Source: Methanobacteriota archaeon
Lineage (GTDB): Archaea > Thermoplasmatota > Thermoplasmata > RBG-16-68-12
DNA length: 56,882 nucleotides
Assembly (NCBI GenBank): GCA_005878915.1
Contig: VBML01000026.1
Location: forward strand, 1 to 56,882
Direction: 5' to 3'
Shown here one piece after another: positions 1-56,882 of this stretch. Both the position numbers and the translations under genes were made by a program. Under the pieces are notes generated by a model. It saw nothing but the letters and a program-made list of their open reading frames with translations. It had not been told where the DNA came from and ran no database searches. How positions within the stretch are numbered: the stretch's first letter is position 1; each line of letters starts with the position of its first letter.

Positions 1-1
1 G

Positions 2-1732
2 TTCCTCGGCCCTCGTGGCGTTCTCGTGCGGCACAATGCGATCCTCACCAACGCCGCTCAGGCGTTCGACGATCAAGGACTCTCAAACGCATGGGACGAC
101 GGGTACCCGAGCGGAGGCAACTTCTGGTCTGACTACACAGGGGTGGACAACTGCAGCGGGCCGAACCAGAACGTTTGCCCCGACCCGGACGGGATTGGCG
201 ACACCCCCTATGCAATCGATACCGACAGCGTTGACCGGTATCCGCTCATGAGCTCCCGGCCGGTCCGGGCCCCAGTCGTCACCGTCGTCTCGCCAAATGG
301 CGGCGAGGACTGGACCGGAGGGCGCGTCCATCAGGTCGTGTGGACAGGGAGCGACGAGACGGACAGCGCGCTCACGGTCGTGATCGAGTTATCAGTTGAC
401 GGATTCACGTTCCCCTATCTGCTATTCTCGGGGTCCGGCACGACTGGAACGATTTCCTTTTCGGGCGCATTTCCGACCGTGGATACGGCAACCGCGCGGG
501 TCCGAATCTGCGCCTTCGACTCCGACGGGCTCAGCGGTTGCGATAGCACTGACAGTGCCTTCACGCTCGACTCCATCGGCCCCGCGCTTCTCGTTGCGCA
601 ACCTACAGACGGCACTGGCGACGTCAACCCCGGAGCTTCCATCATTCTCAATTTCAGCGAGCCCATGAACGCAACGGCAACGGAAGGCGCGATCTCAATC
701 TCACCGACGACCCTCGGAGTGATGGTTTTTTCCTGGGATGTAGAGCGACGGATCATGACGGTCGAGTTTGCCACGCTACTAGAGCAGAACACGGACTATG
801 TCGTAACGATTAGCTGCGGCGCTCGTGACGATTCAGCCCCAGGGAATTCCCTCACGGGATGCCTGGGTGCAACACGAATTCGGTTCCGCACAGCAATCCT
901 GGCGGCTCCGCCGGTGGCCAGAGCGCGGATCTTCCCGAGCCCCCACCTGGGGCTACCAGTGACGCTCGACGGCAGCGGCTCGACGGGGGAGATTACGACG
1001 TGGACCTGGACGATCAGGGACGAGGCGGGGGCGGTCGTAGCCACGTTCACCGGGGCCGTCGTCCCCTATACGTTCCAAAGCACCGGGACGTACGGTGTCA
1101 CCCTCCGGGTCGAGGACTTGTACGGGCGAACGGCCGAATACTCATTCAACGTTGCCATCCAGGCACTCGGGAGGGACGACGCCAGTGCTTGGGTCCTCGC
1201 AGCGATTACCGCGATCGTCATCGCGGGCGTCCTCGTTTTCTCGTCGGAGCCCGGGCGGGTTGCCCTCATGACGACTACGGTGGGCCGCATCTATGGCGGG
1301 AAGCCGAAGGACGAGAAGGACTCCGAGTTCCGCGGCGCAATCCTGTATTATCTGCGAGTCCACCCTGGGGACAGATACACGGACGTCAAGCGAAACCTGG
1401 GACTCAACGACGGCGTCGTCACGTATCATCTCGCGCGGTTGGAGAAGGACGGAATGATCCGCTCCGAGATTCGCGGGGCGAGGAAGCGATACTACCCCTC
1501 GGAGATCCGTGTGCCCATGGAAAACGGCGGGGAACTCCATGACATTCAGCAACGGCTTCTCCGGGCAGTCACGGCGTCGCCCGGGATGCCCGTTTCCATT
1601 CTCGCTGAGCAGCTTGGGGTGTCGACCCAGCTCGCCCTGTATCATCTGCGGCAGCTTTCACAGACGGCGCGTGTGGAGCTGCAACGCCCCGGCCTCCGGC
1701 TGCGGGCGTACCCGGGTCGAGAAGGGAAGTAA
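2..1732 (+). CDS. Membrane-tethered double winged-helix protein with beta-helix / Ig-like / PKD ectodomain (5' partial)
   Basis: The frame of ORF 26..1732 stays open back to base 2, so the N-terminus lies outside the window. NAILTNAAQAFDD...DGIGDTPYAID resembles the end of a NosD-type parallel beta-helix. Ig/SbsA-like and PKD-like segments follow (VTLDGSGSTGEITTWTW...YTFQSTGTYGVTLRVED). Then comes one TM helix (WVLAAITAIVIAGVLVF) and two cytoplasmic wHTH units (DVKRNLGLNDGVVTYHLARLEKDGMI; ILAEQLGVSTQLALYHLRQL). Confidence 0.75.
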   Translation, partial: FLGPRGVLVRHNAILTNAAQAFDDQGLSNAWDDGYPSGGNFWSDYTGVDNCSGPNQNVCPDPDGIGDTPYAIDTDSVDRYPLMSSRPVRAPVVTVVSPNGGEDWTGGRVHQVVWTGSDETDSALTVVIELSVDGFTFPYLLFSGSGTTGTISFSGAFPTVDTATARVRICAFDSDGLSGCDSTDSAFTLDSIGPALLVAQPTDGTGDVNPGASIILNFSEPMNATATEGAISISPTTLGVMVFSWDVERRIMTVEFATLLEQNTDYVVTISCGARDDSAPGNSLTGCLGATRIRFRTAILAAPPVARARIFPSPHLGLPVTLDGSGSTGEITTWTWTIRDEAGAVVATFTGAVVPYTFQSTGTYGVTLRVEDLYGRTAEYSFNVAIQALGRDDASAWVLAAITAIVIAGVLVFSSEPGRVALMTTTVGRIYGGKPKDEKDSEFRGAILYYLRVHPGDRYTDVKRNLGLNDGVVTYHLARLEKDGMIRSEIRGARKRYYPSEIRVPMENGGELHDIQQRLLRAVTASPGMPVSILAEQLGVSTQLALYHLRQLSQTARVELQRPGLRLRAYPGREGK

Positions 1733-1944
1733 GCGAGAGGGTTTCCACCGGCGAACGAGATCGCAAGCATCGGGAACGTGCGGGGCCCCCTCAATGACCG
1801 CACCGGGGGAACCCCCACTTCGCGCGACCTAGGATTTCCTCTTTCGAGTGCGACTTGATGACCATCCCCTCGACAGCGCACTCCGCCTCCATTCATCATC
1901 GCTCGATGCCACCCACACAGACGCTCCCGAACCCGAAACCCGTC

Positions 1945-2298
1945 TCACTCGTTTCGGTGGTCGTGCAGGCCCACGATGTTCCCCCAGGGGTCGACGACGG
2001 CCCCCGCGCTCGCCCCGTCGCGTACCACCCGGTACCCCATGCCCTCGAGGGTCTTCGCCGCCTCCTCGAAGTTACGGACGTGAAAGCTGAGCGGCGTATG
2101 GTCCCCGGGGAGCGCGAGCGGGACGGGGTTGCTCACCTTGTACAGGGTGATCGAGCCGCCTTCGGCCTGCGCGACGGTCCACACCGGATTCACGCTCCCC
2201 GACAGGGTGAGTCCGAGGACGTCACGGTACAGATGGACGGCCGCGTCCATGTCCCCGACCTGGAGGACGAGGTGGCCGATGTCTTGCACGAGCGCCAT
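1945..2298 (-). CDS. Glyoxalase/bleomycin-resistance (VOC) family protein
   Basis: This is the C-terminal 117 aa of ORF 1945..2823, starting at ATG 2298: MALVQDIGHLVLQVGDMDAAVHLYRDVLGL...DPWGNIVGLHD, a typical VOC fold pattern. The upstream part of the ORF is Arg/Gly/Pro-rich and looks like non-coding shadow. Confidence 0.8.
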   Translation of the reverse strand: MALVQDIGHLVLQVGDMDAAVHLYRDVLGLTLSGSVNPVWTVAQAEGGSITLYKVSNPVPLALPGDHTPLSFHVRNFEEAAKTLEGMGYRVVRDGASAGAVVDPWGNIVGLHDHRNE

Positions 2299-2336
2299 GG
2301 TCCCCTCATATCGATGGACGTGAAAGTCCTTGCCGC

Positions 2337-2897
2337 CTACGTGTGGCCACGGCGCGGGAACACCCGCCGCGAGTGACCGAGAATCTCCTCCTTCGAGCCG
2401 GAGCGGATGACGGTCGCCTCGACGGCACACTCGGACTCCACATAGCCGCCCTTGCGGAGCCCTTCCGCCTCCACGGAGCGGCGGAACGTTTCGGGCTCGG
2501 TGCCCTTGACGCCCGCGAGGAACGTGCCGAAGTCGACCTCGACAGTGGAGTCGCCGACCTTCGAGAGGCGTCCCTCGTACCGGTGGCCGTCGCTGATCCC
2601 CCGCCGGTCGAGCTCCCCCGTCGGCACGTGCGCGAGGCGGCCGCGGATCGTGACGTCCGCCTCGACCCAGTCGCCCGGCCGGAGCCGGACGTACTGGCCG
2701 TCGGCACTGTACGCGACGACGTCGAAATACGTATTCCGGTCCTCCTTCGAGTACGCCCAACCGCCGCGGTTCATCTGGCGGGACACCCGGACGCCGACGT
2801 GGCCCTCCTCCTCGCAGTCGCACATCACGCTCTCGACGACCTTCCCCTTCACGCGGAACGTCGTCTCGAAGGAAAGTTTCGCCTCTGCCTTCGCCAC
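2337..2897 (-). CDS. Hypothetical protein (186 aa), no family recognised
   Basis: ORF with balanced, non-Arg-biased composition (MAKAEAKLSFETTFRVKGKVVESV...). The competing + strand ORFs here are Arg/Pro-rich shadows. Confidence 0.5.
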   Translation of the reverse strand: MAKAEAKLSFETTFRVKGKVVESVMCDCEEEGHVGVRVSRQMNRGGWAYSKEDRNTYFDVVAYSADGQYVRLRPGDWVEADVTIRGRLAHVPTGELDRRGISDGHRYEGRLSKVGDSTVEVDFGTFLAGVKGTEPETFRRSVEAEGLRKGGYVESECAVEATVIRSGSKEEILGHSRRVFPRRGHT

Positions 2898-2936
2898 GCG
2901 GCGAGGAACGCGGCTTGTGCTAAAAGGGTTCGGCGG

Positions 2937-3395
2937 TCAATCTTCGGGCGGTGGGCGGGACAGTCCGAACCTCCCAAGTTCGTCGCTAGTCGGCGGCAAG
3001 ACAGGTCGATTACGCCTCTTTGTCTCCTGAATGAGCAGTTTTCGAATCTCCTTGCCCGGGTTATCGAGACGAATCTTCTGATTGCCGATTTCGACAGACA
3101 ACGTTCGGTCCACATGCGCGCGAAGGGCATCAATCTGCGACCACTGTAAGAGTTCCCGGCGATGGATGTACCCAATCCACAGGCCTTCCTTAGATAGCGC
3201 GAAACGGAAGGGGATCCAGAAAAAGGGGATGTAGACAACTACCCCCGCCGCCAGAAAGAACGCAACGAGCGCAGGGTACCACTGCAGCAACAGCCCCTCT
3301 GAGGCGAGGAACCAAACCATGAAAGCGGACAGCAGGGCCAGCGCGAAGAGCCCGGAAGGGATGGAGGGGGCCCATTGCCACGTCAACCGCTCCAT
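2937..3395 (-). CDS. Small membrane protein (2-3 TM helices, soluble C-terminal domain)
   Basis: Hydrophobic N-terminal half (LFALALLSAFMVWFL, ALVAFFLAAGVVVYIPFFWIPF) and a charged C-terminal half. GC is lower than in neighbouring genes. A TATA-like TCTCTTTAAGAC lies about 28 nt upstream of ATG 3395. Confidence 0.6.
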   Translation of the reverse strand: MERLTWQWAPSIPSGLFALALLSAFMVWFLASEGLLLQWYPALVAFFLAAGVVVYIPFFWIPFRFALSKEGLWIGYIHRRELLQWSQIDALRAHVDRTLSVEIGNQKIRLDNPGKEIRKLLIQETKRRNRPVLPPTSDELGRFGLSRPPPED

Positions 3396-3501
3396 CGCTT
3401 GGGAATGGTTCGGAAGTTCTCTTTAAGACTGTCGGGCGTCGGTTCAGCTTGAACAAGGCCATTGCTTATGAGTCCTCCCGCGCATAGGGAACCCGAGGCA
3501 C

Positions 3502-4758
3502 ATGCCCGGCCTCACGATCTCTGAGAAGATTCTCGCCAAGGCCAGCGGCAAGGAGCGGGTCTCGCCCGGCGACATCGTCGACGGGTCCGTGGACCTGCTC
3601 TACATGCACGAGATGCTCGCGATGGCCCTGATGCCGTTCAACGAGATCGGCACGATGAAGGTCTGGGACCCCGACAAGATCGTCGTCACGCTGGACCACT
3701 GGGTTCCCCCGCCGACGCCGGAGATCGCGAAGATGCACCAGACGATCCGCGAGTTCTGCAAGAAGCAGGGCATCAAGCGGTTCCACGACGTCGGGGACCA
3801 CGGGATCATCCACCAGCTCATCGCGGAGCGCGGGTACGCACACCCCTGGGAGCTCGTGATCGGGAGCGACAGCCACACGAACATGGTCGGGGCCGTCGGC
3901 GCGTTCGCAGCGGGGATCGGCGCCACGGACACCGCGGCGGTGATGGCGACGGGCCGCCTCTGGCTCCGCGTCCCGGAGACGATGCGGGTCGACATCCATG
4001 GGAAGCTCGGGAAGTGCACGGGAGCGAAGGACGTGATTCTCAAGGTGATCGGGACCACGGGCGATGACGGCGCCCGCTATGCGGCGGTGGAGTTCTCAGG
4101 GCCGACGGTCCGGGGGTTCCCGATGGACGAGCGGTTCGTCCTCTGCAACATGACGACGGAGATGGGCGCGAAGGTCGGCATGGTCGCCGCGGACGCCACA
4201 ACGAAGGAGTACCTCGCGCACTCCGGACATCCGTTCAAGGCGATTGACTCAGACGATGATGCGACGTTCGCGAAGACGCACACGTTCGAGATCGATGGCA
4301 TGGGCCCGCAGGTCGCGTGCCCGTCGAACCCCGCGAACCTGAAGCCCGTGGAGGATGTCGCGGGGACGAAGATCGACGTCGCGTTCCTCGGGTCGTGCAC
4401 GAACGCCCGCATCGAGGATCTCCGCATCGCGGCGAAACTCCTAAGGGGGGAGAAGGTCGCGCCCGGGGTGCGGTTCCAGATCACGCCCGCCTCGCAGATC
4501 ATCTACCGCCAAGCCCTGAAGGAGGGGCTCGTGGAGATCTTCATGGACGCGGGCGCGACGTTCACGTCCTCGACGTGCGGGCCGTGCTTCGGCGGGCACA
4601 TGGGGACGTTGGCGGGGGACGAGGTCTGCATCTCATCGACGAACCGCAACTATCCGGGCCGCATGGGCTCGCCCACCGCACAGGTGTACCTCGCGTCCCC
4701 CTGGACCGTGACTGCTTCCGCGATTCACGGAGAGATCACAGATCCGAGGAAGGTCTAA
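3502..4758 (+). CDS. leuC: 3-isopropylmalate / homoaconitate dehydratase large subunit (aconitase family)
   Basis: 418 aa with aconitase-family pattern (DSHT, GSCTNARIEDL, STCGPCFGGHMG, SSTNRNYPGRMG). leuC cannot be separated from hacA by eye. Confidence 0.9.
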   Translation: MPGLTISEKILAKASGKERVSPGDIVDGSVDLLYMHEMLAMALMPFNEIGTMKVWDPDKIVVTLDHWVPPPTPEIAKMHQTIREFCKKQGIKRFHDVGDHGIIHQLIAERGYAHPWELVIGSDSHTNMVGAVGAFAAGIGATDTAAVMATGRLWLRVPETMRVDIHGKLGKCTGAKDVILKVIGTTGDDGARYAAVEFSGPTVRGFPMDERFVLCNMTTEMGAKVGMVAADATTKEYLAHSGHPFKAIDSDDDATFAKTHTFEIDGMGPQVACPSNPANLKPVEDVAGTKIDVAFLGSCTNARIEDLRIAAKLLRGEKVAPGVRFQITPASQIIYRQALKEGLVEIFMDAGATFTSSTCGPCFGGHMGTLAGDEVCISSTNRNYPGRMGSPTAQVYLASPWTVTASAIHGEITDPRKV

Positions 4759-5150
4759 GGGGACACCAGCGCCAGGGTGGCGTCCTCAGAGCGCAACGAG
4801 TTCGTTGTCGGGTCCACGACAAGGCCAAGGGTTTCCAGGGCAGTGACCCCCAGGACGTGCAGATCGCCAGGGGCGGCGAAGACAATCCGGGTCACGCCCT
4901 GAAGTCCTTCCACTTCGATGGGGACATCACAGACCGGCCGCTCGATCCGGCGGCCTTCGATCGTCCGAATCCGCCACATCCTGAGGGGTCGATGTCCCAG
5001 CCCGATTGCGATTTCCTCGGGGACCCACGTGAACACGGACCCGGTGTCCACGACCAGGTCGAGAGTCTCCCGCCGTGCCAGGTCGGAGGAGAACACCGTG
5101 ACCCTTGCGCGGGTAATTCCCATGCGTCGCGGGAGCATCGTGGGCTCCAT
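4755..5150 (-). CDS. Retropepsin-like (clan AA) aspartic protease
   Basis: 131 aa with the catalytic-type motif LVVDTGS and a later LGVTALETLGLVVDP segment, typical of single-domain retropepsin-like proteases. Its stop overlaps the leuC stop (CTAA). Confidence 0.7.
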   Translation of the reverse strand: MEPTMLPRRMGITRARVTVFSSDLARRETLDLVVDTGSVFTWVPEEIAIGLGHRPLRMWRIRTIEGRRIERPVCDVPIEVEGLQGVTRIVFAAPGDLHVLGVTALETLGLVVDPTTNSLRSEDATLALVSP

Positions 5151-5232
5151 CCGCTTTCGGCGTACATGTAGATTACGTTGTCCGGCACGATTCGGGGAAG
5201 TCTTATCGCTCGCTTCGGCTTGCCGCTATACG

Positions 5233-5742
5233 ATGCAGACCCGCTTCAAGGGCCGCGTGTGGACGTTCGGGGACGACATTTCCACCGACCACATCATCGC
5301 GGGGAAGTACCTCGGGACCACGGACTCCAAGGTGTTCGCGGAGCACGCGTTCGAGGCCGTGGACCCGACGTGGGCAAAGAAGGTCCAGCCAGGGGACCTC
5401 ATCGTTGCAGGTGACAATTTCGGATGCGGCTCAAGTCGAGAGCAGGCCCCCGTGGCCCTCAAGACCCTCGGGATCTCCGCGATCCTTGCCAACTCATTCG
5501 CCCGCATCTTCTTCCGGAATGCGATCAACCTCGGATTCCCCGTCGTGGAGTGCCCGGGGCTGAAGACTGGGGTGAAATCGGGGGACATCGTTGAGCTCGA
5601 CATGGCCCGCGGGGAGGTTCATCTCCCGGGCGGCCCGGTGATGCGCTTCAAGCCCCTTCCCCCAAACGTTCTCGAGATCCTCGAAGCAGGCGGGCTCGTG
5701 CCGAAGCTCAGGAAGGAGCTCGCAACAAAGAGCGCCGGTTGA
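5233..5742 (+). CDS. leuD: 3-isopropylmalate / homoaconitate dehydratase small subunit
   Basis: Internal ATG 5233 of ORF 4918..5742 gives MQTRFKGRVWTFGDDISTDHIIAGKYL...GDNFGCGSSREQAP, the LeuD swivel-domain pattern. The upstream extension overlaps the protease gene and is Arg-rich. Confidence 0.9.
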   Translation: MQTRFKGRVWTFGDDISTDHIIAGKYLGTTDSKVFAEHAFEAVDPTWAKKVQPGDLIVAGDNFGCGSSREQAPVALKTLGISAILANSFARIFFRNAINLGFPVVECPGLKTGVKSGDIVELDMARGEVHLPGGPVMRFKPLPPNVLEILEAGGLVPKLRKELATKSAG

Positions 5743-6050
5743 TGCCCATGGGTTTGGGGAGATCTGTTGCATCAGGAATCGCGGGGGCTGCCGTCGGCTG
5801 GAGCACATCGGCCCTTAGCGCGGGAGGGGACTCCGGAGCGCACGTCGTCTTCGTCGTTGGCGTCGCGGCGTTCGCCGTCATCCTCCTCACGAACGTGATT
5901 GTGGGCCGAGACGGGCCACCGCGCCTGCCCCCTCCGAGGTGGCCGCGCGGGCTTCGACCGGTGCCCGTGGACTTCTCTCTCGAACCGCTTCGTCGTCCGC
6001 GCGGGGCTTGGGTTCCTCCCGTCCTGAGGTACCCGAGTCTCGAGCCGTGA
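5739..6050 (+). CDS. Small predicted single-pass membrane protein (weak call)
   Basis: The start overlaps the leuD stop (TGATG coupling motif at 5740-5744). One TM helix (VVFVVGVAAFAVILLTNVIV). The Pro/Arg-rich tail makes this uncertain. Confidence 0.3.
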   Translation: MMPMGLGRSVASGIAGAAVGWSTSALSAGGDSGAHVVFVVGVAAFAVILLTNVIVGRDGPPRLPPPRWPRGLRPVPVDFSLEPLRRPRGAWVPPVLRYPSLEP

Positions 6051-6063
6051 CCCACACTCTCTC

Positions 6064-6079
6064 GGAGAAACTTAAGCCG
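6064..6079 (+). repeat. Second copy of the leuB promoter-like motif (GGAGAAACTTAAGCCG)
   Basis: It matches 9209-9225 (GGAGAAACCTTAAGCCG) apart from one extra C. The similarity continues in GCAATCGCC / GCATCGCC. The two copies bracket the 979-aa surface-protein gene. Confidence 0.6.
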
Positions 6080-6156
6080 CAATCGCCGGTCGAACGGGAT
6101 CCAGATTCTCGAGGCGGGAACTCGCACGCCGCGCACCCTGACCCCTCCGAGGCTAC

Positions 6157-9096
6157 CTACGAAGCACGATCCCCCTGACCGGTGGCCGGCGGGGGTTTCC
6201 CGTTTGAGCGCTTCCGCCTCCGCAGGGTAACTAGGACGAGGATGCCTGCAATGACGGCGATCGCGATCAGGGCGAACGTGGGCAGGCCCGAGAACGGGCC
6301 CGTCAGGCTGAAGACATTTGTGTCGACGACGATCCGGACCTCCGTAGTCGCGGTGTTGCCCGCCGCATCTGTTGCACGCAGGCTCGCCACGTGCATACCG
6401 TCGGACAGGGTCAGGGCGAGCTCGGTGCCCATCCCGACGGGTTCGTACGGGCTGCCGTCCAAGCTGAGGTCGTAGGCGGCAATCCCCGCGGTCGCGTCCG
6501 TGGCATTCCACTTCACGGCCACAGAAGATGTCGTCACAATCCCTGTCGGGGAGAGACTTAGGATCCTCGGGGCAACCGAGTCCACGTTCAAGGGGACGGT
6601 GACCGGAGGCGCCAGGTTCCCCGCGACATCCCGCGACCGGTATTCCAAGGTGTGACGCCCGTCCGTCACGACAATCGGTGAGCCGTAGGCCTGCCATCCT
6701 CCTGCGTCAAGTTCGTACTCGACTGAGGCGACCCCGCTCCCCGCGTCAGAGGTCAGAAGGGCCAGCGTGACCGCCGACCGGAACCATCCCGGCGAACCAG
6801 CGGTCCCGGACGCGGTGTGCTCCATCGTCGGCGCAGTCCGATCGATTCTTAGCGTGGCTGAACCGAAGGGTTCCTCGTTGCCCGCAATGTCCGTCGCGCG
6901 GAAGTCGATGTCCCGAACTCCATCCGCATCGAACACAACGGACGACCCGTAAGCCTGCCACGGTCCGTCGTTGACTCGGTATTCGATGAGGGACACCCCG
7001 CTCGTCGCGTCCGAGGCGGATAGGACCAGCGAAACGGTGGTCACATACCACCCGCCGAGGCCCAACGTCCCCTGAAGGACTCCACCGGTAACGGGGGCCG
7101 CGGAGTCGATTCCAATCACAAGCGTACGCGTGGACTCGATGTTCCCTGCGAGGTCTGCGGAATAGTACTCCAAGCGGTGCGAACCGTCCCCCGCCAGCGA
7201 GAGCGGGGATCCGTACGTCTGCCACGAGCCGCCGTCGAGTCGGTAGGATGTGGAGGCGACGCCGCTCCCGGAATCCGAGGCGGTGAGTTCGACGGACACC
7301 GGACCCACGAACCAACCCGCGCGCCCCTGCGCACCATTCGAAGTGGCGACGGTAGTTGGCGGTATGCCGTCGCCACCTGGTGGGCTCTTGTACGCGTAGA
7401 TGAGCCGGGCTGCCCCCCCACAATATGCCACGCCGGGTTGCCCGGTGGCGTTCAGTCCGAGGGAGATGCCGGAGTAGCCGAACTCATGGGCTACGAGTTC
7501 GAACTCCCACGAGGACGACTTCGTTGCGTACCAGAGATCGCGATCCGGGAACCGTTCTCCGGGCGAACCGTACGCGATGTGGGGAGAGCCGTTGCCGTCA
7601 ACTGCGAGGGAGACCTGTATCACGGGCCGTGTGTCGACGGTCTCGTGATCCCATGAGGACCCGTTCGCCGTCGCAAGCCGTACCCCATCGGGGTGGACAT
7701 ATGCGATGGAGGCGATTCCGTTCGCGTCGAGAGCCAGAGAGATCTGGTCTTCCGTAAGATACGAGACCGTGTCTACCACTTGGATTTGCCACGATGCGCC
7801 ATCCCAAGCAGCGTACTTCAGTTGCCGCCGGTCGAAGTTAAAATACGCAATTCTGGGCCTCCCCTGGGAGTCGAAGGCGAGGGATGGGGCCATGCCTGTG
7901 TCCCCGGTCGCGTCCACAATCTCCCGGGACCACGCTCCTGCGGTGCGCCGTGCGAATTTCAGGTCCCGACCGAAGCTCTCGTAGTACGCAATAGCGGGTT
8001 CATCCCGCACCGGGTCGACCGCGAGAGAGGTGTATGTGGTGAACGAGGTGGACTCGACCGTCTCGCGGGTCCATGCGGTCCCGTCGAACGTCGCGTAACG
8101 GACAATGCTGTCCCCGCCAGGTTCCCAGTTATAGCTGATGTGGGGATTGCCCGCCGCGTCCAATCCGATCGCGCAGTTCAGCCCGCCACCTTCCACGACG
8201 GCGGTCTGCCACGGACCGACCCGCCTCCCGTAGGCGAGTTGACTGCCGTCGTAGTAACACAGCCGAGGGCTGCCGGACACGTCGTACGTCAAAGCCGGGT
8301 AGTATCCTTGCCCCAGGTCCTCGAGGGTCCAAACGCGGAACCCGACGGTCAGGACCCGCTCCTCGCTCGCGTACACGGTGCCCGAAGAATCGTTCGCCCA
8401 GACTCGATATCGATAAACGCCGTTTGCGAGGCCGCTCTTGTTCACGTACCAGTTCGTCCCGCTCCCAATCATCGTCTCGTTGATCCCGCCCCACTCGAGC
8501 GACGCCGTGCCTGGCGAGGACAGGGTCACGTTGATGAACGTGTAGTCCCGCTCGATCAGGTACGTGCCGTCCGAATCCGTCGGGGGGACGAACGCCACGA
8601 AAACGGGAACGCCCCAGATTTCCCACGTAACATCCGAGAGCAACCGTGTCCCGGTCCCCTCGGGCCTGATCGAGAGGCTGTGCACGACGAGGTGGACATA
8701 ACGCACTTCAAACCCGACCAAATCCGGGTTCCCGAGCCAATAGTCCTCGAAGCCACCAATGCCGCTTCCCCCGTCGAGCAAAGAGTCGAGCTCAATCATG
8801 TCGTTGAGTCCGTTCGTGAGAAGCCTGGAAATCCGAGGGAAATCGGCATCGTCTGCGGCGGTGAAGTTGAACGTCCCCGTCCCTCCGTCGGCGAGGCGTA
8901 GTCCGTCCCCAAGATCGTAGTGGTTCCCATCCGGGTCCATCGTGAAGACGAACGCCACGGTGGTGTAGGTGCCAAAGCTCCACATGTCCGTTGTTGTGTT
9001 CAGCGTGGCCAAGGGAGCGTCAAGCGGCACATACGGGGGGTCGCGGCCCGCCCGCGCATCGTCCGTAATGGTGACGGATGTGAACCCTAGGATCAC
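6157..9096 (-). CDS. Large anchored cell-surface protein (propeller-like repeats, 3-4 tandem Ig-like modules, C-terminal TM anchor)
   Basis: 979 aa. The central part has repeated ...G.PHIAY...L.YA...G..W..E.V units that look like a beta-propeller. The C-terminal part has ~88-aa repeats (GW..x..V.L.ASD..SGV....YR.DGG.WQ.YG......H.LEY.S.D.AGN.E). It ends with a TM helix (FALIAIAVIAGILVLV) followed by RRRKR. The N-terminal boundary is problematic (see findings). Confidence 0.85.
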   Translation of the reverse strand: MILGFTSVTITDDARAGRDPPYVPLDAPLATLNTTTDMWSFGTYTTVAFVFTMDPDGNHYDLGDGLRLADGGTGTFNFTAADDADFPRISRLLTNGLNDMIELDSLLDGGSGIGGFEDYWLGNPDLVGFEVRYVHLVVHSLSIRPEGTGTRLLSDVTWEIWGVPVFVAFVPPTDSDGTYLIERDYTFINVTLSSPGTASLEWGGINETMIGSGTNWYVNKSGLANGVYRYRVWANDSSGTVYASEERVLTVGFRVWTLEDLGQGYYPALTYDVSGSPRLCYYDGSQLAYGRRVGPWQTAVVEGGGLNCAIGLDAAGNPHISYNWEPGGDSIVRYATFDGTAWTRETVESTSFTTYTSLAVDPVRDEPAIAYYESFGRDLKFARRTAGAWSREIVDATGDTGMAPSLAFDSQGRPRIAYFNFDRRQLKYAAWDGASWQIQVVDTVSYLTEDQISLALDANGIASIAYVHPDGVRLATANGSSWDHETVDTRPVIQVSLAVDGNGSPHIAYGSPGERFPDRDLWYATKSSSWEFELVAHEFGYSGISLGLNATGQPGVAYCGGAARLIYAYKSPPGGDGIPPTTVATSNGAQGRAGWFVGPVSVELTASDSGSGVASTSYRLDGGSWQTYGSPLSLAGDGSHRLEYYSADLAGNIESTRTLVIGIDSAAPVTGGVLQGTLGLGGWYVTTVSLVLSASDATSGVSLIEYRVNDGPWQAYGSSVVFDADGVRDIDFRATDIAGNEEPFGSATLRIDRTAPTMEHTASGTAGSPGWFRSAVTLALLTSDAGSGVASVEYELDAGGWQAYGSPIVVTDGRHTLEYRSRDVAGNLAPPVTVPLNVDSVAPRILSLSPTGIVTTSSVAVKWNATDATAGIAAYDLSLDGSPYEPVGMGTELALTLSDGMHVASLRATDAAGNTATTEVRIVVDTNVFSLTGPFSGLPTFALIAIAVIAGILVLVTLRRRKRSNGKPPPATGQGDRAS

Positions 9097-9208
9097 CGCG
9101 ATTGCAAGGATGAGAAACCCCCTGTACGCTCGAACCCCCCCAGAGCTCGACGAGCGGGAACGCGTATGCGCCCTTATAGGTCTTATGTTTCATCGCGTCC
9201 CCGCGACC

Positions 9209-9225
9209 GGAGAAACCTTAAGCCG
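9209..9225 (+). promoter_or_regulatory. TATA-like promoter element for leuB (GGAGAAACCTTAAGCCG)
   Basis: AT-rich core AACCTTAAG centred about 30 nt upstream of ATG 9248. A near-identical copy lies at 6064-6079. Confidence 0.45.
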
Positions 9226-9247
9226 ATTCCGCTGCATCGCCAGCGCG

Positions 9248-10366
9248 ATGGCTCTCAAGATCGTCCTCCTGGCGGGGGACGGCACCGGCCCGGAGGTGAT
9301 GCGGGAGGGGGTGAAGATTCTCAAGGCCGTGGGCTCCGCTTATGGCCTCTCGTTCGAGCTCGTCCCATATCCGTGCGGGGGGCAGCACTACCTCGATACC
9401 GGGGAGGAGTGGCCCGACACGGCGTTCGAGGCGTGCAAGGCCGCGGACGCGATTCTCCTCGGGGCCGTCGGCATCCCAGAGGCCCGCCTCCCTAACGGGG
9501 ACCTCGCTGGCGCGGGCGTAATCTTCGGCCTCCGGTTCGGGCTCGACCTCTACGCGAACGTGCGGCCGACCAAGTTGTACCCGAACGTCCGGCACAAGGT
9601 GCACGACGCGTTCAAGCAGGTGTGGGAGCCGGGGAAGGTCGACTTCGTGATCGTGCGGGAGAATACGGAGGGCCTGTACACGCCCGCCCGGGGGTTCCTC
9701 TCCCGCGGCGGTTTGGACGAGCTCGCGGTGGACAGCCGTGTGATTACACGCAAGGGCGCCGAGCGAGTAATCCGGTTCGCATTCGATCTCTCAAAGACGC
9801 GAAAGGGCGCCCCCGCGAACGGCAAGTCATCCGTCACGTGCGTGGACAAGTCGAACGTCGTGGCGGGGGATCGCCTCTGGAGAAAGGTGTACGACGAGGT
9901 CGCCGAAAAGTATCCGGGAATCGGCAGGGACTACGCGTACATCGACGCGTTCCTCCAGTGGCTCGTCCGGTCGCCGGAGAACTACGATGTCGCCGTCGCG
10001 CCGAACGAGTTCGGCGACATCGCGACGGACCTCGCGGCGGTGCTCCAGGGAGGGATGGGGATGGCGGCGGGCGGGAACGTCGGCGATCACCACGGAATGT
10101 TCGAACCGATTCACGGCTCGAGCCCGAAGCATGCGGGGAAGGACGAGGTGAACCCGATGGCGATGATCCTCGCGGTCCAGATGATGCTGGATTGGCTCGG
10201 GCGTCGGCGGAACGACAAGGCCCTGCTCGAAGCCTCGGTATCCGTCGAGAAGGCCGTCGTCGACGTCCTGAAGGCGGGGAAGGTCCTGACATACGACCTT
10301 GGCGGCACCGCGAAGTGCTCGGAGGTCGGGACGGCCATTGCGGCCCGATTGAAGGCGAAGAAGTAG
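9248..10366 (+). CDS. leuB: 3-isopropylmalate dehydrogenase family (isocitrate/homoisocitrate DH-like)
   Basis: Internal ATG 9248 gives MALKIVLLAGDGTGPEVM..., plus NLYANVRP-type and GDIATDLAA.LQGGMGMAAGGN motifs. A TATA-like box lies about 30 nt upstream. Confidence 0.9.
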   Translation: MALKIVLLAGDGTGPEVMREGVKILKAVGSAYGLSFELVPYPCGGQHYLDTGEEWPDTAFEACKAADAILLGAVGIPEARLPNGDLAGAGVIFGLRFGLDLYANVRPTKLYPNVRHKVHDAFKQVWEPGKVDFVIVRENTEGLYTPARGFLSRGGLDELAVDSRVITRKGAERVIRFAFDLSKTRKGAPANGKSSVTCVDKSNVVAGDRLWRKVYDEVAEKYPGIGRDYAYIDAFLQWLVRSPENYDVAVAPNEFGDIATDLAAVLQGGMGMAAGGNVGDHHGMFEPIHGSSPKHAGKDEVNPMAMILAVQMMLDWLGRRRNDKALLEASVSVEKAVVDVLKAGKVLTYDLGGTAKCSEVGTAIAARLKAKK

Positions 10367-10462
10367 CGGCCGGTCGGGGAGGGCCAGGGACAGGCCGCGC
10401 GCGTCGCTGGCAAACGTATTTATCGCGCTCCCCGAATCCTTCTGGCGGGAGAGGGGTTCATC

Positions 10463-13282
10463 GTGTCCTTCGGGGGTCTCGTCAAAGCGTCAGCTCTTGT
10501 CATCGTCCTGTTGCTTACGGCCGTCTCCGCGCTCGCGTCCGTCGCGGGGCCGGCAAGCGTCTTGGCAGCCCCGCCCGGAGTCGACCCCGCGTTGCCACTG
10601 GGCGAAGGCAAGGTTCGGACGGACAAGAACTGCTACCTCCCCGGCCAGATGATCACGATCACGCTGAAGAACGTCGGAAAGCTTCCGCTCCTCTACAGCT
10701 CCGTTCCCGACTTCGAGGTCGAGAGCGAGACGATCGGGACCGTCCGGATGGTCCGCGACTGGCAACGCGGTAGGTTCCGGCTCGACCCGGGCGCCTCGAT
10801 GACTTGGACGTGGAATCAGAAGTGGCGGGCGTGGGACGCGAACGGCCACGAGCTGAACAAGGGGATGTTTGTGCCTCGGGGCGCGTACATCGTGCTCGCG
10901 GAGGCGCTCGTGGGCGTGGAGATTCCCGACATCGTCGAGATCGCCCGCTCGAGGTTCTCGATTGGCGACTGCCTCGCGCAGATCACCGCGGGCGACGACA
11001 TCGTTGCCGCAGAAGGTCAGGAGTTCCGGTTCAGTCCTCGAATTCAGATCACCGGAGACGCGACGATCTCGTCCGTGACGTGGGACCTCGATCCGACGGT
11101 GGACGCGAACGGGGACGGGAACTTCACGAACGACATCGACTTGGCGGGCCGGACTCCCTCATACACGTTCGGGGATGACGGCGTCTTCACCGTCACGATG
11201 AACGTGCGTGGCTTCGGCAAGATCTCCGGGATGGACCGCCCCGCCCAGGACACGATTTTCACGATCGACAGCTCGGACTCGATGCAGGCGCGGGACCCCC
11301 TCGAGTACCGCAAGATCTCGGTGAAGGACTACGTCGACTGGATGGTCCCCGCAGACCGCGGGGCCGTCGTCGACTTTGACTCCTTGGGCCGCCTCGTCAG
11401 CGGGGACCACCTCAGCACGAACTACGGGAAGATCAAGTCGAACGTCGACACGATCGACAGCTCGGGCGGCGTGTTCCTCTCCGCGGGCCTCTTCGTGTCC
11501 CTCTACGAGCTCCGAGACTACGGGGACAAGAGCCACAAGTGGATCATGATCTTCTTGACGGGGGCGGAGACGGAGGACCCGCGGGACCCGTTCTACATCC
11601 CCCGCGCGATCGACTTCGCCAAGGACCTCGGGGTGACGATCTACACCGTGGGCCTGAACATCGTCGAGGGCGACAAGATCCAGCTGATGAAGAAGATCGC
11701 CTCGGACACGGGAGGCCGGTACTTCAGCGCCGCGACAACGTCGAACCTCCGCCAGATCTTCGACGACCTATCCGCGGACGCGAACACGAGCCAGGGGTTC
11801 TATTTCACCGTGAGCGACGCTCTCAGCGTCACGGTGGGCAACCTCCCGCCCGTGTTGTCTATCGACCCGAACGCCCCGACGGACGTGTCGATCGAGGCGG
11901 TCCTCCCGGCGAACGTCTCGGACCCCGGGTCGGACGACGTCACGCTCACATGGGACTGGGGCGACGGCCGGTCCGACACGCGGACCTTCTTCAACGATGG
12001 CGTCGGCCCGGATCCCTTCCCGAGCCCATGGGGTTCGCCAACCTCCTTCGTCGACGTGGGCCGGCACGTGTACCGGTTGTCGGGCGACTACACCGTCACC
12101 CTGAGGGCCACCGACGACGACGGCGGGACCGCGGCGACGAGCGTCGTCATTCACGTCTCATCGTCGTCGGACCTGAAGCACGAAGCGATTCAGCGCCTCA
12201 AAGCCCTCAAGGACCAGGCGCTCGCGCGAGGCGACAAGACGTTCGTCCGCGCGCTCGACGAATCGGAGGAGGCGGTGTGGGAGAGCCTCGGGTTCAAAGA
12301 ACCGTTCCGCCCCACCTCCGTCGCCGCCCGTCCCGGCATGGACGTCACCGCGCGATCACGGGACCACGACAAGGTGCGGCTCGCCCTCGGACCCTCCTGG
12401 GACGGCCGGCTCGCGAGCTACAAATCCCTCCGGATCGCGTGGTCGAACGGAGTCGTCACGGTGATCGATCTTCCCCAAGGCTGGTCCACGAAGGACCGCG
12501 AGTTCCACGTCACACCGTGGGTCGACTCCTGGCACCAGGACGTCCGGATTCACACGGAGCGGGAGAGGAAGAACCGGCCGATGACCCTCGACGTCCGCGC
12601 CCACGAGGCGAGCCTGAACTTCGCGCTCTCCTTCGACGGGGACCTCGTCTCGCAGCTCGTCTTCACCTACTCGATGCGCCACCTGTGGGTCGACGCGACC
12701 CATCTCGACCCGAAGCACGGCGAGAGGGTGTTCGACGAGGAGCGGCACGCGGTCCGGGAGCTCCTGTGCGGCGGGGAGGGTGACGACGGCGAGGACGACG
12801 ACTCCCACGGCAACCCCGGCGCGCTCGGAGACGACGACCACGACCACGAGGGGTGCGCGGGCGACGGTGACGATCACGATGACGACGATTGCGACGACGA
12901 CTCAACCGGCGGCATCGGAATCCGTGACGACGACGATTGCGATGACAACGGCGCCGCCGCGATGCCCGGGTGCGCGCTCGATCCCCGGATGTGGACGGAT
13001 GCCGAGCGGGCCGACCTGGATCGGGAGTGCGACGCCATCGCGAACCTCCTCGTGAAGGCGGACGAGATGCTCGCCCTCGTCGCGCTGGAGGACGCGCAAA
13101 ACGCGCCGATCCAGAACCCGAACCACGCGAAGGACGTGCAGCACGAAATTGAGAAGGCGGAGAAGGAACTGACGAAGGCGTCCTCCGAGTGGGACCGGCG
13201 CGCGTACGCCGATGCGATCAGCCACTTCGGGGAGGCGTGGGAGCATGCCCAGGAAGCGATCGAAGAGGCGGCGAAGCTGTAG
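10463..13282 (+). CDS. Secreted PKD-vWA-PKD protein with Asp/His/Cys-rich insert and shared helical C-terminal module
   Basis: GTG start and signal peptide (ALVIVLLLTAVSALASVAG). PKD-like segments (DPGSDDVTLTWDWGDG...YTVTLRATDDDGG). vWA domain with MIDAS DSSDS (IFTIDSSDSMQ). The C-terminal ~370 aa are homologous to the C-terminus of the 49226..52789 protein. Confidence 0.85.
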   Translation: MSFGGLVKASALVIVLLLTAVSALASVAGPASVLAAPPGVDPALPLGEGKVRTDKNCYLPGQMITITLKNVGKLPLLYSSVPDFEVESETIGTVRMVRDWQRGRFRLDPGASMTWTWNQKWRAWDANGHELNKGMFVPRGAYIVLAEALVGVEIPDIVEIARSRFSIGDCLAQITAGDDIVAAEGQEFRFSPRIQITGDATISSVTWDLDPTVDANGDGNFTNDIDLAGRTPSYTFGDDGVFTVTMNVRGFGKISGMDRPAQDTIFTIDSSDSMQARDPLEYRKISVKDYVDWMVPADRGAVVDFDSLGRLVSGDHLSTNYGKIKSNVDTIDSSGGVFLSAGLFVSLYELRDYGDKSHKWIMIFLTGAETEDPRDPFYIPRAIDFAKDLGVTIYTVGLNIVEGDKIQLMKKIASDTGGRYFSAATTSNLRQIFDDLSADANTSQGFYFTVSDALSVTVGNLPPVLSIDPNAPTDVSIEAVLPANVSDPGSDDVTLTWDWGDGRSDTRTFFNDGVGPDPFPSPWGSPTSFVDVGRHVYRLSGDYTVTLRATDDDGGTAATSVVIHVSSSSDLKHEAIQRLKALKDQALARGDKTFVRALDESEEAVWESLGFKEPFRPTSVAARPGMDVTARSRDHDKVRLALGPSWDGRLASYKSLRIAWSNGVVTVIDLPQGWSTKDREFHVTPWVDSWHQDVRIHTERERKNRPMTLDVRAHEASLNFALSFDGDLVSQLVFTYSMRHLWVDATHLDPKHGERVFDEERHAVRELLCGGEGDDGEDDDSHGNPGALGDDDHDHEGCAGDGDDHDDDDCDDDSTGGIGIRDDDDCDDNGAAAMPGCALDPRMWTDAERADLDRECDAIANLLVKADEMLALVALEDAQNAPIQNPNHAKDVQHEIEKAEKELTKASSEWDRRAYADAISHFGEAWEHAQEAIEEAAKL

Positions 13283-13297
13283 CGCAATCGACCGCGG

Positions 13298-13852
13298 CTA
13301 TGCGAGCCACTTGCCCATCATGATGTCGTCGACCAGCTCTCCGCGGATGCGGTACTGGCCCTTGCGGACCCCTTCGATCTCGAAGCCGAGGTTCTTGTAC
13401 AGTGCGATCGCGCGCGTGTTCGTTGAGAATACCTGGAGACACGCCTTCTCGAGCCGCCGGTCGCGCATCCACTCGAAGAGGCGTTCGATCATCGCGCGAC
13501 CGAGGCCCAGGTTTCGATACCCCTCGCGAATCGCGATGCCAATCGTGCCGACGTGAGTCTCCTTCGGCGAGCGCCCGACGTGGGCATCGGCCTGCCCCAC
13601 GATCTTCCCGCCATCTTCCGCGACGAGGAGGATCGAGCTGACCCCGTCGAACTCTCGAATCCACTCCCGCTCCGCGTCAAGGTTGTCCCCAACCGTCTCG
13701 ATGAGGATGTAGTCGATTTCCGCACCGACGCTGTTGATGTTTTCCTGGAGGCGGGCCGCGTCGTCAACGACAGCGGGGCGAATCGTCACCGCGCGACCGT
13801 TCTTGAGGCGGACGGTGTCGGCCCGCATTACGTTCGAGGCGTGAGCGACCAT
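13298..13852 (-). CDS. GNAT family N-acetyltransferase
   Basis: 184 aa. Acetyl-CoA binding pattern IAIREGYRNLGLGRAMIERL and ...NTRAIALYKNLGFEIEG. Confidence 0.85.
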   Translation of the reverse strand: MVAHASNVMRADTVRLKNGRAVTIRPAVVDDAARLQENINSVGAEIDYILIETVGDNLDAEREWIREFDGVSSILLVAEDGGKIVGQADAHVGRSPKETHVGTIGIAIREGYRNLGLGRAMIERLFEWMRDRRLEKACLQVFSTNTRAIALYKNLGFEIEGVRKGQYRIRGELVDDIMMGKWLA

Positions 13853-14075
13853 GACGGGTGCGTGGAACCTCGCCTTGGTTTTTGGCTTTCCGGTCCCAAC
13901 TCAGCGTGGGAACTTGTCGTCCCTTCCGCGCCGGCCCGCCCCTCTCCCGAGGGCTCGATCGTTCGGAACATCTCCGTGTGAATTGAATCGACCTTCACGG
14001 TCACCCCATATAGGGCACCCAGACGGGAACGAAGCCCGTTGAACAAGACGCCACAGGATGTCGGCCCGCCGGTTT

Positions 14076-17042
14076 TCAAGGTCTCGGCGGTTCCGGATTG
14101 ATGGTGGCCACCCCACCCTGGCGACGGCGACGTAGCAGGAGGACGAGGAGGGAGACTACGATAGCGGCGAGGAGGACGATGACGGCGACCCAAGCGGCGC
14201 CCACGCCGACGGGAGTCTGGGTCGACGGTCTCGGTAGGGTGAAGCTCCATGTGAGATTGGACCCCATCGAATTCCCCAGAACATCGGTCAGGGTCCCGGC
14301 GAGCCGGACTTGGTACGTGGTCCCCTGGGTCAGGTTCGCGTCGGGCACGAAGACGAACGACGCATCGTCCGCGGTCCAGTAGAATGTGCCGTCGCCCGCA
14401 TCCCAGGACTGAGCCCCATCGGTTAGGTGAAAGGCGGCCTCCACACTGCTGCGGTTGACAGCTTCCGAGAACCGCGCCGTTATCGCGGCGATCGTGCCCG
14501 TGAGGTCCCCCCTCGGGCCATAGTCGACGACGGTTGGTGCGGTCGTATCGAGTGTGACGGCGAACTGCGCCGAGGCGGTGTTCCCCGCGGCGTCTGTTGC
14601 CTCGATGAGGAACGTGTGGCGACCGTCGGCGAGCCCCGCCATCGGCACGTCGTAGGGAAACAGGAAATCGGATGGGGCCCCTCCGTCGATGCGGAGGGCG
14701 GCCATCGCGAGGTGCGGGTCCGAAACCGCAAAGTTGAGGGTGGTGCCCCCTCGAACGATGGAGTTGTTCGCAGGTGAGGCGAGGTCGATGCTCGGCGGGA
14801 GCGAGTCGGTCGTGAACGAGAAGCTCGCCCTTGTCGTGTTCCCGACGGAGTCCCCCGCGGTCACGTCCAGGGTATGCGTCCCCTCACTCCAGGGAGCCGT
14901 GTCGATGTCCCAGGGCGGGGAGAAATTTGAAACGTACGCTCCATCCAGGACATAATAGGCGAATGACAGGTCGGAGTCCGTGACGGTCAGGTCGACAACG
15001 GTCCCCCGCGGGAAGATTGCGCCGTCGGGTGGGGAATTCAGGACGATTGTCGGGCCGGGGTTCGGCGGCGAGGTCGCCGACTCGAGGTTCTGCAGGGTCC
15101 AGTAGTTGAACACGGTCGAGCCGACGAGCACCCATCCCGTGAACCGGTCATTGCGGTACGCCCAGGTGACGTTCGGGTAGTAAATGGGAATGAAGGGGAG
15201 CTGGTCCGCGAGGATTCCCTGCTCCCAGCCGACCTCGCGGCTCCGGGTCGGGAAGTCCGGGGACGCACGGGAGCGGTCCGCGGCGGAGTCGAAGGGCGTG
15301 TCCGAGAAGCCCGCGACGTTCCGACCCGCGGCGGCGTTCGAGGAATGGAAGAGGTCGAAGAGGTAATCCGGGTCGCCGCGCGAGAGCGTCCACGGGTCGT
15401 TTGCGTGGACGTCGGGGCGCGATAGGATGGCGAGGTCGAAATCGCGGGCACCGACCCTCGAGAGAATGGTGCCGAATGCCGTCGGCCTCGAAATCACGTT
15501 AACGCCGACGGACCGGGCCGCGGCCGCGATCATCGCGCCCGAGGAGGCGAGCGCAGGGTTGTAGTCCGCCTGCGGGGTAAGGATCTCGACTTGCGAGGTT
15601 CCGAGTCGCGGGAAATTCCGGCAGTTCGTCCCATCGTTCTGGCAGGAGTTGGAACCGGTCTTCGTCCAGCCCGCATTGTCTAGGATCAGGGCCGCCCGCG
15701 TCGGGTCGTACCCGTAGTTCGGAAGCGTCCCGTTGAGCCAGCCGTCGTTGAAGGGGCTCACCATCCCCTGCGCGACCACCGCATGGTCCTGGAAGAGCAC
15801 GCGGACTATCGTCTGCGAATCGATCAGATGGACCATCGCTTGGCGAAATGGGAACCCCAAGTCCGAGGCGCGGGACGATGGCGGAAACGGGTCGTAGCCG
15901 AACGGCACCCTCCGCATGTTGAAGAGGAGGACCTTGGGGAAGAGATCAGGGGCCTCGACCAGGCCGATTCGGGGGTCCGACTCCAAATCCGGAAGGAACT
16001 CCGGAGGGAGGGTCCCGAGGATGAGGTCGATCTCGCCCGATTGGAGGGCGAGGACGAGCAGCTGCGTCGTCCGGTAGATCTTGAAGATGATGCCATTGTA
16101 TCGAGGGGCCCCGAACGCGTAGTCGAGATTCACGTCGAGTCGCACGAACGAGCCGAAGGACCACGTCCCGAACCGGAAATGACCGCTCCCGATGACATCC
16201 GCGTCCGTCATCTGCCAGGCCCCCGCGCACGGGTACTGGAACGGTCGGTACGACGTCTCGTCCGTCCGCACGCCCTGGCCGAACCTCGCGTCCGTCTCCG
16301 GATAGATTGCGAGCCCCCAGTCCACGTTGTCGCATCCGGCGGGGAACTGCGGTGGGGTCATCACGGGGTGCCGTCCGCCGCCCGTCCCCTCGAACTCATG
16401 TCGCGGCAGGATTGGAATTCCAAGGGTCGTCCACGGGAAGGGGGCGTACGCGGACGCGAGGGTGAATCGGAGGGCGCTCGTGTTCGTGCTGCTGTCTCCG
16501 TCGTCCACAGGGAGCACCCACAGCCATCGGTCGATGGTGAAGTTCGACCCGGGGCCGCCCCCGAGGTCCATCAGGGGCCTGAGGGGGCCGCTCGCGACGG
16601 GATTCAGGGCGAGGACATGGTACGAGAACAACACGTCCGCCGCCGTCACCGGGACCCCGTCGTGGAACCGCGCATTCCCGAAGTCGTAGAACACGGTGAC
16701 CGTCGTGCCGGAGATGTCGAACACTCCGACCTCTGAGCCGTCGAGGCGCCCGTTTCCGTTCTGATCGATTCCCACTGCGAGTCGCGGCGTGACGTTCCCG
16801 GTCGTCGCGTCCCTCTGCACAGGCGTGTCGTAGACGCGGGCGAGCACGGCCATCGTGTGGGGGTCGTCCAACAACATCGCGGTAAGGAGGTTCCGCATCT
16901 TCATTTGGTCGGAGCTCCCCACGGTAAGCATGGTGGCCGAGGCCGGGACGCGGTCATCCGCCGCCTGAGCTGGAAGGATGACGTTCATCAAAACCAAAAC
17001 CGCGAGGCCCACTACGACTGCCGAATCCCCCCGCGCGCGCAT
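14076..17042 (-). CDS. ABC-type solute-binding protein (family 5, peptide/nickel type) fused to Ig-like modules and a C-terminal TM anchor
   Basis: 988 aa. Signal peptide (VVVGLAVLVLMNVILPAQA), ~600-aa SBP family-5-like body, then Ig-like/SbsA-like modules (TTAPTVVDYGPRG...), a TM helix (AAWVAVIVLLAAIVVSLLVLLL) and RRRRQ. No cognate permease or ATPase genes are adjacent. Confidence 0.8.
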   Translation of the reverse strand: MRARGDSAVVVGLAVLVLMNVILPAQAADDRVPASATMLTVGSSDQMKMRNLLTAMLLDDPHTMAVLARVYDTPVQRDATTGNVTPRLAVGIDQNGNGRLDGSEVGVFDISGTTVTVFYDFGNARFHDGVPVTAADVLFSYHVLALNPVASGPLRPLMDLGGGPGSNFTIDRWLWVLPVDDGDSSTNTSALRFTLASAYAPFPWTTLGIPILPRHEFEGTGGGRHPVMTPPQFPAGCDNVDWGLAIYPETDARFGQGVRTDETSYRPFQYPCAGAWQMTDADVIGSGHFRFGTWSFGSFVRLDVNLDYAFGAPRYNGIIFKIYRTTQLLVLALQSGEIDLILGTLPPEFLPDLESDPRIGLVEAPDLFPKVLLFNMRRVPFGYDPFPPSSRASDLGFPFRQAMVHLIDSQTIVRVLFQDHAVVAQGMVSPFNDGWLNGTLPNYGYDPTRAALILDNAGWTKTGSNSCQNDGTNCRNFPRLGTSQVEILTPQADYNPALASSGAMIAAAARSVGVNVISRPTAFGTILSRVGARDFDLAILSRPDVHANDPWTLSRGDPDYLFDLFHSSNAAAGRNVAGFSDTPFDSAADRSRASPDFPTRSREVGWEQGILADQLPFIPIYYPNVTWAYRNDRFTGWVLVGSTVFNYWTLQNLESATSPPNPGPTIVLNSPPDGAIFPRGTVVDLTVTDSDLSFAYYVLDGAYVSNFSPPWDIDTAPWSEGTHTLDVTAGDSVGNTTRASFSFTTDSLPPSIDLASPANNSIVRGGTTLNFAVSDPHLAMAALRIDGGAPSDFLFPYDVPMAGLADGRHTFLIEATDAAGNTASAQFAVTLDTTAPTVVDYGPRGDLTGTIAAITARFSEAVNRSSVEAAFHLTDGAQSWDAGDGTFYWTADDASFVFVPDANLTQGTTYQVRLAGTLTDVLGNSMGSNLTWSFTLPRPSTQTPVGVGAAWVAVIVLLAAIVVSLLVLLLRRRRQGGVATINPEPPRP

Positions 17043-17137
17043 CTCGTCCCCTACGCGGCGGCCATCGGGCTAGTCCTCTTAACTTGATTGGTACAGTTAG
17101 GCAGCGCGTGACGCCGCGCGGGTCGGTGACTCCGGAT

Positions 17138-18250
17138 TCACAGGGGGAACTTGTCGCTGATCTCCGGTCGCCGGCGCTCCCCGCTCTTCATGAATTCCTC
17201 CATCTGCTCGCGCAGGTGCGGGGGCAGTTCCGCGTACACGTCCGTGAACACCGTCTCCAGCGCGGGCGGCGGGGCCTTCTCGGCGACTCGGATGGCCTCC
17301 GTGATCTGATCGTCGAGTTCTTTCTGGAGGGCGGCATCATCAATCTCGTCCCACAGCTCCCGCTTCTCAAGGTAGCCTTTGAATCGCGAGATCGGATCTT
17401 TCCGCCTCCACTCTTCCACCTGCGCGGCGGGCCGGTACCGGGTGGGGTCGTCGCTCGACGAATGCGGTCCCATCCGATACGTCACCGCCTCGATTAGCGT
17501 GGGCCCGCCGCCCCCGCGTGCTTTGACCGCGGCCTGGTCGGTTGCCTCGATCATCGCGAGCACGTCATTCCCGTCCACCCGGACCCCTTCGAAGCCGTAG
17601 GCCTGGGCCTTGATGGCGAGGGTCTTCGCGGCGGTCTGCTGCTCCCTGGGGACGGAGATCGCCCACTGGTTGTTCTGACAGAGGAAGATCGTCGGCGTTT
17701 TGAACACGCCCGCGAAATTCATCCCGCTGTGGAAGTCCCCCTGGGACGTCGCGCCGTCCCCGAAGAAGACGAGGGTCACGACCTTGTCCCCGCGGATCTT
17801 CGCGGCCCACGCCGCGCCGACGGCCAGCGGGATCTGCGTGCCCACCGGGCTCGACGGCGTGACGTAGTTCACCTCCCGGTTCCCGTAGTGGTTCGGCATC
17901 TGCCGGCCCTTCTCGAGGTCCGCCGCGTTGCCGAAGAACTGGTGCACGAGGGCCTGCAGCGGGAAGCCCCGCCATAGCGCCGCTCCAGGCTCCCGGTATG
18001 CGGGGAACACCCAGTCCTCCGGCTTCAGGGGGAACGTCGCTCCGACCTGGCACGCCTCCTGCCCCGTCGAGGGCACGTAGAACCCGATGCGGCCCTGCCG
18101 CTGGAGGGAGAGCATCCGGTTGTCGAGGGTGCGGACGAGGAGCATCGTCCGGTAGACGTTCAGGAGGTCCTTCTCCGGGAGCCGCGGGTCGAGGGCGGCG
18201 TCGAACGTCCCGTCCGCCTCGACGATGCGGAACATCTCCGCCTCGACCAA
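17138..18250 (-). CDS. 2-oxoacid dehydrogenase E1 component alpha subunit (TPP-dependent), copy 1
   Basis: 370 aa. RMLSLQRQGRIGFY, YREPG, the TPP motif FFGDGATSQGDFH..NFA, and CQNNQWAIS. TTG start at 18250, 4 nt after the lipA stop (alternative ATG at 18235). Confidence 0.9.
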   Translation of the reverse strand: MVEAEMFRIVEADGTFDAALDPRLPEKDLLNVYRTMLLVRTLDNRMLSLQRQGRIGFYVPSTGQEACQVGATFPLKPEDWVFPAYREPGAALWRGFPLQALVHQFFGNAADLEKGRQMPNHYGNREVNYVTPSSPVGTQIPLAVGAAWAAKIRGDKVVTLVFFGDGATSQGDFHSGMNFAGVFKTPTIFLCQNNQWAISVPREQQTAAKTLAIKAQAYGFEGVRVDGNDVLAMIEATDQAAVKARGGGGPTLIEAVTYRMGPHSSSDDPTRYRPAAQVEEWRRKDPISRFKGYLEKRELWDEIDDAALQKELDDQITEAIRVAEKAPPPALETVFTDVYAELPPHLREQMEEFMKSGERRRPEISDKFPL

Positions 18251-18254
18251 GGGC

Positions 18255-19160
18255 TCACCCCGCCTCGCGAATCCGATTTCGGCGGGCGTGGATCACCTTT
18301 TCCAGGAAGAACTCGCCCGCGCGGTATGACGATCGCACGAGCGGGCCGCTCGCGACGTACAGGAACCCCATCGACTCGCCGATCTCCCGGTAGCGGTCGA
18401 ATGTCTCGGGTGGAATGTACTCCTCGACGGCGAGATGCCACGTCGACGGGCGCAGGTACTGCCCGAGGGTGAGGATGTCCACCCCCGCGGCCCGCAAGTC
18501 CCGCATCGTCTGAACGACCTCGTCCTCCGTCTCGCCGAGTCCGAGCATGATGGAGGATTTCGTGAAGATGTCTTCCCGCATCCCCTTCGCGCCCTCGAGG
18601 ACGGCGAGACTTTGGCGGTAGCTCGCGCGGCGGTCTCGGACTGTCGCCTGGAGGCGTTCCACCGTTTCGACATTGTGGTCCAGGACATCGACGCCCCCGT
18701 CGACCACCGTCCGGACCGCTTCCAGGTCACCTTGGAAGTCGGGGATGAGCGCTTCAACGATTATTCTTGGGGAGCGGGCCTTGATCTCCCGCACCGTGCG
18801 AGCGAAATGTGCCGCCCCGCCGTCCGGCAGATCGTCGCGGTCCACGGAGGTCAGCACGACATAGGTGAGGTCGAGCTCGGACAGGGCGATGGCGACCTTC
18901 CGTGGCTCATCGATGTCGAGGACCCCGTGGGGGTTCCCGGAGGTCACTGCGCAGAACCGGCAGCCCCGCGTGCACGTGTCGCCCATGAGCATGATCGTCG
19001 CCGTGCCCCCGCCCCAGCACTCCCAGACGTTCGGGCAGTGGGCCTCCTCGCACACCGTGTGGAGGTCGAGGGACCGGAGGAGCCCCTTCAGGTGGACGTA
19101 GTTCTCGCCCGAGGGAGGGCGGACCCGCAGCCAGTCCGGCTTCCGCTCTTGGAGCATCAC
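18255..19160 (-). CDS. lipA: Lipoyl synthase
   Basis: [13 protein letters not shown] and radical-SAM [10 protein letters not shown] motifs. A TATA-like AGATAATAAG lies about 28 nt upstream of the second codon, ATG 19157, which is probably the leaderless start. Confidence 0.95.
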
Positions 19161-19180
19161 ATCGGGTCAAGCGGCGGCGG

Positions 19181-19190
19181 CTTATTATCT
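19181..19190 (-). promoter_or_regulatory. TATA-like box for lipA / E1 alpha copy 1
   Basis: AGATAATAAG on the minus strand, centred about 28 nt upstream of ATG 19157. Confidence 0.45.
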
Positions 19191-19242
19191 CTCTCGCGTC
19201 GTTTTCCTGAGAGCGGCCTTGGGCTTCTGGACCGCCGCCGCT

Positions 19243-20154
19243 CTAATGAGTGTTGATGGTTCCATCGATTACGTAACTGCCGCCCTGGCTCGGAACTTGG
19301 AGGGTAAAGGTCATCGTCGCATTCCCCCCGGGCGAGACCGAGATCGGCAACGAGGGCGAAGTCGAATCCCAGAGGGCCCGGGGGGGAATGTAATAGGAGA
19401 AAACGGCCGTCTCAGACACTCGAGAGCCGTCTTCGAGAATAGCAAGCGTGCCAGAGATTCCAATGATCGCAACCACAGCGGGACCGCTAACAATCAGGGC
19501 AGCAAGGCCACGGGCAGAGCCCAACGAAAATCCAACGACGAGGACAGCGGTGAGCGCGAGCCCGACCAACCCCGCCGTCAGGGCAATCCGCGCGGCGCGA
19601 ATGGAGCGCCCGCGGTCGCGTTCGGCGCTCACGGGCATCACAGGAATTCCGCGATTCGCAAGCCAATCGAGTGCTCGCCGGGACTCAGTGGGCGTCTCTG
19701 GATTCCGAGAGGAACTTAGGAGAAACCGTGCTGGCGGCCCAGCCCTTCGTCGGACCACGAGGTACGTTTGAGCCACCCAAAACCCCGGACCGATGGACCT
19801 GGCTCCGTGATACCTTCCCTGCTCCTTCCAGACTTCCGCCCCTGCGATTTCCGAGGACCCGAAGGCACCGAGTCGACGGCCGCTCCATAGCGACGCGATC
19901 GGCAATCGGGCAGTGTACATCGCATCCCCCTCAACCCCCGATTCGAAGGATAGGGAGGAAACGGATAGCGGGAGGCCGAAGACAGCGATGAGGATTCCAA
20001 AGAGGGTCACGAAGACGAAAATTGTGCCCTTGCCGAAAAGCGCCAGCAAGCCGCCGACGAGAAAGGCGGTCGAGAGCAGGATCCCCTGTCTTGCGTCTCG
20101 AGCTCTCGCCAGGCGCTCCTCCCTCACGGTCGCTCGTGCGAGACCTTCCCACAT
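19243..20154 (-). CDS. Multi-pass membrane protein, unknown function
   Basis: 303 aa with about 4 hydrophobic helices (ILLSTAFLVGGLLALF, IFVFVTLFGILIAVFGL, LTAGLVGLALTAVLVVGF, LIVSGPAVVAIIGISG). No family recognised. Confidence 0.55.
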   Translation of the reverse strand: MWEGLARATVREERLARARDARQGILLSTAFLVGGLLALFGKGTIFVFVTLFGILIAVFGLPLSVSSLSFESGVEGDAMYTARLPIASLWSGRRLGAFGSSEIAGAEVWKEQGRYHGARSIGPGFWVAQTYLVVRRRAGPPARFLLSSSRNPETPTESRRALDWLANRGIPVMPVSAERDRGRSIRAARIALTAGLVGLALTAVLVVGFSLGSARGLAALIVSGPAVVAIIGISGTLAILEDGSRVSETAVFSYYIPPRALWDSTSPSLPISVSPGGNATMTFTLQVPSQGGSYVIDGTINTH

Positions 20155-20211
20155 GGGAAACCCCCGCTCCGAGGCGCGGGAAGCGCTGGTCTAGATAAGA
20201 ACGCGACGGCG

Positions 20212-20526
20212 CTATCCGAACCGGTATTCGACCCCGTGCCCGCCTCTAGGGTAGCCCCACCGGATTGCGCCGCGTCCGATATGTTTGCACACGATCCCGC
20301 AGGCGCCGAGCTCGATGCAACCGTCCGTGTTGTACACGAGCTCCCCCTTGTCGAGCCGATACACCTGCGACGGGCACACGTAGAGGCAGGGCTTCGTATC
20401 GCACGTCCGGCAGATGTCCGTGGCGACGACGATGAACGGCTCGTCGTCCGGCTCGAACTTGTCGAGCGCCAAGCGGTCGTCGACGCTCAGGCGCCGGTCC
20501 GCGTCCGGCTTCGGAAGGTCGGGCAT
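20212..20526 (-). CDS. fixX: Ferredoxin-like protein FixX
   Basis: 104 aa. CRTC..KPC...CP and GCIELGACGIVC cysteine patterns, with the characteristic C-terminus YPRGGHGVEYRFG. A TATA box lies about 32 nt upstream. Confidence 0.85.
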   Translation of the reverse strand: MPDLPKPDADRRLSVDDRLALDKFEPDDEPFIVVATDICRTCDTKPCLYVCPSQVYRLDKGELVYNTDGCIELGACGIVCKHIGRGAIRWGYPRGGHGVEYRFG

Positions 20527-20553
20527 CTCCGCGTGCCGCTCTCAGGCCCGGAC

Positions 20554-20563
20554 GATATTAAAG
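20554..20563. promoter_or_regulatory. Shared TATA-like box between divergent fixX and the V4R/fixCAB genes
   Basis: GATATTAAAG lies about 32 nt upstream of the fixX ATG (leaderless spacing) and 45-110 nt upstream of the V4R start candidates. Confidence 0.5.
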
Positions 20564-20607
20564 CGTTTGTCCGCGGCTTTCCCTCATCTGGTAATCATCC
20601 GTGAATT

Positions 20608-21252
20608 TTGCGGGAGAGGCTTGACGCCTCGCCGGTCGCTCCCCGGCGACCGGACGGTGCCGTCGGACGCATGGCTCGGACGACTTCAGGGGCCCTTGAG
20701 GCGCCCCGCGACAAGACGGACGAAATCATCACGGACTTCCTCGTCGGCAACCTTCGACTCGATGTCCGCAAGGGCCACGTCGAGCTCATGGGCCATCGGA
20801 TCATGCTGTTCCGCTTCGAGTTCCTTGTCGCGGTCCAGAAGCAGTTGGAGGAGATGATCGGCGACTCCGCCAGTTCCGTGATGTACCTCGCGGGGGAGCG
20901 CGCGGCGAAGGAGGTCCTACCCGCGATGTCGGACCGGATTCGCGAGGTCCTGCCGGGCCGGGAGTCCCTCGTGATCCTCCGCAGCATGTCCGATGTCTGG
21001 GCGATGATCGGCGTCGGGCGCGCAACGATGACGGAGTTCGACCCCGAGGAGGGACGGTTCGCCTTCAAGATCGAGCACGGCGCGTACCCCGCGGCGTATG
21101 GACGATCGCTCAAGCCGGTCTGCCACATGTGGGCGGGCTGGGCGGCGGGCGTTGCGAAGACCATGTTCGCTCGCGATGTCGTCTGTGAGGAGGACGGGTG
21201 CGTCGCGGCGGGCGAGGATGTGTGCACGTTCACGATTCGTCCTCGTCCCTAG
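20608..21252 (+). CDS. V4R (4-vinyl reductase-like) domain protein
   Basis: C-terminal pattern ...CHMWAGWAAGVAKTMFARDVVCEEDGCVAAGEDVCTFTI fits the V4R small-molecule-binding domain. The TTG start at 20608 is uncertain. ATG 20671 is an alternative. Confidence 0.7.
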   Translation: MRERLDASPVAPRRPDGAVGRMARTTSGALEAPRDKTDEIITDFLVGNLRLDVRKGHVELMGHRIMLFRFEFLVAVQKQLEEMIGDSASSVMYLAGERAAKEVLPAMSDRIREVLPGRESLVILRSMSDVWAMIGVGRATMTEFDPEEGRFAFKIEHGAYPAAYGRSLKPVCHMWAGWAAGVAKTMFARDVVCEEDGCVAAGEDVCTFTIRPRP

Positions 21253-21306
21253 GGCCTCGCCTAAAGCCTTATCTCCGGCCGTCCCCTCGTGGCCGCCCGG
21301 GCATCC

Positions 21307-22596
21307 ATGGCGGAGCGGTTCGATGCCGTTGTCGTCGGGGCGGGCCCCGCGGGGAGCGCCGCCGCGCTCGCCCTTGCGAAGGAGAAATTCTCGGTCCTCC
21401 TCGTCGAGCGCGGGCGCACGGCGGGCTCGAAGAACATGTTCGGCGGGCGGGTCTACGCCTGGCCCCTATTCGATCTCCTCCCGGAGTGGCAGAAGGACTG
21501 TCCCGTCGAGAGGTTCGTGACGAGGGAATCCCTCGCGTTCCTTTCCGGGGATGCCTCCCTCTCCGTCCAGTTCGAGAACCCCGCCAGCACCTCGGGGCGG
21601 GCCGCGAGCTTCACGGCGCTGCGGCCGAAGTTCGACGAGTGGCTCGCGAAGAAGGCGGAGGCCGCGGGAGCGACGCTGATCACCGGGATCAAGGTCGACG
21701 AGCTTCTCCGGGAGGGCGGGAAGGTCCGGGGCGTTGTCGCGGGGCCGGACAAGATTGCCGCAAACGTCGTCGTCCTCGCGGAAGGCGCCATGGGCCCTCT
21801 CGCGCAGAAGGCGGGTCTCCTCCCGGAGCTGGCCCCCAAGGCGGTGTCCGTCGGGGTCAAGGAGACCGTGGAGCTGCCCGCCGCGACGATCCAGGAACGG
21901 TTCGCCCTTGGGGAGAAGGAGGGGGCGGCGGTGGTCTACGCGGGGGACGCGAGCATGGGCTTGAGGGGCGGGGGCTTCCTGTACACGAACAAGGCGTCCG
22001 TGTCCCTGGGCCTCGTCGTCTCCTCCGAGGACCTCGCGCGGAAGAAGGTCGAGGTGCAGGAGGTCATGGAACGGTTCCGCCTCCACCCGAGCATCCAGCG
22101 GCTCCTCAAGGGCGGGAAGGTCGGTGAGTACTCCGCGCACCTCGTGCCGGAACTCGGCCTCGGGATGCGGGCGAAATACATCGCCGACGGCGTGCTCCTC
22201 GCGGGGGACGCCGCGGGGTTCCTGATTAACAACGGCTACACGTTCCGCGGGGTCGACCTCGCGATCGCGTCCGGGATCGCCGCCGCGCGGGCCGCGGTTG
22301 ACGCCCGCGCCCGCGGGGACTTCTCCGCGGCGGGCCTCGCATCGTACGACCGCCACCTCCGGGCCTTGAACGTCCTCACGGATCTCGAGCGGTTCCGATC
22401 CACCGGCGGGTATCTGAAGAACGAACGCCTCTTCTCCCTCTATCCGAAGCTCCTCCTCGGGATCACCGAGAAGGTCTACACCGTGGACGGCTCGGGGAAG
22501 GAACGTATCTCCGATGTCGTGCTTCAAGAGATGAAGGGCAAGGCTCCGCTCTTCAAGATGCTGAAGGATTTTCTCGATGCGGCGCGCTCGATGTAA
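21307..22596 (+). CDS. fixC: FAD-dependent ETF-quinone oxidoreductase FixC
   Basis: MAERFDAVVVGAGPAGSAAALALA (Rossmann GxGxxG) and the general FixC/ETF-QO layout. The ORF track starts at GTG 21289, but ATG 21307 fits the TATA spacing. Confidence 0.9.
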   Translation: MAERFDAVVVGAGPAGSAAALALAKEKFSVLLVERGRTAGSKNMFGGRVYAWPLFDLLPEWQKDCPVERFVTRESLAFLSGDASLSVQFENPASTSGRAASFTALRPKFDEWLAKKAEAAGATLITGIKVDELLREGGKVRGVVAGPDKIAANVVVLAEGAMGPLAQKAGLLPELAPKAVSVGVKETVELPAATIQERFALGEKEGAAVVYAGDASMGLRGGGFLYTNKASVSLGLVVSSEDLARKKVEVQEVMERFRLHPSIQRLLKGGKVGEYSAHLVPELGLGMRAKYIADGVLLAGDAAGFLINNGYTFRGVDLAIASGIAAARAAVDARARGDFSAAGLASYDRHLRALNVLTDLERFRSTGGYLKNERLFSLYPKLLLGITEKVYTVDGSGKERISDVVLQEMKGKAPLFKMLKDFLDAARSM

Positions 22597-22667
22597 CACA
22601 CCTCAAGCATCTCCAAGGAAATCACCGCGAAAAGTAGATACCCGATGTGGGTTTCGTTCCCGGCGCG

Positions 22668-23480
22668 ATGCCCACTGGCGGACCCATCCGCATTGTTGTG
22701 TGCATCAAGCAGGTCCCGAAGGCCCAGGAACTCCAGGTGGACCCGAAGACGCAAACGCTGAAGCGGGTCGGTGTGCCGAGCGAGATCAACCCGCCGGACG
22801 CAAACGCTCTGGAGTTCGCGCTTCGCATCAAGGACGACATGCCCGCGGAGATTGTGGTGCTCTCGATGGGCCCGACCTCGTTCGACGAGTCCCTCGAGCG
22901 GGCGATCGCCATGGGGGCGGACCGCGCGGTCCTGCTGACGGACCGGATCCTCGGCGGCTCGGACACCGTGCCGACGGCGCATGCGCTCAGCGAGACGATC
23001 GCGAAGATCGGCGGCTACGACCTCATCCTGTGCGGGGAGGAGACGACGGACGCGTCCACGGGCCACGTTGGACCCGGGATCGCGGGCCACCTCGCCATCC
23101 CGCAGGTGACGTACATCTCAGAGATGCGGATCGTTGACGGGAAGGTCCGGGCGCGTCGCACCGCGGAGGACGGATCGGAGTGGTGGGAGACGGCGATGCC
23201 GTGCCTCCTCACCGTGAACTTCGGCTGCAACCGACCCCGCGAACCGACGCTCAGCGGGAAGATCCGCGTGAAGCGCGGCGGGGTGATCGTCCACTGGTCG
23301 TGCGCGGATGTGGGCATCGACCCGAACAAAGTGGGACTGAGGAACAGCCCGACGATCGTCGCGAAGGTGGACACCGTCCATCTCCCGCCGCGGGCCCGCA
23401 AGCTTTTCCAGGGAGAGGCGAGGGAGGTCGTGGCGCAGCTCCTGAAGGCCCTCGTCGAGGACGGGGTGATCGCCCCGTGA
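22668..23480 (+). CDS. fixA: Electron transfer flavoprotein beta subunit (FixA/EtfB)
   Basis: IRIVVCIKQVPK...VDP....L.R.GV...INPPDANALEFALR, the EtfB signature. ATG 22668 lies about 30 nt downstream of AAAAGTAGATA. The ORF track start is GTG 22647. Confidence 0.9.
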   Translation: MPTGGPIRIVVCIKQVPKAQELQVDPKTQTLKRVGVPSEINPPDANALEFALRIKDDMPAEIVVLSMGPTSFDESLERAIAMGADRAVLLTDRILGGSDTVPTAHALSETIAKIGGYDLILCGEETTDASTGHVGPGIAGHLAIPQVTYISEMRIVDGKVRARRTAEDGSEWWETAMPCLLTVNFGCNRPREPTLSGKIRVKRGGVIVHWSCADVGIDPNKVGLRNSPTIVAKVDTVHLPPRARKLFQGEAREVVAQLLKALVEDGVIAP

Positions 23481-24547
23481 CGGAGATCCATCACAACGCG
23501 CTCGAGGGCAAGTCCCACTTTGCGGGCATCTGGGTCTTCCTCGAAGGGAGGAAAGGCTCCCTGCGCGATGTGTCCGTGCAGCTCATCGGAGAGGGCCGCC
23601 GGCTCGCGGACCGGAGGGGCGTGCCCCTCACGGGAGTCCTCCCGGGTCACGACGTGGAGGCTCTGGCCCGCCACGCGATCGGATACGGCCTTGACCGCGT
23701 GGTCGTGGTGGACCACCCACTCCTGGAGATCTACAGGTCCCGGCCGTTCACGAAGGTGATGGCGACCCTAATCATCCGCCACAAGCCGGAGATCGTTCTG
23801 TATGGCGCCTCGAAGAACGGGAGGGACCTTGGCGGTCGTCTTCACGCGGTCCTCGAGACGGGGCTCGCGGCCGACTGCGTGAAGTTCGACCTCGACGACG
23901 ACGGGAACCTCGACATGATCCGGCCGAGCTTCGGGGGGAAGTCCCTCGCGCACATCCTGTGCAAGCAGCACCGCCCGCAGATGGCGAGCGCCCGGCGGAA
24001 CGTTTTCCTCGCGCCGAGGCACGACCCTTCCCGCCAGGGAGCGATTGTCCACGAAGCGGTGGAGATCAGCGATGCGGACCTCGACGCGAAGCTCCTCGAG
24101 TTCACGGAGTTCGTGCGGGAAGGCGGGGCGCGACCCGATGAGGCCGGCATCGTCGTCAGCGGTGGGTACGGACTTGGTGACCCGAAGAACTTCGGGATGC
24201 TCCAGGAGCTCGCGGACCTCCTTGGCGGAGCCGTCGCGGCGTCGAGAAAGGCGGTGGACAGCGGCTGGATTCCGAAGGAGTTTCAGGTCGGGCAAACAGG
24301 GATGACGGTGCGGCCGAAGGTGTATTTTGCCATCGGGATCAGCGGCGCCGTGCAGCACCTTGCGGGGATGCAGGAGTCCGGGAAGATCGTCGCGATCAAC
24401 ATCGACCCGAAGGCGGCGATCTTCGAGATCGCGGACTACGGAATCGTGGGGAATCTTTTCCAGATCGTGCCGGAGATGATCCAGCAACTGAAGGAGCTCA
24501 AGGCGCGGCCGGCGAAGACCGTCGAAGCGGTTGCAACCATCCGTTGA
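23477..24547 (+). CDS. fixB: Electron transfer flavoprotein alpha subunit (FixB/EtfA)
   Basis: GTG 23477 overlaps the fixA stop (GTGA). C-terminal FAD-binding pattern VVSGGYGLG...LADLLGGAVAASR.AVD.GW....QVGQTG..V.P.VYFAIGISGAVQH..GM. Confidence 0.9.
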   Translation: MTEIHHNALEGKSHFAGIWVFLEGRKGSLRDVSVQLIGEGRRLADRRGVPLTGVLPGHDVEALARHAIGYGLDRVVVVDHPLLEIYRSRPFTKVMATLIIRHKPEIVLYGASKNGRDLGGRLHAVLETGLAADCVKFDLDDDGNLDMIRPSFGGKSLAHILCKQHRPQMASARRNVFLAPRHDPSRQGAIVHEAVEISDADLDAKLLEFTEFVREGGARPDEAGIVVSGGYGLGDPKNFGMLQELADLLGGAVAASRKAVDSGWIPKEFQVGQTGMTVRPKVYFAIGISGAVQHLAGMQESGKIVAINIDPKAAIFEIADYGIVGNLFQIVPEMIQQLKELKARPAKTVEAVATIR

Positions 24548-24550
24548 TCG

Positions 24551-25210
24551 TCAGTGAGCGAGGATGCGCGGGTCCATCCGCTCCCTTGGGATCCGCTCGA
24601 GCTCTAGCTGAAACACGTCGGCGAAATCCCGCGCAACTCGATCGCGGAAGCCCGCGAAGTCCACTCGGGCTCCGAGTTCTCGCTCCATGGAGGTCATGAT
24701 CCGCCCCTCGTTCCCGCACGGTCGGATGCGGTCGAAGTAGGAGAGGTCGGTGTTCACGTTGTGCGCGAAGCCATGGTAGGTGACCTGATCGTGAACCGCG
24801 AGCCCGATGGAACCCAGCTTCCTCCCGTGGACCCACACCCCCCGCTGTACTTCGTTCCGAGTTGCGGGGACGTCGAATGCCCGCGAACTCCGGATGAGGA
24901 CCTCCTCGATGTCGGTCACGAGCTTCCGCACATCGAGCCGGTCCTTCATCTTGAGGATCAGATAACCGACGAGCTGCCCCGGTCCGTGGTACGTGGCTTC
25001 GCCGCCGCGCTCAACCTCGAACACGGGGAGGGTCGAATCGAATACATCCGTCCGTTTCCCCCGCCGGCCCAGGGTCGCGACGTGCGGGTGCTCCAGGAGC
25101 AGCAGGGTGTCGGGGATTGCGTCGGCCGCTCGCCGCTGGACGAGGGTCTTCTGGAGGTTCCACGCCACTCCGTACTCGATGAAGCCGATGTCGACGAGCC
25201 AGGCGGTCAT
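24551..25210 (-). CDS. lipB: Octanoyltransferase (lipoyl(octanoyl) transferase)
   Basis: 219 aa from ATG 25210: LLLLEHPHVATLGRRGK...RGGEATYHGPGQLVGY...KLGSIGLAV. The start overlaps the E3 stop (ATGA). The upstream 230 codons of ORF 24551..25900 are Arg/Gly-rich shadow. Confidence 0.9.
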   Translation of the reverse strand: MTAWLVDIGFIEYGVAWNLQKTLVQRRAADAIPDTLLLLEHPHVATLGRRGKRTDVFDSTLPVFEVERGGEATYHGPGQLVGYLILKMKDRLDVRKLVTDIEEVLIRSSRAFDVPATRNEVQRGVWVHGRKLGSIGLAVHDQVTYHGFAHNVNTDLSYFDRIRPCGNEGRIMTSMERELGARVDFAGFRDRVARDFADVFQLELERIPRERMDPRILAH

Positions 25211-26613
25211 AGTCTCCGGTTCAGAACGTGGATCGCCCGCCCGAGGGCGGCTTCCGCGGTCTCCATGATCCCCTCCGGCAGCGTCGGGTGCGGGTGGATC
25301 GTGAGAGCGATGTCCTCCACGCTCGCTCCCATCTCGATCGCGAGGGCGAGCTCGCTGATCAGGTCGCTCGCGTCCGGCCCCACGATCTCCGCGCCAAGGA
25401 GGCGGTTCGTCTTCGCGTCCGCGACGAGCTTCAGGAAGCCGTCGGATTCGCCGGTCGTCAGGGCGCGCCCCAACGCGGCGAACGGCACCTTTCCGATGAC
25501 GACTTCGTATCCCTTCTCCCGCGCCTGCGCTTCCGTCCAGCCGACGCTCGCGATCTCCGGGTCCGTGAAGATCGCCGCAGGGAGAGCACGATAGTCCGCC
25601 TCCATGGGATGGCCGGCGATCACCTCCGCCGCGATGATTCCCTCCTTCGTCGCCTTGTGGGCGAGGTACGGCGGGCCCACGACGTCCCCGACCGCGAACA
25701 CCTTCGGATTCGACGTCCGCAGCTGTCGGTCGACGAGGACGTGCCCCTTGGGGTCGACCTTGACCCCGGCCTTGTCCGGCGCCAGTCCGTCCGTGTTCGC
25801 CCGCCTCCCGACGGTGACGAGGACGACGTCGCACGGGATCGTGAGCGGGCCGTCCGGCGTCACCGCCTCGACGAGCAGCCCGTCGCTGGTTTCCTTCCAT
25901 CCTTTCGCCTGCGAGGACGTGTGGAACGTGACCCCAATCTTCCGCAGGTGCCGGCCGACGACCCGCACGACCTCAGGCTCGATTCCCGGGAGGAGCTCGT
26001 CCATGAGCTCGACGACGGTGACCTGGCTCCCCATCTTCGCATAGAACGTCCCGATCTCGAGGCCAGAGACCCCGCCGCCGATGACGAGGAGCCGCTTCGG
26101 GATTTCCTCCAGCTCGAGGGCTTCCTTCGTGCTGATCACTTTCTTCCCGTCGAACCGGAAGGCGGGCAGGTCCGTCGGTCGCCCTCCGGTCGCGATGATC
26201 GCGTTGCCGAAGGAGACGGACTCCTCGCCGTCGGCGCGTTTCACAAGCACCTCAGAAGGAGACGTGAACGCGGCCTCTCCATAGAGGACCTCCGCGCCGT
26301 TCCCTTTGCAGAGCACTGCGACTCCGGATGTAAGTCGCGTGACGACGCCCTCCTTCCACGCTTGGAGTTTCCGCATGTCCACGTGGATATCGGAAATCTC
26401 GATTCCGAACTCCTCCGCTTTCCGGGCGGCGTCCAGAACATTCGCAGCGTGGATCAGGGACTTCGACGGAATGCACCCGTAATTCAGGCATTCGCCGCCG
26501 AGGCGGTCGCGCTCCACGAGGAGGACCTTCTTACCAAGCTGCGCCGCGCGGATCGCCGCGGGATACCCTCCGGGCCCTGCTCCGATGACGAGGACATCAA
26601 CGGCCCGGGCCAC
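25207..26613 (-). CDS. lpdA: Dihydrolipoyl dehydrogenase (E3)
   Basis: VDVLVIGAGPGGYPAAIRAAQLG...GGECLNYGCIPSK redox-active disulfide motif. GTG 26613 gives a canonical short N-terminus. The ORF track start TTG 26700 would add a 29-aa Pro/Arg-rich extension. Confidence 0.9.
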   Translation of the reverse strand: MARAVDVLVIGAGPGGYPAAIRAAQLGKKVLLVERDRLGGECLNYGCIPSKSLIHAANVLDAARKAEEFGIEISDIHVDMRKLQAWKEGVVTRLTSGVAVLCKGNGAEVLYGEAAFTSPSEVLVKRADGEESVSFGNAIIATGGRPTDLPAFRFDGKKVISTKEALELEEIPKRLLVIGGGVSGLEIGTFYAKMGSQVTVVELMDELLPGIEPEVVRVVGRHLRKIGVTFHTSSQAKGWKETSDGLLVEAVTPDGPLTIPCDVVLVTVGRRANTDGLAPDKAGVKVDPKGHVLVDRQLRTSNPKVFAVGDVVGPPYLAHKATKEGIIAAEVIAGHPMEADYRALPAAIFTDPEIASVGWTEAQAREKGYEVVIGKVPFAALGRALTTGESDGFLKLVADAKTNRLLGAEIVGPDASDLISELALAIEMGASVEDIALTIHPHPTLPEGIMETAEAALGRAIHVLNRRL

Positions 26614-26733
26614 GCGCGTTGGAATGCGGGCCCGAAGAAAAGGGTTGGCCTCCGTCCCTCTCCTTCCAGGAGTCCCGTACGGGGGGAGCGCCCGAGGCAA
26701 CCAGCAATTGGCTCGAAGCGTGGCCTTGTCGCT

Positions 26734-27993
26734 CTACTCAATATCTACGAACTGCAGGGCGGGGTGCTCGAGGTGCTTCACGATCGCCTGCACGAACGCG
26801 GCCCCCACATGTCCATCGATCACGCGGTGGTCGAACGTGCACGACAAGTACATCATCTCGCGGACGACCACCGCGTCGTTTCGAACGACCGGTCGTTTCT
26901 CGATCTTGTGAACCCCGATGATGCCCACCTCGGGCCAGTTGATGATCGGCGTGGCGAAGGTCCCGCCCTCCTTCCCGAGGGACGTGATCGTGAACGTGCC
27001 CCCCTGGATATCCTGCAGGGCGAGCTTCTTCTCCCGCGCGGCAACCGCGAGGCGATCGATCTCCTTCGCAAGGGCCCAGATGTCCTTCTTGTCCGCGTCG
27101 TGCACAACGGTGACCGTGAGGCCCTCCTCCGTCGCGGTCGCGATTCCGATGTTGAAGTACCGCTTCACGACGATCTCCTGCTTCTCGTCGTCCATGCTGG
27201 CGTTCAGGGTCGGGTACTCCTTGAGCGCCGCGATGAGGGCCTTCACGATGAACGGGAGGTACGTGAGCTTCGTCCCCTTCCGATCCCCCACCTCCTTCAG
27301 CCGATCCCGCAGGTGGACGAGCTGGGTCATGTCGACCTCCTCGACGTACGTGAACGGCGCCGCGGTCGCGTGGGACTTCGCCATCTTCTCCGCGATTCTC
27401 TTCCGGAGACCGTGAATGGGAATCCGCTCTTCGAGGCCTGCGGGGGTGTGCGCGCGCGGGGGCGGCAGTTCCTCAATGGACACCGCGGGCCGGGGGGCCA
27501 CCGCGGGGGTCGGAGCGCTCTTCGCGGCGCGAACGTCCTCCTCCATGACTCGGCCGCTTGGCCCCGAGCCACGGACCGCATCGATGTTCACGTCGAGCTC
27601 TCGTGCGAGCTTCCGGACCGCGGGCGCTGCAAGCGCCGGACCTCGAGGGGCCGCCATCGAAGGCGGTGGGGGGGCCACGGTCGGAGCCGGTGGAGCCGGC
27701 AGGGTGGCAACGTGCGAGGGAGCGACAGCGGGTACGACCGGCGGCGCGGTCTCGCCCGCCTCGCCGAGGAGGACGATCGTGGTCCCGACCTTCACGGTCT
27801 CTCCCTCCTTGGCGAGAAGCCGGAGGACGCTCCCAGTGACGGGCGATGGGATCTGCACAGTCACCTTGTCGGTCATCACCTCGACCATGAGGTCGTTCTC
27901 CTTGATCGGGGCGCCCTCCTTCACGAGCCACTTCACAATCTCCCCCTCGTGGACGCCTTCGCCGATATCGGGGAGCTTGAACTCGCGGGCCAA
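26734..27993 (-). CDS. Dihydrolipoamide acyltransferase (E2) with one lipoyl domain
   Basis: Lipoyl domain MAREFKLPDIGEGV.EGEIVKW...VEVMTDKVTV, a Pro/Ala linker, a subunit-binding segment (AAPAVRKLARELDVN) and the catalytic DHRVIDG motif. TTG start, with CCCTTTTTATCC about 36 nt upstream. Confidence 0.92.
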   Translation of the reverse strand: MAREFKLPDIGEGVHEGEIVKWLVKEGAPIKENDLMVEVMTDKVTVQIPSPVTGSVLRLLAKEGETVKVGTTIVLLGEAGETAPPVVPAVAPSHVATLPAPPAPTVAPPPPSMAAPRGPALAAPAVRKLARELDVNIDAVRGSGPSGRVMEEDVRAAKSAPTPAVAPRPAVSIEELPPPRAHTPAGLEERIPIHGLRKRIAEKMAKSHATAAPFTYVEEVDMTQLVHLRDRLKEVGDRKGTKLTYLPFIVKALIAALKEYPTLNASMDDEKQEIVVKRYFNIGIATATEEGLTVTVVHDADKKDIWALAKEIDRLAVAAREKKLALQDIQGGTFTITSLGKEGGTFATPIINWPEVGIIGVHKIEKRPVVRNDAVVVREMMYLSCTFDHRVIDGHVGAAFVQAIVKHLEHPALQFVDIE

Positions 27994-28023
27994 AGGGATA
28001 CCGGTTCCGCGGAAGGTCGCGCC

Positions 28024-28035
28024 GGATAAAAAGGG
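28024..28035 (-). promoter_or_regulatory. TATA-like box for E2-E3-lipB
   Basis: CCCTTTTTATCC on the minus strand, about 36 nt upstream of the E2 TTG start. This suggests E2-E3-lipB can be transcribed independently of E1. Confidence 0.4.
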
Positions 28036-28049
28036 TGTGGCGTCCGCAG

Positions 28050-28699
28050 TCAGGGCGGCATCGGGGGCCGCGTCCCCACGGGGGCGTAGTCCGGTGATGG
28101 GGCGTACAAGATTGGGATCGGAGCGCCTACGAGAGCGATTCCCCCGATGATAAACGCGGGCATCGCAAGAATGCCACCGACGAGCCCGAGGAGGATCGAA
28201 CAGATGAAGCCACCCGCGATGATGAAGAGCACGCCGGCGGCGAGCGACATCCCTGGCTGGACGAAGTGGCGGTTCACAATGTACGCTACGCCGTCTAGGA
28301 TGAACATGACGCCGATTAGAACGAGCCCGATGGCCCCAAGGATAAAGATGGTGAAGCTGAACCCTCCGAAGCCGCCGAACGCACCGAGGAGCAGGAACGC
28401 TAGGAGGCTAAGGAAGGCGACGATGGCGATGAGCCCGAAGATGAAGGCCGCGAGCCCGATCGCGGAACCGTAGTTCTTCCAGAAGCCCAGAATGCCAATG
28501 GGATGGCAGCCCCGGCCGCGAGGAAGGAACCCACCGCCCCGATCAGGAACAGCGAGCGGCTCGGAGCGCCGCGGGGGCGGGGCTGTGGCGGGGGCGCCGG
28601 CATCCCCCATCCTGGGACCATCGGAGCGGGCTGCACCCCGTATGGCGGATAAGGCATCCCCCCCGTGGGTTGCATCCCATCGGAGTAAAAGACGTCCAT
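28050..28699 (-). CDS. Pro-rich N-terminus / multi-pass membrane protein, apparently frameshifted as assembled
   Basis: Two overlapping ORFs in different frames (28400..28699 and 28050..28610). The first has a plausible start (MDVFYSDGMQPTGGMPYPPYG...) and a first TM helix. The second carries the remaining TM helices. The frames cross near 28479-28494. Confidence 0.5.
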
Positions 28700-28766
28700 A
28701 CTTAATCCTTCGGAATCGAGCCGGTGATTGCCGAACCCGGGGATATCCGAGGGATCCCCGCCCTCC

Positions 28767-29741
28767 TTAGAACGCCATCGCCTTGTCGATCCCCGCGAGG
28801 ACGCGGTCCGGGTTCGGCATGTACACGTCCTCCAACGTGTATGGGAACGGCGTGTCGAAACCCGTCACCCGAACGATCGGTCCCCGGAGGTACTCGATCG
28901 CCTTCTCCGCGAGGATCGCGCTAATCTCCGCACCGAACCCTCCAGTGCGGGGAGCCTCGTAGACGATCACCGCTCGTCCCGTCTTCTTCACGGATTCGAG
29001 GATCGCGGGCGTGTCCAAGGGCACGAGGGTCCGTAGATCGACGACCTCGGCCTCAACGTTTTTTTCCTTCGCGGCGCGCTCCGCCGCGTCGAGGGAGACG
29101 TTCGTCATGTACCCCCAGGAGAAGATCGAGACATCCTTCCCAGTCCGCCGGACCTTCGCCTGCCCGAGGGGGACCGTGAACTCGCCCTCCGGCACCTCCT
29201 CGCGGAACGCGCGGTAGAGTTTCTTCGGCTCCAGGAAAATCACGGGGTCGGGGTCGCGGATGGAGCTCAACAGCAAGCCCTTCGTGTCGTACGGCGTCGA
29301 GGGCACGACGACCTTCAAGCCCGGCGTGTGGCAGAAGTACGCCTCCGAGGACTGCGAGTGATAGTGCCCCCCCTTGATGCCGCCGCCGAACGGCGTGCGG
29401 ATCGTCATCGGCACGCTGTACTGTCCGCCGGAGCGGTACCGCATCTTCGCGGCTTCGCTCACGATCTGGTCAAACCCCGTGTAGATGAAGTCCAGGAACT
29501 GGATTTCCGGCACCGGCCGCAAGCCATACAGGGCCATCCCTATTGCGGAACCAATGATCCCGCCCTCGCTGAGGGGCGTGTCGAAGACACGCTCGGGGAA
29601 CTCATCGATCAGCCCCTCCGTGCACCGGAACTCGCCCCCGTTGCGGCCGATGTCCTCCCCGAGAAGGACGACGCGGTCGTCCCGCCGCATCTCCTCGCGG
29701 AGCGCGTTGTTCACGGCCTGCACGATCGTCATCGCGGGCAT
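28767..29741 (-). CDS. 2-oxoacid dehydrogenase E1 component beta subunit
   Basis: 324 aa: VVLLGEDIG..GG.F..T.GL...FPERVFDTPLSEGGI.G.AIGMA..G.RPV.EIQF. The start codon directly abuts the TPR gene stop (TGAATG). Confidence 0.92.
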   Translation of the reverse strand: MPAMTIVQAVNNALREEMRRDDRVVLLGEDIGRNGGEFRCTEGLIDEFPERVFDTPLSEGGIIGSAIGMALYGLRPVPEIQFLDFIYTGFDQIVSEAAKMRYRSGGQYSVPMTIRTPFGGGIKGGHYHSQSSEAYFCHTPGLKVVVPSTPYDTKGLLLSSIRDPDPVIFLEPKKLYRAFREEVPEGEFTVPLGQAKVRRTGKDVSIFSWGYMTNVSLDAAERAAKEKNVEAEVVDLRTLVPLDTPAILESVKKTGRAVIVYEAPRTGGFGAEISAILAEKAIEYLRGPIVRVTGFDTPFPYTLEDVYMPNPDRVLAGIDKAMAF

Positions 29742-30260
29742 TCACGTCTTGCTCCTCATCCATTCCGCGTACGGGTCGTCGCTCCCCTTGTCTCCTTCTA
29801 CGATCCGCGTGAACCTCGGGTCCTCGAGCACAGACGCGAACTCGGGCTGGGATTTAGCCTCTTCGCGATACTCCGGCTGGGCCGCGCACGCACGTTCGAG
29901 ATCCTCGAGGGCCTCGTCGAGGCCTCCTCGGCGGGCGGCGATGCACGCCAGTCGGTACCATGCGCTCCCGCGCTTCGGGTCCAGCCCGACCGTCCGGCGG
30001 TACGCCTCCTCCGCGGCCTCCAGGTCGCCGAGGTTCCCCAGGTCGAGGGCGAGGGTCATCCACGCCTGCGGGTTCTGCGGGTGGAGTTCGACGGCGCGGC
30101 GGTCGAACGCGACCGCGCGGTCGTACCGCCCCTGGAGGGAGTGGCACTGGGACGCGAGGATGAGGGCGTCCGTGTTCCCCGGGTCCCGCGCGAGGATCTG
30201 GTTCGCGATGACGAGGGCCCCGGTGTAGTTTCCATCGCGGAAGGACTCGTGGGCCTTCAT
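29742..30260 (-). CDS. TPR-repeat protein embedded in the dehydrogenase operon
   Basis: 172 aa with about 4 TPR-like units (GNYTGALVIANQILARDPGNTDALILASQCH.., AWMTLALDLGNLGDLEAAEEAYRRTVGLDP.., AWYRLACIAARRG..). It sits between E1 alpha and E1 beta with no spacers. Confidence 0.8.
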   Translation of the reverse strand: MKAHESFRDGNYTGALVIANQILARDPGNTDALILASQCHSLQGRYDRAVAFDRRAVELHPQNPQAWMTLALDLGNLGDLEAAEEAYRRTVGLDPKRGSAWYRLACIAARRGGLDEALEDLERACAAQPEYREEAKSQPEFASVLEDPRFTRIVEGDKGSDDPYAEWMRSKT

Positions 30261-31293
30261 CAGAGAGCGGTCCGAGGGCGGGGGGCCAGAGGGGGACTTG
30301 GGTGCGGACTTCTTCGTCCGCCTCCCGGATGGCCTCGGTGATCTCGTCTCCGATTGACTTCTCCAGGTCCGCCTGGAACTCCTCCGTCCAGATTCCGAAG
30401 TGCGCGAGGTATCGCTGGTAGACCGTTAGGGGATCGCGCTGCCGCCACGCCTCGACCTCCTTCTCGTCTCGATACCGGGAGGGATCGTCGGACGAGGAGT
30501 GCGGGCCAAGCCGGTACGTGACGCACTCGATGAGCGTGGGCCCACCGCCGCCGCGCGCCTTTCGAACGGCGTCCCGAGCCGCTCGAGCGACCGCGAGTGC
30601 GTCGTTTCCATCCACTCGCACTCCTTCGAAGCCGTACGCGATCGCTTTCTGTGCGATCGTCTCCGAGGCCGTCTGCTTGGCAACCGGGAGGGAGATCGCC
30701 CACTGGTTGTTGTTGCACACGAAGACGGTGGGCACGCGGAACGCACCCGCGAAGTTCATCCCGGTGTGGAAATCCCCCGTCGATGTGCCGCCGTCCCCGA
30801 AGTACACGAGGGTCACGACCTTCTCCCCGCGGATCTTCGCCGCCCATGCGGCACCGACGGCGAGGGGAATCTGCGTCCCGACGCAGCTCGAGATCGACAT
30901 GTAGTTCCCCTGGCGAAAGACGTAGTGACAGGGCATCTGGCGGCCGCGGACCGCGTCCGCCGCGTTCCCCATGAACTGGTTCACGAGCTCAAGGAGGGGC
31001 ATCCCGCGAGCGAGGGCAGCGCCCGGCTCCCGATACTGCGGGAAGATCCAGTCGTCCGCCTCGAGGGCGATCGCGGGCGCGACGATCGTCGCCTCCTGTC
31101 CCACGGAGGGCCCATAGAACCCGATGCGCCCCTGCCGTTGGAGTGCGAGCATCCGCGTGTCCAGGATTCGCTCCATGAGCATCAGGCGATAGAGCCGGAC
31201 TGCATCGGAGGGCGAGAGGTTCGGGTCGACCTCCGGGTTCGTCGATCCGTCGTCGTTGATGACTCGGAGCAGGTCGCCCAAGGGCTGCCTCAT
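30260..31293 (-). CDS. 2-oxoacid dehydrogenase E1 component alpha subunit, copy 2 (3' end uncertain, probable frameshift)
   Basis: RMLALQRQGRIGFY, YREPG, YFGDGGTSTGDFH..NFA and CNNNQWAIS. As assembled, the frame runs on to 29854 through the TPR gene with an Arg/Pro-rich tail. A 1-nt change in the G6 run at 30280-30285 would end it at TGA 30260-30262, overlapping the TPR ATG. Confidence 0.85.
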
Positions 31294-31397
31294 CCCCCTT
31301 GACGGGGCCGCCCACGCGACCGCGGACGACTCCAGCGAAAAGAAATCCGAACTCTGCGTTTAAGCGTTATGCCAACACGCGAACAATCCCGATCGAT

Positions 31398-31454
31398 GAC
31401 CAAAGGTAAGGAGGAAAAGGGAGAAAGGGGAGCGCCGCGCGGTCCCGCGCGGCG
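31398..31454 (-). terminator. Hairpin plus pyrimidine/T-rich tract downstream of the 64-aa gene
   Basis: Perfect 10-bp inverted repeat CGCCGCGCGG-tc-CCGCGCGGCG (31433-31454), 16 nt after the stop. On the transcribed strand it is followed by CTCCCCTTTCTCCCTTTTCCTCCTTACCTTTGG. Confidence 0.45.
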
Positions 31455-31469
31455 GTGGAGGGAATCGAG

Positions 31470-31664
31470 TTACCCCTTCCGCAGGAAGGGCAGGCCCGTG
31501 CGCTTGTTGACGCCGACCTTGCGCCCCTTCGGCATCTCGTACATCTTGTTCCCGCTCTTCGGCTTCCTCTTGCTGAAGAAGTAGATCGTGACTTTCGGTC
31601 CCCGCTTCAGCTTCACGTCGCGCGAATACAGCGTCCATCCCTGATAGGTGTAGGGCTCGGGCAT
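31470..31664 (-). CDS. Small basic protein (64 aa), unknown function
   Basis: MPEPYTYQGWTLYSRDVKLKRGPKVTIYFFSKRKPKSG... It has a TATA-like GGGTTAAATTCC about 40 nt upstream and a perfect hairpin plus pyrimidine tract downstream. Confidence 0.55.
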   Translation of the reverse strand: MPEPYTYQGWTLYSRDVKLKRGPKVTIYFFSKRKPKSGNKMYEMPKGRKVGVNKRTGLPFLRKG

Positions 31665-31761
31665 TTTACTCCCGTGCCCCCGTAGCGCTTCTGGAATTTA
31701 ACCCTTATCGCCTCCTTATCGAAACAGGTTTTCCATGATTCGCGGGTCCGGCAAGGTCTAA

Positions 31762-32676
31762 GTGCCGCACTTGGAATGCCGCGGTGTGCTCGTCCGCGCC
31801 TCCGAGAAACTCGTCGGATACGCGGCGATTCTCTCGGGCGCGTTCCTCTTCGGTATCTGGGCAACGGGAGGAACGTTCGCCCTGCGGAGCGACCCGAATC
31901 TCTCCCCGCTCACCCTCGCGTGGTTCGTGCAGGCGGTGAGCGCGGTGGCGTTCTCCCCGTTTCTCCGGAGAATCCAGCTGCGTGGCCGCCAGTGGGCGTA
32001 CACCGTCGGGGCCGCACTCCTCGGAGCGGTCCTCGCGCCCTCCATGTATTTCACCGGCCTCGGGCTCACGACACCGGTCAACGCCGCCCTGCTGTCGAAC
32101 ACGGAGGCCCTCTTCACCGTCGTGTTCGCGCTCGTTTTCCTGAGGGAACGGCTCTCCTGGCGAGGATATCTCGCCGCGGCGTCGATCCTGGTTGGCGCGG
32201 TTATTGTGACCCTCGACCTGGAGCGGCCCGGCTCGGATGTCGCGTCGACTTTGCTTGGGAACGTCCTGCTCGTCCTCGCCGCGGCCGGTTGGGGAGCCGC
32301 CAACACGGTGAGTCGTGTCGTCACCGACCGCCACGATATCCCATCGTACATCTGCATCCAACTCTCCATAGGGACCTTGATCCTCACCCCGGTCGTCCTC
32401 CTGAGCGGAGCCCGTCTCTCGATCGGCGCGGGGACCATACCGCTCGCTCTCTTTCTCGCCCTCACGAGTTCGGCGCTCTTCACGTATCTCTTCTATTTCG
32501 CAATGAGGCGGATCGGGGCCCTTCAGGTCGGGGCAATCCTGTCGACATCCGCCGCCTTCGGTGTGTCGGTCGCCGTCGCGTTCGGGTTCCCCCTCACGGC
32601 CCTACAGGCCCTCGGCGGCGCCGTGATGGCCCTCGGTGTCGTCGCCCTATATCGCTCCCCTTCGCCCAAGAGTTAA
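31762..32676 (+). CDS. EamA/DMT superfamily transporter
   Basis: About 10 TM helices in two EamA-like halves. The start is uncertain (GTG 31762). Confidence 0.8.
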   Translation: MPHLECRGVLVRASEKLVGYAAILSGAFLFGIWATGGTFALRSDPNLSPLTLAWFVQAVSAVAFSPFLRRIQLRGRQWAYTVGAALLGAVLAPSMYFTGLGLTTPVNAALLSNTEALFTVVFALVFLRERLSWRGYLAAASILVGAVIVTLDLERPGSDVASTLLGNVLLVLAAAGWGAANTVSRVVTDRHDIPSYICIQLSIGTLILTPVVLLSGARLSIGAGTIPLALFLALTSSALFTYLFYFAMRRIGALQVGAILSTSAAFGVSVAVAFGFPLTALQALGGAVMALGVVALYRSPSPKS

Positions 32677-32702
32677 GTAGCGTCCCCAAGGATGGGAGAC
32701 CG

Positions 32703-34304
32703 ATGCCCACGGGGTCGGAGACTCCTTTCGAGGCCCTCGCCGAACTCACCCGGAAGCTCGAATCGACCACGAAGCGCCTCGAAAAGCGGCGGTTGATCGC
32801 CGAGTTCCTCCGCAGCCTTCCGCGGGAGGAAGTGGGGCCCGCGGTCCTGATTGCGATCGGCCGGATTTTCCCGGAGGCGGAGCAGAAGGCACTTAACGTC
32901 GGCTGGGCGACTCTTGAGAAGGCCCTCGAGACGACCCGCCAAGTCCGCCTCGATGCGCGCCCCCTGACGATCCGCGACGTCCGCCGCGCATTCGACGGGA
33001 TTGCCGCAGCGAGCGGTACGGACTCGGTGAGGGCACGCCGCCGCCTCCTCTCAAGCCTCCTGGGTCAGGCGACGGAGGGAGAGCGGGAGGTCCTCCTGAA
33101 GAGCATCTTCGGGGAGATGCGAATCGGCGTGAACGAAGGAGTGATGCTCGAGGGAATCGCGGACGCGGCGGGCGTCGACCCTGACCTGGTCCGATCCGCG
33201 CACATGTTCCTCGGAGATCTGGGGCGGGTCGCGGAGGTCGCGCTCTCGGAAGGAACGTCCGGTCTCGCGGCGTTCGGTGTCCGCCTCCTGTCCCCGGTCA
33301 AGCCGATGATGGCGGAGATGGCCGACGACATCGACGCGGTCCTCGAGGAGCATGGCGGGACGACCGCCGTCGAGTTCAAGTTCGATGGCGCCAGGATCCA
33401 GATTCATCGCAAGGGAGAGGCGGTGCGTGTGTTCAGCCGCCGGCTCACGGATGTGACGGAAAGCGTTCCCGAGGTCGTCGAGATTGCCCGCGGGCTGCCG
33501 GCGGACTCGTTTCTCCTGGAGGGGGAGGTCGTCGCGGTGGACGCGAGCGGCCGTCCACTGCCGTTCCAGGACCTGATGCGGCGCTTCCGGCGGGTGCACG
33601 AGATCGAGGCGCTCCGGAAGGAAATCCCGCTGAACCTGTACCTGTTCGACCTCCTGTACCTTAATGGCCGCTCCCTGATGTCGTCCGCGTACCGGGAGCG
33701 GTGGGCTGCCCTCGAGCGGCTCGTCCCTCCGAAGATCCTGGCGAAGCGCATCATCACGTCCAGTCGATCGGAAATCGAATCCTTCCTGAAGGAAGCCCTC
33801 GAGGCCGGGCACGAGGGGCTGATGGCGAAGCAGCTCGACTCCCCCTACACCGTGGGGAAGCGGGGGAAGCGATGGTTCAAGATCAAGCCCGCCGACACCC
33901 TCGACGCGGGGATCCTCGCTGCGGAGTGGGGCCATGGCAGGCGCCAGGGAACGCTGAGCAACTACTGGCTCGGCGTACGCGATGGTGGACGTTGGCAGAT
34001 GATCGGGAAGACGTTCAAGGGCCTCACGGACCAGGAGAGGCTCGATCTCATGGATCGCCTGATCGCTCTGAAGACACGCGAGGAACCATGGGTGGTCCAC
34101 GTCCGTCCCGAGGTCGTTGTCGAGATTGCGTACAATGAGATCCAGCGGAGCCCACACTACGAATCCGGTTTCGCCCTGCGGTTTGCAAGAGTCGCCCGGA
34201 TCCGCGACGACAAGGGACCAGGGGAGGCGGACACGTACGCTCGCCTCAAGGAGCTGTACGCGAAACAGTTTGAGCGGAAGGGGAAGGCCTACGAGGAGGT
34301 CTGA
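32703..34304 (+). CDS. lig: ATP-dependent DNA ligase
   Basis: Internal ATG 32703 of ORF 31776..34304. Adenylation motif AVEFKFDGARIQIH, plus LEGEVVA, LYLFDLLYLNG, EGLMAK and KRGKRWFKIK (motifs I-VI of ATP-dependent ligases). Confidence 0.93.
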   Translation: MPTGSETPFEALAELTRKLESTTKRLEKRRLIAEFLRSLPREEVGPAVLIAIGRIFPEAEQKALNVGWATLEKALETTRQVRLDARPLTIRDVRRAFDGIAAASGTDSVRARRRLLSSLLGQATEGEREVLLKSIFGEMRIGVNEGVMLEGIADAAGVDPDLVRSAHMFLGDLGRVAEVALSEGTSGLAAFGVRLLSPVKPMMAEMADDIDAVLEEHGGTTAVEFKFDGARIQIHRKGEAVRVFSRRLTDVTESVPEVVEIARGLPADSFLLEGEVVAVDASGRPLPFQDLMRRFRRVHEIEALRKEIPLNLYLFDLLYLNGRSLMSSAYRERWAALERLVPPKILAKRIITSSRSEIESFLKEALEAGHEGLMAKQLDSPYTVGKRGKRWFKIKPADTLDAGILAAEWGHGRRQGTLSNYWLGVRDGGRWQMIGKTFKGLTDQERLDLMDRLIALKTREEPWVVHVRPEVVVEIAYNEIQRSPHYESGFALRFARVARIRDDKGPGEADTYARLKELYAKQFERKGKAYEEV

Positions 34305-34330
34305 GTCCTCCGGGGCGAAGTCGCGAGAGC

Positions 34331-35242
34331 CTACTTCTCTTGCGCGGGAACTCTGCCCGCCGGCGCCGTGATCGCCGAGCTGGAGTACGCGGTGAGGAAG
34401 ATGCCCGCAAGGGCGAGCAGGCCGCCAACCGCGACAACGAGCGAGGGCGTCTCCGCTAGGAGGATCCACGCGAGCAAGGAGGACCCGATCGGTTCGCCGA
34501 CGAGGCTCACAGATACGACGGGAGCGGACACGAACCGTAGGGACCAATTGTAGAGCGTGTGGCCGCCGATCTGGGGGACGACGGCCATCGCGGCGAACAG
34601 GAGGAGCTCGGTCCTAAGGTCCCCCGTCGGGGCGAGCTTGCCCGTCGCCGCGGCAATCGCGAAGAGGGCGACCGCGGCGGTTCCGTATACGACGAACGCG
34701 TACACCGCGAGGGAAACCCGTTGCCGCATGCGCCGGCCCGCAAGGAAGTACACGCCCGCCATGACCCCGCCCATCAAGGCCGCCAGGTCCCCCGCCAACG
34801 TCGTCCCGGAGACACGGAGGTCCGCCACAGCGATGACGACGACTCCGGAGAACCCCAGCGCGATGCCCGCCGCCGTCATCGCGGCGACCCGCTCCTTCAG
34901 GAGGAAATGCGAGACGACGGCGACCATCACCGGGTGCGAGGTCACGAGGACGACGGAACTCGCCACGGTCACACCCGCCGTTTTGAGAGATGTAATCCAG
35001 AACGCGAAGTGGGCGGCAAGGACCACCCCGATCCCTGCCATCAGGAGGACGTCGCGGCGGGGGAGGGTCCGCAACGGGGTCGCCCGGTCGATCGCCGCGA
35101 AGGGAAGGATGATGACGCTTGCGATTGCCAAGCGGTAGAAGGCGATCGTGATTGCGTCGGAGTTCGACCATCGGATGAGGATGGAGGAGAAGGAGACCGC
35201 AACGATCGCCGCGGCGATCGCGGCGTATGGCCCCCTGACCAT
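34331..35242 (-). CDS. EamA/DMT superfamily transporter
   Basis: 303 aa, 10 TM helices, two EamA-like halves (VSFSSILIRW..., HPVMVAVVSHFLLKERV...). Confidence 0.85.
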   Translation of the reverse strand: MVRGPYAAIAAAIVAVSFSSILIRWSNSDAITIAFYRLAIASVIILPFAAIDRATPLRTLPRRDVLLMAGIGVVLAAHFAFWITSLKTAGVTVASSVVLVTSHPVMVAVVSHFLLKERVAAMTAAGIALGFSGVVVIAVADLRVSGTTLAGDLAALMGGVMAGVYFLAGRRMRQRVSLAVYAFVVYGTAAVALFAIAAATGKLAPTGDLRTELLLFAAMAVVPQIGGHTLYNWSLRFVSAPVVSVSLVGEPIGSSLLAWILLAETPSLVVAVGGLLALAGIFLTAYSSSAITAPAGRVPAQEK

Positions 35243-35282
35243 CTCGCCGCGAACCGTCCAGCGCCTTATCTAGATTCGCGGC

Positions 35283-36116
35283 TCATCCCTGGGGTGGCTG
35301 GGGCGGTGACGCCCACTGCGGCGGCTGACCGCCGGGCGGGCCTGCGGAGCGCTTCCGCATCCTCAGGAGGACGGCGACCGCAATGACCGCGATCAACGCG
35401 ACGACGAGGCCGATGATCAGGAGGAACGTTGTGTTCCACTGATAGTGATATCCGGTGAGGACCATTTCCCCCGTCTTCTGGTCCTGCGCGTTGTACGACT
35501 CTTGCTTGGACCAGTATCCGACCTGCTCGGAGTAGTACACCTTCGTGTAGCCGCCGCTGCCAAGGGGGCGAATGGAGAAGGAGTGGAACGTTCCCGCGGG
35601 GACCACGATGTCCGCCTCCCCCTCCACCTGCGCGGAGGCGGAGGTCGAGACCGTCAGGACGTTGCCGCCGCCGACCTTGATGCTGACCTGCAGGGACACC
35701 GTCCACGATTTCAGGGAGGACAGTGGGAAGCTGGCCTGCGCCTGGGGCGGGTCGAACGAGAAGATGGTCGTGATGCCCAGAATGGTTGTGAAGGAGGTCC
35801 TCACGATTCCAAGGTCGGAGTCGCGGACCCAGGAATCCGTCGTCAAGCTTACCGGTCCCGCTGAAGTAGTATGCCGTAGGTGGAACGCATCGTAGGTGTT
35901 GCTGAGGAGGGTCTGGACCGGCTCGCGTGCGACGACATCGATGCGGAGGGTGGTGTTCGGGTTGCTGGAATCCGCGTAGATCCAAAAATCCCCCGCCGAC
36001 CATCGCGGGGCGTTCGCATCCGCCCTCGCCGGCCCCGGGGTCGCGGCGAACGCTACGCCGAGAAGGCCGACGGCGAGGAACACCGCCACGAGTCGGAGGG
36101 CGCGCCGGGAGGGCAT
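35283..36116 (-). CDS. Anchored secreted protein, paralog A (signal peptide, beta-rich ectodomain, TM, Pro-rich tail)
   Basis: Signal peptide (LVAVFLAVGLLGVAFA), W.AGDFWIY, VPAGTF and YYSEQVGYWSKQESY motifs, TM helix (LLIIGLVVALIAVIAVAVLL) and a Pro/Gln-rich tail. Paralog of 37141..38109. Confidence 0.7.
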   Translation of the reverse strand: MPSRRALRLVAVFLAVGLLGVAFAATPGPARADANAPRWSAGDFWIYADSSNPNTTLRIDVVAREPVQTLLSNTYDAFHLRHTTSAGPVSLTTDSWVRDSDLGIVRTSFTTILGITTIFSFDPPQAQASFPLSSLKSWTVSLQVSIKVGGGNVLTVSTSASAQVEGEADIVVPAGTFHSFSIRPLGSGGYTKVYYSEQVGYWSKQESYNAQDQKTGEMVLTGYHYQWNTTFLLIIGLVVALIAVIAVAVLLRMRKRSAGPPGGQPPQWASPPQPPQG

Positions 36117-36225
36117 GGTCTCCCGCGGCGATATCTGGAACCCATCTTAATCGTGACGCGCCCGGTATCAGTTGCCGCAAGCTATATGGAAACGACCCCG
36201 ATTCCCTGTCGATCGGGGGACGCGG

Positions 36226-37098
36226 ATGCAGCTCGAGCAGGTATCGAAGGTCGCAGTGATCGGCGCAGGATCCATGGGGGCGGGCATCGCCCAGGTGTGC
36301 TCCCAGGCGGGCTTTCAGGTTTCGATGCGCGACGTCGAGCCGCGGTTCGTGGAGGCCGGGTTCCGCCGGATCCGGGATCCCCTCGCGAAGCGCGTCGAAA
36401 GGGGCAAGATGACCCAGTCCGAGCTTGACGCCGTCCTCGCAAGGATCAAAGGGACCGTCGACCTCAAGGACGCCGTCCGTGGAGCCCAGGTCGTCATCGA
36501 AGCGATTTTCGAGAAGATGGAGGTCAAGCGGGAGCTCTTCGGCGAGCTCGATGCGGTCGCTCCTCCGGATGTCGTCTTCGCCAGCAACACCTCGTCCCTG
36601 AGCGTCACGGAGATCGCAAGCGCGACGAAGCGAGCGGACCGCGTTGTCGGGATGCACTTCTTCAACCCCGCGCCGGTGATGAAGCTCGTCGAGGTGATCC
36701 GCGGGTCGGAGACGAGCGATGCGACGACCGCGTTCGCGAAGGGCCTTGCGATCCGACTGGGGAAGGAGCCCGTCGAGGTCAAGGAGTCCCCTGGGTTCGT
36801 CGTGAACCGGCTCCTTGTCCCCATGATGAACGAGGCGTTCAACCTCCTCATGGAGGGCGTGGCGACGGCGGGGGACATCGATAAGGCGATGAAGCTCGGG
36901 ACGAACATGCCGATGGGGCCGTTCGAGCTCGCCGACTACACCGGCCTCGACATCGGGCTCGATGTGATGGAGGTCCTCCACCGGGAGACGGGGGACCCCA
37001 AGTTCCGGCCGTCGCCGCTCCTCCGGAAGTACGTCCGGGCGGGGCGACTCGGTCGGAAGAGCGGTCGCGGTGTCTACGACTACGCGGGCACGGCGTGA
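36226..37098 (+). CDS. hbd: 3-hydroxyacyl-CoA (3-hydroxybutyryl-CoA) dehydrogenase
   Basis: KVAVIGAGSMGAGIAQV Rossmann motif, ...SNTSSLS..., HFFNPAPVMKLVEV, and a C-terminal dimerisation-domain pattern. ATG 36226 lies about 40 nt after AGCTATATGG. Confidence 0.9.
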   Translation: MQLEQVSKVAVIGAGSMGAGIAQVCSQAGFQVSMRDVEPRFVEAGFRRIRDPLAKRVERGKMTQSELDAVLARIKGTVDLKDAVRGAQVVIEAIFEKMEVKRELFGELDAVAPPDVVFASNTSSLSVTEIASATKRADRVVGMHFFNPAPVMKLVEVIRGSETSDATTAFAKGLAIRLGKEPVEVKESPGFVVNRLLVPMMNEAFNLLMEGVATAGDIDKAMKLGTNMPMGPFELADYTGLDIGLDVMEVLHRETGDPKFRPSPLLRKYVRAGRLGRKSGRGVYDYAGTA

Positions 37099-37140
37099 CC
37101 GCAGGGACCGAACGGGGCGCCGCTGCTGGGGTGCTTGTGA

Positions 37141-38109
37141 TCACGGGGGCGGCGGGGTTGGCCCTTCGGGCGGCTGCGGAGATGTCGGCGGAGCCTGCGG
37201 GGGCGGCACAATCGGCCCTGGCTCCATCGGCGGCGGGGCCGCGGAAGAGAAGCCGGTGGGTCCGACGGGCACCCTGGGGCCGCGACGTCGAATCGCGACC
37301 GCAGCGAGCACGACAATCACGATGACGAGGGCGATGACGGCCCACAGCTCGGGAGGCAACCCCAAGATGTTCGCCGGGCCCGCCGCGGGGGCGGCGTGTC
37401 GATACGACTTGAGTTCCAACCCCCCCTGTTCCGCGTCCGAAGCGTCGTACGACTTCTCCTTCACCGTGTTTCCCGCATCTCGCGACCAGTAGCTCCTCGA
37501 GTAGCTCCCATCCGCCTGGGTCTCAAGGAGGGGTGTGACCGCGAACGTTCCCGCGGGGACGGTCTGCTGTTCATCGGATTCCACGCGGATTGTCTCGGTC
37601 ACCGTGGACGACATCGTCCGGGCGGGTAGACCCGTGACCTCCGTCACGCTCGTCAGGGCGCTCGTTGTGGACCACTGTGCGTTCGCGGCAAAGGGCCAAC
37701 GAATTTCGATGGGTGGGTTGTAGGTGTTGGTGACCGTGAAGGAGTTCGAGCCGATCGTGGCGGTGAAGGTGAGCTTCACGGGGGACAGGTCCGAGCGACG
37801 GAACCACACGTCGCCGGGAACGGTTGTCGTGGTACTCCCGCTCGTCAGGTTGAACCAGAGTCTAGCGTGATACGAGGCGTATGACGTTCCGGAAACGGCG
37901 ACGGACTCGGAGCCGAGGATCTCGTATCGGAACGTCCCCGTGGATCCCGGCAAGGGGGACGCTGTTCCGGTGAGATTGTACGTCCAGAAGTCCCCGATGC
38001 TCCACGTGGGCGCCTCGAGCGACGCCCGCACCGGCAGGGCAAGGGCCGGGAGAGCGAACACGATTGCAATCATGGACACGATCAAGATCGAGCGGAAATG
38101 GCGAAGCAA
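37141..38109 (-). CDS. Anchored secreted protein, paralog B
   Basis: TTG start and signal peptide (ILIVSMIAIVFALPALALP). W.IGDFWTY, VPAGTF and YWSRDAGNTVKEKSY motifs, TM helix (WAVIALVIVIVVLAAVAI) and a long Pro-rich tail. Confidence 0.7.
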   Translation of the reverse strand: MLRHFRSILIVSMIAIVFALPALALPVRASLEAPTWSIGDFWTYNLTGTASPLPGSTGTFRYEILGSESVAVSGTSYASYHARLWFNLTSGSTTTTVPGDVWFRRSDLSPVKLTFTATIGSNSFTVTNTYNPPIEIRWPFAANAQWSTTSALTSVTEVTGLPARTMSSTVTETIRVESDEQQTVPAGTFAVTPLLETQADGSYSRSYWSRDAGNTVKEKSYDASDAEQGGLELKSYRHAAPAAGPANILGLPPELWAVIALVIVIVVLAAVAIRRRGPRVPVGPTGFSSAAPPPMEPGPIVPPPQAPPTSPQPPEGPTPPPP

Positions 38110-38334
38110 CCCTCAACCTCCCCACGCAGGGATGGACCATGGCCCCATGAAGATTTCGCTGAAATCGGGGGGTCTCGCGAGGGAACCCGGTCCCCCCGGA
38201 CCGAGGGTTCATGAGACCCGCTCGGTTCCCGCCCTGGAACGTCCGAGACGGGCTCGATTCGGATCGCCATCGAGGACCGAATTTTCATCGTCATGGGATG
38301 GTGGCGTTCCTCAGAAGCGCAAGCCCTTGGTTGG

Positions 38335-38360
38335 GAACGAATGATCAGAACGAATGATCA
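38335..38360. repeat. Perfect 2 x 13-bp tandem direct repeat (GAACGAATGATCA)
   Basis: Read directly: gaacgaatgatca gaacgaatgatca. Each unit contains the palindrome TGATCA. The second unit contains the stop codon of the 55-aa ORF. Confidence 0.9.
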
Positions 38361-38525
38361 CTCGTACGATTCCGCTTCTTCCTGGAGGTCGATGACGACC
38401 TGCTCGAGGACCTCCTCGAACGAGTTGCTGGTGTATTCCCTCATCCCCCCGATTTCGCTCTGGATGCGAGCAATAAACCGATTCGAGCTCTTGAGGAACT
38501 CGATGTTCACCAGCGACTCTTCCAT
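38358..38525 (-). CDS. Small acidic helical protein (55 aa), below the 60-aa ORF-track cutoff
   Basis: My own translation: MEESLVNIEFLKSSNRFIARIQSEIGGMREYTSNSFEEVLEQVVIDLQEEAESYE. Third-codon positions are strongly G/C-biased, as in neighbouring genes. A TATA-like box lies upstream on this strand. Confidence 0.45.
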   Translation of the reverse strand: MEESLVNIEFLKSSNRFIARIQSEIGGMREYTSNSFEEVLEQVVIDLQEEAESYE

Positions 38526-38597
38526 GGGGACAGTCCTCGCGGGCAGGCGACGCTCCGAATTTCGAACGCGTAACGGAATTCTCTATTTAAGTGTTGC

Positions 38598-38726
38598 TTG
38601 CGCAGGGGGCCGCGGTGACTGTCCGCACGGTCCCATCCGGTCGCGGATTTTCATCCACAATCGGAAATGAAAATGAGCACCCCTACTGTCCGCTCAGCGG
38701 GATCGGATCCGCGACCCCCCGCGCAA
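38598..38726. repeat. 129-bp element bounded by 18-bp imperfect inverted repeats (candidate structured RNA or MITE-like element)
   Basis: TTGCGCAGGGGGCCGCGG (38598-38615) against CCGCGACCCCCCGCGCAA (38709-38726) gives 16/18 complementary positions. An internal 9-nt direct repeat ACTGTCCGC lies at 38618-38626 and 38685-38693. Confidence 0.6.
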
Positions 38727-38785
38727 CGTTGATATACGCCTTGCGTATCGAGACCGCGCGCCAGCGCCGCAATGGAGAAGCGAAC

Positions 38786-38980
38786 GTGGGAAACATCCGG
38801 CCGACCTACATCAAGCGGGTCGCGATTGAGCTGCTCAAGCGGTACCCGAACGAGTTCACCGCGGACTACGAGCACAACAAGAAGAAGGTCTCCGAGCTCA
38901 CGGACGTCGCGTACCCGCGGATGCGGAACCGGATTGCCGGGTATCTGACCCGGTACCGCCAGCTCCTGCCGACGGTCTGA
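38786..38980 (+). CDS. rps17e: 30S ribosomal protein S17e (eS17)
   Basis: GTG 38786 gives (M)[34 protein letters not shown]...[11 protein letters not shown], the archaeal S17e pattern. Confidence 0.9.
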
Positions 38981-39046
38981 TCCCCCCACCCGGCTTCGGG
39001 CCTCCCAGGGCTCTGCCCCGCGGGCTCGCCGGCGAGAGCAAAGACG

Positions 39047-40057
39047 ATGGACTTCGCAATCGAAACGAAAGACCTCTTGAGGATATTCAAGCCCTCCCGC
39101 AAGTTGTTCAAGCGGAAGAATCCCAATGGGAATGGCGCGCCCGAGGGCCCCGTCACCGCCCTGGAGAACGTGACGACCCAGATCCGTGAGGGCGAGCTGT
39201 TCGGTCTCCTCGGCCCGAACGGGGCGGGGAAGACGACGCTGATCAAGATCCTGTGCACCCTGCTCCTCCCGACGGCGGGCCATGCGTATGTGGCGGGCTA
39301 CGACGTGGCGAAAGACCCCTTCCCCATCCGTGAGAAGATCAACATGGTGAGCGGTGGGGAGACCAGTGGCTACGGGCTCCTGACAACGCGTGAAAACATC
39401 TGGATGTTTTCGCAGTTCTATGGGGTCCCGAGCAAGGTCGCGAAGGCGCGTATTGACGAACTGTTCAAGACGTTCGGCCTGTGGGACAAGCGGGATGCCA
39501 AGGTCCGGACCCTCTCGAGCGGACAGCGCCAGAAGATGAACATGGTCCGAGGGTTCGTCACCGACCCGGAAATCCTCTTCCTCGACGAGCCGACCCTCGG
39601 CCTCGACGTGAACGCGAGTCGCGTGATCCGGGACTATGTGATGGGCTGGGTGCGGCGCCAGAAGGGGAAGACGATCCTCCTCACGACCCACTACATGATG
39701 GAAGCGGACGAGATGTGCGACCGGATTGCGATCATCGACCACGGCCGCATCCTCGCGTGCGACACCCCCGAGAACCTGAGGCGGGGAATCCGGAAGGACA
39801 CGACGTTCCGGCTCGAGGTGGACACCCTCAAGTCCACGTCCATGTTTACGGGGATGAGAGGCGTGAAGAACTTCTCCGCGAAGAACGATATCGCAAATAA
39901 CACGACGAGCCTCACGTTCATCCTCGAGGACGAGTCCCCTGTGTCAGACATCCTGAGCTCGATCCAAAGCCAGGGCTCGAAGATCCACTACCTGCAGAAG
40001 TCCGAGCCCACCCTGGAGGACGTCTTCATCAGCATGGTCGGGAGGGGGCTGGAGTGA
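39047..40057 (+). CDS. ABC transporter ATP-binding protein (ABC-2/DrrA-like exporter type)
   Basis: Walker A GLLGPNGAGKTT, signature LSSGQRQK, Walker B ILFLDEPT, H-loop TTHYM. Confidence 0.9.
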   Translation: MDFAIETKDLLRIFKPSRKLFKRKNPNGNGAPEGPVTALENVTTQIREGELFGLLGPNGAGKTTLIKILCTLLLPTAGHAYVAGYDVAKDPFPIREKINMVSGGETSGYGLLTTRENIWMFSQFYGVPSKVAKARIDELFKTFGLWDKRDAKVRTLSSGQRQKMNMVRGFVTDPEILFLDEPTLGLDVNASRVIRDYVMGWVRRQKGKTILLTTHYMMEADEMCDRIAIIDHGRILACDTPENLRRGIRKDTTFRLEVDTLKSTSMFTGMRGVKNFSAKNDIANNTTSLTFILEDESPVSDILSSIQSQGSKIHYLQKSEPTLEDVFISMVGRGLE

Positions 40058-41061
40058 GCACGGCAACTGCGACGTCAAGGATCCCGCATCGCGTGAAGCT
40101 GAACCTCCAGGCCATCGTCGGGCGGGCGTACCCCCGGGTGATTGGCGCGAACCGGGAGCCTTCCTGGATCTTCTTTGAAGCGATTCTCCCGCTCCTCGGC
40201 ATCGCGGCGTACGTGTTCATCTACAAGGCCCTCGCGACTCGCGCACTCGGTGTCATCCTGACTCCGACCCCATCGGCACCTTATGGTATGTGCGGCCCGA
40301 ACCCTTGCGTCGACGCGGCGCAACAAGCCCTCTTCCAGGCGAATTCAATCGCGAACACGAACGCCCTGATTGCCACCGTGGTGCTCGGAGGGGCCATGGT
40401 TGCGTTCTGGCTGAACGTCCTCTGGTCGATGGCGTCCCAGCTGTACTGGGAGAAGGAAATCGGGAACCTGCAGCTCTACATGATGGCTCCGATGTCGCGG
40501 ATGGCCCTCCTCGGGGGCATGGCGATCGGCGGCATGTTCATGACGTCCGTCCGGGCGATTACGACGCTCGTCGTCGGGATCCTTGTCTTCACCGTCACCT
40601 TGCAGCTCGGGAACCCGCTCCTCCTCCTCGGAGTGTTCTTCGTCACTCTCATCGCGCTCTACGGGATGGGAATGATGCTCGCCTCGCTCTATCTCCTCTG
40701 GGGACGGGAGGCGTTCAACCTGTCCGCCCTCCTCGAGGAGCCGATCTTCTTCTCGAGTGGGTTCTACTTCCCCGTCGGCGGCTTCGCGCGGTTCGGGACC
40801 GTAGGGGGCGCGATGCTCGCATTCGCCACCGCGATCCCCGCGACCCTTGGGCTTGACGCGATGCGCCAGATCATCGTTCCCGGGAGCCCATCCCTCCCCA
40901 TCCCGATCCCATGGTCGCAGGGCGCGTACCTGACACCCGACCTCGAGTTCGGACTCCTCCTCGTCCTAGCCGTCATGTTCCTTTTCCTGGCCCGCTATAC
41001 GCTTGCGTACCTGGAGAAGCTCGCGCGTCGCGAAGGGAGGCTGACGTCACGGCATCAGTGA
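40054..41061 (+). CDS. ABC-2 type transporter permease
   Basis: The start overlaps the ATPase stop (GTGA). About 6 TM helices. Confidence 0.8.
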   Translation: MSTATATSRIPHRVKLNLQAIVGRAYPRVIGANREPSWIFFEAILPLLGIAAYVFIYKALATRALGVILTPTPSAPYGMCGPNPCVDAAQQALFQANSIANTNALIATVVLGGAMVAFWLNVLWSMASQLYWEKEIGNLQLYMMAPMSRMALLGGMAIGGMFMTSVRAITTLVVGILVFTVTLQLGNPLLLLGVFFVTLIALYGMGMMLASLYLLWGREAFNLSALLEEPIFFSSGFYFPVGGFARFGTVGGAMLAFATAIPATLGLDAMRQIIVPGSPSLPIPIPWSQGAYLTPDLEFGLLLVLAVMFLFLARYTLAYLEKLARREGRLTSRHQ

Positions 41062-41921
41062 GCAGCGCCGCCCGGATCCACTGGCGGTCGTTCAAGTGGG
41101 CCGCCTGGCTCGGCTGGGAAATGGACTCGAACTGGACAGAGCCGTGGCTCTTCATGGTGTACAGCGTGATCAAACCGATCGCGGGGGCCTTCATCCTCGT
41201 CCTGATGTACACCGTCTTCGCGCTCATCGGGCAGTTCCGAGACCCCGACCTGTTCTCCTACATCTACGTCGGGAACGCGTTCTTCATCTTCGTAGGCAAC
41301 ACGCTGTTCGGGACGTTCCAAGTAATCCAATCGGACCGGGAATGGTACCAGACCCTGAGGTACACATACATCTCCCCAATCTCCTATTACACGTACATCG
41401 TCGGCCGAGCGGCCTCGAAAGTCGCGGTCGCGGCTCTCGCGGTCGTAATCACGCTCGCCTTCGGTGCCCTCGCCCTCGGCGTACGGTTCGAGATCAACCT
41501 CGCCCAGCTCCCGATCTTCGCCGCGGCGTTCGTCCTCGGCTTGTTCTGCCTGGTCTCGATCGGAATCTGCCTCGCGGGGATCTCCTTCATGACTGCGAAG
41601 CACACCCATGGGCTCGCCGAAGGGATTCCCGGGATTTTCTACGTGTTCTGCGGGGTCTTGTTCCCGCTCACGGCCTTGCCCGAGTGGGCCCAATCCGTCG
41701 GTCGGGGAATTCCCCTCACGTACTGGTTCGACCTCACCCGCCGGCTCCTCCTCCCGCCGAACACGATCAGCACGGGGCTCGGGTTCTTCAACGACTACGA
41801 AATCCTCGCCCTCCTGCTCGCGTCGAGCCTGATCTTCTTCCTGATGTCCATTGGGATCTTCAAGCTCGGCGAGTTTCTCGCCCGGCGGGCGGGGAAGATC
41901 GACATGACGACGAGCTACTGA
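41058..41921 (+). CDS. ABC-2 type transporter permease (second subunit)
   Basis: GTG 41058 overlaps the preceding stop (GTGA). About 6 TM helices. The ORF track's earlier start (40911) overlaps the preceding gene. Confidence 0.8.
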   Translation: MSSAARIHWRSFKWAAWLGWEMDSNWTEPWLFMVYSVIKPIAGAFILVLMYTVFALIGQFRDPDLFSYIYVGNAFFIFVGNTLFGTFQVIQSDREWYQTLRYTYISPISYYTYIVGRAASKVAVAALAVVITLAFGALALGVRFEINLAQLPIFAAAFVLGLFCLVSIGICLAGISFMTAKHTHGLAEGIPGIFYVFCGVLFPLTALPEWAQSVGRGIPLTYWFDLTRRLLLPPNTISTGLGFFNDYEILALLLASSLIFFLMSIGIFKLGEFLARRAGKIDMTTSY

Positions 41922-42256
41922 GCGGATGCCCGCCTCGCCCGCCTCTCTCGGATGTATGGGAAGCGGCGGATGTCGCCGCAGACGCCGCACGTGGAGGTGA
42001 CAAGCCCCCGCGACACGCGAACGCGGCAGTTCTTGCCAGGGACGAGGAAAGCGTGGCAGCGGCGACAGTACCGCCGTTTGAACTCCCGCGGGAGTCGCAC
42101 ATTGTACCGCATTCCGATTTTCGCTGCAAGGCTGGCGTACCGGTCCGCGCGAGCAGAGTTCCCCGCCACCGCCTCACGCTCGGCTAGGCGGAACAGGATA
42201 TCGATTCGCTCGAGCGCGATCTTCCTCTCCGATCCCTTCCGCCGGCGCTGCGTCAT
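41915..42256 (-). CDS. rnp4: RNase P protein component 4 (Rpp21/Rpr2 family)
   Basis: IALERIDILFRLAE...RY..LA..I..RY.V.LP...KR.YCR.C...L.PG.N..VR... with a C..C...C..C zinc ribbon. ACCTTTAAGC lies about 28 nt upstream (leaderless). Confidence 0.85.
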   Translation of the reverse strand: MTQRRRKGSERKIALERIDILFRLAEREAVAGNSARADRYASLAAKIGMRYNVRLPREFKRRYCRRCHAFLVPGKNCRVRVSRGLVTSTCGVCGDIRRFPYIRERRARRASAQ

Positions 42257-42278
42257 CTCGGCTCCGTAGGGGGGCGCC

Positions 42279-42288
42279 GCTTAAAGGT
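42279..42288 (-). promoter_or_regulatory. TATA-like box for rnp4 (leaderless spacing)
   Basis: ACCTTTAAGC on the minus strand, centred about 28 nt upstream of ATG 42256. Confidence 0.45.
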
Positions 42289-42380
42289 TCGTCGCGGCTT
42301 ATGATGCGGTCTCTTGCAGCTAGGGCCTAGACCGGCCAAACCTTTTTCCCGCATCCCTCCATCGACGGAGAGGGAATTCC

Positions 42381-43472
42381 GTGAAGGCTCGCGTGAAGGC
42401 GATCTACCGCCAATTGAAGCAGCCCGTGGACGCGATCGTCCTCTCCAACTCCACCGAGCCCCACATCGACATGTCGTTCTTCTATGCCACGGGCCTCACG
42501 GACGGCCTCTTCGAGGGTTGCACCGCGTGGCTCTTCCCGGATGGTCGCTGCGAGATCATCACGTCGGCCCTGGAGGAGGAGGCGGCGAAGAAGAGCGGGT
42601 TGCCCCTCCGTGTCTTCAAGAACCGTGACGAGCGGCGCGCCGCGATGCGAGGGTCGCTCCGGGGCCTCCGGCGGATCGGCATCAACTCGTCCGAGCTGAC
42701 GCAGAAGGCCTTCACCGAGCTGAAGCAGCTTCTCCCCAAAGGTCGCTTCATCGATGTCTCCGATGCGATCATGAAGGCCCGTCTCGTCAAGGACGATTCG
42801 GAAGTCGACCTCATCCGGACCGCGTGCAGCATCGCGTGTCGATCCCTCGAGCAGATCCTCCCGTTCATCCGACCGGGCCGCACGGAGAGCGAGGTCGCGG
42901 CGGAGCTCGTGTACACGATGCAGCGAAACGGCGCGACCGGGGCCGCGTTCCGGACCATCGTGGGGGCGGGGCCGAACTCCGCCGAGCCCCACTACACCGC
43001 GGGCCCGCGAGAGATTCGTTCCGGGGATCTCATCGTGATTGACTTCGGCGCGCTCTACAAGATGTACCACTCGGACGTCACCCGCACGGTTGTCGTGGGA
43101 AAGGCGAGCCCGGAGCAGCGGGAGATGTACGAGACCGTGCGTCAAGCCCAGGACGCCGCGATGAAGATGCTGCGCCCCGGGATCCGGGGAAAGAGCGTCG
43201 ACGCCGCCGCGCGGAAGCTCATCGACGCGACGAAGTATCGGGGGCGGTTCATCCACGGCCTCGGCCACAGCCTGGGGCTCGCCACCCACGATGGGGGCGG
43301 GCTGAATTCGGTGAGCGACATCATTCTGAAGCCGGGGATGGTGTTCACCAACGAGCCCGGTGTGTACGTCTCCGGGTTCGGTGGGGTGCGGATCGAGGAT
43401 GACGTTCTCATCACGAGGGCAGGCCCCGAGGTGCTATCGACGGCGTCGCGCGATCTTGTCACCGTAGGCTGA
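42381..43472 (+). CDS. M24 family Xaa-Pro peptidase
   Basis: Creatinase-like N-terminal domain plus pita-bread fold metal ligands: DFGA.Y..Y.SDVTRT, HGLGHSLGL..HD, FTNEPG.Y, GGVRIEDDV. Confidence 0.88.
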   Translation: MKARVKAIYRQLKQPVDAIVLSNSTEPHIDMSFFYATGLTDGLFEGCTAWLFPDGRCEIITSALEEEAAKKSGLPLRVFKNRDERRAAMRGSLRGLRRIGINSSELTQKAFTELKQLLPKGRFIDVSDAIMKARLVKDDSEVDLIRTACSIACRSLEQILPFIRPGRTESEVAAELVYTMQRNGATGAAFRTIVGAGPNSAEPHYTAGPREIRSGDLIVIDFGALYKMYHSDVTRTVVVGKASPEQREMYETVRQAQDAAMKMLRPGIRGKSVDAAARKLIDATKYRGRFIHGLGHSLGLATHDGGGLNSVSDIILKPGMVFTNEPGVYVSGFGGVRIEDDVLITRAGPEVLSTASRDLVTVG

Positions 43473-43483
43473 CGGCCTCGTCA

Positions 43484-44014
43484 CTACGCAGAGAACTCGT
43501 TCTCCAGTATTGACATCCGAACGAGGTTCGCGAACCGCCCGCGCTTCCACAACTCGTCCCGCCGAATCCCTTCGCGGATGAACCCGCACTTCTCATACAC
43601 GCGAATCGCACGGTCGTTGTAGTCGAGGACGTCCAGGTTCACCTTATGCAAGCGAAGGTCGCGGAACGCGTACCGCAGGATCGTCCGCATCGCATCTGTC
43701 CCGTATCCCTGCGACCACTGCCCTTTTTCTCCGATGACGATGCCGACGCTCGCCTTGCGGTTCGACCGATCGATCCCGTGGAGGCCGACGTTCCCCACAT
43801 GATTTCCCTGCACCTCGATCGCGTAGATCTCCTCGTCGACCTTCGCCCGGTAGTCGTTGAACCACCGCTCCTCCTCGGCCATCGTGAGGGGCTCCTCCCG
43901 CCCGAGAAAGTACGTGACCTCGCGGTCGTTGAACCACACGACACACCGGGCAAGGTGCTCCCGTCCGAGGGGCCGCAGGGAGACACGCTCCCCCGCAAGG
44001 GGCTCCCGCCGCAT
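43484..44014 (-). CDS. GNAT N-acetyltransferase (RimJ/RimL-like)
   Basis: ATG 44014 gives MRREPLAGERVSLRPLGREHL...W.NDREV..., GIVIGEKGQWSQGYGTDAMR and N.RAIRVYEKCGF. The ORF track's extra 41 N-terminal codons look non-coding. Confidence 0.8.
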   Translation of the reverse strand: MRREPLAGERVSLRPLGREHLARCVVWFNDREVTYFLGREEPLTMAEEERWFNDYRAKVDEEIYAIEVQGNHVGNVGLHGIDRSNRKASVGIVIGEKGQWSQGYGTDAMRTILRYAFRDLRLHKVNLDVLDYNDRAIRVYEKCGFIREGIRRDELWKRGRFANLVRMSILENEFSA

Positions 44015-44198
44015 CGCGCGGGCGAATGGCGGACCGCACTTAGAGCTACGCTCGCGAGGGGGAACTCCGTCGCGATCGTGCAACGATGTGATCTGGGCGA
44101 ACGGACTGGTGCCGACGCCGTCCGAGGCGGGCAACATCCAGCCTCAAAATGTTGGGACGACGATTCCAGAGGAACAGTCCAATCGAGAATTAATCACG

Positions 44199-44237
44199 GC
44201 CCCGCCCTTTATCGTCGGGCGGGGCGCAAGACGCCCC
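44199..44237. other. Overlapping, mutually exclusive GC hairpins in a 434-nt non-coding gap
   Basis: GCCCCGCCC (44199-44207) pairs with GGGCGGGGC (44217-44225). GGGGCG (44221-44226) pairs with CGCCCC (44232-44237). The middle segment can join only one stem at a time. Confidence 0.5.
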
Positions 44238-44427
44238 TCCTCGGCGCCCTGGAGGCAACCTCTCCCCTCTCTTGAACTCGGAGCCTACCAAGGTCCTAAA
44301 CGGCGGTTCCAAATACTTTAAGGTCGTTTGGTGTTCACCCGATTTCGGGACAACCTACCAATGTCCACACCAAAGGGTAGGCGAAAGGGAGGAGGAACGC
44401 GGCCCGGCGAGCCCGGGGACCGCGCAC

Positions 44428-44437
44428 TTTATATAAG
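44428..44437 (+). promoter_or_regulatory. TATA box for the DUF835 receptor gene
   Basis: TTTATATAAG is preceded by GC-rich CGCGCAC (BRE-like). It is only about 17 nt from ATG 44449 and about 30 nt from in-frame GTG 44461, so the real start may be the GTG. Confidence 0.5.
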
Positions 44438-44448
44438 GTGTTAGACAC

Positions 44449-47049
44449 ATGAATGCATTCGTGGGCTGGCGACAGCTCTCCCCTCGACTAGCGATTGCCC
44501 TCCTGATGCTAGGCAGCCTAGCCGCGATCCCGCCGGCGTCCGCGGCGACGGACGTCCAGGCAGTCTCTCTCGCAACGGATCGCATCGACTACGTGAATGC
44601 CTCCGGGTTCAACCAGGTCACGGCGACCGCCACGGTCAACTTCAACGGCGCCGGGCCACTGGACCCGGTGATGTTCGAATGGTTCGCGCCGGGTGGCCCC
44701 TCACCCTTCCGCACCATGGAGGTCCCTCCGTCGCAGATCGCGACCCTAACCGCCACTGCATCCGACTCATGGGTCGTTGCCGGCGAGGGGAGTGGATTCT
44801 CGATTCTGGCGTCGATCAATCAGACCGTGGGCAACAACATGCTCCGTGTGACCTCCCCACCCGCCACGATCAACGTGTACAACCGGACGGGACTCGCTAT
44901 CGTGATGGACGTGGCGGTGACGACCTCGCCGGTATACGAGAACGGGACCGTCGCAACCGCGCGCGCGGACCTGAAGTATGCGTTCAACGCGAGCCATCTG
45001 CTGGGGGTCCAGTTCGACTGGTTTTATCCAGACGGGAGACCCGCGTATTCCGTGGTGGATTCGAGCCCTGTCCCCTTGTCGAACGCGAGTGCCCGAGCGA
45101 CGAGCAGCTGGACGATCGACCGCATTGGGACGGCGTTCCATGTGAACGCGACGTACCTCGGCGGGCCCCCGATCACGAACACGACGAGCTTCGACGTCCT
45201 CGAGCATCGGATCGGCAATTGGGTCCCCACCAACCCGTGGGTCGGCCGCCGGACCCTGGACCTGGCGTCGAGTCCGTGGGGGGTCTGCTCCAACGCCACC
45301 GTCCCGCAGGGGGCCGAGCTCTTCATCGAGGCGGGGGTCGAAATCCGGTTCTGCCCGGGTACGGGCCTGTCCGTGAGCGGGACCCTCACCGTTGACGCCC
45401 TCCCGACGAGGAAGGCGTACTTCCTGAGCCTGCCCCCCTTGGGGGAGCCGATGCGGGCGGGCGATTGGCGAGGGATCACGTTTTTCCCGGACGCCGCCCC
45501 CGACGCTTCCATCCTCTCGAACGTCGTCATCCAAGGCGTCACGGATGGGGTCGCTGTCCAAGGGACCGCGGTCACGATCGTAAACAGCACGATCGCCCTC
45601 GCGACCGGTGCCGCGATTCACCTTTCGAATTCGGCATCCCTCGTCGGGAACAACGAGATTACGCAGTCCGATGTGGGCATCCTCGTCCAGCGATCGGACG
45701 GCCCGACGATCGACTCGAATCGGATCCAGGGGGCCCGGGTCGGCATTCTTGTCGAGGACTCGGTCGCGGGCCTCGCGGGCAACGACGTCTCCTTGAGCAC
45801 GGAGGCGGGCATGAAGGCCGTCCGGTCGCGGGTCGTTGTGGACGGAGGGGTCTTCCGGGACAACGGGGACGTCGCCGTCTTCCTCACCGGCGTTCAGAGT
45901 GCGTATCTCCTGGGTTTGACCATCACAGGCGGCACGAACAGCCTGCGGGGGGACAACTCTCGGAATGTCGTCGTCGAACTGTCCACCCTGTCGGGTGCGC
46001 GCGATTGGTCCGTGCGATTGATCAACGTGACCGCGACGTTCATCAACACGACGCTCGCGGCAACACAGTACGACCTCGTCCTCATCGCCTCCCCCACGAC
46101 CTTGGTGAACAGCACCTACGGGAGGCTCTACCCGCCCCTGGGCTCGGCCCTCACGATCAAGAACTTCCTCCACGCGGTGGTGGAGTCGGACATCGTCGGC
46201 CGTCCACGGATCGCCCGGGCCTGGGTGAACGTGAGCTCGGACAACGTCGTTGTCGCGAGCCGACGGACGGACGCAGCGGGGGTGACCCGCTGGATCCTGT
46301 TGACGGATCGCATCGTGTTCCCGGGCCGCGTGCGGACGATGACGAACTCGATTGATGTCCGCTACGACGGCTATCTCGTCGAGGCGAGCCCCCGGACCGT
46401 GAGCATGATCACGAGCCATACGGAGCGCTTCTCCGTGATCCCGCTGACATCGAACCCCGGGGGGCCCTCCTTCGGAGTCGACCCGATGATCCTCGTCTTC
46501 CTCCTGGTCGTGATGGGGACCGTACTGTTGGCGATGCCTGCCATGCGACGTCGGCGGGCGTCCACGGGGCCGCCGCTGCCCCGCGCTGTGGCGGATGTCG
46601 TGTTGGAGCCCGGAAAGGCGTACCTTCTGAGCGACGAGAAGTCCGACCGGGCGTTCCAGATCTTTGCGTCCAAGCTCTCGAAGGGCGCCAAGGGCCTCGC
46701 GATCACTCGGATCTACCCGGACGAGGCGCGCCATCGGTATCGCCTGCGCGGCGCGTCGATCGTTTGGCTGAGCCGGGGTTACGGGAGAGAACGCATACGG
46801 CCCACGAACCTCGGCGCCCTAGTCCAGGAAGTCGAGCGGTTCGTGAGCGGAACGAAGGACACCGTAGTCCTCCTGGACGGACTGGAGTACCTTCTCGTCC
46901 AGAACGATCCGCAAAAGGTCGTCAAGTTCGTGCAGACGCTGTCGGACACCGCGTCCGTGCACCGCACGCGAATCCTCATCCCGTTCAACGTCAAGACGGT
47001 GGATGAGCCGCTCCGTGCCCTCATCACGCGGGACCTCCAGCCCCTGTGA
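44449..47049 (+). CDS. Transmembrane receptor-like protein: Ig-like x2 + parallel beta-helix ectodomain, one TM, cytoplasmic DUF835-like domain
   Basis: Signal peptide (LAIALLMLGSLAAIPPASA). Two similar Ig-like modules (F.WF.P.G.P). Beta-helix repeats (NSTIALATGAAIHLSNSASLVGNNEITQSDVGILV...). TM helix (ILVFLLVVMGTVLLAMPAM, then RRRRA). C-terminal LAITRIYPDE...IVWLSR...VVLLDGLEYLLVQND...FVQTL pattern. Confidence 0.85.
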   Translation: MNAFVGWRQLSPRLAIALLMLGSLAAIPPASAATDVQAVSLATDRIDYVNASGFNQVTATATVNFNGAGPLDPVMFEWFAPGGPSPFRTMEVPPSQIATLTATASDSWVVAGEGSGFSILASINQTVGNNMLRVTSPPATINVYNRTGLAIVMDVAVTTSPVYENGTVATARADLKYAFNASHLLGVQFDWFYPDGRPAYSVVDSSPVPLSNASARATSSWTIDRIGTAFHVNATYLGGPPITNTTSFDVLEHRIGNWVPTNPWVGRRTLDLASSPWGVCSNATVPQGAELFIEAGVEIRFCPGTGLSVSGTLTVDALPTRKAYFLSLPPLGEPMRAGDWRGITFFPDAAPDASILSNVVIQGVTDGVAVQGTAVTIVNSTIALATGAAIHLSNSASLVGNNEITQSDVGILVQRSDGPTIDSNRIQGARVGILVEDSVAGLAGNDVSLSTEAGMKAVRSRVVVDGGVFRDNGDVAVFLTGVQSAYLLGLTITGGTNSLRGDNSRNVVVELSTLSGARDWSVRLINVTATFINTTLAATQYDLVLIASPTTLVNSTYGRLYPPLGSALTIKNFLHAVVESDIVGRPRIARAWVNVSSDNVVVASRRTDAAGVTRWILLTDRIVFPGRVRTMTNSIDVRYDGYLVEASPRTVSMITSHTERFSVIPLTSNPGGPSFGVDPMILVFLLVVMGTVLLAMPAMRRRRASTGPPLPRAVADVVLEPGKAYLLSDEKSDRAFQIFASKLSKGAKGLAITRIYPDEARHRYRLRGASIVWLSRGYGRERIRPTNLGALVQEVERFVSGTKDTVVLLDGLEYLLVQNDPQKVVKFVQTLSDTASVHRTRILIPFNVKTVDEPLRALITRDLQPL

Positions 47050-47098
47050 CCCCTCCCGGCGGCACGGTTATTAGACGGCCCGGAAATACGCATCGTGC

Positions 47099-47818
47099 GT
47101 GGTTCGTCTCTACAAGACCTTCGTCCATGGGTTCGACGAGGAGATCGAAGGCGGGATTCCGCAGGGGCACGTCGTTCTTGTCGCGGGGCCCCCCGGGACC
47201 ATGAAGTCCTCCCTGGCGTACAGCATCCTGTACAACAACGCCCTCCATGACGGGACGTCCGGGGTCTACGTCACGATGGAACAGGACCGGGAGAGCCTGG
47301 AGTTCCAGATCACCCGCATGGGCATGGACCCGAAGAAGGTCGGGGACAAGGTGCGGATTCAGGACATCTCGCGGATCCGACGGGGGGTCGAGGAGCTGCG
47401 GGACACGTCACGGACCGGTTCTCCGGTCGAGAAACCGTGGCTCGACATCCTCAAGGGCCACCTCGAGGACGTCAAGGGGACGGGCGATTTCGCCCTCCTT
47501 GTCCTGGATTCCCTCCCGATCCTAGAAATCATCTCAGGGCTACGGGAGCGCCGGATCGGACTGTTCCACTTCTTTGGATGGTTGAAGGCACTCAAGGTCA
47601 CCACGTTCGTGATCTCGGAGGTCTCCCCGGACCCCAACATCGTTCGAGACGAAGACTTCCTTGCGGACGGGATCTTCGCGCTGACGATGGATCGCGTGGG
47701 GGAGCTGGATGTGTATCGGCGCATCCGGTGCGTGAAGATGCGCGGAGTGAACCACAATCCGGGGATTTTCACCCTGGAGGTCGAGGACGGCGCCTTCCGG
47801 GTCACGCGGGTGATCTAG
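47099..47818 (+). CDS. Single-domain KaiC/RecA-superfamily protein with non-canonical P-loop (GPPGTMKS)
   Basis: GFDEEIEGGIPQGHVVLVAGPPGTMKSSLAY, VYVTMEQ, LLVLDSL, RCVKMRGVNH. GTG start. Confidence 0.85.
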   Translation: MVRLYKTFVHGFDEEIEGGIPQGHVVLVAGPPGTMKSSLAYSILYNNALHDGTSGVYVTMEQDRESLEFQITRMGMDPKKVGDKVRIQDISRIRRGVEELRDTSRTGSPVEKPWLDILKGHLEDVKGTGDFALLVLDSLPILEIISGLRERRIGLFHFFGWLKALKVTTFVISEVSPDPNIVRDEDFLADGIFALTMDRVGELDVYRRIRCVKMRGVNHNPGIFTLEVEDGAFRVTRVI

Positions 47819-49020
47819 CTCGATTCCTGACGGAGCCTGAGGACTCGCAGGAGGGCCCGTTCTTCCGCGGAGAATCGCGCCTCGAGCCCTTCGAGGGAAT
47901 CCGCGGCGAGGAGCTTGATGCTCAGCGGGTTCCCCCGGGAGAGCCGGTAGATCTTCTCGAATTCCTCGTTTGGCATCCCCCTCGGGGCCAGCTTCCGGCA
48001 CTCCTGTTTCTCCAATCCCCCAATCGGCAGGACTTGCAACGCGATCGATTCCCGGAGGCGCGCGCCGTCGAGGAGCGGGGTTTCCGCGGTTAGGAGGAGC
48101 TTCCCCCCTCGCTTCCTCATGACTCCGATCAGCATCCGAGCCACCCCGTCGGGCGCGCGGTCCGCGTCGTCCAAGACGAGGAGCGCACGCGACGTCGGCC
48201 AGTCCCGCTCGAGAATTCCCTCCACCTCGTCGATGCGGGGGGCACGCTCCAGCAGGCGCGAGGAAAGGTCGCTGCGACCGACCGATGCGAGGAAGGCCCC
48301 CAGGGAACGCGTCATCCCCTCCAGCGGAGCCCCCTCCTTCGCGGTGTGCCAGAGCGTGTGTCGTTCCGGCTCGAGCGCCTCCAGGGCTTTCGACACGAGG
48401 GCGGTCTTTCCGATTCCCCGCGGGCCCACGACCAGGAGAGCGGGGGTCGTCGATGCGGCCCACTCGGCGATGGCCGCCAGCTCCGGCACGCGACCAAAGA
48501 AACTCTCGCCGGACGGTCGATCCTGTTCGTGGTGCGACATCGCGGCGCGTCCCCGCTCTGGCGTCACTCTCGCAAGGTCGAGGAGCCCCTCACGGTCCAC
48601 GTTCGAGAGGATCTCCGTCAGCGAGTACGGGCCGCCCGCGAGCTTGCGGGCCTCCCCCATGGCGAGGTCACGTACAGCTCCTCTCTCGTCCCGTACGGTC
48701 ACCATCGCCCGGTTCAGCTCCATGGCCAAGGCTTGTGCCGTCGAATGTCCCTCGGGGGTGATGAGGTAGACCTTCCTCTTCCGGACCTCACCCCGGACGC
48801 GCGCGGTGGACTCGGAGAGGCAGTTCTGCCCCTCGAGGGTCCTCATGGCGCGGGACACGTGGTTCACTCGAATCCGGAGGGCCCGCGCAATCCCCTCCTG
48901 CGTGAGCGGAAACGCGGCGTCTGCAATGTCCTTGTTCGCCGTGCGCTCGAAGAGGTGCAGCAGCGCGCGCTGATTGACGGTGAGCGTTCCCCGCCCGACG
49001 TGCTCCCCCAGACGAATCAT
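47815..49020 (-). CDS. Winged-helix + P-loop NTPase regulator (archaeal ATPase / STAND-like)
   Basis: N-terminal wHTH (LTQEGIARALRIRVNHVSRAMRTLEGQNCL...KVYLITPEG), Walker A VVGPRGIGKTAL, Walker B LLVLDDAD, and an LSRGNPLSIKLL motif as in STAND/LAL NTPases. ATG 49020 is preferred because the TATA box overlaps the first ATG (49047). Confidence 0.8.
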   Translation of the reverse strand: MIRLGEHVGRGTLTVNQRALLHLFERTANKDIADAAFPLTQEGIARALRIRVNHVSRAMRTLEGQNCLSESTARVRGEVRKRKVYLITPEGHSTAQALAMELNRAMVTVRDERGAVRDLAMGEARKLAGGPYSLTEILSNVDREGLLDLARVTPERGRAAMSHHEQDRPSGESFFGRVPELAAIAEWAASTTPALLVVGPRGIGKTALVSKALEALEPERHTLWHTAKEGAPLEGMTRSLGAFLASVGRSDLSSRLLERAPRIDEVEGILERDWPTSRALLVLDDADRAPDGVARMLIGVMRKRGGKLLLTAETPLLDGARLRESIALQVLPIGGLEKQECRKLAPRGMPNEEFEKIYRLSRGNPLSIKLLAADSLEGLEARFSAEERALLRVLRLRQESS

Positions 49021-49046
49021 CGCTAATCGACGATTTGACGGCGTCA

Positions 49047-49056
49047 TTAAAAAGGT
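49047..49056 (-). promoter_or_regulatory. TATA-like box for the wHTH-NTPase gene
   Basis: CCTTTTTAAT on the minus strand overlaps the first in-frame ATG (49047) and is centred about 31 nt upstream of the second ATG (49020). Confidence 0.45.
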
Positions 49057-49225
49057 ATCGTGGGCGAAGCGATGGCGAGGTCGATTCCATGTTCGCGGAG
49101 TTCCGGAAGTGGTGTCACGCGAGGGGGAAGGTCACCACCGTCCTCGGGATGGGGTTTTTCAAGTACCCTTGGCCGAAGTTGAAAGCAGAAGGTCCATCGG
49201 CCGGCTCTGCCGTGACCCGGGGGTA

Positions 49226-52200
49226 TCAGGCTCGATTTGCGGCCCTGATTGCGTCCTGGGCGTGCTCCCACGCTTCTCCGAATTCCTCGATGGCCTCGGC
49301 GTATTCGAGCTGGCCCCACTCCTGATAGGCGTCCAGGAGCTCCTCTTCCGCCTCGGCGATCTCGTGCTGGACTTCCTGCGTGTTGTTCGGGTTGCGGATG
49401 GGCGTGTCCCGCGCGTCCCCCAGAGCCACGAGGGCGAGGAGCTCGTCCGCCTTCACGAGGAGGTTCGCGATCAGATCGCACTCCGAGGCAAGCGTCGCGC
49501 GCTCCGTCGCGGTCCACCTGCGCTCGTCAAGGTTGCATGACACGGGGCCCCCCTCCTCCTGGAGGAGCGCTTCGACCGCGTCCTCTTCCTCCTCGAACAC
49601 CTCCTCGCCTTCTTTCGGGTTGAGGTGGGTCGCGTCGATCCACCACGGCTCCATTTCATACCGGAACGAGAGGTGGGCGACCATGTCCGAACCGAGGAAC
49701 AGGGCGACCGGAAGGCTCACGTCATCGGCGTGGAACTTCAGTGTAACGCCCCGCTTCCCATGGCTGGAGGTCACATCGAACCGCTGGAGCCACGCGTCCA
49801 CGCGGAGCCGCCCCTCGAAGCTGAGGTCCTTGTTGGGCCACCCCCTCGGCAGGTCGATCATCGTGACCGCGTCGTTCGCCCACGCGAGCCGGAGGGTCCG
49901 GTAGGCGGGTAGCTTGGGAGTCCACGAGGGGCCCAGCAGGACGCGCACCTCGTTGTTGCCCCTCCGGGTCACGGTGACGTCGGGGCCGAGGGCGACCGTG
50001 ATCCCCACCGGCTCGAAAGGATCCTCGATCCCCAGGCTCTCCCATACTTCCTCCTCCGCCTTGTCGAGGTGCTCCAGGAACTCCTTGTCCCCGCGGGCCA
50101 TCGCGACGTACTTCAGTGCTTTGATCCGCTGAATCGCCTCGTGCTTCAGGTCCCCGGGGGACGCGATGTGGATGGGCAAGGAAGTCGTCGAGGAACCGCC
50201 ATCATCGTCGGACGCCCGAAGGCGAACGAGGTAGTCCCCGGGCGAATACGAGTGGCTCACTCGACTCGACGCGGCAACGGGGAACGTCCCGCCGGGGCTT
50301 GGGAAGGGGTCGGGGCCTGCACCGTCGTTGAACGTCGTCGAAGTGGCCGTAGCCGATCCGTCGCCGAAGTCCCAGAGGAAGGTCAGGTCGTCGCTGCCCG
50401 GGTCCGTCCCTGCGCCGGTGAAGTCGATCGGGATGAAGGGGAAAAGGTCGCTGGAGGGCAGGTGCCCCGGAACGGTCTGTGCAACGTTCTTGATCGTGGG
50501 CGTGGGCGCGACGTTCCGGACATCGACCGAGGTGACGTACCGCGCGGACCCGCCGTCGTCATCGGTGACGGTGAGGGTCACTGTGCAGGCGCAGTCGTCC
50601 CCATACGTGTGGCTCGAGGCATCGCTCGCCGTGAACGGATACGTCCCGCCAGGAGAGCCGGGGGGATCAGGGCCGATTCCGTTGTTGTAATACACGTGCA
50701 GGTCCGTCGGGCCGAAGTCCCATGACCAGGAAAACGCGAGATCATCGCTGCCAGGGTCCGTCGCGGTGGCGGTCAGGGTGACCTGCGTGCCCTCGGATAC
50801 CCCAACCTTCGCGGAATCCACAGAGACTGATGGGGGCAGGTTCCCCACCGAGAACGTTCCGGACAACGTCGTAACACCGCCGTCGTCGTCCTGGGCCTTG
50901 ACCGTCCACGCGAAGCCGCCGTTGTCGCCGCAGACGACGGTCTGTGTGTCTGTGATGTCCCTCGGGTGCACCTGGGGGCTCGGGTCCGGATCCGGCACCA
51001 CCGCGGGGTCATTCGGATAGAACACGAGGCTGGACCACCCGGAGCACGACCCGCTCCAGGACACCGTCAGGTCGTCGCTGCCCGGATCTTGGATGCGGGC
51101 CTCGAACGTGAGCGTGGCGCCCTCGTCTCCCGAGGGGATGGCGGTTAGTTCGATGGAGGGTGAGGCGTTGCTCACCGGGACCGTGAGATCCTGCAGGACG
51201 GAGCCTTCGTCGTCGTCGACGATCGCGATTGTGATGGGATAGGCGAAGTCGTCGCCGTACGTGTGGGTGATTGTGAACGTCCCCGTAGCGGCCGGGGGAT
51301 CGTGCGTGGACGTGAGGGTGACGGTCTCCAGGGCCCCGCCGCCCCAGTCGATGAACGCCGTGTGCGTGTCGAGCCATCCTGGGTCGGAGAACGTCACCGT
51401 GATCGTCGCAGGCGAGCCTTCCACCGCACCCGTGACGAAGAAAGAGTCGATTCGCGGCGGGGCGTTGCTGATTGTGTATCCCGCGCTCGTGGACGCGGTG
51501 AGCTCACCGTCAGAGACTTCGACGGTCACCGTCCCCACGAGGTTGTCCCCGAACGTGACCGGGGGAGAAATCGGCGAGGACATCCAGCCCGTGTCCCAGG
51601 TCCCGTCGCTCGTGAAGTCCCAACGGTACTGGAGGTCGTCCCCGTCGGGGTCCGTCGACCCGCTCGCGTCGAACTGTATCGGCGAGCCCTCCACTCCTGT
51701 GAAAGGACCCGTGATGACGGCGGTGGGTGCGCGGTTCACGCTGAAGACGTCCACGATGGGGATCTCCGAATGGGCGTCCACGGTTTCATCCGCATTCGTG
51801 TCGACCTCGGCGCGGGGGAGCTCGATCCGTCCCGCGTGGAGGCGCGGAGTCTGGAGCTGGTATCGCAGCTTGATCCCCTGGTACGGGGTCGGCGCGTTCA
51901 GGTCCTTCCCCGTGACATCCGCCGCGGGAAGGTCGACCGCCCACGTCACGGTCTTCGTTCCGTCGGAGTTCTGTGTCTCGCTCGTGGGTGTGACGGAGTA
52001 GCTGCCGGGCACGACGGACCAGCCCGCGGGAATCCGGTCGGACACGATGGCCCCATGGGCGTCCACGTCTGACCCGCTGTTGTCGCCCTTCACCGCGATG
52101 TTCGTTGCGGCGACCGTGACGGATATGATCTGCCCCGCTGTACTCGGAATCTCCTTCCACATCGGTGCCTTCCCGACGACGATTGTTGCGTGTTCGCTCA

Positions 52201-52789
52201 GGTAGTTCCAAACGTCGATCTGCGTGTTCTTCGTCTCGGAGTCAAAATATGGACTCGCGATGATATCTTGGAGGGCCGTGGGCAGGATTTCGCCGCCGAG
52301 GACGATGTCGACGCCCGCTTGGGTGTACTGGAAGTGCTCCGTGCACCACCATGGGGGCGGTGGGAGGAAGCCCTGGAGCCATTCATCCGCGTAGCTGTAT
52401 GTGACGGAGCTTCCGGGGGAGAGTGTGGCGGTGGTCAGGGCGCCGTCTTGGGTCGTCGGGTCACCAGGATCGACGGCGAACTGTGCCGGACTCGGGCTCA
52501 TCAGCATGGAGGGTTCATCGACGACGACGGAGGCCGGGGCGGATGGCGATACGGAGACACGGTAGCCGACCGGCAGCGTGACGGTGAAGCCGCCGCGGTC
52601 GTACGTGATGTCCACCTGGGTGACCGTGACCCAACCGCGCGCGTATCCCTCCCAGATCTTGATGGGCCCGCCGGAGGTCGGCGAGGGAGCGCCAAGCAGG
52701 AGGGAGCCCGCCGCAGAGGAAGCGAGCACTGCTGCAAGGACAACACAGGCGAAACCCCGGCCCATTCGTCCCCCTTCGACTGCATGCAT
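49226..52789 (-). CDS. Giant secreted protein with ~6 PKD-like domains and the shared helical C-terminal module
   Basis: 1187 aa. Signal peptide (FACVVLAAVLASSAAG). Repeated ..DPGSDDL...W.FGDG...Y...G.Y.V.L...DDDGG.. units. The C-terminal ~310 aa align with the end of 10463..13282. An alternative start, ATG 52765, is preceded by GGGGGA. Confidence 0.85.
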   Translation of the reverse strand: MHAVEGGRMGRGFACVVLAAVLASSAAGSLLLGAPSPTSGGPIKIWEGYARGWVTVTQVDITYDRGGFTVTLPVGYRVSVSPSAPASVVVDEPSMLMSPSPAQFAVDPGDPTTQDGALTTATLSPGSSVTYSYADEWLQGFLPPPPWWCTEHFQYTQAGVDIVLGGEILPTALQDIIASPYFDSETKNTQIDVWNYLSEHATIVVGKAPMWKEIPSTAGQIISVTVAATNIAVKGDNSGSDVDAHGAIVSDRIPAGWSVVPGSYSVTPTSETQNSDGTKTVTWAVDLPAADVTGKDLNAPTPYQGIKLRYQLQTPRLHAGRIELPRAEVDTNADETVDAHSEIPIVDVFSVNRAPTAVITGPFTGVEGSPIQFDASGSTDPDGDDLQYRWDFTSDGTWDTGWMSSPISPPVTFGDNLVGTVTVEVSDGELTASTSAGYTISNAPPRIDSFFVTGAVEGSPATITVTFSDPGWLDTHTAFIDWGGGALETVTLTSTHDPPAATGTFTITHTYGDDFAYPITIAIVDDDEGSVLQDLTVPVSNASPSIELTAIPSGDEGATLTFEARIQDPGSDDLTVSWSGSCSGWSSLVFYPNDPAVVPDPDPSPQVHPRDITDTQTVVCGDNGGFAWTVKAQDDDGGVTTLSGTFSVGNLPPSVSVDSAKVGVSEGTQVTLTATATDPGSDDLAFSWSWDFGPTDLHVYYNNGIGPDPPGSPGGTYPFTASDASSHTYGDDCACTVTLTVTDDDGGSARYVTSVDVRNVAPTPTIKNVAQTVPGHLPSSDLFPFIPIDFTGAGTDPGSDDLTFLWDFGDGSATATSTTFNDGAGPDPFPSPGGTFPVAASSRVSHSYSPGDYLVRLRASDDDGGSSTTSLPIHIASPGDLKHEAIQRIKALKYVAMARGDKEFLEHLDKAEEEVWESLGIEDPFEPVGITVALGPDVTVTRRGNNEVRVLLGPSWTPKLPAYRTLRLAWANDAVTMIDLPRGWPNKDLSFEGRLRVDAWLQRFDVTSSHGKRGVTLKFHADDVSLPVALFLGSDMVAHLSFRYEMEPWWIDATHLNPKEGEEVFEEEEDAVEALLQEEGGPVSCNLDERRWTATERATLASECDLIANLLVKADELLALVALGDARDTPIRNPNNTQEVQHEIAEAEEELLDAYQEWGQLEYAEAIEEFGEAWEHAQDAIRAANRA

Positions 52790-52846
52790 ATTGATAGGGG
52801 GGCTTTAAAAGCCTTGGGGTTGGAGCAACTCCTACGCGCCGATTTT

Positions 52847-53992
52847 CTAGGAGCGACCACGCCGCCGCCGGGCGTCAACCTGCCGTTCTTTCTCCTTGAG
52901 AACCTGGTTCTCGAGGATCTCCATCAAGCCGCCCATGGCCTCGACCAAGTCCCAATCGAAGTGTTTCACATAGTACATGCCATGCGCCGTCGTGAATCGG
53001 GCGTGAAGGGATTGTTTCTGCCGATCCCCCTCTCCCTTGTACGTCTGCACGTGGACCGAGAGGGTTCGCGGGGTCACGATGTTCGCGAGCTTCTTCATCG
53101 ACTTTCGGATGACATCGTACAGCGCCTCGTAGACCTCCGACTGCTCCTCGAGCCCGCTGATTTGGACGAGGAGCTCCTCTCGTTCCCGGAGGCCCGCGAG
53201 GAGCTCGGCGAGGTCGAGCTTCGTCAAGATCCCGATGGGCTCCCCCCGCTCCACGACGATCACGCTGGAGATGTCGTGCTTCACCATCAGCCGGGCGGAC
53301 TCCGCAACCGTCGCATTCGGTCCGACGGTGACGACGGGGTATCGCATCGCGCCCTTCAGCTGCAGGGCGGAACGGGTCTTCTCGCCCGACACCTCACCCG
53401 CGTGCGCACCCCTCTTTGGCTGGGCGAACGCGTCCTGCAGATCTCGCACCCCGACAACCCCGATCAGGCGTCCGTTACGATCGAGGACCGGCAGCGACCG
53501 CTCCCCCAACCCTTGCATGGTGCGGATTGCATGCTCCACGGAGTCCTCTTCGGAAACCGTCTGCGGCGACGGCGTCATGACGTCTCGGACCTTCACGTCG
53601 GCGAACTCGTCGACGTCTGCGATCGCCCTCGTGAGGTCTGTTCGGCTCACGATCCCGACGAGCTTCTTTCGCTCGAGCACGGGGAATGCGCGGAAGCCGC
53701 CCTGGATCATTTTCTCCGCCGCCGTTGGCAGGTCATCGTCCGGGGTCACTTCCGGGACCGATTGCAAGAGGGTGGCGACGCTCGTCGTCGGCGGGAGGCC
53801 CCGCCGCCGCATGATGCCGGACAGCGTTACGAGGCCCTCGACGGTCTTCCCTCGGACGACAGGGAGCTCGTGGACCCCGTGCTTCTTCATCTTCCCGAGG
53901 GCCTCCCCCACGGTATCGTCGGGCCCCACGGTCACCGGCTCCTTCGACATCACGTCCCGGACCTGGAGGTCCTGAAGTTTGGAACGGCGCAT
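52847..53992 (-). CDS. Four-CBS-domain protein with C-terminal HPF/RaiA-like domain
   Basis: ATG 53992 gives MRRSKLQDLQVRDVM... Four CBS units (VRDVMSKEPVTV.., TLLQSVPEVTP.., VRDVMTPSPQTV.., AMRYPVVTVGP..). A ~100-aa tail has a beta-alpha-beta-beta-beta-alpha pattern (LLVQISGLEEQSEVYEALYDVIRKSMKKL...LSVHVQTYKG...SLHARFTT..GMYYVKHFDWDLVEAMGGLMEILENQVLKEKER). Confidence 0.8.
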   Translation of the reverse strand: MRRSKLQDLQVRDVMSKEPVTVGPDDTVGEALGKMKKHGVHELPVVRGKTVEGLVTLSGIMRRRGLPPTTSVATLLQSVPEVTPDDDLPTAAEKMIQGGFRAFPVLERKKLVGIVSRTDLTRAIADVDEFADVKVRDVMTPSPQTVSEEDSVEHAIRTMQGLGERSLPVLDRNGRLIGVVGVRDLQDAFAQPKRGAHAGEVSGEKTRSALQLKGAMRYPVVTVGPNATVAESARLMVKHDISSVIVVERGEPIGILTKLDLAELLAGLREREELLVQISGLEEQSEVYEALYDVIRKSMKKLANIVTPRTLSVHVQTYKGEGDRQKQSLHARFTTAHGMYYVKHFDWDLVEAMGGLMEILENQVLKEKERQVDARRRRGRS

Positions 53993-54032
53993 GCGGGAGC
54001 ACCCTTGGGGGGCACGTGGCAAGCTCCGAACA

Positions 54033-54042
54033 CTATTTAATG
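54033..54042. promoter_or_regulatory. Shared TATA-like box between the divergent CBS-HPF-like gene and acyP
   Basis: CTATTTAATG is the only AT-rich element in the 75-nt divergent spacer. It lies about 30 nt from the acyP ATG and about 45 nt from the CBS gene ATG. Confidence 0.5.
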
Positions 54043-54067
54043 TTCCTTCCCGCCTCGCGCCTCGCCG

Positions 54068-54343
54068 ATGCTCGCGCGGGCCCGCGTCGTATTTCGAGGT
54101 CGCGTGCAAGGAGTGTACTTCCGCGCGAACTGCCAGCAGAAGGCGCAGGAGCTCAGCCTTCGCGGATTTGTCCGGAACCTCCGGGACGGAATGGTCGAGG
54201 CCGTGTTCGAAGGGGAAAAGGCCGCGGTCGCCGAGTGCATCGAGTGGAATTCGACCCGTCAGCCGTACGCGCAGGTCGACCGCGCCGATGTGACGTGGGA
54301 GCCGCCGACCGGGGAATTCGTGGATTTCGAGGTACGACATTGA
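54068..54343 (+). CDS. acyP: Acylphosphatase
   Basis: 91 aa: VVFRGRVQGVYFR......A.ELSLRGFVRNL.DG.VEAVFEG, the acylphosphatase signature. The TATA box lies about 30 nt upstream (leaderless). Confidence 0.9.
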   Translation: MLARARVVFRGRVQGVYFRANCQQKAQELSLRGFVRNLRDGMVEAVFEGEKAAVAECIEWNSTRQPYAQVDRADVTWEPPTGEFVDFEVRH

Positions 54344-54384
54344 GTGGAGGGTCGCTGGGAAAGATTCAGACCGGCCCGCTCGCG

Positions 54385-55218
54385 CTACTCGATTTTGATG
54401 CCATACGTCCGCTCGGGAAGCTCCTTGTGGATTTCATTCGCTTGGGCCTCCGACATCACCCCTCGCTGCATCCACAGCCTCGTCTTCCTCGGCACCGTGG
54501 CAGGACCGAGGACCGCTCCCGGACGTCGAGGATCGTCGATGTAGTCGGTCTCCAAGAAGAACCGCGAGCCGCCCGTTAGGGCCTCGCGGACGAGGTCTTC
54601 CTTTGCGAGGATCGACGGCACGATCCCGTGGTTGTCTTCGCGGCGGGTCAGCGGCGTCGAGTGGTGTTTCACCACCCGCTCCCGCGGGAGGCGCACGCGG
54701 TCCGCCAACCGTGCGAACTCCGCGAACGTCTCGCGGGTCGGATCCTCCGTGTGGAGCACGACGGCACACCCGCAGTCCGTTGCCGCCTCGAGCGCATGGA
54801 TCAGGATGTCGTTCGACGCATCTCGGACTTCCTCGTCGACCGAAAAGTGAGGACGCCCCACTTCCCCCAGGGCAACGGCCTCGCCGGCCGCGATGCGGCG
54901 GATCGCGAGATCGATTCCCCGTTTCAGAATTCGAACGGCCTCCGCCAACCCCACGGCCGCGCGCAACGGAAGGAGGTCCACCGGGTAGGGCCCCAGCGCG
55001 ACGAACACCTTCACCTGCGTTGCTGCACGAACATTGCGGGCCATCGAGAGCGTGCGATCATACGCGACCTCGTAATCCTCCGCGCGGTGGATGGGAACGT
55101 CATCGTACGGCGAGTGGGTGAGCATCAGGGCGGTCCCGCCCGCCCGTTCGAACTGCTTCGCGGCCTCCACGCCCAGGGCTGATGGCCGCAGGTGGAAGTG
55201 GTTGTCGAAGATCGACAT
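54385..55218 (-). CDS. TatD-related metal-dependent hydrolase
   Basis: MSIFDNHFHL (the HxH metal motif at the N-terminus), later VVLHTED and ETDY patterns. 277 aa. Confidence 0.8.
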   Translation of the reverse strand: MSIFDNHFHLRPSALGVEAAKQFERAGGTALMLTHSPYDDVPIHRAEDYEVAYDRTLSMARNVRAATQVKVFVALGPYPVDLLPLRAAVGLAEAVRILKRGIDLAIRRIAAGEAVALGEVGRPHFSVDEEVRDASNDILIHALEAATDCGCAVVLHTEDPTRETFAEFARLADRVRLPRERVVKHHSTPLTRREDNHGIVPSILAKEDLVREALTGGSRFFLETDYIDDPRRPGAVLGPATVPRKTRLWMQRGVMSEAQANEIHKELPERTYGIKIE

Positions 55219-55244
55219 CCGCGCCCACCATCGCGCCCCGCCTT

Positions 55245-55261
55245 AGAAGGGCTGCCCTTCT
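55245..55261. promoter_or_regulatory. Perfect palindrome AGAAGGGC-T-GCCCTTCT in the tatD / KaiC-like-2 divergent spacer
   Basis: 8-bp arms with a 1-nt centre, 27 nt upstream of the tatD ATG. It has the geometry of an operator site. Confidence 0.35.
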
Positions 55262-55357
55262 CCCATCGATGGCGAACCTCGTCCCTTCGGCGAAAATACT
55301 CGATGATAATGACCGCGAAACGGTCTTATCCCTTCAGCCCCAGCCCCGGCTTGTCTC

Positions 55358-56056
55358 ATGGCCGCGATCCCGACATACGTCGCCGGCTTGGACGCGGCGC
55401 TCGGTGGGGGCGTCCCGGAGGGCAACGCCGTCCTCGTTGCGGGCGGGCCCGGGACGATGAAATCCACGTTCGCGTACAGCGTGCTCCACCGGAACGCCGC
55501 GAAGGGCATCCCGGGTCTGTTCGTGAGCCTCGAACAGCCCTCGACGGAGGTCGTGGAGAAGATGGCCCTCCTGGGAATGGCCCCCCTGCCCGAGGATCAG
55601 CTGTACGTCATGGACACGGCCCACCTCCGGCTCGCGTTCCGGGAGAAGGAGCGGGGGAAGGACTGGATCAAGATCCTTTCGGACCTCTTCCAGGAGGCGG
55701 TCCACGCGGGCGGGTACCGTCTATTCGCGTTGGACTCCCTCGAAGTCCTGTACGCGATCGTCGCATTCGCCGATGTCCGGCGGGAGCTGTTCCACTTCGT
55801 CTGGATGCTGAAGGACCTCGGATTCACGCCGTTCCTCGTCACGGAGATGCCCCTCGGCACCCCGGCGCGGGACCCGCGCCCCGAGGGGTTCCTCGCGGAT
55901 GGGATCATCCTGCTCGAGCAGTTCCCCGTCGGGACGATGGAGGTCCAGCTCCGGGTCCGGTGCGTGAAAATGAGGGGAGCCCACCACGATCGCGGGTACC
56001 TGCTGCTCGACTGGGACGGCGGGAAGTTCATCGCGACGAAGGCAGTCGTGCAGTAG
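55358..56056 (+). CDS. Single-domain KaiC/RecA-superfamily protein, paralog 2, same GTMKS P-loop
   Basis: GLDAALGGGVPEGNAVLVAGGPGTMKSTFAY, LFVSLEQ, LFALDSL, RCVKMRGAHH. Confidence 0.85.
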   Translation: MAAIPTYVAGLDAALGGGVPEGNAVLVAGGPGTMKSTFAYSVLHRNAAKGIPGLFVSLEQPSTEVVEKMALLGMAPLPEDQLYVMDTAHLRLAFREKERGKDWIKILSDLFQEAVHAGGYRLFALDSLEVLYAIVAFADVRRELFHFVWMLKDLGFTPFLVTEMPLGTPARDPRPEGFLADGIILLEQFPVGTMEVQLRVRCVKMRGAHHDRGYLLLDWDGGKFIATKAVVQ

Positions 56057-56061
56057 CGCCT

Positions 56062-56610
56062 TCAGCGGAGGAGTCCGGCGGCCTTCAGCTCCTGCGTGAT
56101 CTTCTCCACGGCTTCCTCGACGTCGGAGGGCTTCCGCGCCCCCGTGCAGACGAGCTTCCCGCTGCCGAAGAGGAGGACGACGACCTTCGGGACGTCGATC
56201 CGATACACGAGGCCAGGGAACTGCTCCGGCTCGTACTCGACCTTCTCGAGGCCGAGGGAGATCGCGATCGCGTTCAGGTTGATCTCCGTGCCGAGGTCGG
56301 AGGAGGCAACGATGTTCTGGACCTCGATCACCGGGTTCTTCTTGATTGGAATCCCCGCCGCCTCGATCTGTTTCGCGACCAGGTCGATGGCCGTCTTGAC
56401 GTGCTCGAGGCTCTTCGCGCCCGTGCAGACGACCTTGCCGCTGCGGAACAGGAGGGTCGCTGTCTTTGGCTCTTTCAGCCGGTAGATGAGGCCGGGGAAC
56501 TGCTCCGGCTCGTACTCGGCGCCGCCGAGGGCGAGCGCAATCGCTTGCAGGTCGAGTTCCCCGCCCAGGGAGGTCGAGGCGACGACGTTCTCTATCTTGA
56601 TTTTGGCCAT
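56062..56610 (-). CDS. tbp: TATA-box binding protein
   Basis: ATG 56610 gives MAKIKIENVVASTSLGGELDL..., two direct repeats (EYEPEQFPGLIYR.., EYEPEQFPGLVYR..; LLFRSGKVVCTGAKS / LLFGSGKLVCTGARK). 182 aa. The upstream part of ORF 56062..56874 is non-coding. Confidence 0.95.
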   Translation of the reverse strand: MAKIKIENVVASTSLGGELDLQAIALALGGAEYEPEQFPGLIYRLKEPKTATLLFRSGKVVCTGAKSLEHVKTAIDLVAKQIEAAGIPIKKNPVIEVQNIVASSDLGTEINLNAIAISLGLEKVEYEPEQFPGLVYRIDVPKVVVLLFGSGKLVCTGARKPSDVEEAVEKITQELKAAGLLR

Positions 56611-56675
56611 AGGAACAACCACCGCGGTCCTGCGGAGGCCCGAGCGTTCTCCCCAGCCCCCGGGGGAGCGTCCCA

Positions 56676-56696
56676 ATTTAAATACCCATTTAAATA
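56676..56696 (-). promoter_or_regulatory. Tandem TATA-like boxes upstream of tbp
   Basis: ATTTAAATA occurs twice, 12 nt apart (56676-56684 and 56688-56696), in otherwise GC-rich DNA, 66-86 nt upstream of the tbp ATG. Confidence 0.5.
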
Positions 56697-56882
56697 GGTA
56701 TCGACCCCGCCCCGTCACGAGCGGGCGGACGCCTCCCCCGCTGGTCAAGAATCCGACCGGCTCCGGCGATCTCCAGCGCAGCCTACCGGCACCCCACCGT
56801 GGACCCCCGGTGCCTCTGCGGTACCACGCTCCTCCTCCACCGGGCATGGTGCGATCCGCGGCTTCGCGGTGCACCGCGTCTT

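Follow-up and report, generated by a model that had tools for sequence, protein, structure and literature searches.

A lineage-specific gene cluster of uncultured Thermoplasmata with a DUF835 receptor, a KaiC-like protein and a wHTH-STAND NTPase: a candidate KaiC-based signalling module

Introduction

Archaeal KaiC hubs with iKaiC inputs, such as DUF835 and MEDS, are purely predicted systems (Makarova, Galperin and Koonin, 2017, as cited in Galperin et al., 2018; PMC5847659). As represented in the citing paper, they combine DUF835, a KaiC-fold domain without P-loop that is fused to sensors, with a single-domain KaiC-like ATPase encoded beside it, also in Thermoplasmata. DUF835 is listed there as 'iKaiC', with reference to Makarova et al. 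(2017), together with response regulators of the REC-DUF835 type. The only paper mentioning DUF835 that a literature search returned reports no experiment on it, and the view in an earlier note on this DNA, that KaiC-like ATPases and DUF835 had been proposed as signalling hubs and that DUF835 lacked experimental study, agrees with Galperin et al. (2018).

Cyanobacterial circadian KaiC carries two domains of the RecA-like type (PF06745), while ArlH (FlaH) of the archaellum motor (PDB 4yds), encoded in the arl operon, consists of a single RecA/KaiC domain and binds ATP. ArlH acts by binding a partner ATPase, and this binding depends on nucleotide and on phosphorylation. On the side of the STAND NTPases, MalT of E. 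coli (PDB 8bob) joins an NTPase module and a GxP helical domain to a DNA-binding domain, and partner proteins that attach to its NOD control it in trans. The archaeal STAND NTPase PH0952 of Pyrococcus horikoshii (PDB 6mfv) bears a long TPR sensor and lacks a wHTH at its N-terminus.

The locus described here lies in a window of 56,882 nucleotides, the whole stretch of DNA that was analysed, and is a variant of the predicted "KaiC hub/iKaiC" systems: it has the P-loop-less, KaiC-fold DUF835 fused to a sensor and the single-domain KaiC-like gene beside it, and is likewise purely predicted. It differs from the hubs, as described in the citing paper, in that the KaiC-like gene is invariably accompanied by a wHTH-STAND NTPase gene and usually by a PKD gene, and in the deviant Walker A (GTMKS) of the KaiC-like protein; moreover, adjacency of DUF835 and KaiC is an exception among the loci sampled. 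The literature search, in which Makarova et al. (2017) was represented by the citing paper, returned no description of the combination of KaiC, wHTH-STAND and PKD. In our judgement there is an even chance that the locus, a conserved cluster specific to a lineage of uncultured Thermoplasmata from soil, sediment and groundwater, is a KaiC-based signal-transduction module.

Organization of the locus

The features of the locus are the following (the TATA-like boxes and the CTAG were read from the sequence).

44428-44435, forward: AT-rich putative TATA-like box TTTATATA; the receptor start codon follows 13 nt downstream
44449-47049, forward: receptor, 866 aa (Pfam, hydropathy scan, internal repeat)
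46459-46551, forward: receptor TM segment, residues 671-701, followed by RRRR (Kyte-Doolittle scan, peak 2.62)
46639-47034, forward: DUF835 / 'iKaiC' domain, receptor residues 731-862 (Pfam E 1.1e-24)
47099-47818, forward: KaiC1, single-domain KaiC-like predicted ATPase, 239 aa (PF06745, E 2e-34)
47815-47818: CTAG, in which the stop codons of the convergent KaiC1 and STAND genes overlap
47815-49047, reverse: wHTH and sensor-less STAND-type NTPase, ORF of 410 aa (Pfam, PDB match, fold matches, alignment of 26 homologs)
47899-48501, reverse: NTPase and helical domain with GNPL of the STAND protein
48736-48969, reverse: wHTH of the STAND protein
49046-49053, reverse: putative TATA-like box TTTTTAAT, 25 nt before the STAND start M10
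49226-52789, reverse: secreted PKD protein of 1187 aa, probably starting at M9 (52765; Pfam, three PKD stretches)
52803-52811, reverse: putative TATA-like box CTTTTAAAG, preceding the PKD gene
55358-56056, forward: KaiC2, single-domain KaiC-like protein with GGPGTMKS, 37% identical to KaiC1

The gene order is receptor, KaiC1, STAND and PKD. This four-gene neighbourhood and its domain calls, proposed in the earlier note, are confirmed by the Pfam matches and coordinates: the single-domain KaiC/RecA-like gene starts 49 nt past the receptor stop, the wHTH and P-loop NTPase gene with GNPL converges on it with stops overlapping in CTAG, the PKD gene lies directly upstream of the NTPase gene on the same strand, ending 179 nt before its ORF, and a second GTMKS KaiC-like gene is present at the place given for it. 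The latter, KaiC2, has no DUF835 or STAND neighbour and stands outside the cluster proper; its position between TatD and TBP is found only in the subclade of the window.

The receptor and its DUF835 tail

From its N-terminus the receptor comprises a hydrophobic signal-like segment (residues 10-34 in the hydropathy scan), two tandem, putatively Ig-like modules of ~105 aa, a right-handed beta-helix of the NosD-like kind, a single TM helix and the cytoplasmic DUF835 tail. The signal peptide, beta-helix, TM helix and tail claimed previously were all recovered by Pfam and hydropathy, and the two N-terminal modules by their mutual homology (28% identity, E 1e-7). Beta_helix/NosD covers residues 355-517 (Pfam E 4e-14 and 3e-13), with a NosD match in the PDB profile search that is marginal only (E 7e-4). 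Full-length receptor orthologs are 51-58% identical.

The DUF835 assignment of the tail, a point on which the earlier reading depended, is supported by a Pfam score of 87 bits (cut-off 33) and by a RecA/KaiC-like predicted fold (AF2 model, pLDDT 92.8). The best Foldseek matches of the tail are FlaH, at the top, PH0284, DnaB, KaiC and RecA/Rad51 (TM 0.6-0.74). Its RecA/KaiC-like core has no Walker A/P-loop and retains a Walker-B-like VVLLDGLEYL; unlike ArlH, which binds ATP, the tail is thus P-loop-less, and it is membrane-tethered. A profile-profile comparison of DUF835 with KaiC1 was not significant (probability 2%). An exhaustive phmmer search gives a DUF835 family of 2247 clusters. The KaiC-paired tails form one clade containing both long and short forms. 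Elsewhere the domain is fused to 7TM, NHL-propeller, PQQ/PEGA and Zn-ribbon sensor modules, a variety of partners such as a generic transmitter would be expected to have.

KaiC1 and the STAND protein

The best PDB sequence matches of KaiC1 are the CI domains of KaiC, with further matches to PH0186, PH0284 and SSO2452. It differs from circadian KaiC in having one domain and a deviant P-loop, and scores 76 bits against an equivalog cut-off of 408; against the ArlH model it reaches 25 bits, where the cut-off is 215. The KaiC1 neighbours examined included no KaiA, KaiB or SasA-like partner. The deviant Walker A, GPPGTMKS (47186-47209), is invariant across the KaiC1 clade and the catalytic EE is replaced by MEQ; given the altered P-loop and the change from EE to EQ, KaiC1 may or may not hydrolyse ATP.

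In the STAND protein, Pfam places HTH_Crp_2 at residues 27-80 and AAA_16/ATPase_2 at 183-320, and GNPL (residues 372-375) is invariant in 26 homologs. The probable start is M10 (49020), giving 401 aa and correcting the earlier ORF start, as judged from the orthologs and from the position of the TATA-like box. Its assignment to the STAND class is based on its sole PDB sequence match, PH0952 (E 5e-9), with which Walker A, Walker B and GHPL/GNPL align, and on the Foldseek matches of its AF2 model (pLDDT 82), of which the best are MalT, at the top, Apaf-1, CED-4 and plant NLRs. Only 36 residues follow GNPL, so that a sensor domain is missing, whereas PH0952 continues into its TPR sensor. With respect to MalT, the wHTH is N-terminal, whereas MalT has a C-terminal LuxR HTH, and the winged-helix/arm and sensor (SUPR/TPR) domains are lacking (~400 aa versus ~900).

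The PKD protein and other genes of the window

The N-terminal ~550 aa of the PKD protein are conserved across the clade, while the C-terminal ~390 aa have been added in this lineage and are also present in a paralog at 10463-13282; the hydropathy scan found no C-terminal TM segment. Large secreted proteins are very common in the window. In such a setting, adjacency of the PKD gene alone means little. The product of 2-1732, described in the earlier note as a membrane-tethered wHTH protein with a similar beta-helix ectodomain, is indeed a membrane-tethered double wHTH (TM residues 392-418) with HVO_0163_N, Big_5 and PKD domains; a Pfam match to a beta-helix was not found, and only a NosD-like terminal motif can be seen in the truncated N-terminus.

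Recurrence across genomes and alternative readings

Linkage was counted at those loci whose contig reaches far enough on the side in question, taken from ~40 distinct KaiC1-clade sequences (at least 57% identity) and including the separate gene calls of locus L085. KaiC1 and STAND form an invariably linked pair (33/33 loci), with abutting or overlapping ends in every locus of the clade but one, L173. A DUF835 gene directly precedes KaiC1 on the same strand in 30 of 32 loci, at a distance of -6 to +68 nt and in many loci of only 4 nt; these short same-strand gaps indicate an operon. A PKD ortholog lies upstream of STAND in 22/24 loci, to which a 193-aa PKD remnant in L085 is added. The four genes are thus seen together in related genomes.

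Synteny without function, in which the four genes would be neighbours by block inheritance in one Thermoplasmata lineage and do no joint work, is a reading that we consider improbable. Nearly all the loci sit in a single syntenic block (S17e–ABC–Rpr2–M24–GNAT, the cluster, CBS–TatD–TBP), which keeps one gene order from S17e and the ABC transporter to TBP in the loci with 51-58% receptor identity and also in more distant ones, and the housekeeping flanks are conserved about equally, so that much of the recurrence is accounted for by vertical inheritance alone. Also in line with it are the long presence of DUF835 in the slot without the other three genes, the large secreted-protein genes that fill much of the window and the promoter-like boxes of the STAND and PKD genes. 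The operon-like DUF835-KaiC1 gap speaks for joint work, however, as does the fact that insertions and deletions in the block (PmbA/TldD, HDAC, a 4-kb insert, KaiC2) fall at the cluster edges and none inside. The KaiC1–STAND–PKD trio is present or absent en bloc in the same M24|CBS slot. Locus L173, an 8.8-kb contig on which the flanking slot genes are not visible, keeps receptor–KaiC (57%) and STAND (35%) despite a 4-gene POR operon between them, and DUF835 precedes KaiC (51%) again in the unrelated context of locus L009, as a 207-aa protein following a CARDB giant protein. DUF835 is, moreover, itself a KaiC-fold domain.

About equally unlikely, in our estimate, is that KaiC1 and wHTH-STAND, perhaps with PKD, are the functional unit, and that the DUF835 receptor is an incidental neighbour older than the insertion of that unit, DUF835 proteins signalling via other partners. 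The invariable KaiC1-STAND pairing fits this, and the trio occurs without DUF835 in L089 and L090. At least eight sister loci have DUF835 in the same slot, beside CBS, without KaiC or STAND; a small DUF835 gene stands alone in the slot of sister lineages, and the DUF835 gene is its ancestral occupant. An adjacent KaiC gene is found at only 2 of 77 other DUF835 loci, the remaining 75 having none. Yet the operon-like gap was kept through exchange of long and short receptors, independent pairs of DUF835 followed by KaiC are found in L009, L037, L126 and L173, and among 43 GTMKS-type KaiC loci that are more distant, 8 have a DUF835 gene within 5 kb.

An anti-virus defence island around an Avs-like STAND NTPase is very improbable: STAND NTPases are frequent in defence systems and PADLOC gave weak sub-threshold matches (mad8, E 0.002; PDC-S01, E 3e-4), but none was significant, nuclease, protease and other effector domains are absent, the STAND protein carries a wHTH for DNA binding and lacks sensor repeats, and the cluster lies in a stable core-genome block rather than a variable island.

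Proposed mechanism

The best reading, to which we give as much credence as doubt, is a KaiC1-STAND core with the DUF835 receptor as an operonic but dispensable input. The input would be a membrane protein carrying the P-loop-less RecA/KaiC-fold domain, here on a beta-helix ectodomain. A ligand-dependent change in the receptor could reach KaiC1 via the pseudo-KaiC tail, which would dock to the RecA-like ring of KaiC1 or co-assemble with it. By analogy with the restraint of MalT by its partners, KaiC1 may be a trans-acting partner whose nucleotide or phosphorylation state acts on the sensor-less STAND protein; this would switch the NTP-dependent oligomerisation of the latter and DNA binding by its wHTH, candidate targets being the promoter of its own gene and neighbouring genes. 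We infer this route, from receptor to KaiC1 to STAND to DNA, from the domains and their linkage.

Gene orientation and promoter-like boxes bear on how far the route extends. Being convergent, KaiC1 and STAND are not co-transcribed, which counts against a single module. The non-significant profile comparison of DUF835 with KaiC1, the doubtful ATP hydrolysis by KaiC1 and the rarity of KaiC genes beside other DUF835 genes weigh against it as well. A box at -30 to -40 is found in 24/24 distinct orthologous STAND upstream regions, and the separate TATA-like boxes of the STAND and PKD genes count against a linear pathway. The usual archaeal box position is -26, and the receptor box has a shorter spacing. 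Of the earlier interpretation, the DUF835 tail and the four-gene recurrence stand, whereas the linear pathway from ectodomain through DUF835/KaiC and wHTH-NTPase to an adhesin gene outruns the evidence, given the one-lineage block, the slot with DUF835 alone and the genes' own promoter boxes; any control of the PKD gene is conjectural. The cluster is a small, testable candidate for KaiC-based signalling in archaea, a process that is poorly understood.

Components of the Cluster

Profile searches agree with the composition that the earlier note had read in the cluster at 44449–52789, i.e., a receptor with a DUF835-like C-terminal tail, a single-domain KaiC-like gene 49 nt downstream of it, a wHTH plus P-loop NTPase carrying a GNPL motif and convergent on the KaiC-like gene, with stop codons sharing CTAG, and a 1187-aa PKD protein encoded directly upstream of the NTPase on the same strand. 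The second GTMKS KaiC-like gene that it had placed outside the cluster is likewise real. The features are listed below.

44449–47049, + strand: receptor gene, 866 aa, N-terminus hydrophobic and signal-like
47099–47818, + strand: KaiC1, the KaiC-like ATPase gene of the cluster
47186–47209: deviant Walker A motif of KaiC1, read from the sequence
47815–49047, − strand: STAND gene, encoding the wHTH and NTPase
55358–56056, + strand: KaiC2, a paralog outside the cluster
55439–55462: deviant Walker A motif of KaiC2, read from the sequence

The Receptor and Its DUF835 Tail

The receptor comprises two putative Ig-like modules of about 105 aa that are homologous to each other (28% identity, E 1e-7), a right-handed beta-helix of the NosD type (Pfam E 4e-14 and 3e-13) and a single transmembrane segment (residues 671–701) followed by RRRR. 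Against the PDB, a profile built from 16 receptors matched nothing but NosD, and that marginally. The DUF835 domain (PF05763) spans residues 731–862, corresponding to model positions 4–135 of 136, and scores 87.2 bits (E 1.1e-24), well over the gathering cut-off of 33.1. The AlphaFold2 model of the tail, based on a shallow alignment, is confident (pLDDT 92.8), and its best PDB matches in Foldseek are FlaH/ArlH, PH0284, DnaB, KaiC and RecA/Rad51 (E 7e-6 to 5e-4, TM 0.6–0.74); as modeled, the tail is thus predicted to carry a RecA/KaiC-like alpha/beta core fold.

A canonical Walker A motif (GxxxxGK[ST]) is present neither in the tail nor in 30 diverse members of the DUF835 family. The loop after strand 1, at the position of the would-be P-loop, reads SDEKSD, and a Walker-B-like hhhhDG strand (VVLLDG) is kept. 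The kinship between DUF835 and KaiC is not evident from sequence profiles alone: hhalign of DUF835 against KaiC1 gave a probability of 2% (E 0.023), in a topologically sensible register, and BLASTP of the tail against KaiC1 found no similarity. A fold without a P-loop agrees with the label "iKaiC" (inactivated KaiC-like domain) given to DUF835 (Galperin et al., 2018; PMC5847659).

By exhaustive search, which superseded a tail-only word-index search that had returned just 8 close fragments, the DUF835 family counts 2247 clusters at 50% identity. Its sensor-module partners include 7TM, NHL propeller, PQQ/PEGA and Zn-ribbon domains, and it often occurs in tandem copies. One subclade of KaiC1 partners consists of short DUF835 proteins of 218–285 aa with no clear transmembrane segment in a hydropathy scan (for example L087 8985–9698 and L110 7116–7967, in two comparison loci); this form looks like a receptor cut down to its tail and would be a soluble iKaiC partner.

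A KaiC-Like Subfamily With a Deviant Walker A Motif

KaiC1 encodes a single-domain protein of 239 aa matching PF06745 at E 2e-34 (119.3 bits; KaiC2 scores 111.4 bits, and the cut-off is 26.6), with relatives among KaiC CI domains, PH0186, PH0284 and SSO2452. It has one KaiC domain, not two in tandem as in circadian KaiC, and falls far under the cut-off of every curated KaiC or ArlH model, including the circadian KaiC models NF006799 and TIGR02655 (75.7 vs. 408 bits and 38.4 vs. 546 bits) and those of the named archaeal KaiC subfamilies TIGR03877, TIGR03880 and TIGR03881 (64–70 bits vs. cut-offs of 248–307). No KaiA or KaiB gene was seen among the neighbors scanned, which comprised part of the ORFs of the window.

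The canonical Walker A motif is absent from KaiC1, which reads GPPGTMKS (GGPGTMKS in KaiC2), with Met replacing the Gly before the Lys, and the catalytic EE has become MEQ; both MEQ and GTMKS are invariant across the KaiC1 and KaiC2 clades. Met, Leu, Tyr or Phe occupies the Gly-before-Lys position in more than 100 relatives, and the other KaiC-like genes of the fetched loci carry the canonical GTGKT. Over loci L001–L171 and the window, 97 GT-M-KS, 5 TLKS, 2 TYKS and 2 TFKS motifs were counted, figures biased by the scan pattern. Throughout this KaiC-like subfamily, the Gly preceding the Walker A lysine has given way to a bulky hydrophobic residue, and the catalytic EE to EQ.

The STAND NTPase and the PKD Protein

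The STAND ORF has 410 codons and encodes an N-terminal winged helix followed by a P-loop NTPase; its orthologs and the alignment, together with a TATA-like box located 25 nt upstream, indicate M10 as the real start, leaving 401 aa. In Pfam, AAA_16 (41 bits) and ATPase_2 (36 bits) both exceed their cut-offs, and nSTAND1 and NACHT match weakly. The STAND protein PH0952 is the sole solved sequence relative (E 5e-9), its GHPL aligned to GNPL. Homologs share without exception the Walker A motif GPRGIGKT, the DD of Walker B and GNPL, and the wHTH preceding the NTPase module is strongly conserved. With a model of pLDDT 82, whose top Foldseek matches are MalT, Apaf-1, CED-4 and NRC/plant NLRs, the protein combines a STAND-type P-loop NTPase with a helical domain bearing the GxP motif. 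It stops 36 residues past GNPL, with two helices at its end, and is therefore an NTPase module followed by neither a winged-helix/arm domain nor a C-terminal sensor/repeat domain.

In each of the 24 distinct STAND upstream regions, a TATA-like box lies at −30 to −40. Between this box and the start codon, ATCGCG-like words are repeated in several subclades of these 24 loci (window 49021–49053), for example TATCGCG N10 TATCGCGCG in L104, L112, L115, L119 and L107; to judge from the sequence, they may form a putative autoregulatory operator.

The secreted PKD protein matches PKD_4 (83 bits) and PKD (63.8 bits) over three stretches each. Its C-terminal ~390 aa (49226–50405, − strand), made of a PKD repeat and a ~310-aa module without Pfam match, share 45% identity with the C-terminal part of the PKD and VWA protein at 10463–13282 (+ strand). 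The PKD orthologs in other genomes lack this C-terminal extension; the module has hence been shuffled from one surface protein to another within the lineage.

Genomic Surroundings

The window is archaeal, has 65% G+C and encodes non-acidic proteins, with TBP as the gene at its right-hand end. Rfam and tRNA scans found nothing in it. The cluster is flanked by ABC transporter, M24 peptidase and GNAT genes on one side and by genes for a four-CBS protein, TatD, KaiC2 and TBP on the other. Large secreted proteins with multiple Ig, PKD, BNR or SBP domains are unusually numerous (6157–9096, − strand; 10463–13282, + strand; 14076–17042, − strand), so that adjacency to any single giant surface protein weighs less. 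The four-CBS ORF (52847–54340, − strand) has 497 aa vs. 379–391 aa in its orthologs, and its extra N-terminal ~110 codons may be an over-extension of the ORF; the C-terminus of the protein weakly matches S30AE, a domain of ribosome hibernation (E 5e-4).

At 2–1732 (+ strand) lies a surface protein truncated at the N-terminus, with Big_5 and PKD domains, one transmembrane segment (residues 392–418) and, on the cytoplasmic side, a pair of HVO_0163-type wHTH domains. With these domains, it would be a transmembrane transcription factor of the one-component kind. The earlier description of a membrane-tethered wHTH protein stands, and of the beta-helix ectodomain attributed to it only the terminal NosD-like motif GGNFWSDY...DPDGIGDTPY is visible.

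Conservation of the Neighborhood

In the genomes carrying full-length receptor orthologs (51–58% identity), collinearity extends over the whole 20 kb and takes in the housekeeping genes. Because such collinearity proves nothing alone, searches were anchored on each component in turn. With DUF835 as anchor, 80 genome loci were analyzed by ORF extraction and phmmer/HMM searches, the locus scan relying on an 8-sequence alignment, as a 30-sequence alignment was too diverse. Outside the orthologous group, a KaiC gene lies directly downstream of DUF835 in 2 of 77 loci (L009 and L037), and none of the 77 has the STAND gene; L008 and L010, which hold the closest beta-helix receptors outside this group, have neither. 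A second KaiC screen, this time with an iterated profile, revealed no hidden KaiC gene beside the other DUF835 genes.

When the search was anchored on ~400-aa STAND homologs, down to 35% identity, the STAND gene converged on a KaiC1-type gene in all six contexts examined, four of which have DUF835 upstream of KaiC (809, 817, 238 and 218 aa); L089 and L090 have none. Two more distant STAND homologs were rejected as family members, P0233 (32% identity, L091), with no KaiC gene among its called neighbors and none by KaiC profile, and P0234 (30%, L172), also with no KaiC among called neighbors, on a contig that ends inside the gene.

The third anchor, KaiC1, was searched in metagenomes and gave about 40 distinct KaiC1-clade sequences at 57% identity or more; each count covers the loci whose contig extends far enough on the side in question, L085 being taken from gene calls. 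KaiC1 is invariably paired with a STAND gene (33/33 loci). DUF835 usually forms an operon with it, lying directly upstream on the same strand in 30 of 32 loci with a gap that ranges from −6 to +68 nt and is frequently 4 nt. The PKD gene is usually followed by STAND: an ortholog with its N-terminal ~500 aa conserved is found upstream in 22 of 24 loci, and L085 keeps a PKD remnant. KaiC relatives at 51–53% identity (L009, L126, L127) retain DUF835 and not STAND; those at 49% or below have neither adjacent, with DUF835 less than 5 kb away on the other strand in 8 of 43.

Synteny or Functional Coupling

The recurrent co-localization anticipated by the earlier note was found, nearly all loci lying in one syntenic block, S17e–ABC–Rpr2–M24–(GNAT), then the cluster, then CBS–(AcP)–TatD–(KaiC2)–TBP. 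In at least eight sister loci (L011, L012, L033, L034, L041, L060, L083, L174), the interval between M24 and CBS holds only a small DUF835 gene, convergent on CBS. The tails encoded there are those most closely related to the KaiC-paired ones, which makes DUF835 the old resident of the interval, and DUF835–CBS is the older adjacency. These genes of sister Thermoplasmata encode 213–437 aa and stop 15–400 nt from the four-CBS stop; in the window, the CBS gene (52847–54340) is now on the far side of the PKD gene.

That frozen synteny is not the whole story of the cluster is suggested by four observations. The operon-like gap between DUF835 and KaiC1 has been kept through the exchange of long (beta-helix) and short (235–285 aa, no clear transmembrane segment) receptors. 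Insertions (PmbA/TldD, HDAC, a 4-kb segment, KaiC2) occur at the borders of the cluster, never in its interior. KaiC1, STAND and PKD behave as a block, gained or lost together beside DUF835. Finally, components recur elsewhere: L173 has a DUF835 receptor with a PKD ectodomain, a 57% identical KaiC1 and a 35% identical STAND on one contig, and L009, whose context is unrelated, combines a 51% identical KaiC1 with a DUF835 protein of 207 aa and a giant CARDB protein. In L173, which holds a divergent version of the cluster, the KaiC1-type and STAND-type genes are kept apart by a complete four-subunit 2-oxoacid:ferredoxin oxidoreductase (POR) operon (3879–6943).

A strict four-gene pathway is disfavored, and again four observations argue against it: DUF835 is dispensable (L089, L090); STAND has a TATA-like box of its own in each distinct upstream region; the PKD gene is replaced by that of a BNR/LTD/VWA/CARDB protein in L087 and missing in L173; and genes for large secreted proteins are abundant in the genome. 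That the cluster is a defense system is unlikely, since PADLOC gave only sub-threshold, non-significant matches over P-loop stretches (E 3e-4 and 2e-3), no effector domain is found in the cluster and its location is core-genome.

A Possible Signaling Pathway

HisKA/HATPase_c kinase and REC receiver domains are absent from all four cluster proteins in Pfam. RecA-fold paralogs commonly pair, and for this reason the pseudo-KaiC tail might engage KaiC1, which could in turn act in trans on a STAND protein without a sensor of its own, whose wHTH would provide the transcriptional output. A three-step archaeal transmembrane pathway of this kind, from a receptor with a DUF835 tail through a GTMKS KaiC-like ATPase to a minimal wHTH-STAND transcription switch, is proposed tentatively and, taken as a whole, is rather improbable; the same doubt extends to the joint claim that the KaiC-like ATPase would serve as the trans-acting "sensor" of the sensor-less NTPase.

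Pairs of a receptor-iKaiC and a KaiC-like protein are said to have been predicted as a class by Makarova, Galperin and Koonin in 2017, and the pair described here belongs to this already predicted, still hypothetical class. The literature searched, to which that 2017 study did not belong, yielded no description of the constant coupling to a sensor-less wHTH-STAND NTPase, the accompanying PKD gene or the GTMKS P-loop, and contained no experimental work on DUF835 proteins.

The roles of KaiC-like ATPases and DUF835/iKaiC in archaeal signaling are a hypothesis of comparative genomics, and specialists are unlikely to be surprised by the cluster. Its few conserved partners have soluble parts (the 150-aa tail, the 239-aa ATPase and the 401-aa wHTH-NTPase) that are expressible and testable for binding, ATPase activity and DNA recognition, so that a general hypothesis becomes a few testable protein pairs. 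It also raises the questions of how a STAND NTPase is switched without a sensor domain and how a conserved Gly-to-Met change in Walker A affects nucleotide handling in a whole KaiC subfamily. If the three-step pathway were true, KaiC-type and STAND-type NTPase switches would be wired in series, a previously undescribed alternative to two-component systems.

Follow-up and report, generated by a model that had tools for sequence, protein, structure and literature searches.

The 56,882-nucleotide stretch of DNA analysed here (the window) carries, at 52847-53992 on its minus strand, a gene whose product is very probably an orthologue of HibA (Hib, AHA), a factor for ribosome hibernation in archaea. 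The product has four CBS domains followed by a C-terminal domain of the HPF/RaiA fold, belongs to the HibA family, and carries the conserved loop and nucleotide-site motifs; by analogy, ribosome binding, the sites bound and the physiological role would be those of its orthologues. This architecture is already known, having been published as HibA (Madru et al., bioRxiv Oct 2025, Nat Commun Apr 2026, PMC13324472) and as AHA (Souza et al., bioRxiv Feb 2026, PMC12934967). The initial annotation had read the architecture correctly and had proposed an archaeal ribosome-silencing factor combining a CBS module with the HPF/RaiA fold, and such a factor has since been shown experimentally in the orthologues HibA and AHA. 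For the window protein, this reading is supported by the full-length alignment with HibA and by a tail that passes profile and fold tests. The gene and the parts of its product are:

52847..53992, minus strand: hibA/AHA-family gene, 381 aa plus TAG stop (open reading frame and translation)
53183..53992, minus strand: N-terminal CBS tetrad (residues 1-270), four Pfam CBS domains in two Bateman modules
53366..53425, minus strand: long CBS3-CBS4 loop (residues 190-209, AQPKRGAHAGEVSGEKTRSA), counterpart of the HibA 'PTC loop' and AHA 'loop 3'
52850..53179, minus strand: HPF/RaiA-like C-terminal domain (residues 272-381), from PF02482, AF2/Foldseek and profile search
52850..52897, minus strand: basic C-terminal tail (residues 366-381, KEKERQVDARRRRGRS), with eight K/R in 16 residues and a pI of 11.7

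Relationship to HibA and AHA

Among PDB sequences, the top match is Pyrococcus abyssi HibA (9sr9_H), which aligns over the full length (residues 9-376 against 4-380, E 1.3e-33); the same match covers 9sr9_H and seven more PDB entries of 70S complexes. With BLASTP, the two proteins are 27% identical over 380 columns (E 3e-35). HibA scores 120 bits, compared with 43-78 bits for the tetrads of Sri, Dri and the PH1780/HhpR type. The second-best PDB match is 9l96_a (E 5e-23), a CBS protein of 406 aa that is apparently haloarchaeal and aligns in the same two parts; a search of one literature library for the paper behind PDB 9L96, 9L98, 9L9C and 9L9V found none. As identity to HibA is 27% and the tail by itself misses HibA and HPF in a single-sequence search (E at least 0.27), function is transferred here through family membership rather than through close orthology.

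HibA is PAB0961 in P. abyssi and TERMP_00697 in T. barophilus (PDB 9SR9-9SRF and 9T7H), and cryo-EM on the 70S ribosome and inhibition of translation in vitro have been reported for these proteins (PMC13324472). A HibA knockout has about 60% fewer 70S ribosomes and regrows after a delay, HibA binds nucleotides in the order AMP > ADP > ATP, and its CBS modules form a monophyletic HibA-CM clade that is sister to CM-5 (PMC13324472). AHA (HVO_2384) is the same family under another name; in the Haloferax volcanii cryo-EM structure, two AMP molecules lie at the CBS3/CBS4 junction and loop 3 of CBS3 enters the PTC, and in stationary phase the knockout loses viability and ribosomal proteins (PMC12934967). 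The family is reported in about 47% of archaeal genomes (PMC13324472, PMC12934967).

The window protein (381 aa) and HibA (392 aa) are similar in length and collinear throughout, sharing the CBS tetrad, a G-E-x-x-G-E-K loop, the HPF/RaiA-fold domain, the long last helix and the basic tail. They differ in that the window protein is 27% identical, has a tail richer in Arg, and belongs to a mesophilic, soil Thermoplasmata-like lineage rather than to the hyperthermophilic Thermococcales. The Phr regulation reported for Thermococcales is not to be assumed for the window gene. AHA (HVO_2384), compared here through its published description, likewise has four CBS motifs and a C-terminal HPF domain; the haloarchaeal proteins, however, are acidic and their loop is longer, whereas the pI of the window protein is 8.9.

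The CBS tetrad and the CBS3-CBS4 loop

A Pfam search assigns four stretches to PF00571 (E 1.6e-57), and G-h-h-[STG]-x-x-[DG] motifs occur at residues 53, 113, 178 and 254, which bears out the four CBS units noted earlier. These extend over residues 10-62 (CBS1) and 72-127 (CBS2), both approximate, 135-189 (CBS3) and 213-266 (CBS4). The AF2 model of this region has four beta-alpha repeats with pLDDT mostly 83-93, and its top Foldseek matches are the tetrads of SriA/B/D, Dri, MJ1225 and AMPK-gamma (E 1e-22 to 1e-16). An Asp of the ribose-binding type is found in the motifs of CBS2, CBS3 and CBS4 (D119, D184 and D260) and is invariant in 34 sequences. The motifs of CBS3 (GVVGVRD) and CBS4 (GILTKLD) have the canonical form G-h-h-x-x-x-D and are invariant within the clade. 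CBS1 has Gly at the position of the ribose-binding Asp, so four sites that are all functional are unlikely. The invariant Asp motifs of CBS3 and CBS4 coincide with the AMP/ATP site in HibA and AHA; by analogy, the cleft between CBS3 and CBS4 would most probably accept adenine nucleotides, AMP in preference.

The long loop between CBS3 and CBS4 pairs with residues 186-207 of P. abyssi HibA (IKPRFKAQYGELAGEKIPPFS), the two having G-E-x-x-G-E-K in common, its G199 and G203 being kept by at least 90% of sequences. The role of this loop is known from the orthologues, as the PTC loop of HibA and loop 3 of AHA (PMC13324472, PMC12934967). Its AF2 pLDDT is below 50, which fits the expectation for a loop that becomes ordered only on the ribosome.

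The HPF/RaiA-like C-terminal domain

A Foldseek search with the model of the whole protein brought up CBS tetrads alone, and the tail was therefore modelled separately (pLDDT 84.7). With this model, the best 36 PDB hits are all HPF, RaiA, pY, YfiA or RafH, most of them solved on ribosomes, the best being 5mmj_y (E 5.3e-8, TM 0.71); the fold library ends at 2026-04-08 and holds no HibA entries. PF02482 (Ribosomal_S30AE) matches the isolated tail above its cut-off (25.2 bits, E 2.8e-5, cut-off 23.7), and the full-length protein just under it (21.7 bits). The same domain is matched by 33 of 42 diverse family tails.

These 42 tails (25-53% identity), taken from a representative search, make up a broad profile (A5), which against PDB sequences finds P. 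abyssi HibA (E 1.4e-8), RaiA (4.3e-5) and E. coli HPF (3e-4). Bacterial RaiA and HPF chains match at E 4e-5 to 1e-2 and, apart from HibA and HPF/RaiA, no unrelated chain falls under E 0.5. With the S30AE and Foldseek E-values, this places the likeness of the tail beyond chance, and answers the profile and fold questions raised by the initial annotation. In profile searches of PDB sequences, the broad profile was needed to link the tail to HPF. A single-sequence phmmer search of the tail against PDB gave nothing significant (best E 0.27; Thermus thermophilus protein Y, E 0.67), and a narrower profile (A2), built from 15 close relatives, detected neither HPF nor HibA in PDB; its match to a VPS4 MIT domain (23 residues, E 0.055) was rejected as spurious. 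The representative search from which the 42 tails came, run with a tail profile, collects 434 cluster representatives, most of them 355-410 aa long with a C-terminal copy of the domain, plus some stand-alone forms of 90-130 aa, a pattern that agrees with the published family description (PMC13324472).

[quoted passage not shown] The HPF-like last helix also stands: in the profile alignment, the family consensus (vdWdllkavdellekLekevikkkek) lies over the last helix of E. coli HPF (4v8h_AX, GqDmYaAIDgLIDKLarQLtKhKdK) in the register proposed earlier. The basic tail seen at the same time is present too, at residues 366-381, where K366, K368 and R370 do not vary among 34 homologues. The PF02482 match takes in 88 residues over 81 profile positions (about seven extra residues), and hardly any gaps interrupt the alignments with T. 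thermophilus protein Y and P. urativorans RaiA. Compared with most bacterial HPF/RaiA, the HPF domain of HibA has two archaeal-specific insertions, beta13-alpha11 and beta14-beta15, the removal of which left activity in vitro unchanged (PMC13324472), so that they are a weak marker of the family. The bacterial model TIGR00741 (yfiA) stays below its cut-off (18.7 against 40.9 bits). Judged from these sequence comparisons, the C-terminal domain is homologous to bacterial HPF/RaiA, while the whole protein, with its different architecture, lies outside the bacterial equivalog.

Putative promoter and genomic context

Two candidate expression signals precede the gene:

54034..54048, minus strand: putative archaeal promoter, with an A-rich BRE-like stretch and, 42-48 nt upstream of the ATG, a TATA-like TTAAATA
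54000..54004, minus strand: Shine-Dalgarno-like GGGTG at -12 to -8, read from the sequence

The promoter-like element is the sole AT-rich element in the 75-bp intergenic region and is found at a constant distance in four loci, including one (L088) that lacks the divergent acylphosphatase gene; it would be the promoter of hibA. A weaker, lineage-specific possibility is that hibA and the acylphosphatase gene might share a single bidirectional TATA element (54034-54040) and be co-regulated. For a Phr-type operator, this promoter does not seem to fit the Phr consensus. GGGT is kept in three of four aligned loci (GGCT in L085), and GGGTG might conceivably act as a Shine-Dalgarno sequence.

The gene order TBP-(KaiC)-TatD-acylphosphatase-hibA-PKD is kept only in relatives of at least 65% identity. 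The acylphosphatase gene is gone at 53% identity and no neighbours are shared at 34%, and an operon or functional neighbourhood of hibA was rejected in favour of lineage synteny. A TBP gene is present in the window and on syntenic contigs, and among named homologues the closest are 'Euryarchaeota archaeon RBG_16_68_13' and 'Thermoplasmata archaeon'; the DNA is therefore considered archaeal in origin, from an uncultured soil archaeon of Thermoplasmata-like type. Scanning contigs with back-translated peptides recovered only one archaeal orthologue (34% identity, locus L001) and 79 irrelevant CBS-protein loci, nearly all from sulfate-reducing, Deltaproteobacteria-type bacteria, and gave no help with taxonomy. 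The window contains no second CBS/HPF paralogue, and no tRNA or Rfam RNA, 16S rRNA included.

Comparison with other hibernation factors and CBS proteins

Bacterial and plastid HPF/RaiA (YfiA, pY) and long HPF (PF02482, COG1544) occupy the same site in the 30S decoding region as the HibA/AHA orthologues. However, bacterial HPF/RaiA has no CBS module, and long HPF has a C-terminal dimerisation domain and makes 100S particles. In the archaeal HPF domain, the last helix is longer than in bacteria and makes more contacts with ribosomal proteins (PMC13324472).

The CBS tetrads of Dri (Thermoproteota) and of SriA-D/ARC-A/P (Methanosarcinales) are homologous to that of the window protein (Foldseek E 1e-22 to 1e-15) and likewise have a long CBS3-CBS4 loop; these factors bind the tRNA sites of idle ribosomes but lack an HPF/RaiA domain. 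In Dri there are two tetrads, and the one at the PTC lies in the opposite orientation, whereas Sri/ARC are stand-alone tetrads that work in pairs. Across genomes, HibA, Dri and Sri/ARC tend toward mutual exclusion (PMC13324472). HhpR, a CM-3 CBS-tetrad transcription factor, is a stand-alone protein of about 280 aa, to which the window protein adds an HPF domain of 110 aa.

Proposed mode of action

Carried over from the solved orthologue complexes, the mechanism would run as follows. The HPF/RaiA-fold domain (residues 272-381) would dock at the decoding centre, inside the small subunit's mRNA/tRNA channel, overlapping the positions of A- and P-site tRNA and of mRNA, with the long basic last helix and tail directed to the side of mRNA exit. 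Linked to this domain, the CBS tetrad (residues 1-270) would fill the vacant tRNA sites of the large subunit, and its CBS3-CBS4 loop (residues 190-209) could enter the peptidyl-transferase centre. By bridging the subunits, the protein would keep idle 70S ribosomes together, block translation, and protect functional rRNA sites from degradation in stationary phase or stress, until displaced by the return of tRNA and mRNA. It would hold 70S monomers together rather than form 100S dimers.

Alternative interpretations

The fusion of CBS and HPF domains would be an artefact if the gene were a pseudogene or wrongly delimited, a long open frame in GC-rich DNA. The window, at 65% GC, is indeed rich in spurious ORFs, and the mechanically called ORF starts further upstream, reaches 497 aa and runs into the divergent acylphosphatase gene. 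However, the 381-aa frame (ATG at 53992-53990, TAG at 52849-52847) is uninterrupted, both of its ends agree with more than 100 homologues of 381-388 aa, the domain junction is kept family-wide, and its GC3 of 0.85 is that of true coding frames in this genome. The exact protein is present on eight independent metagenome contigs, where independent gene callers predict the same 381-aa product. These calls, and the motif M[KRP]R.K.QDL that forms the N-terminus of all 33 aligned homologues in one shared column, support the ATG at 53992 as the start, a codon kept in relatives. The homologue alignment thus refutes an artefact, the probability of which is negligible. It is also very improbable, if less extremely so, that the protein is a regulator with a CBS tetrad and no tie to ribosomes (a transcription factor of the HhpR kind, for instance, or a sensor subunit like AMPK-gamma), in which the likeness to HPF is superficial and the tail has, for example, a dsRNA-binding-type alpha/beta fold. 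The best NCBIfam match is HhpR and the tetrad superposes on AMPK-gamma and MJ1225, yet the HhpR model (NF053603) scores 78 bits against a cut-off of 520 and covers the CBS part only, and HhpR identity was rejected on this score and on the extra HPF domain. dsRBD folds do appear among the Foldseek matches of the tail, but at E >1e-2 and TM about 0.44, compared with E 5e-8 and TM about 0.7 for HPF. In addition, the tail profile points specifically to HibA and HPF/RaiA, and the full-length HibA alignment takes in the tail.

With the HibA-family assignment retained, a further alternative opposes only the energy-charge-gated step of the mechanism. Gating, which the initial annotation also put forward, is a hypothesis for every family member, and is only proposed by Souza et al. 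(PMC12934967). In its specific form, CBS3/CBS4 would be an energy-charge switch, with AMP exposing or stabilising the PTC loop and raising the affinity for the 70S ribosome, and ATP bringing about release; this is possible, but rather unlikely. Somewhat more plausible, if still short of probable, is that the factor is not nucleotide-gated and occupies whatever ribosome is vacant by mass action, competing with tRNA and mRNA, while the nucleotide bound by CBS is structural or regulates another partner, such as a sequestering protein. Madru et al. found that neither AMP nor ATP clearly affected ribosome binding by HibA or its distribution of conformations (5 mM of either hardly altered the conformational landscape of reconstituted P. 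abyssi 70S:HibA), saw native HibA complexes without bound nucleotide, and offered regulation of a sequestering partner as an alternative (PMC13324472). Against ungated binding stand the two AMP molecules that AHA holds at CBS3/CBS4 on native ribosomes, adjoining the PTC loop (PMC12934967), the invariance in the clade of the nucleotide-site Asp residues, and the stand-alone CBS factors ARC-A/P, which are reportedly released by ATP. On the side of ungated binding, the AHA protein level is equal in exponential and stationary phase (PMC12934967), so that some post-translational control is needed.

Significance

In the HibA/AHA family, a hibernation domain common to bacteria and archaea, HPF/RaiA, is tied to an AMPK-gamma-like nucleotide-sensing module, so that ribosome silencing is linked to nucleotide sensing. 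To this the locus adds little, namely one further orthologue, from a soil Thermoplasmata-like lineage. In public annotation, the protein is a 'CBS domain-containing protein' with CBS as the only precomputed Pfam domain, because the full-length S30AE score falls 2 bits under the Pfam threshold. It and hundreds of relatives merit the name HibA/AHA ribosome hibernation factor. Were the energy-charge switch true, every HibA/AHA gene, that of the window among them, would encode a direct, AMPK-gamma-like energy sensor on the ribosome.

Gene model and identity of hibA

The window encodes a member of an archaeal ribosome hibernation factor family known under two names, HibA and AHA. A family-derived profile search of all 56,882 nt found no second hibA copy. 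The gene and its upstream surroundings are as follows.

52847..53992, minus strand: hibA, ATG at 53992, TAG at 52849-52847, 381-aa frame
53993-54067: divergent intergenic region, 75 bp, between hibA (minus) and the acylphosphatase gene (plus)
54068-54343, plus strand: acylphosphatase gene (PF00708, E 6e-25), divergent from hibA

The mechanical ORF of hibA is longer (497 aa) and runs upstream into the acylphosphatase gene. The ATG at 53992 is taken as the real start because homologue N-termini coincide there (M-[KRP]-R-x-K-x-Q-D-L in one alignment column, common to 33/33 homologues of 381-393 aa) and because gene calls on eight independent public soil-metagenome contigs give the very same 381-aa product. 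The gene has a GC content of 64.5% and a GC3 of 0.85.

Among all PDB sequences, the top match to the whole protein is 9sr9_H (392 aa), deposited as 'Dehydrogenase'; residues 9-376 align with 4-380 of that chain (E 1.3e-33; BLASTP identity 27%, E 3e-35). 9SR9 and seven sister entries are Pyrococcus abyssi 70S-HibA complexes (Madru et al., Nat Commun 2026, PMC13324472). The next-best hit, 9l96_a, an acidic CBS protein of 406 aa, aligns over the CBS region as well as the tail. This haloarchaeal-looking 'CBS domain-containing protein', itself a CBS tetrad plus HPF, is chain a of 9l96, 9l98, 9l9c and 9l9v; a literature search for a paper on these four entries found none. Four defining HibA/AHA features are present in the window protein: the CBS tetrad, the HPF/RaiA-fold tail, collinear full-length homology to a characterised member and the long CBS3-CBS4 loop. 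The bacterial yfiA equivalog is ruled out by a score under its cut-off (NCBIfam, only 18.7 bits) and a different architecture, HhpR by 78 versus 520 bits, and Sri and Dri by their lack of an HPF domain, which the window protein has.

CBS tetrad and HPF/RaiA-like tail

The four CBS units read in the initial annotation are recovered by Pfam as four stretches (E 1.6e-57), and as four repeats in a full-length AlphaFold2 model (34-sequence alignment, mean pLDDT 79.4). The tetrad superposes on those of SriA/B/D, Dri, MJ1225 and AMPK-gamma. Asp is kept in the nucleotide-site motifs of CBS3 (GVVGVRD) and CBS4 (GILTKLD) and is invariant across 34 homologues; the CBS1 motif has Gly in its place. The CBS3-CBS4 loop (residues 190-209) carries G-E-x-x-G-E-K as in P. 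abyssi HibA, with both glycines kept in 90% or more of the sequences of the protein's clade, and is disordered in the model.

After the CBS repeats, the modelled order is E275-279, H285-302, E308-319, E325-335, E339-346, H349-380. The same strand-helix-strand-strand-strand-helix succession, as originally proposed, is seen when the tail is modelled in isolation (pLDDT 84.7). In a Foldseek search of the tail against the PDB, the top 36 matches, most of them structures determined on ribosomes, are all HPF, RaiA/YfiA/protein Y, plastid pY or RafH (best 5mmj_y, E 5.3e-8, TM 0.71; E. coli HPF 6h4n_x, TM 0.71/0.81). Unrelated folds rank below these (LptE, E 5.9e-3; dsRNA-binding domains, E >8e-3, TM ~0.44).

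A single-sequence tail search and a narrow profile (15 sequences) gave no significant match, so that a diverse profile is required to detect the HPF likeness from sequence. A tail-profile search of 1.84 billion cluster representatives returned 434 matches, most of them 355-410 aa long and carrying the domain C-terminally, the others including some stand-alone forms (90-130 aa). A 42-sequence profile drawn from these (25-53% identity) reaches HibA of P. abyssi over residues 275-380 (E 1.4e-8), RaiA of Psychrobacter (E 4.3e-5), HPF of E. coli (E 3e-4), 9l96_a (E 8.5e-4) and ~20 more HPF/YfiA chains, with no unrelated chain below E 0.5; 33 of the 42 tails match PF02482 individually. The family's last helix (W-D-L-x-x-A-x-D-x-L-x-x-L-E) aligns on D-M-Y-A-A-I-D-G-L-I-D-K-L of E. 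coli HPF in the register first suggested, and the basic tail is seen as 8 Lys/Arg in the final 16 residues (pI 11.7). The initial observation on the sequence is confirmed in all particulars. What is established here is the protein's architecture and fold, its relatedness to HibA as well as to HPF/RaiA, and that the loop and the CBS3/CBS4 motifs are conserved.

Upstream region and neighbourhood

The sole AT-rich element of the 75-bp region is GGAACATTAAATA (54034-54046), 42-48 nt before the hibA ATG; GGGTG lies at -12 to -8. The TATA-like box and its preceding A-rich stretch are conserved with equal spacing at four loci. At one of these the acylphosphatase gene is missing, a point in favour of the element serving hibA, as a putative promoter. 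An imperfect palindrome, GAACA-N7-TGTTC, surrounds the box in GGAACATTAAATAGTGTTC (54031-54048), its arms conserved in the closest relatives only and its TATA/BRE part in the four loci. The acylphosphatase ATG is 26 nt away from the box, a spacing that suits a leaderless transcript, and the hibA ATG is 42 nt away, so the box could be a bidirectional promoter or an operator site.

Further genes are as follows.

44449-47049, plus strand: NosD/beta-helix/DUF835 protein, 866 aa
47099-47818, plus strand: KaiC/RadA-like single-domain ATPase (PF06745), 239 aa
47815-49047, minus strand: HTH + AAA_16/STAND-like ATPase
49226-52789, minus strand: large PKD-repeat protein (PF18911/PF00801), downstream of hibA
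55358-56056, plus strand: KaiC/RadA-like single-domain ATPase (PF06745), 232 aa
56062-56874, minus strand: TATA-box-binding protein (TBP), within a 270-aa mechanical ORF

The order TBP-KaiC-TatD-acylphosphatase-hibA-PKD is retained in relatives down to ~65% protein identity, where KaiC is already missing (locus L089), is partly lost at 53% and is absent at 34%. We read this as lineage synteny rather than a functional gene cluster; hibA stands alone. The closest named relatives among the matches listed are 'Euryarchaeota archaeon RBG_16_68_13' and 'Thermoplasmata archaeon' MAGs, and the identical protein is present in soil metagenomes. Window GC is even (61-67%) with no obvious island, and no tRNA gene or Rfam family at gathering threshold was found in the 57 kb.

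The two KaiC/RadA-like genes lie <9 kb apart; the 47099-47818 copy adjoins the HTH/AAA_16 and NosD genes, a block conserved in relatives at 68% identity. The TBP start is likely the internal MAKIKIENVV... (~182 aa), as called on syntenic contig L084, and the 88 codons upstream are probably non-coding. The PKD-repeat protein is probably secreted or surface-located. On contigs with identical hibA its gene is called 8 codons later (ATG at 52765, 1179 aa), with its own TATA-like box upstream (TTTTAAAG, 52803-52810). Between strains and close relatives the protein differs in size (946 to 1179 aa), which gives it the look of a fast-changing surface protein.

Ribosome hibernation and annotation

The finding is real and was well read, yet already known, since family architecture, mechanism, distribution and evolution have been public from October 2025 onward. 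The HibA C-terminal domain occupies the mRNA/tRNA channel of the 30S, three 50S positions (PTC, uL5 and L1 stalk) are taken by the CBS module, and a loop (residues 190-207) wraps the universally conserved adenine of the PTC; HibA inhibits translation in extracts, and its deletion in T. barophilus lowers stationary-phase 70S by ~60% and doubles the regrowth lag (PMC13324472). AHA, the Haloferax volcanii orthologue named in an independent preprint, has the same two-domain binding mode, and its knockout loses viability and ribosomal proteins (PMC12934967). By analogy with these solved orthologues, the HPF domain of the window protein would plug the 30S decoding channel and the tethered CBS tetrad would fill vacant 50S tRNA sites, its loop reaching the PTC. 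This bridge would keep 70S ribosomes joined, silent and protected, and on recovery tRNA and mRNA would displace the protein.

Gating of ribosome binding by the AMP/ATP ratio is a family-wide question. The HibA CBS module binds AMP, ADP and ATP at the CBS3/CBS4 interface (Kd 12, 65 and 113 uM), and its ribosome binding shows no clear change with AMP or ATP (PMC13324472). AHA carries two AMP at CBS3/CBS4, and AMP-dependent gating via the loop is only proposed in the preprint (PMC12934967). We consider such gating less likely than not; occupancy of ribosomes by mass action instead is plausible, at a little under an even chance.

Precomputed Pfam tables give CBS only for the window protein and almost every one of its 120 best homologues, because Ribosomal_S30AE (PF02482), matching residues 284-371, reaches just 21.7 bits when the protein is taken at full length, under the gathering score of 23.7; the isolated tail reaches 25.2 bits (E 2.8e-5). 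Since standard Pfam thresholds miss the HPF domain, most sources carry only the label 'CBS domain-containing protein'; some JGI records read 'CBS domain-containing protein/ribosome-associated translation inhibitor RaiA'. HibA members, which 47% of archaeal genomes carry, usually bear the annotation 'CBS domain-containing protein' (PMC13324472), and the remaining value of the hibA locus lies in annotation.
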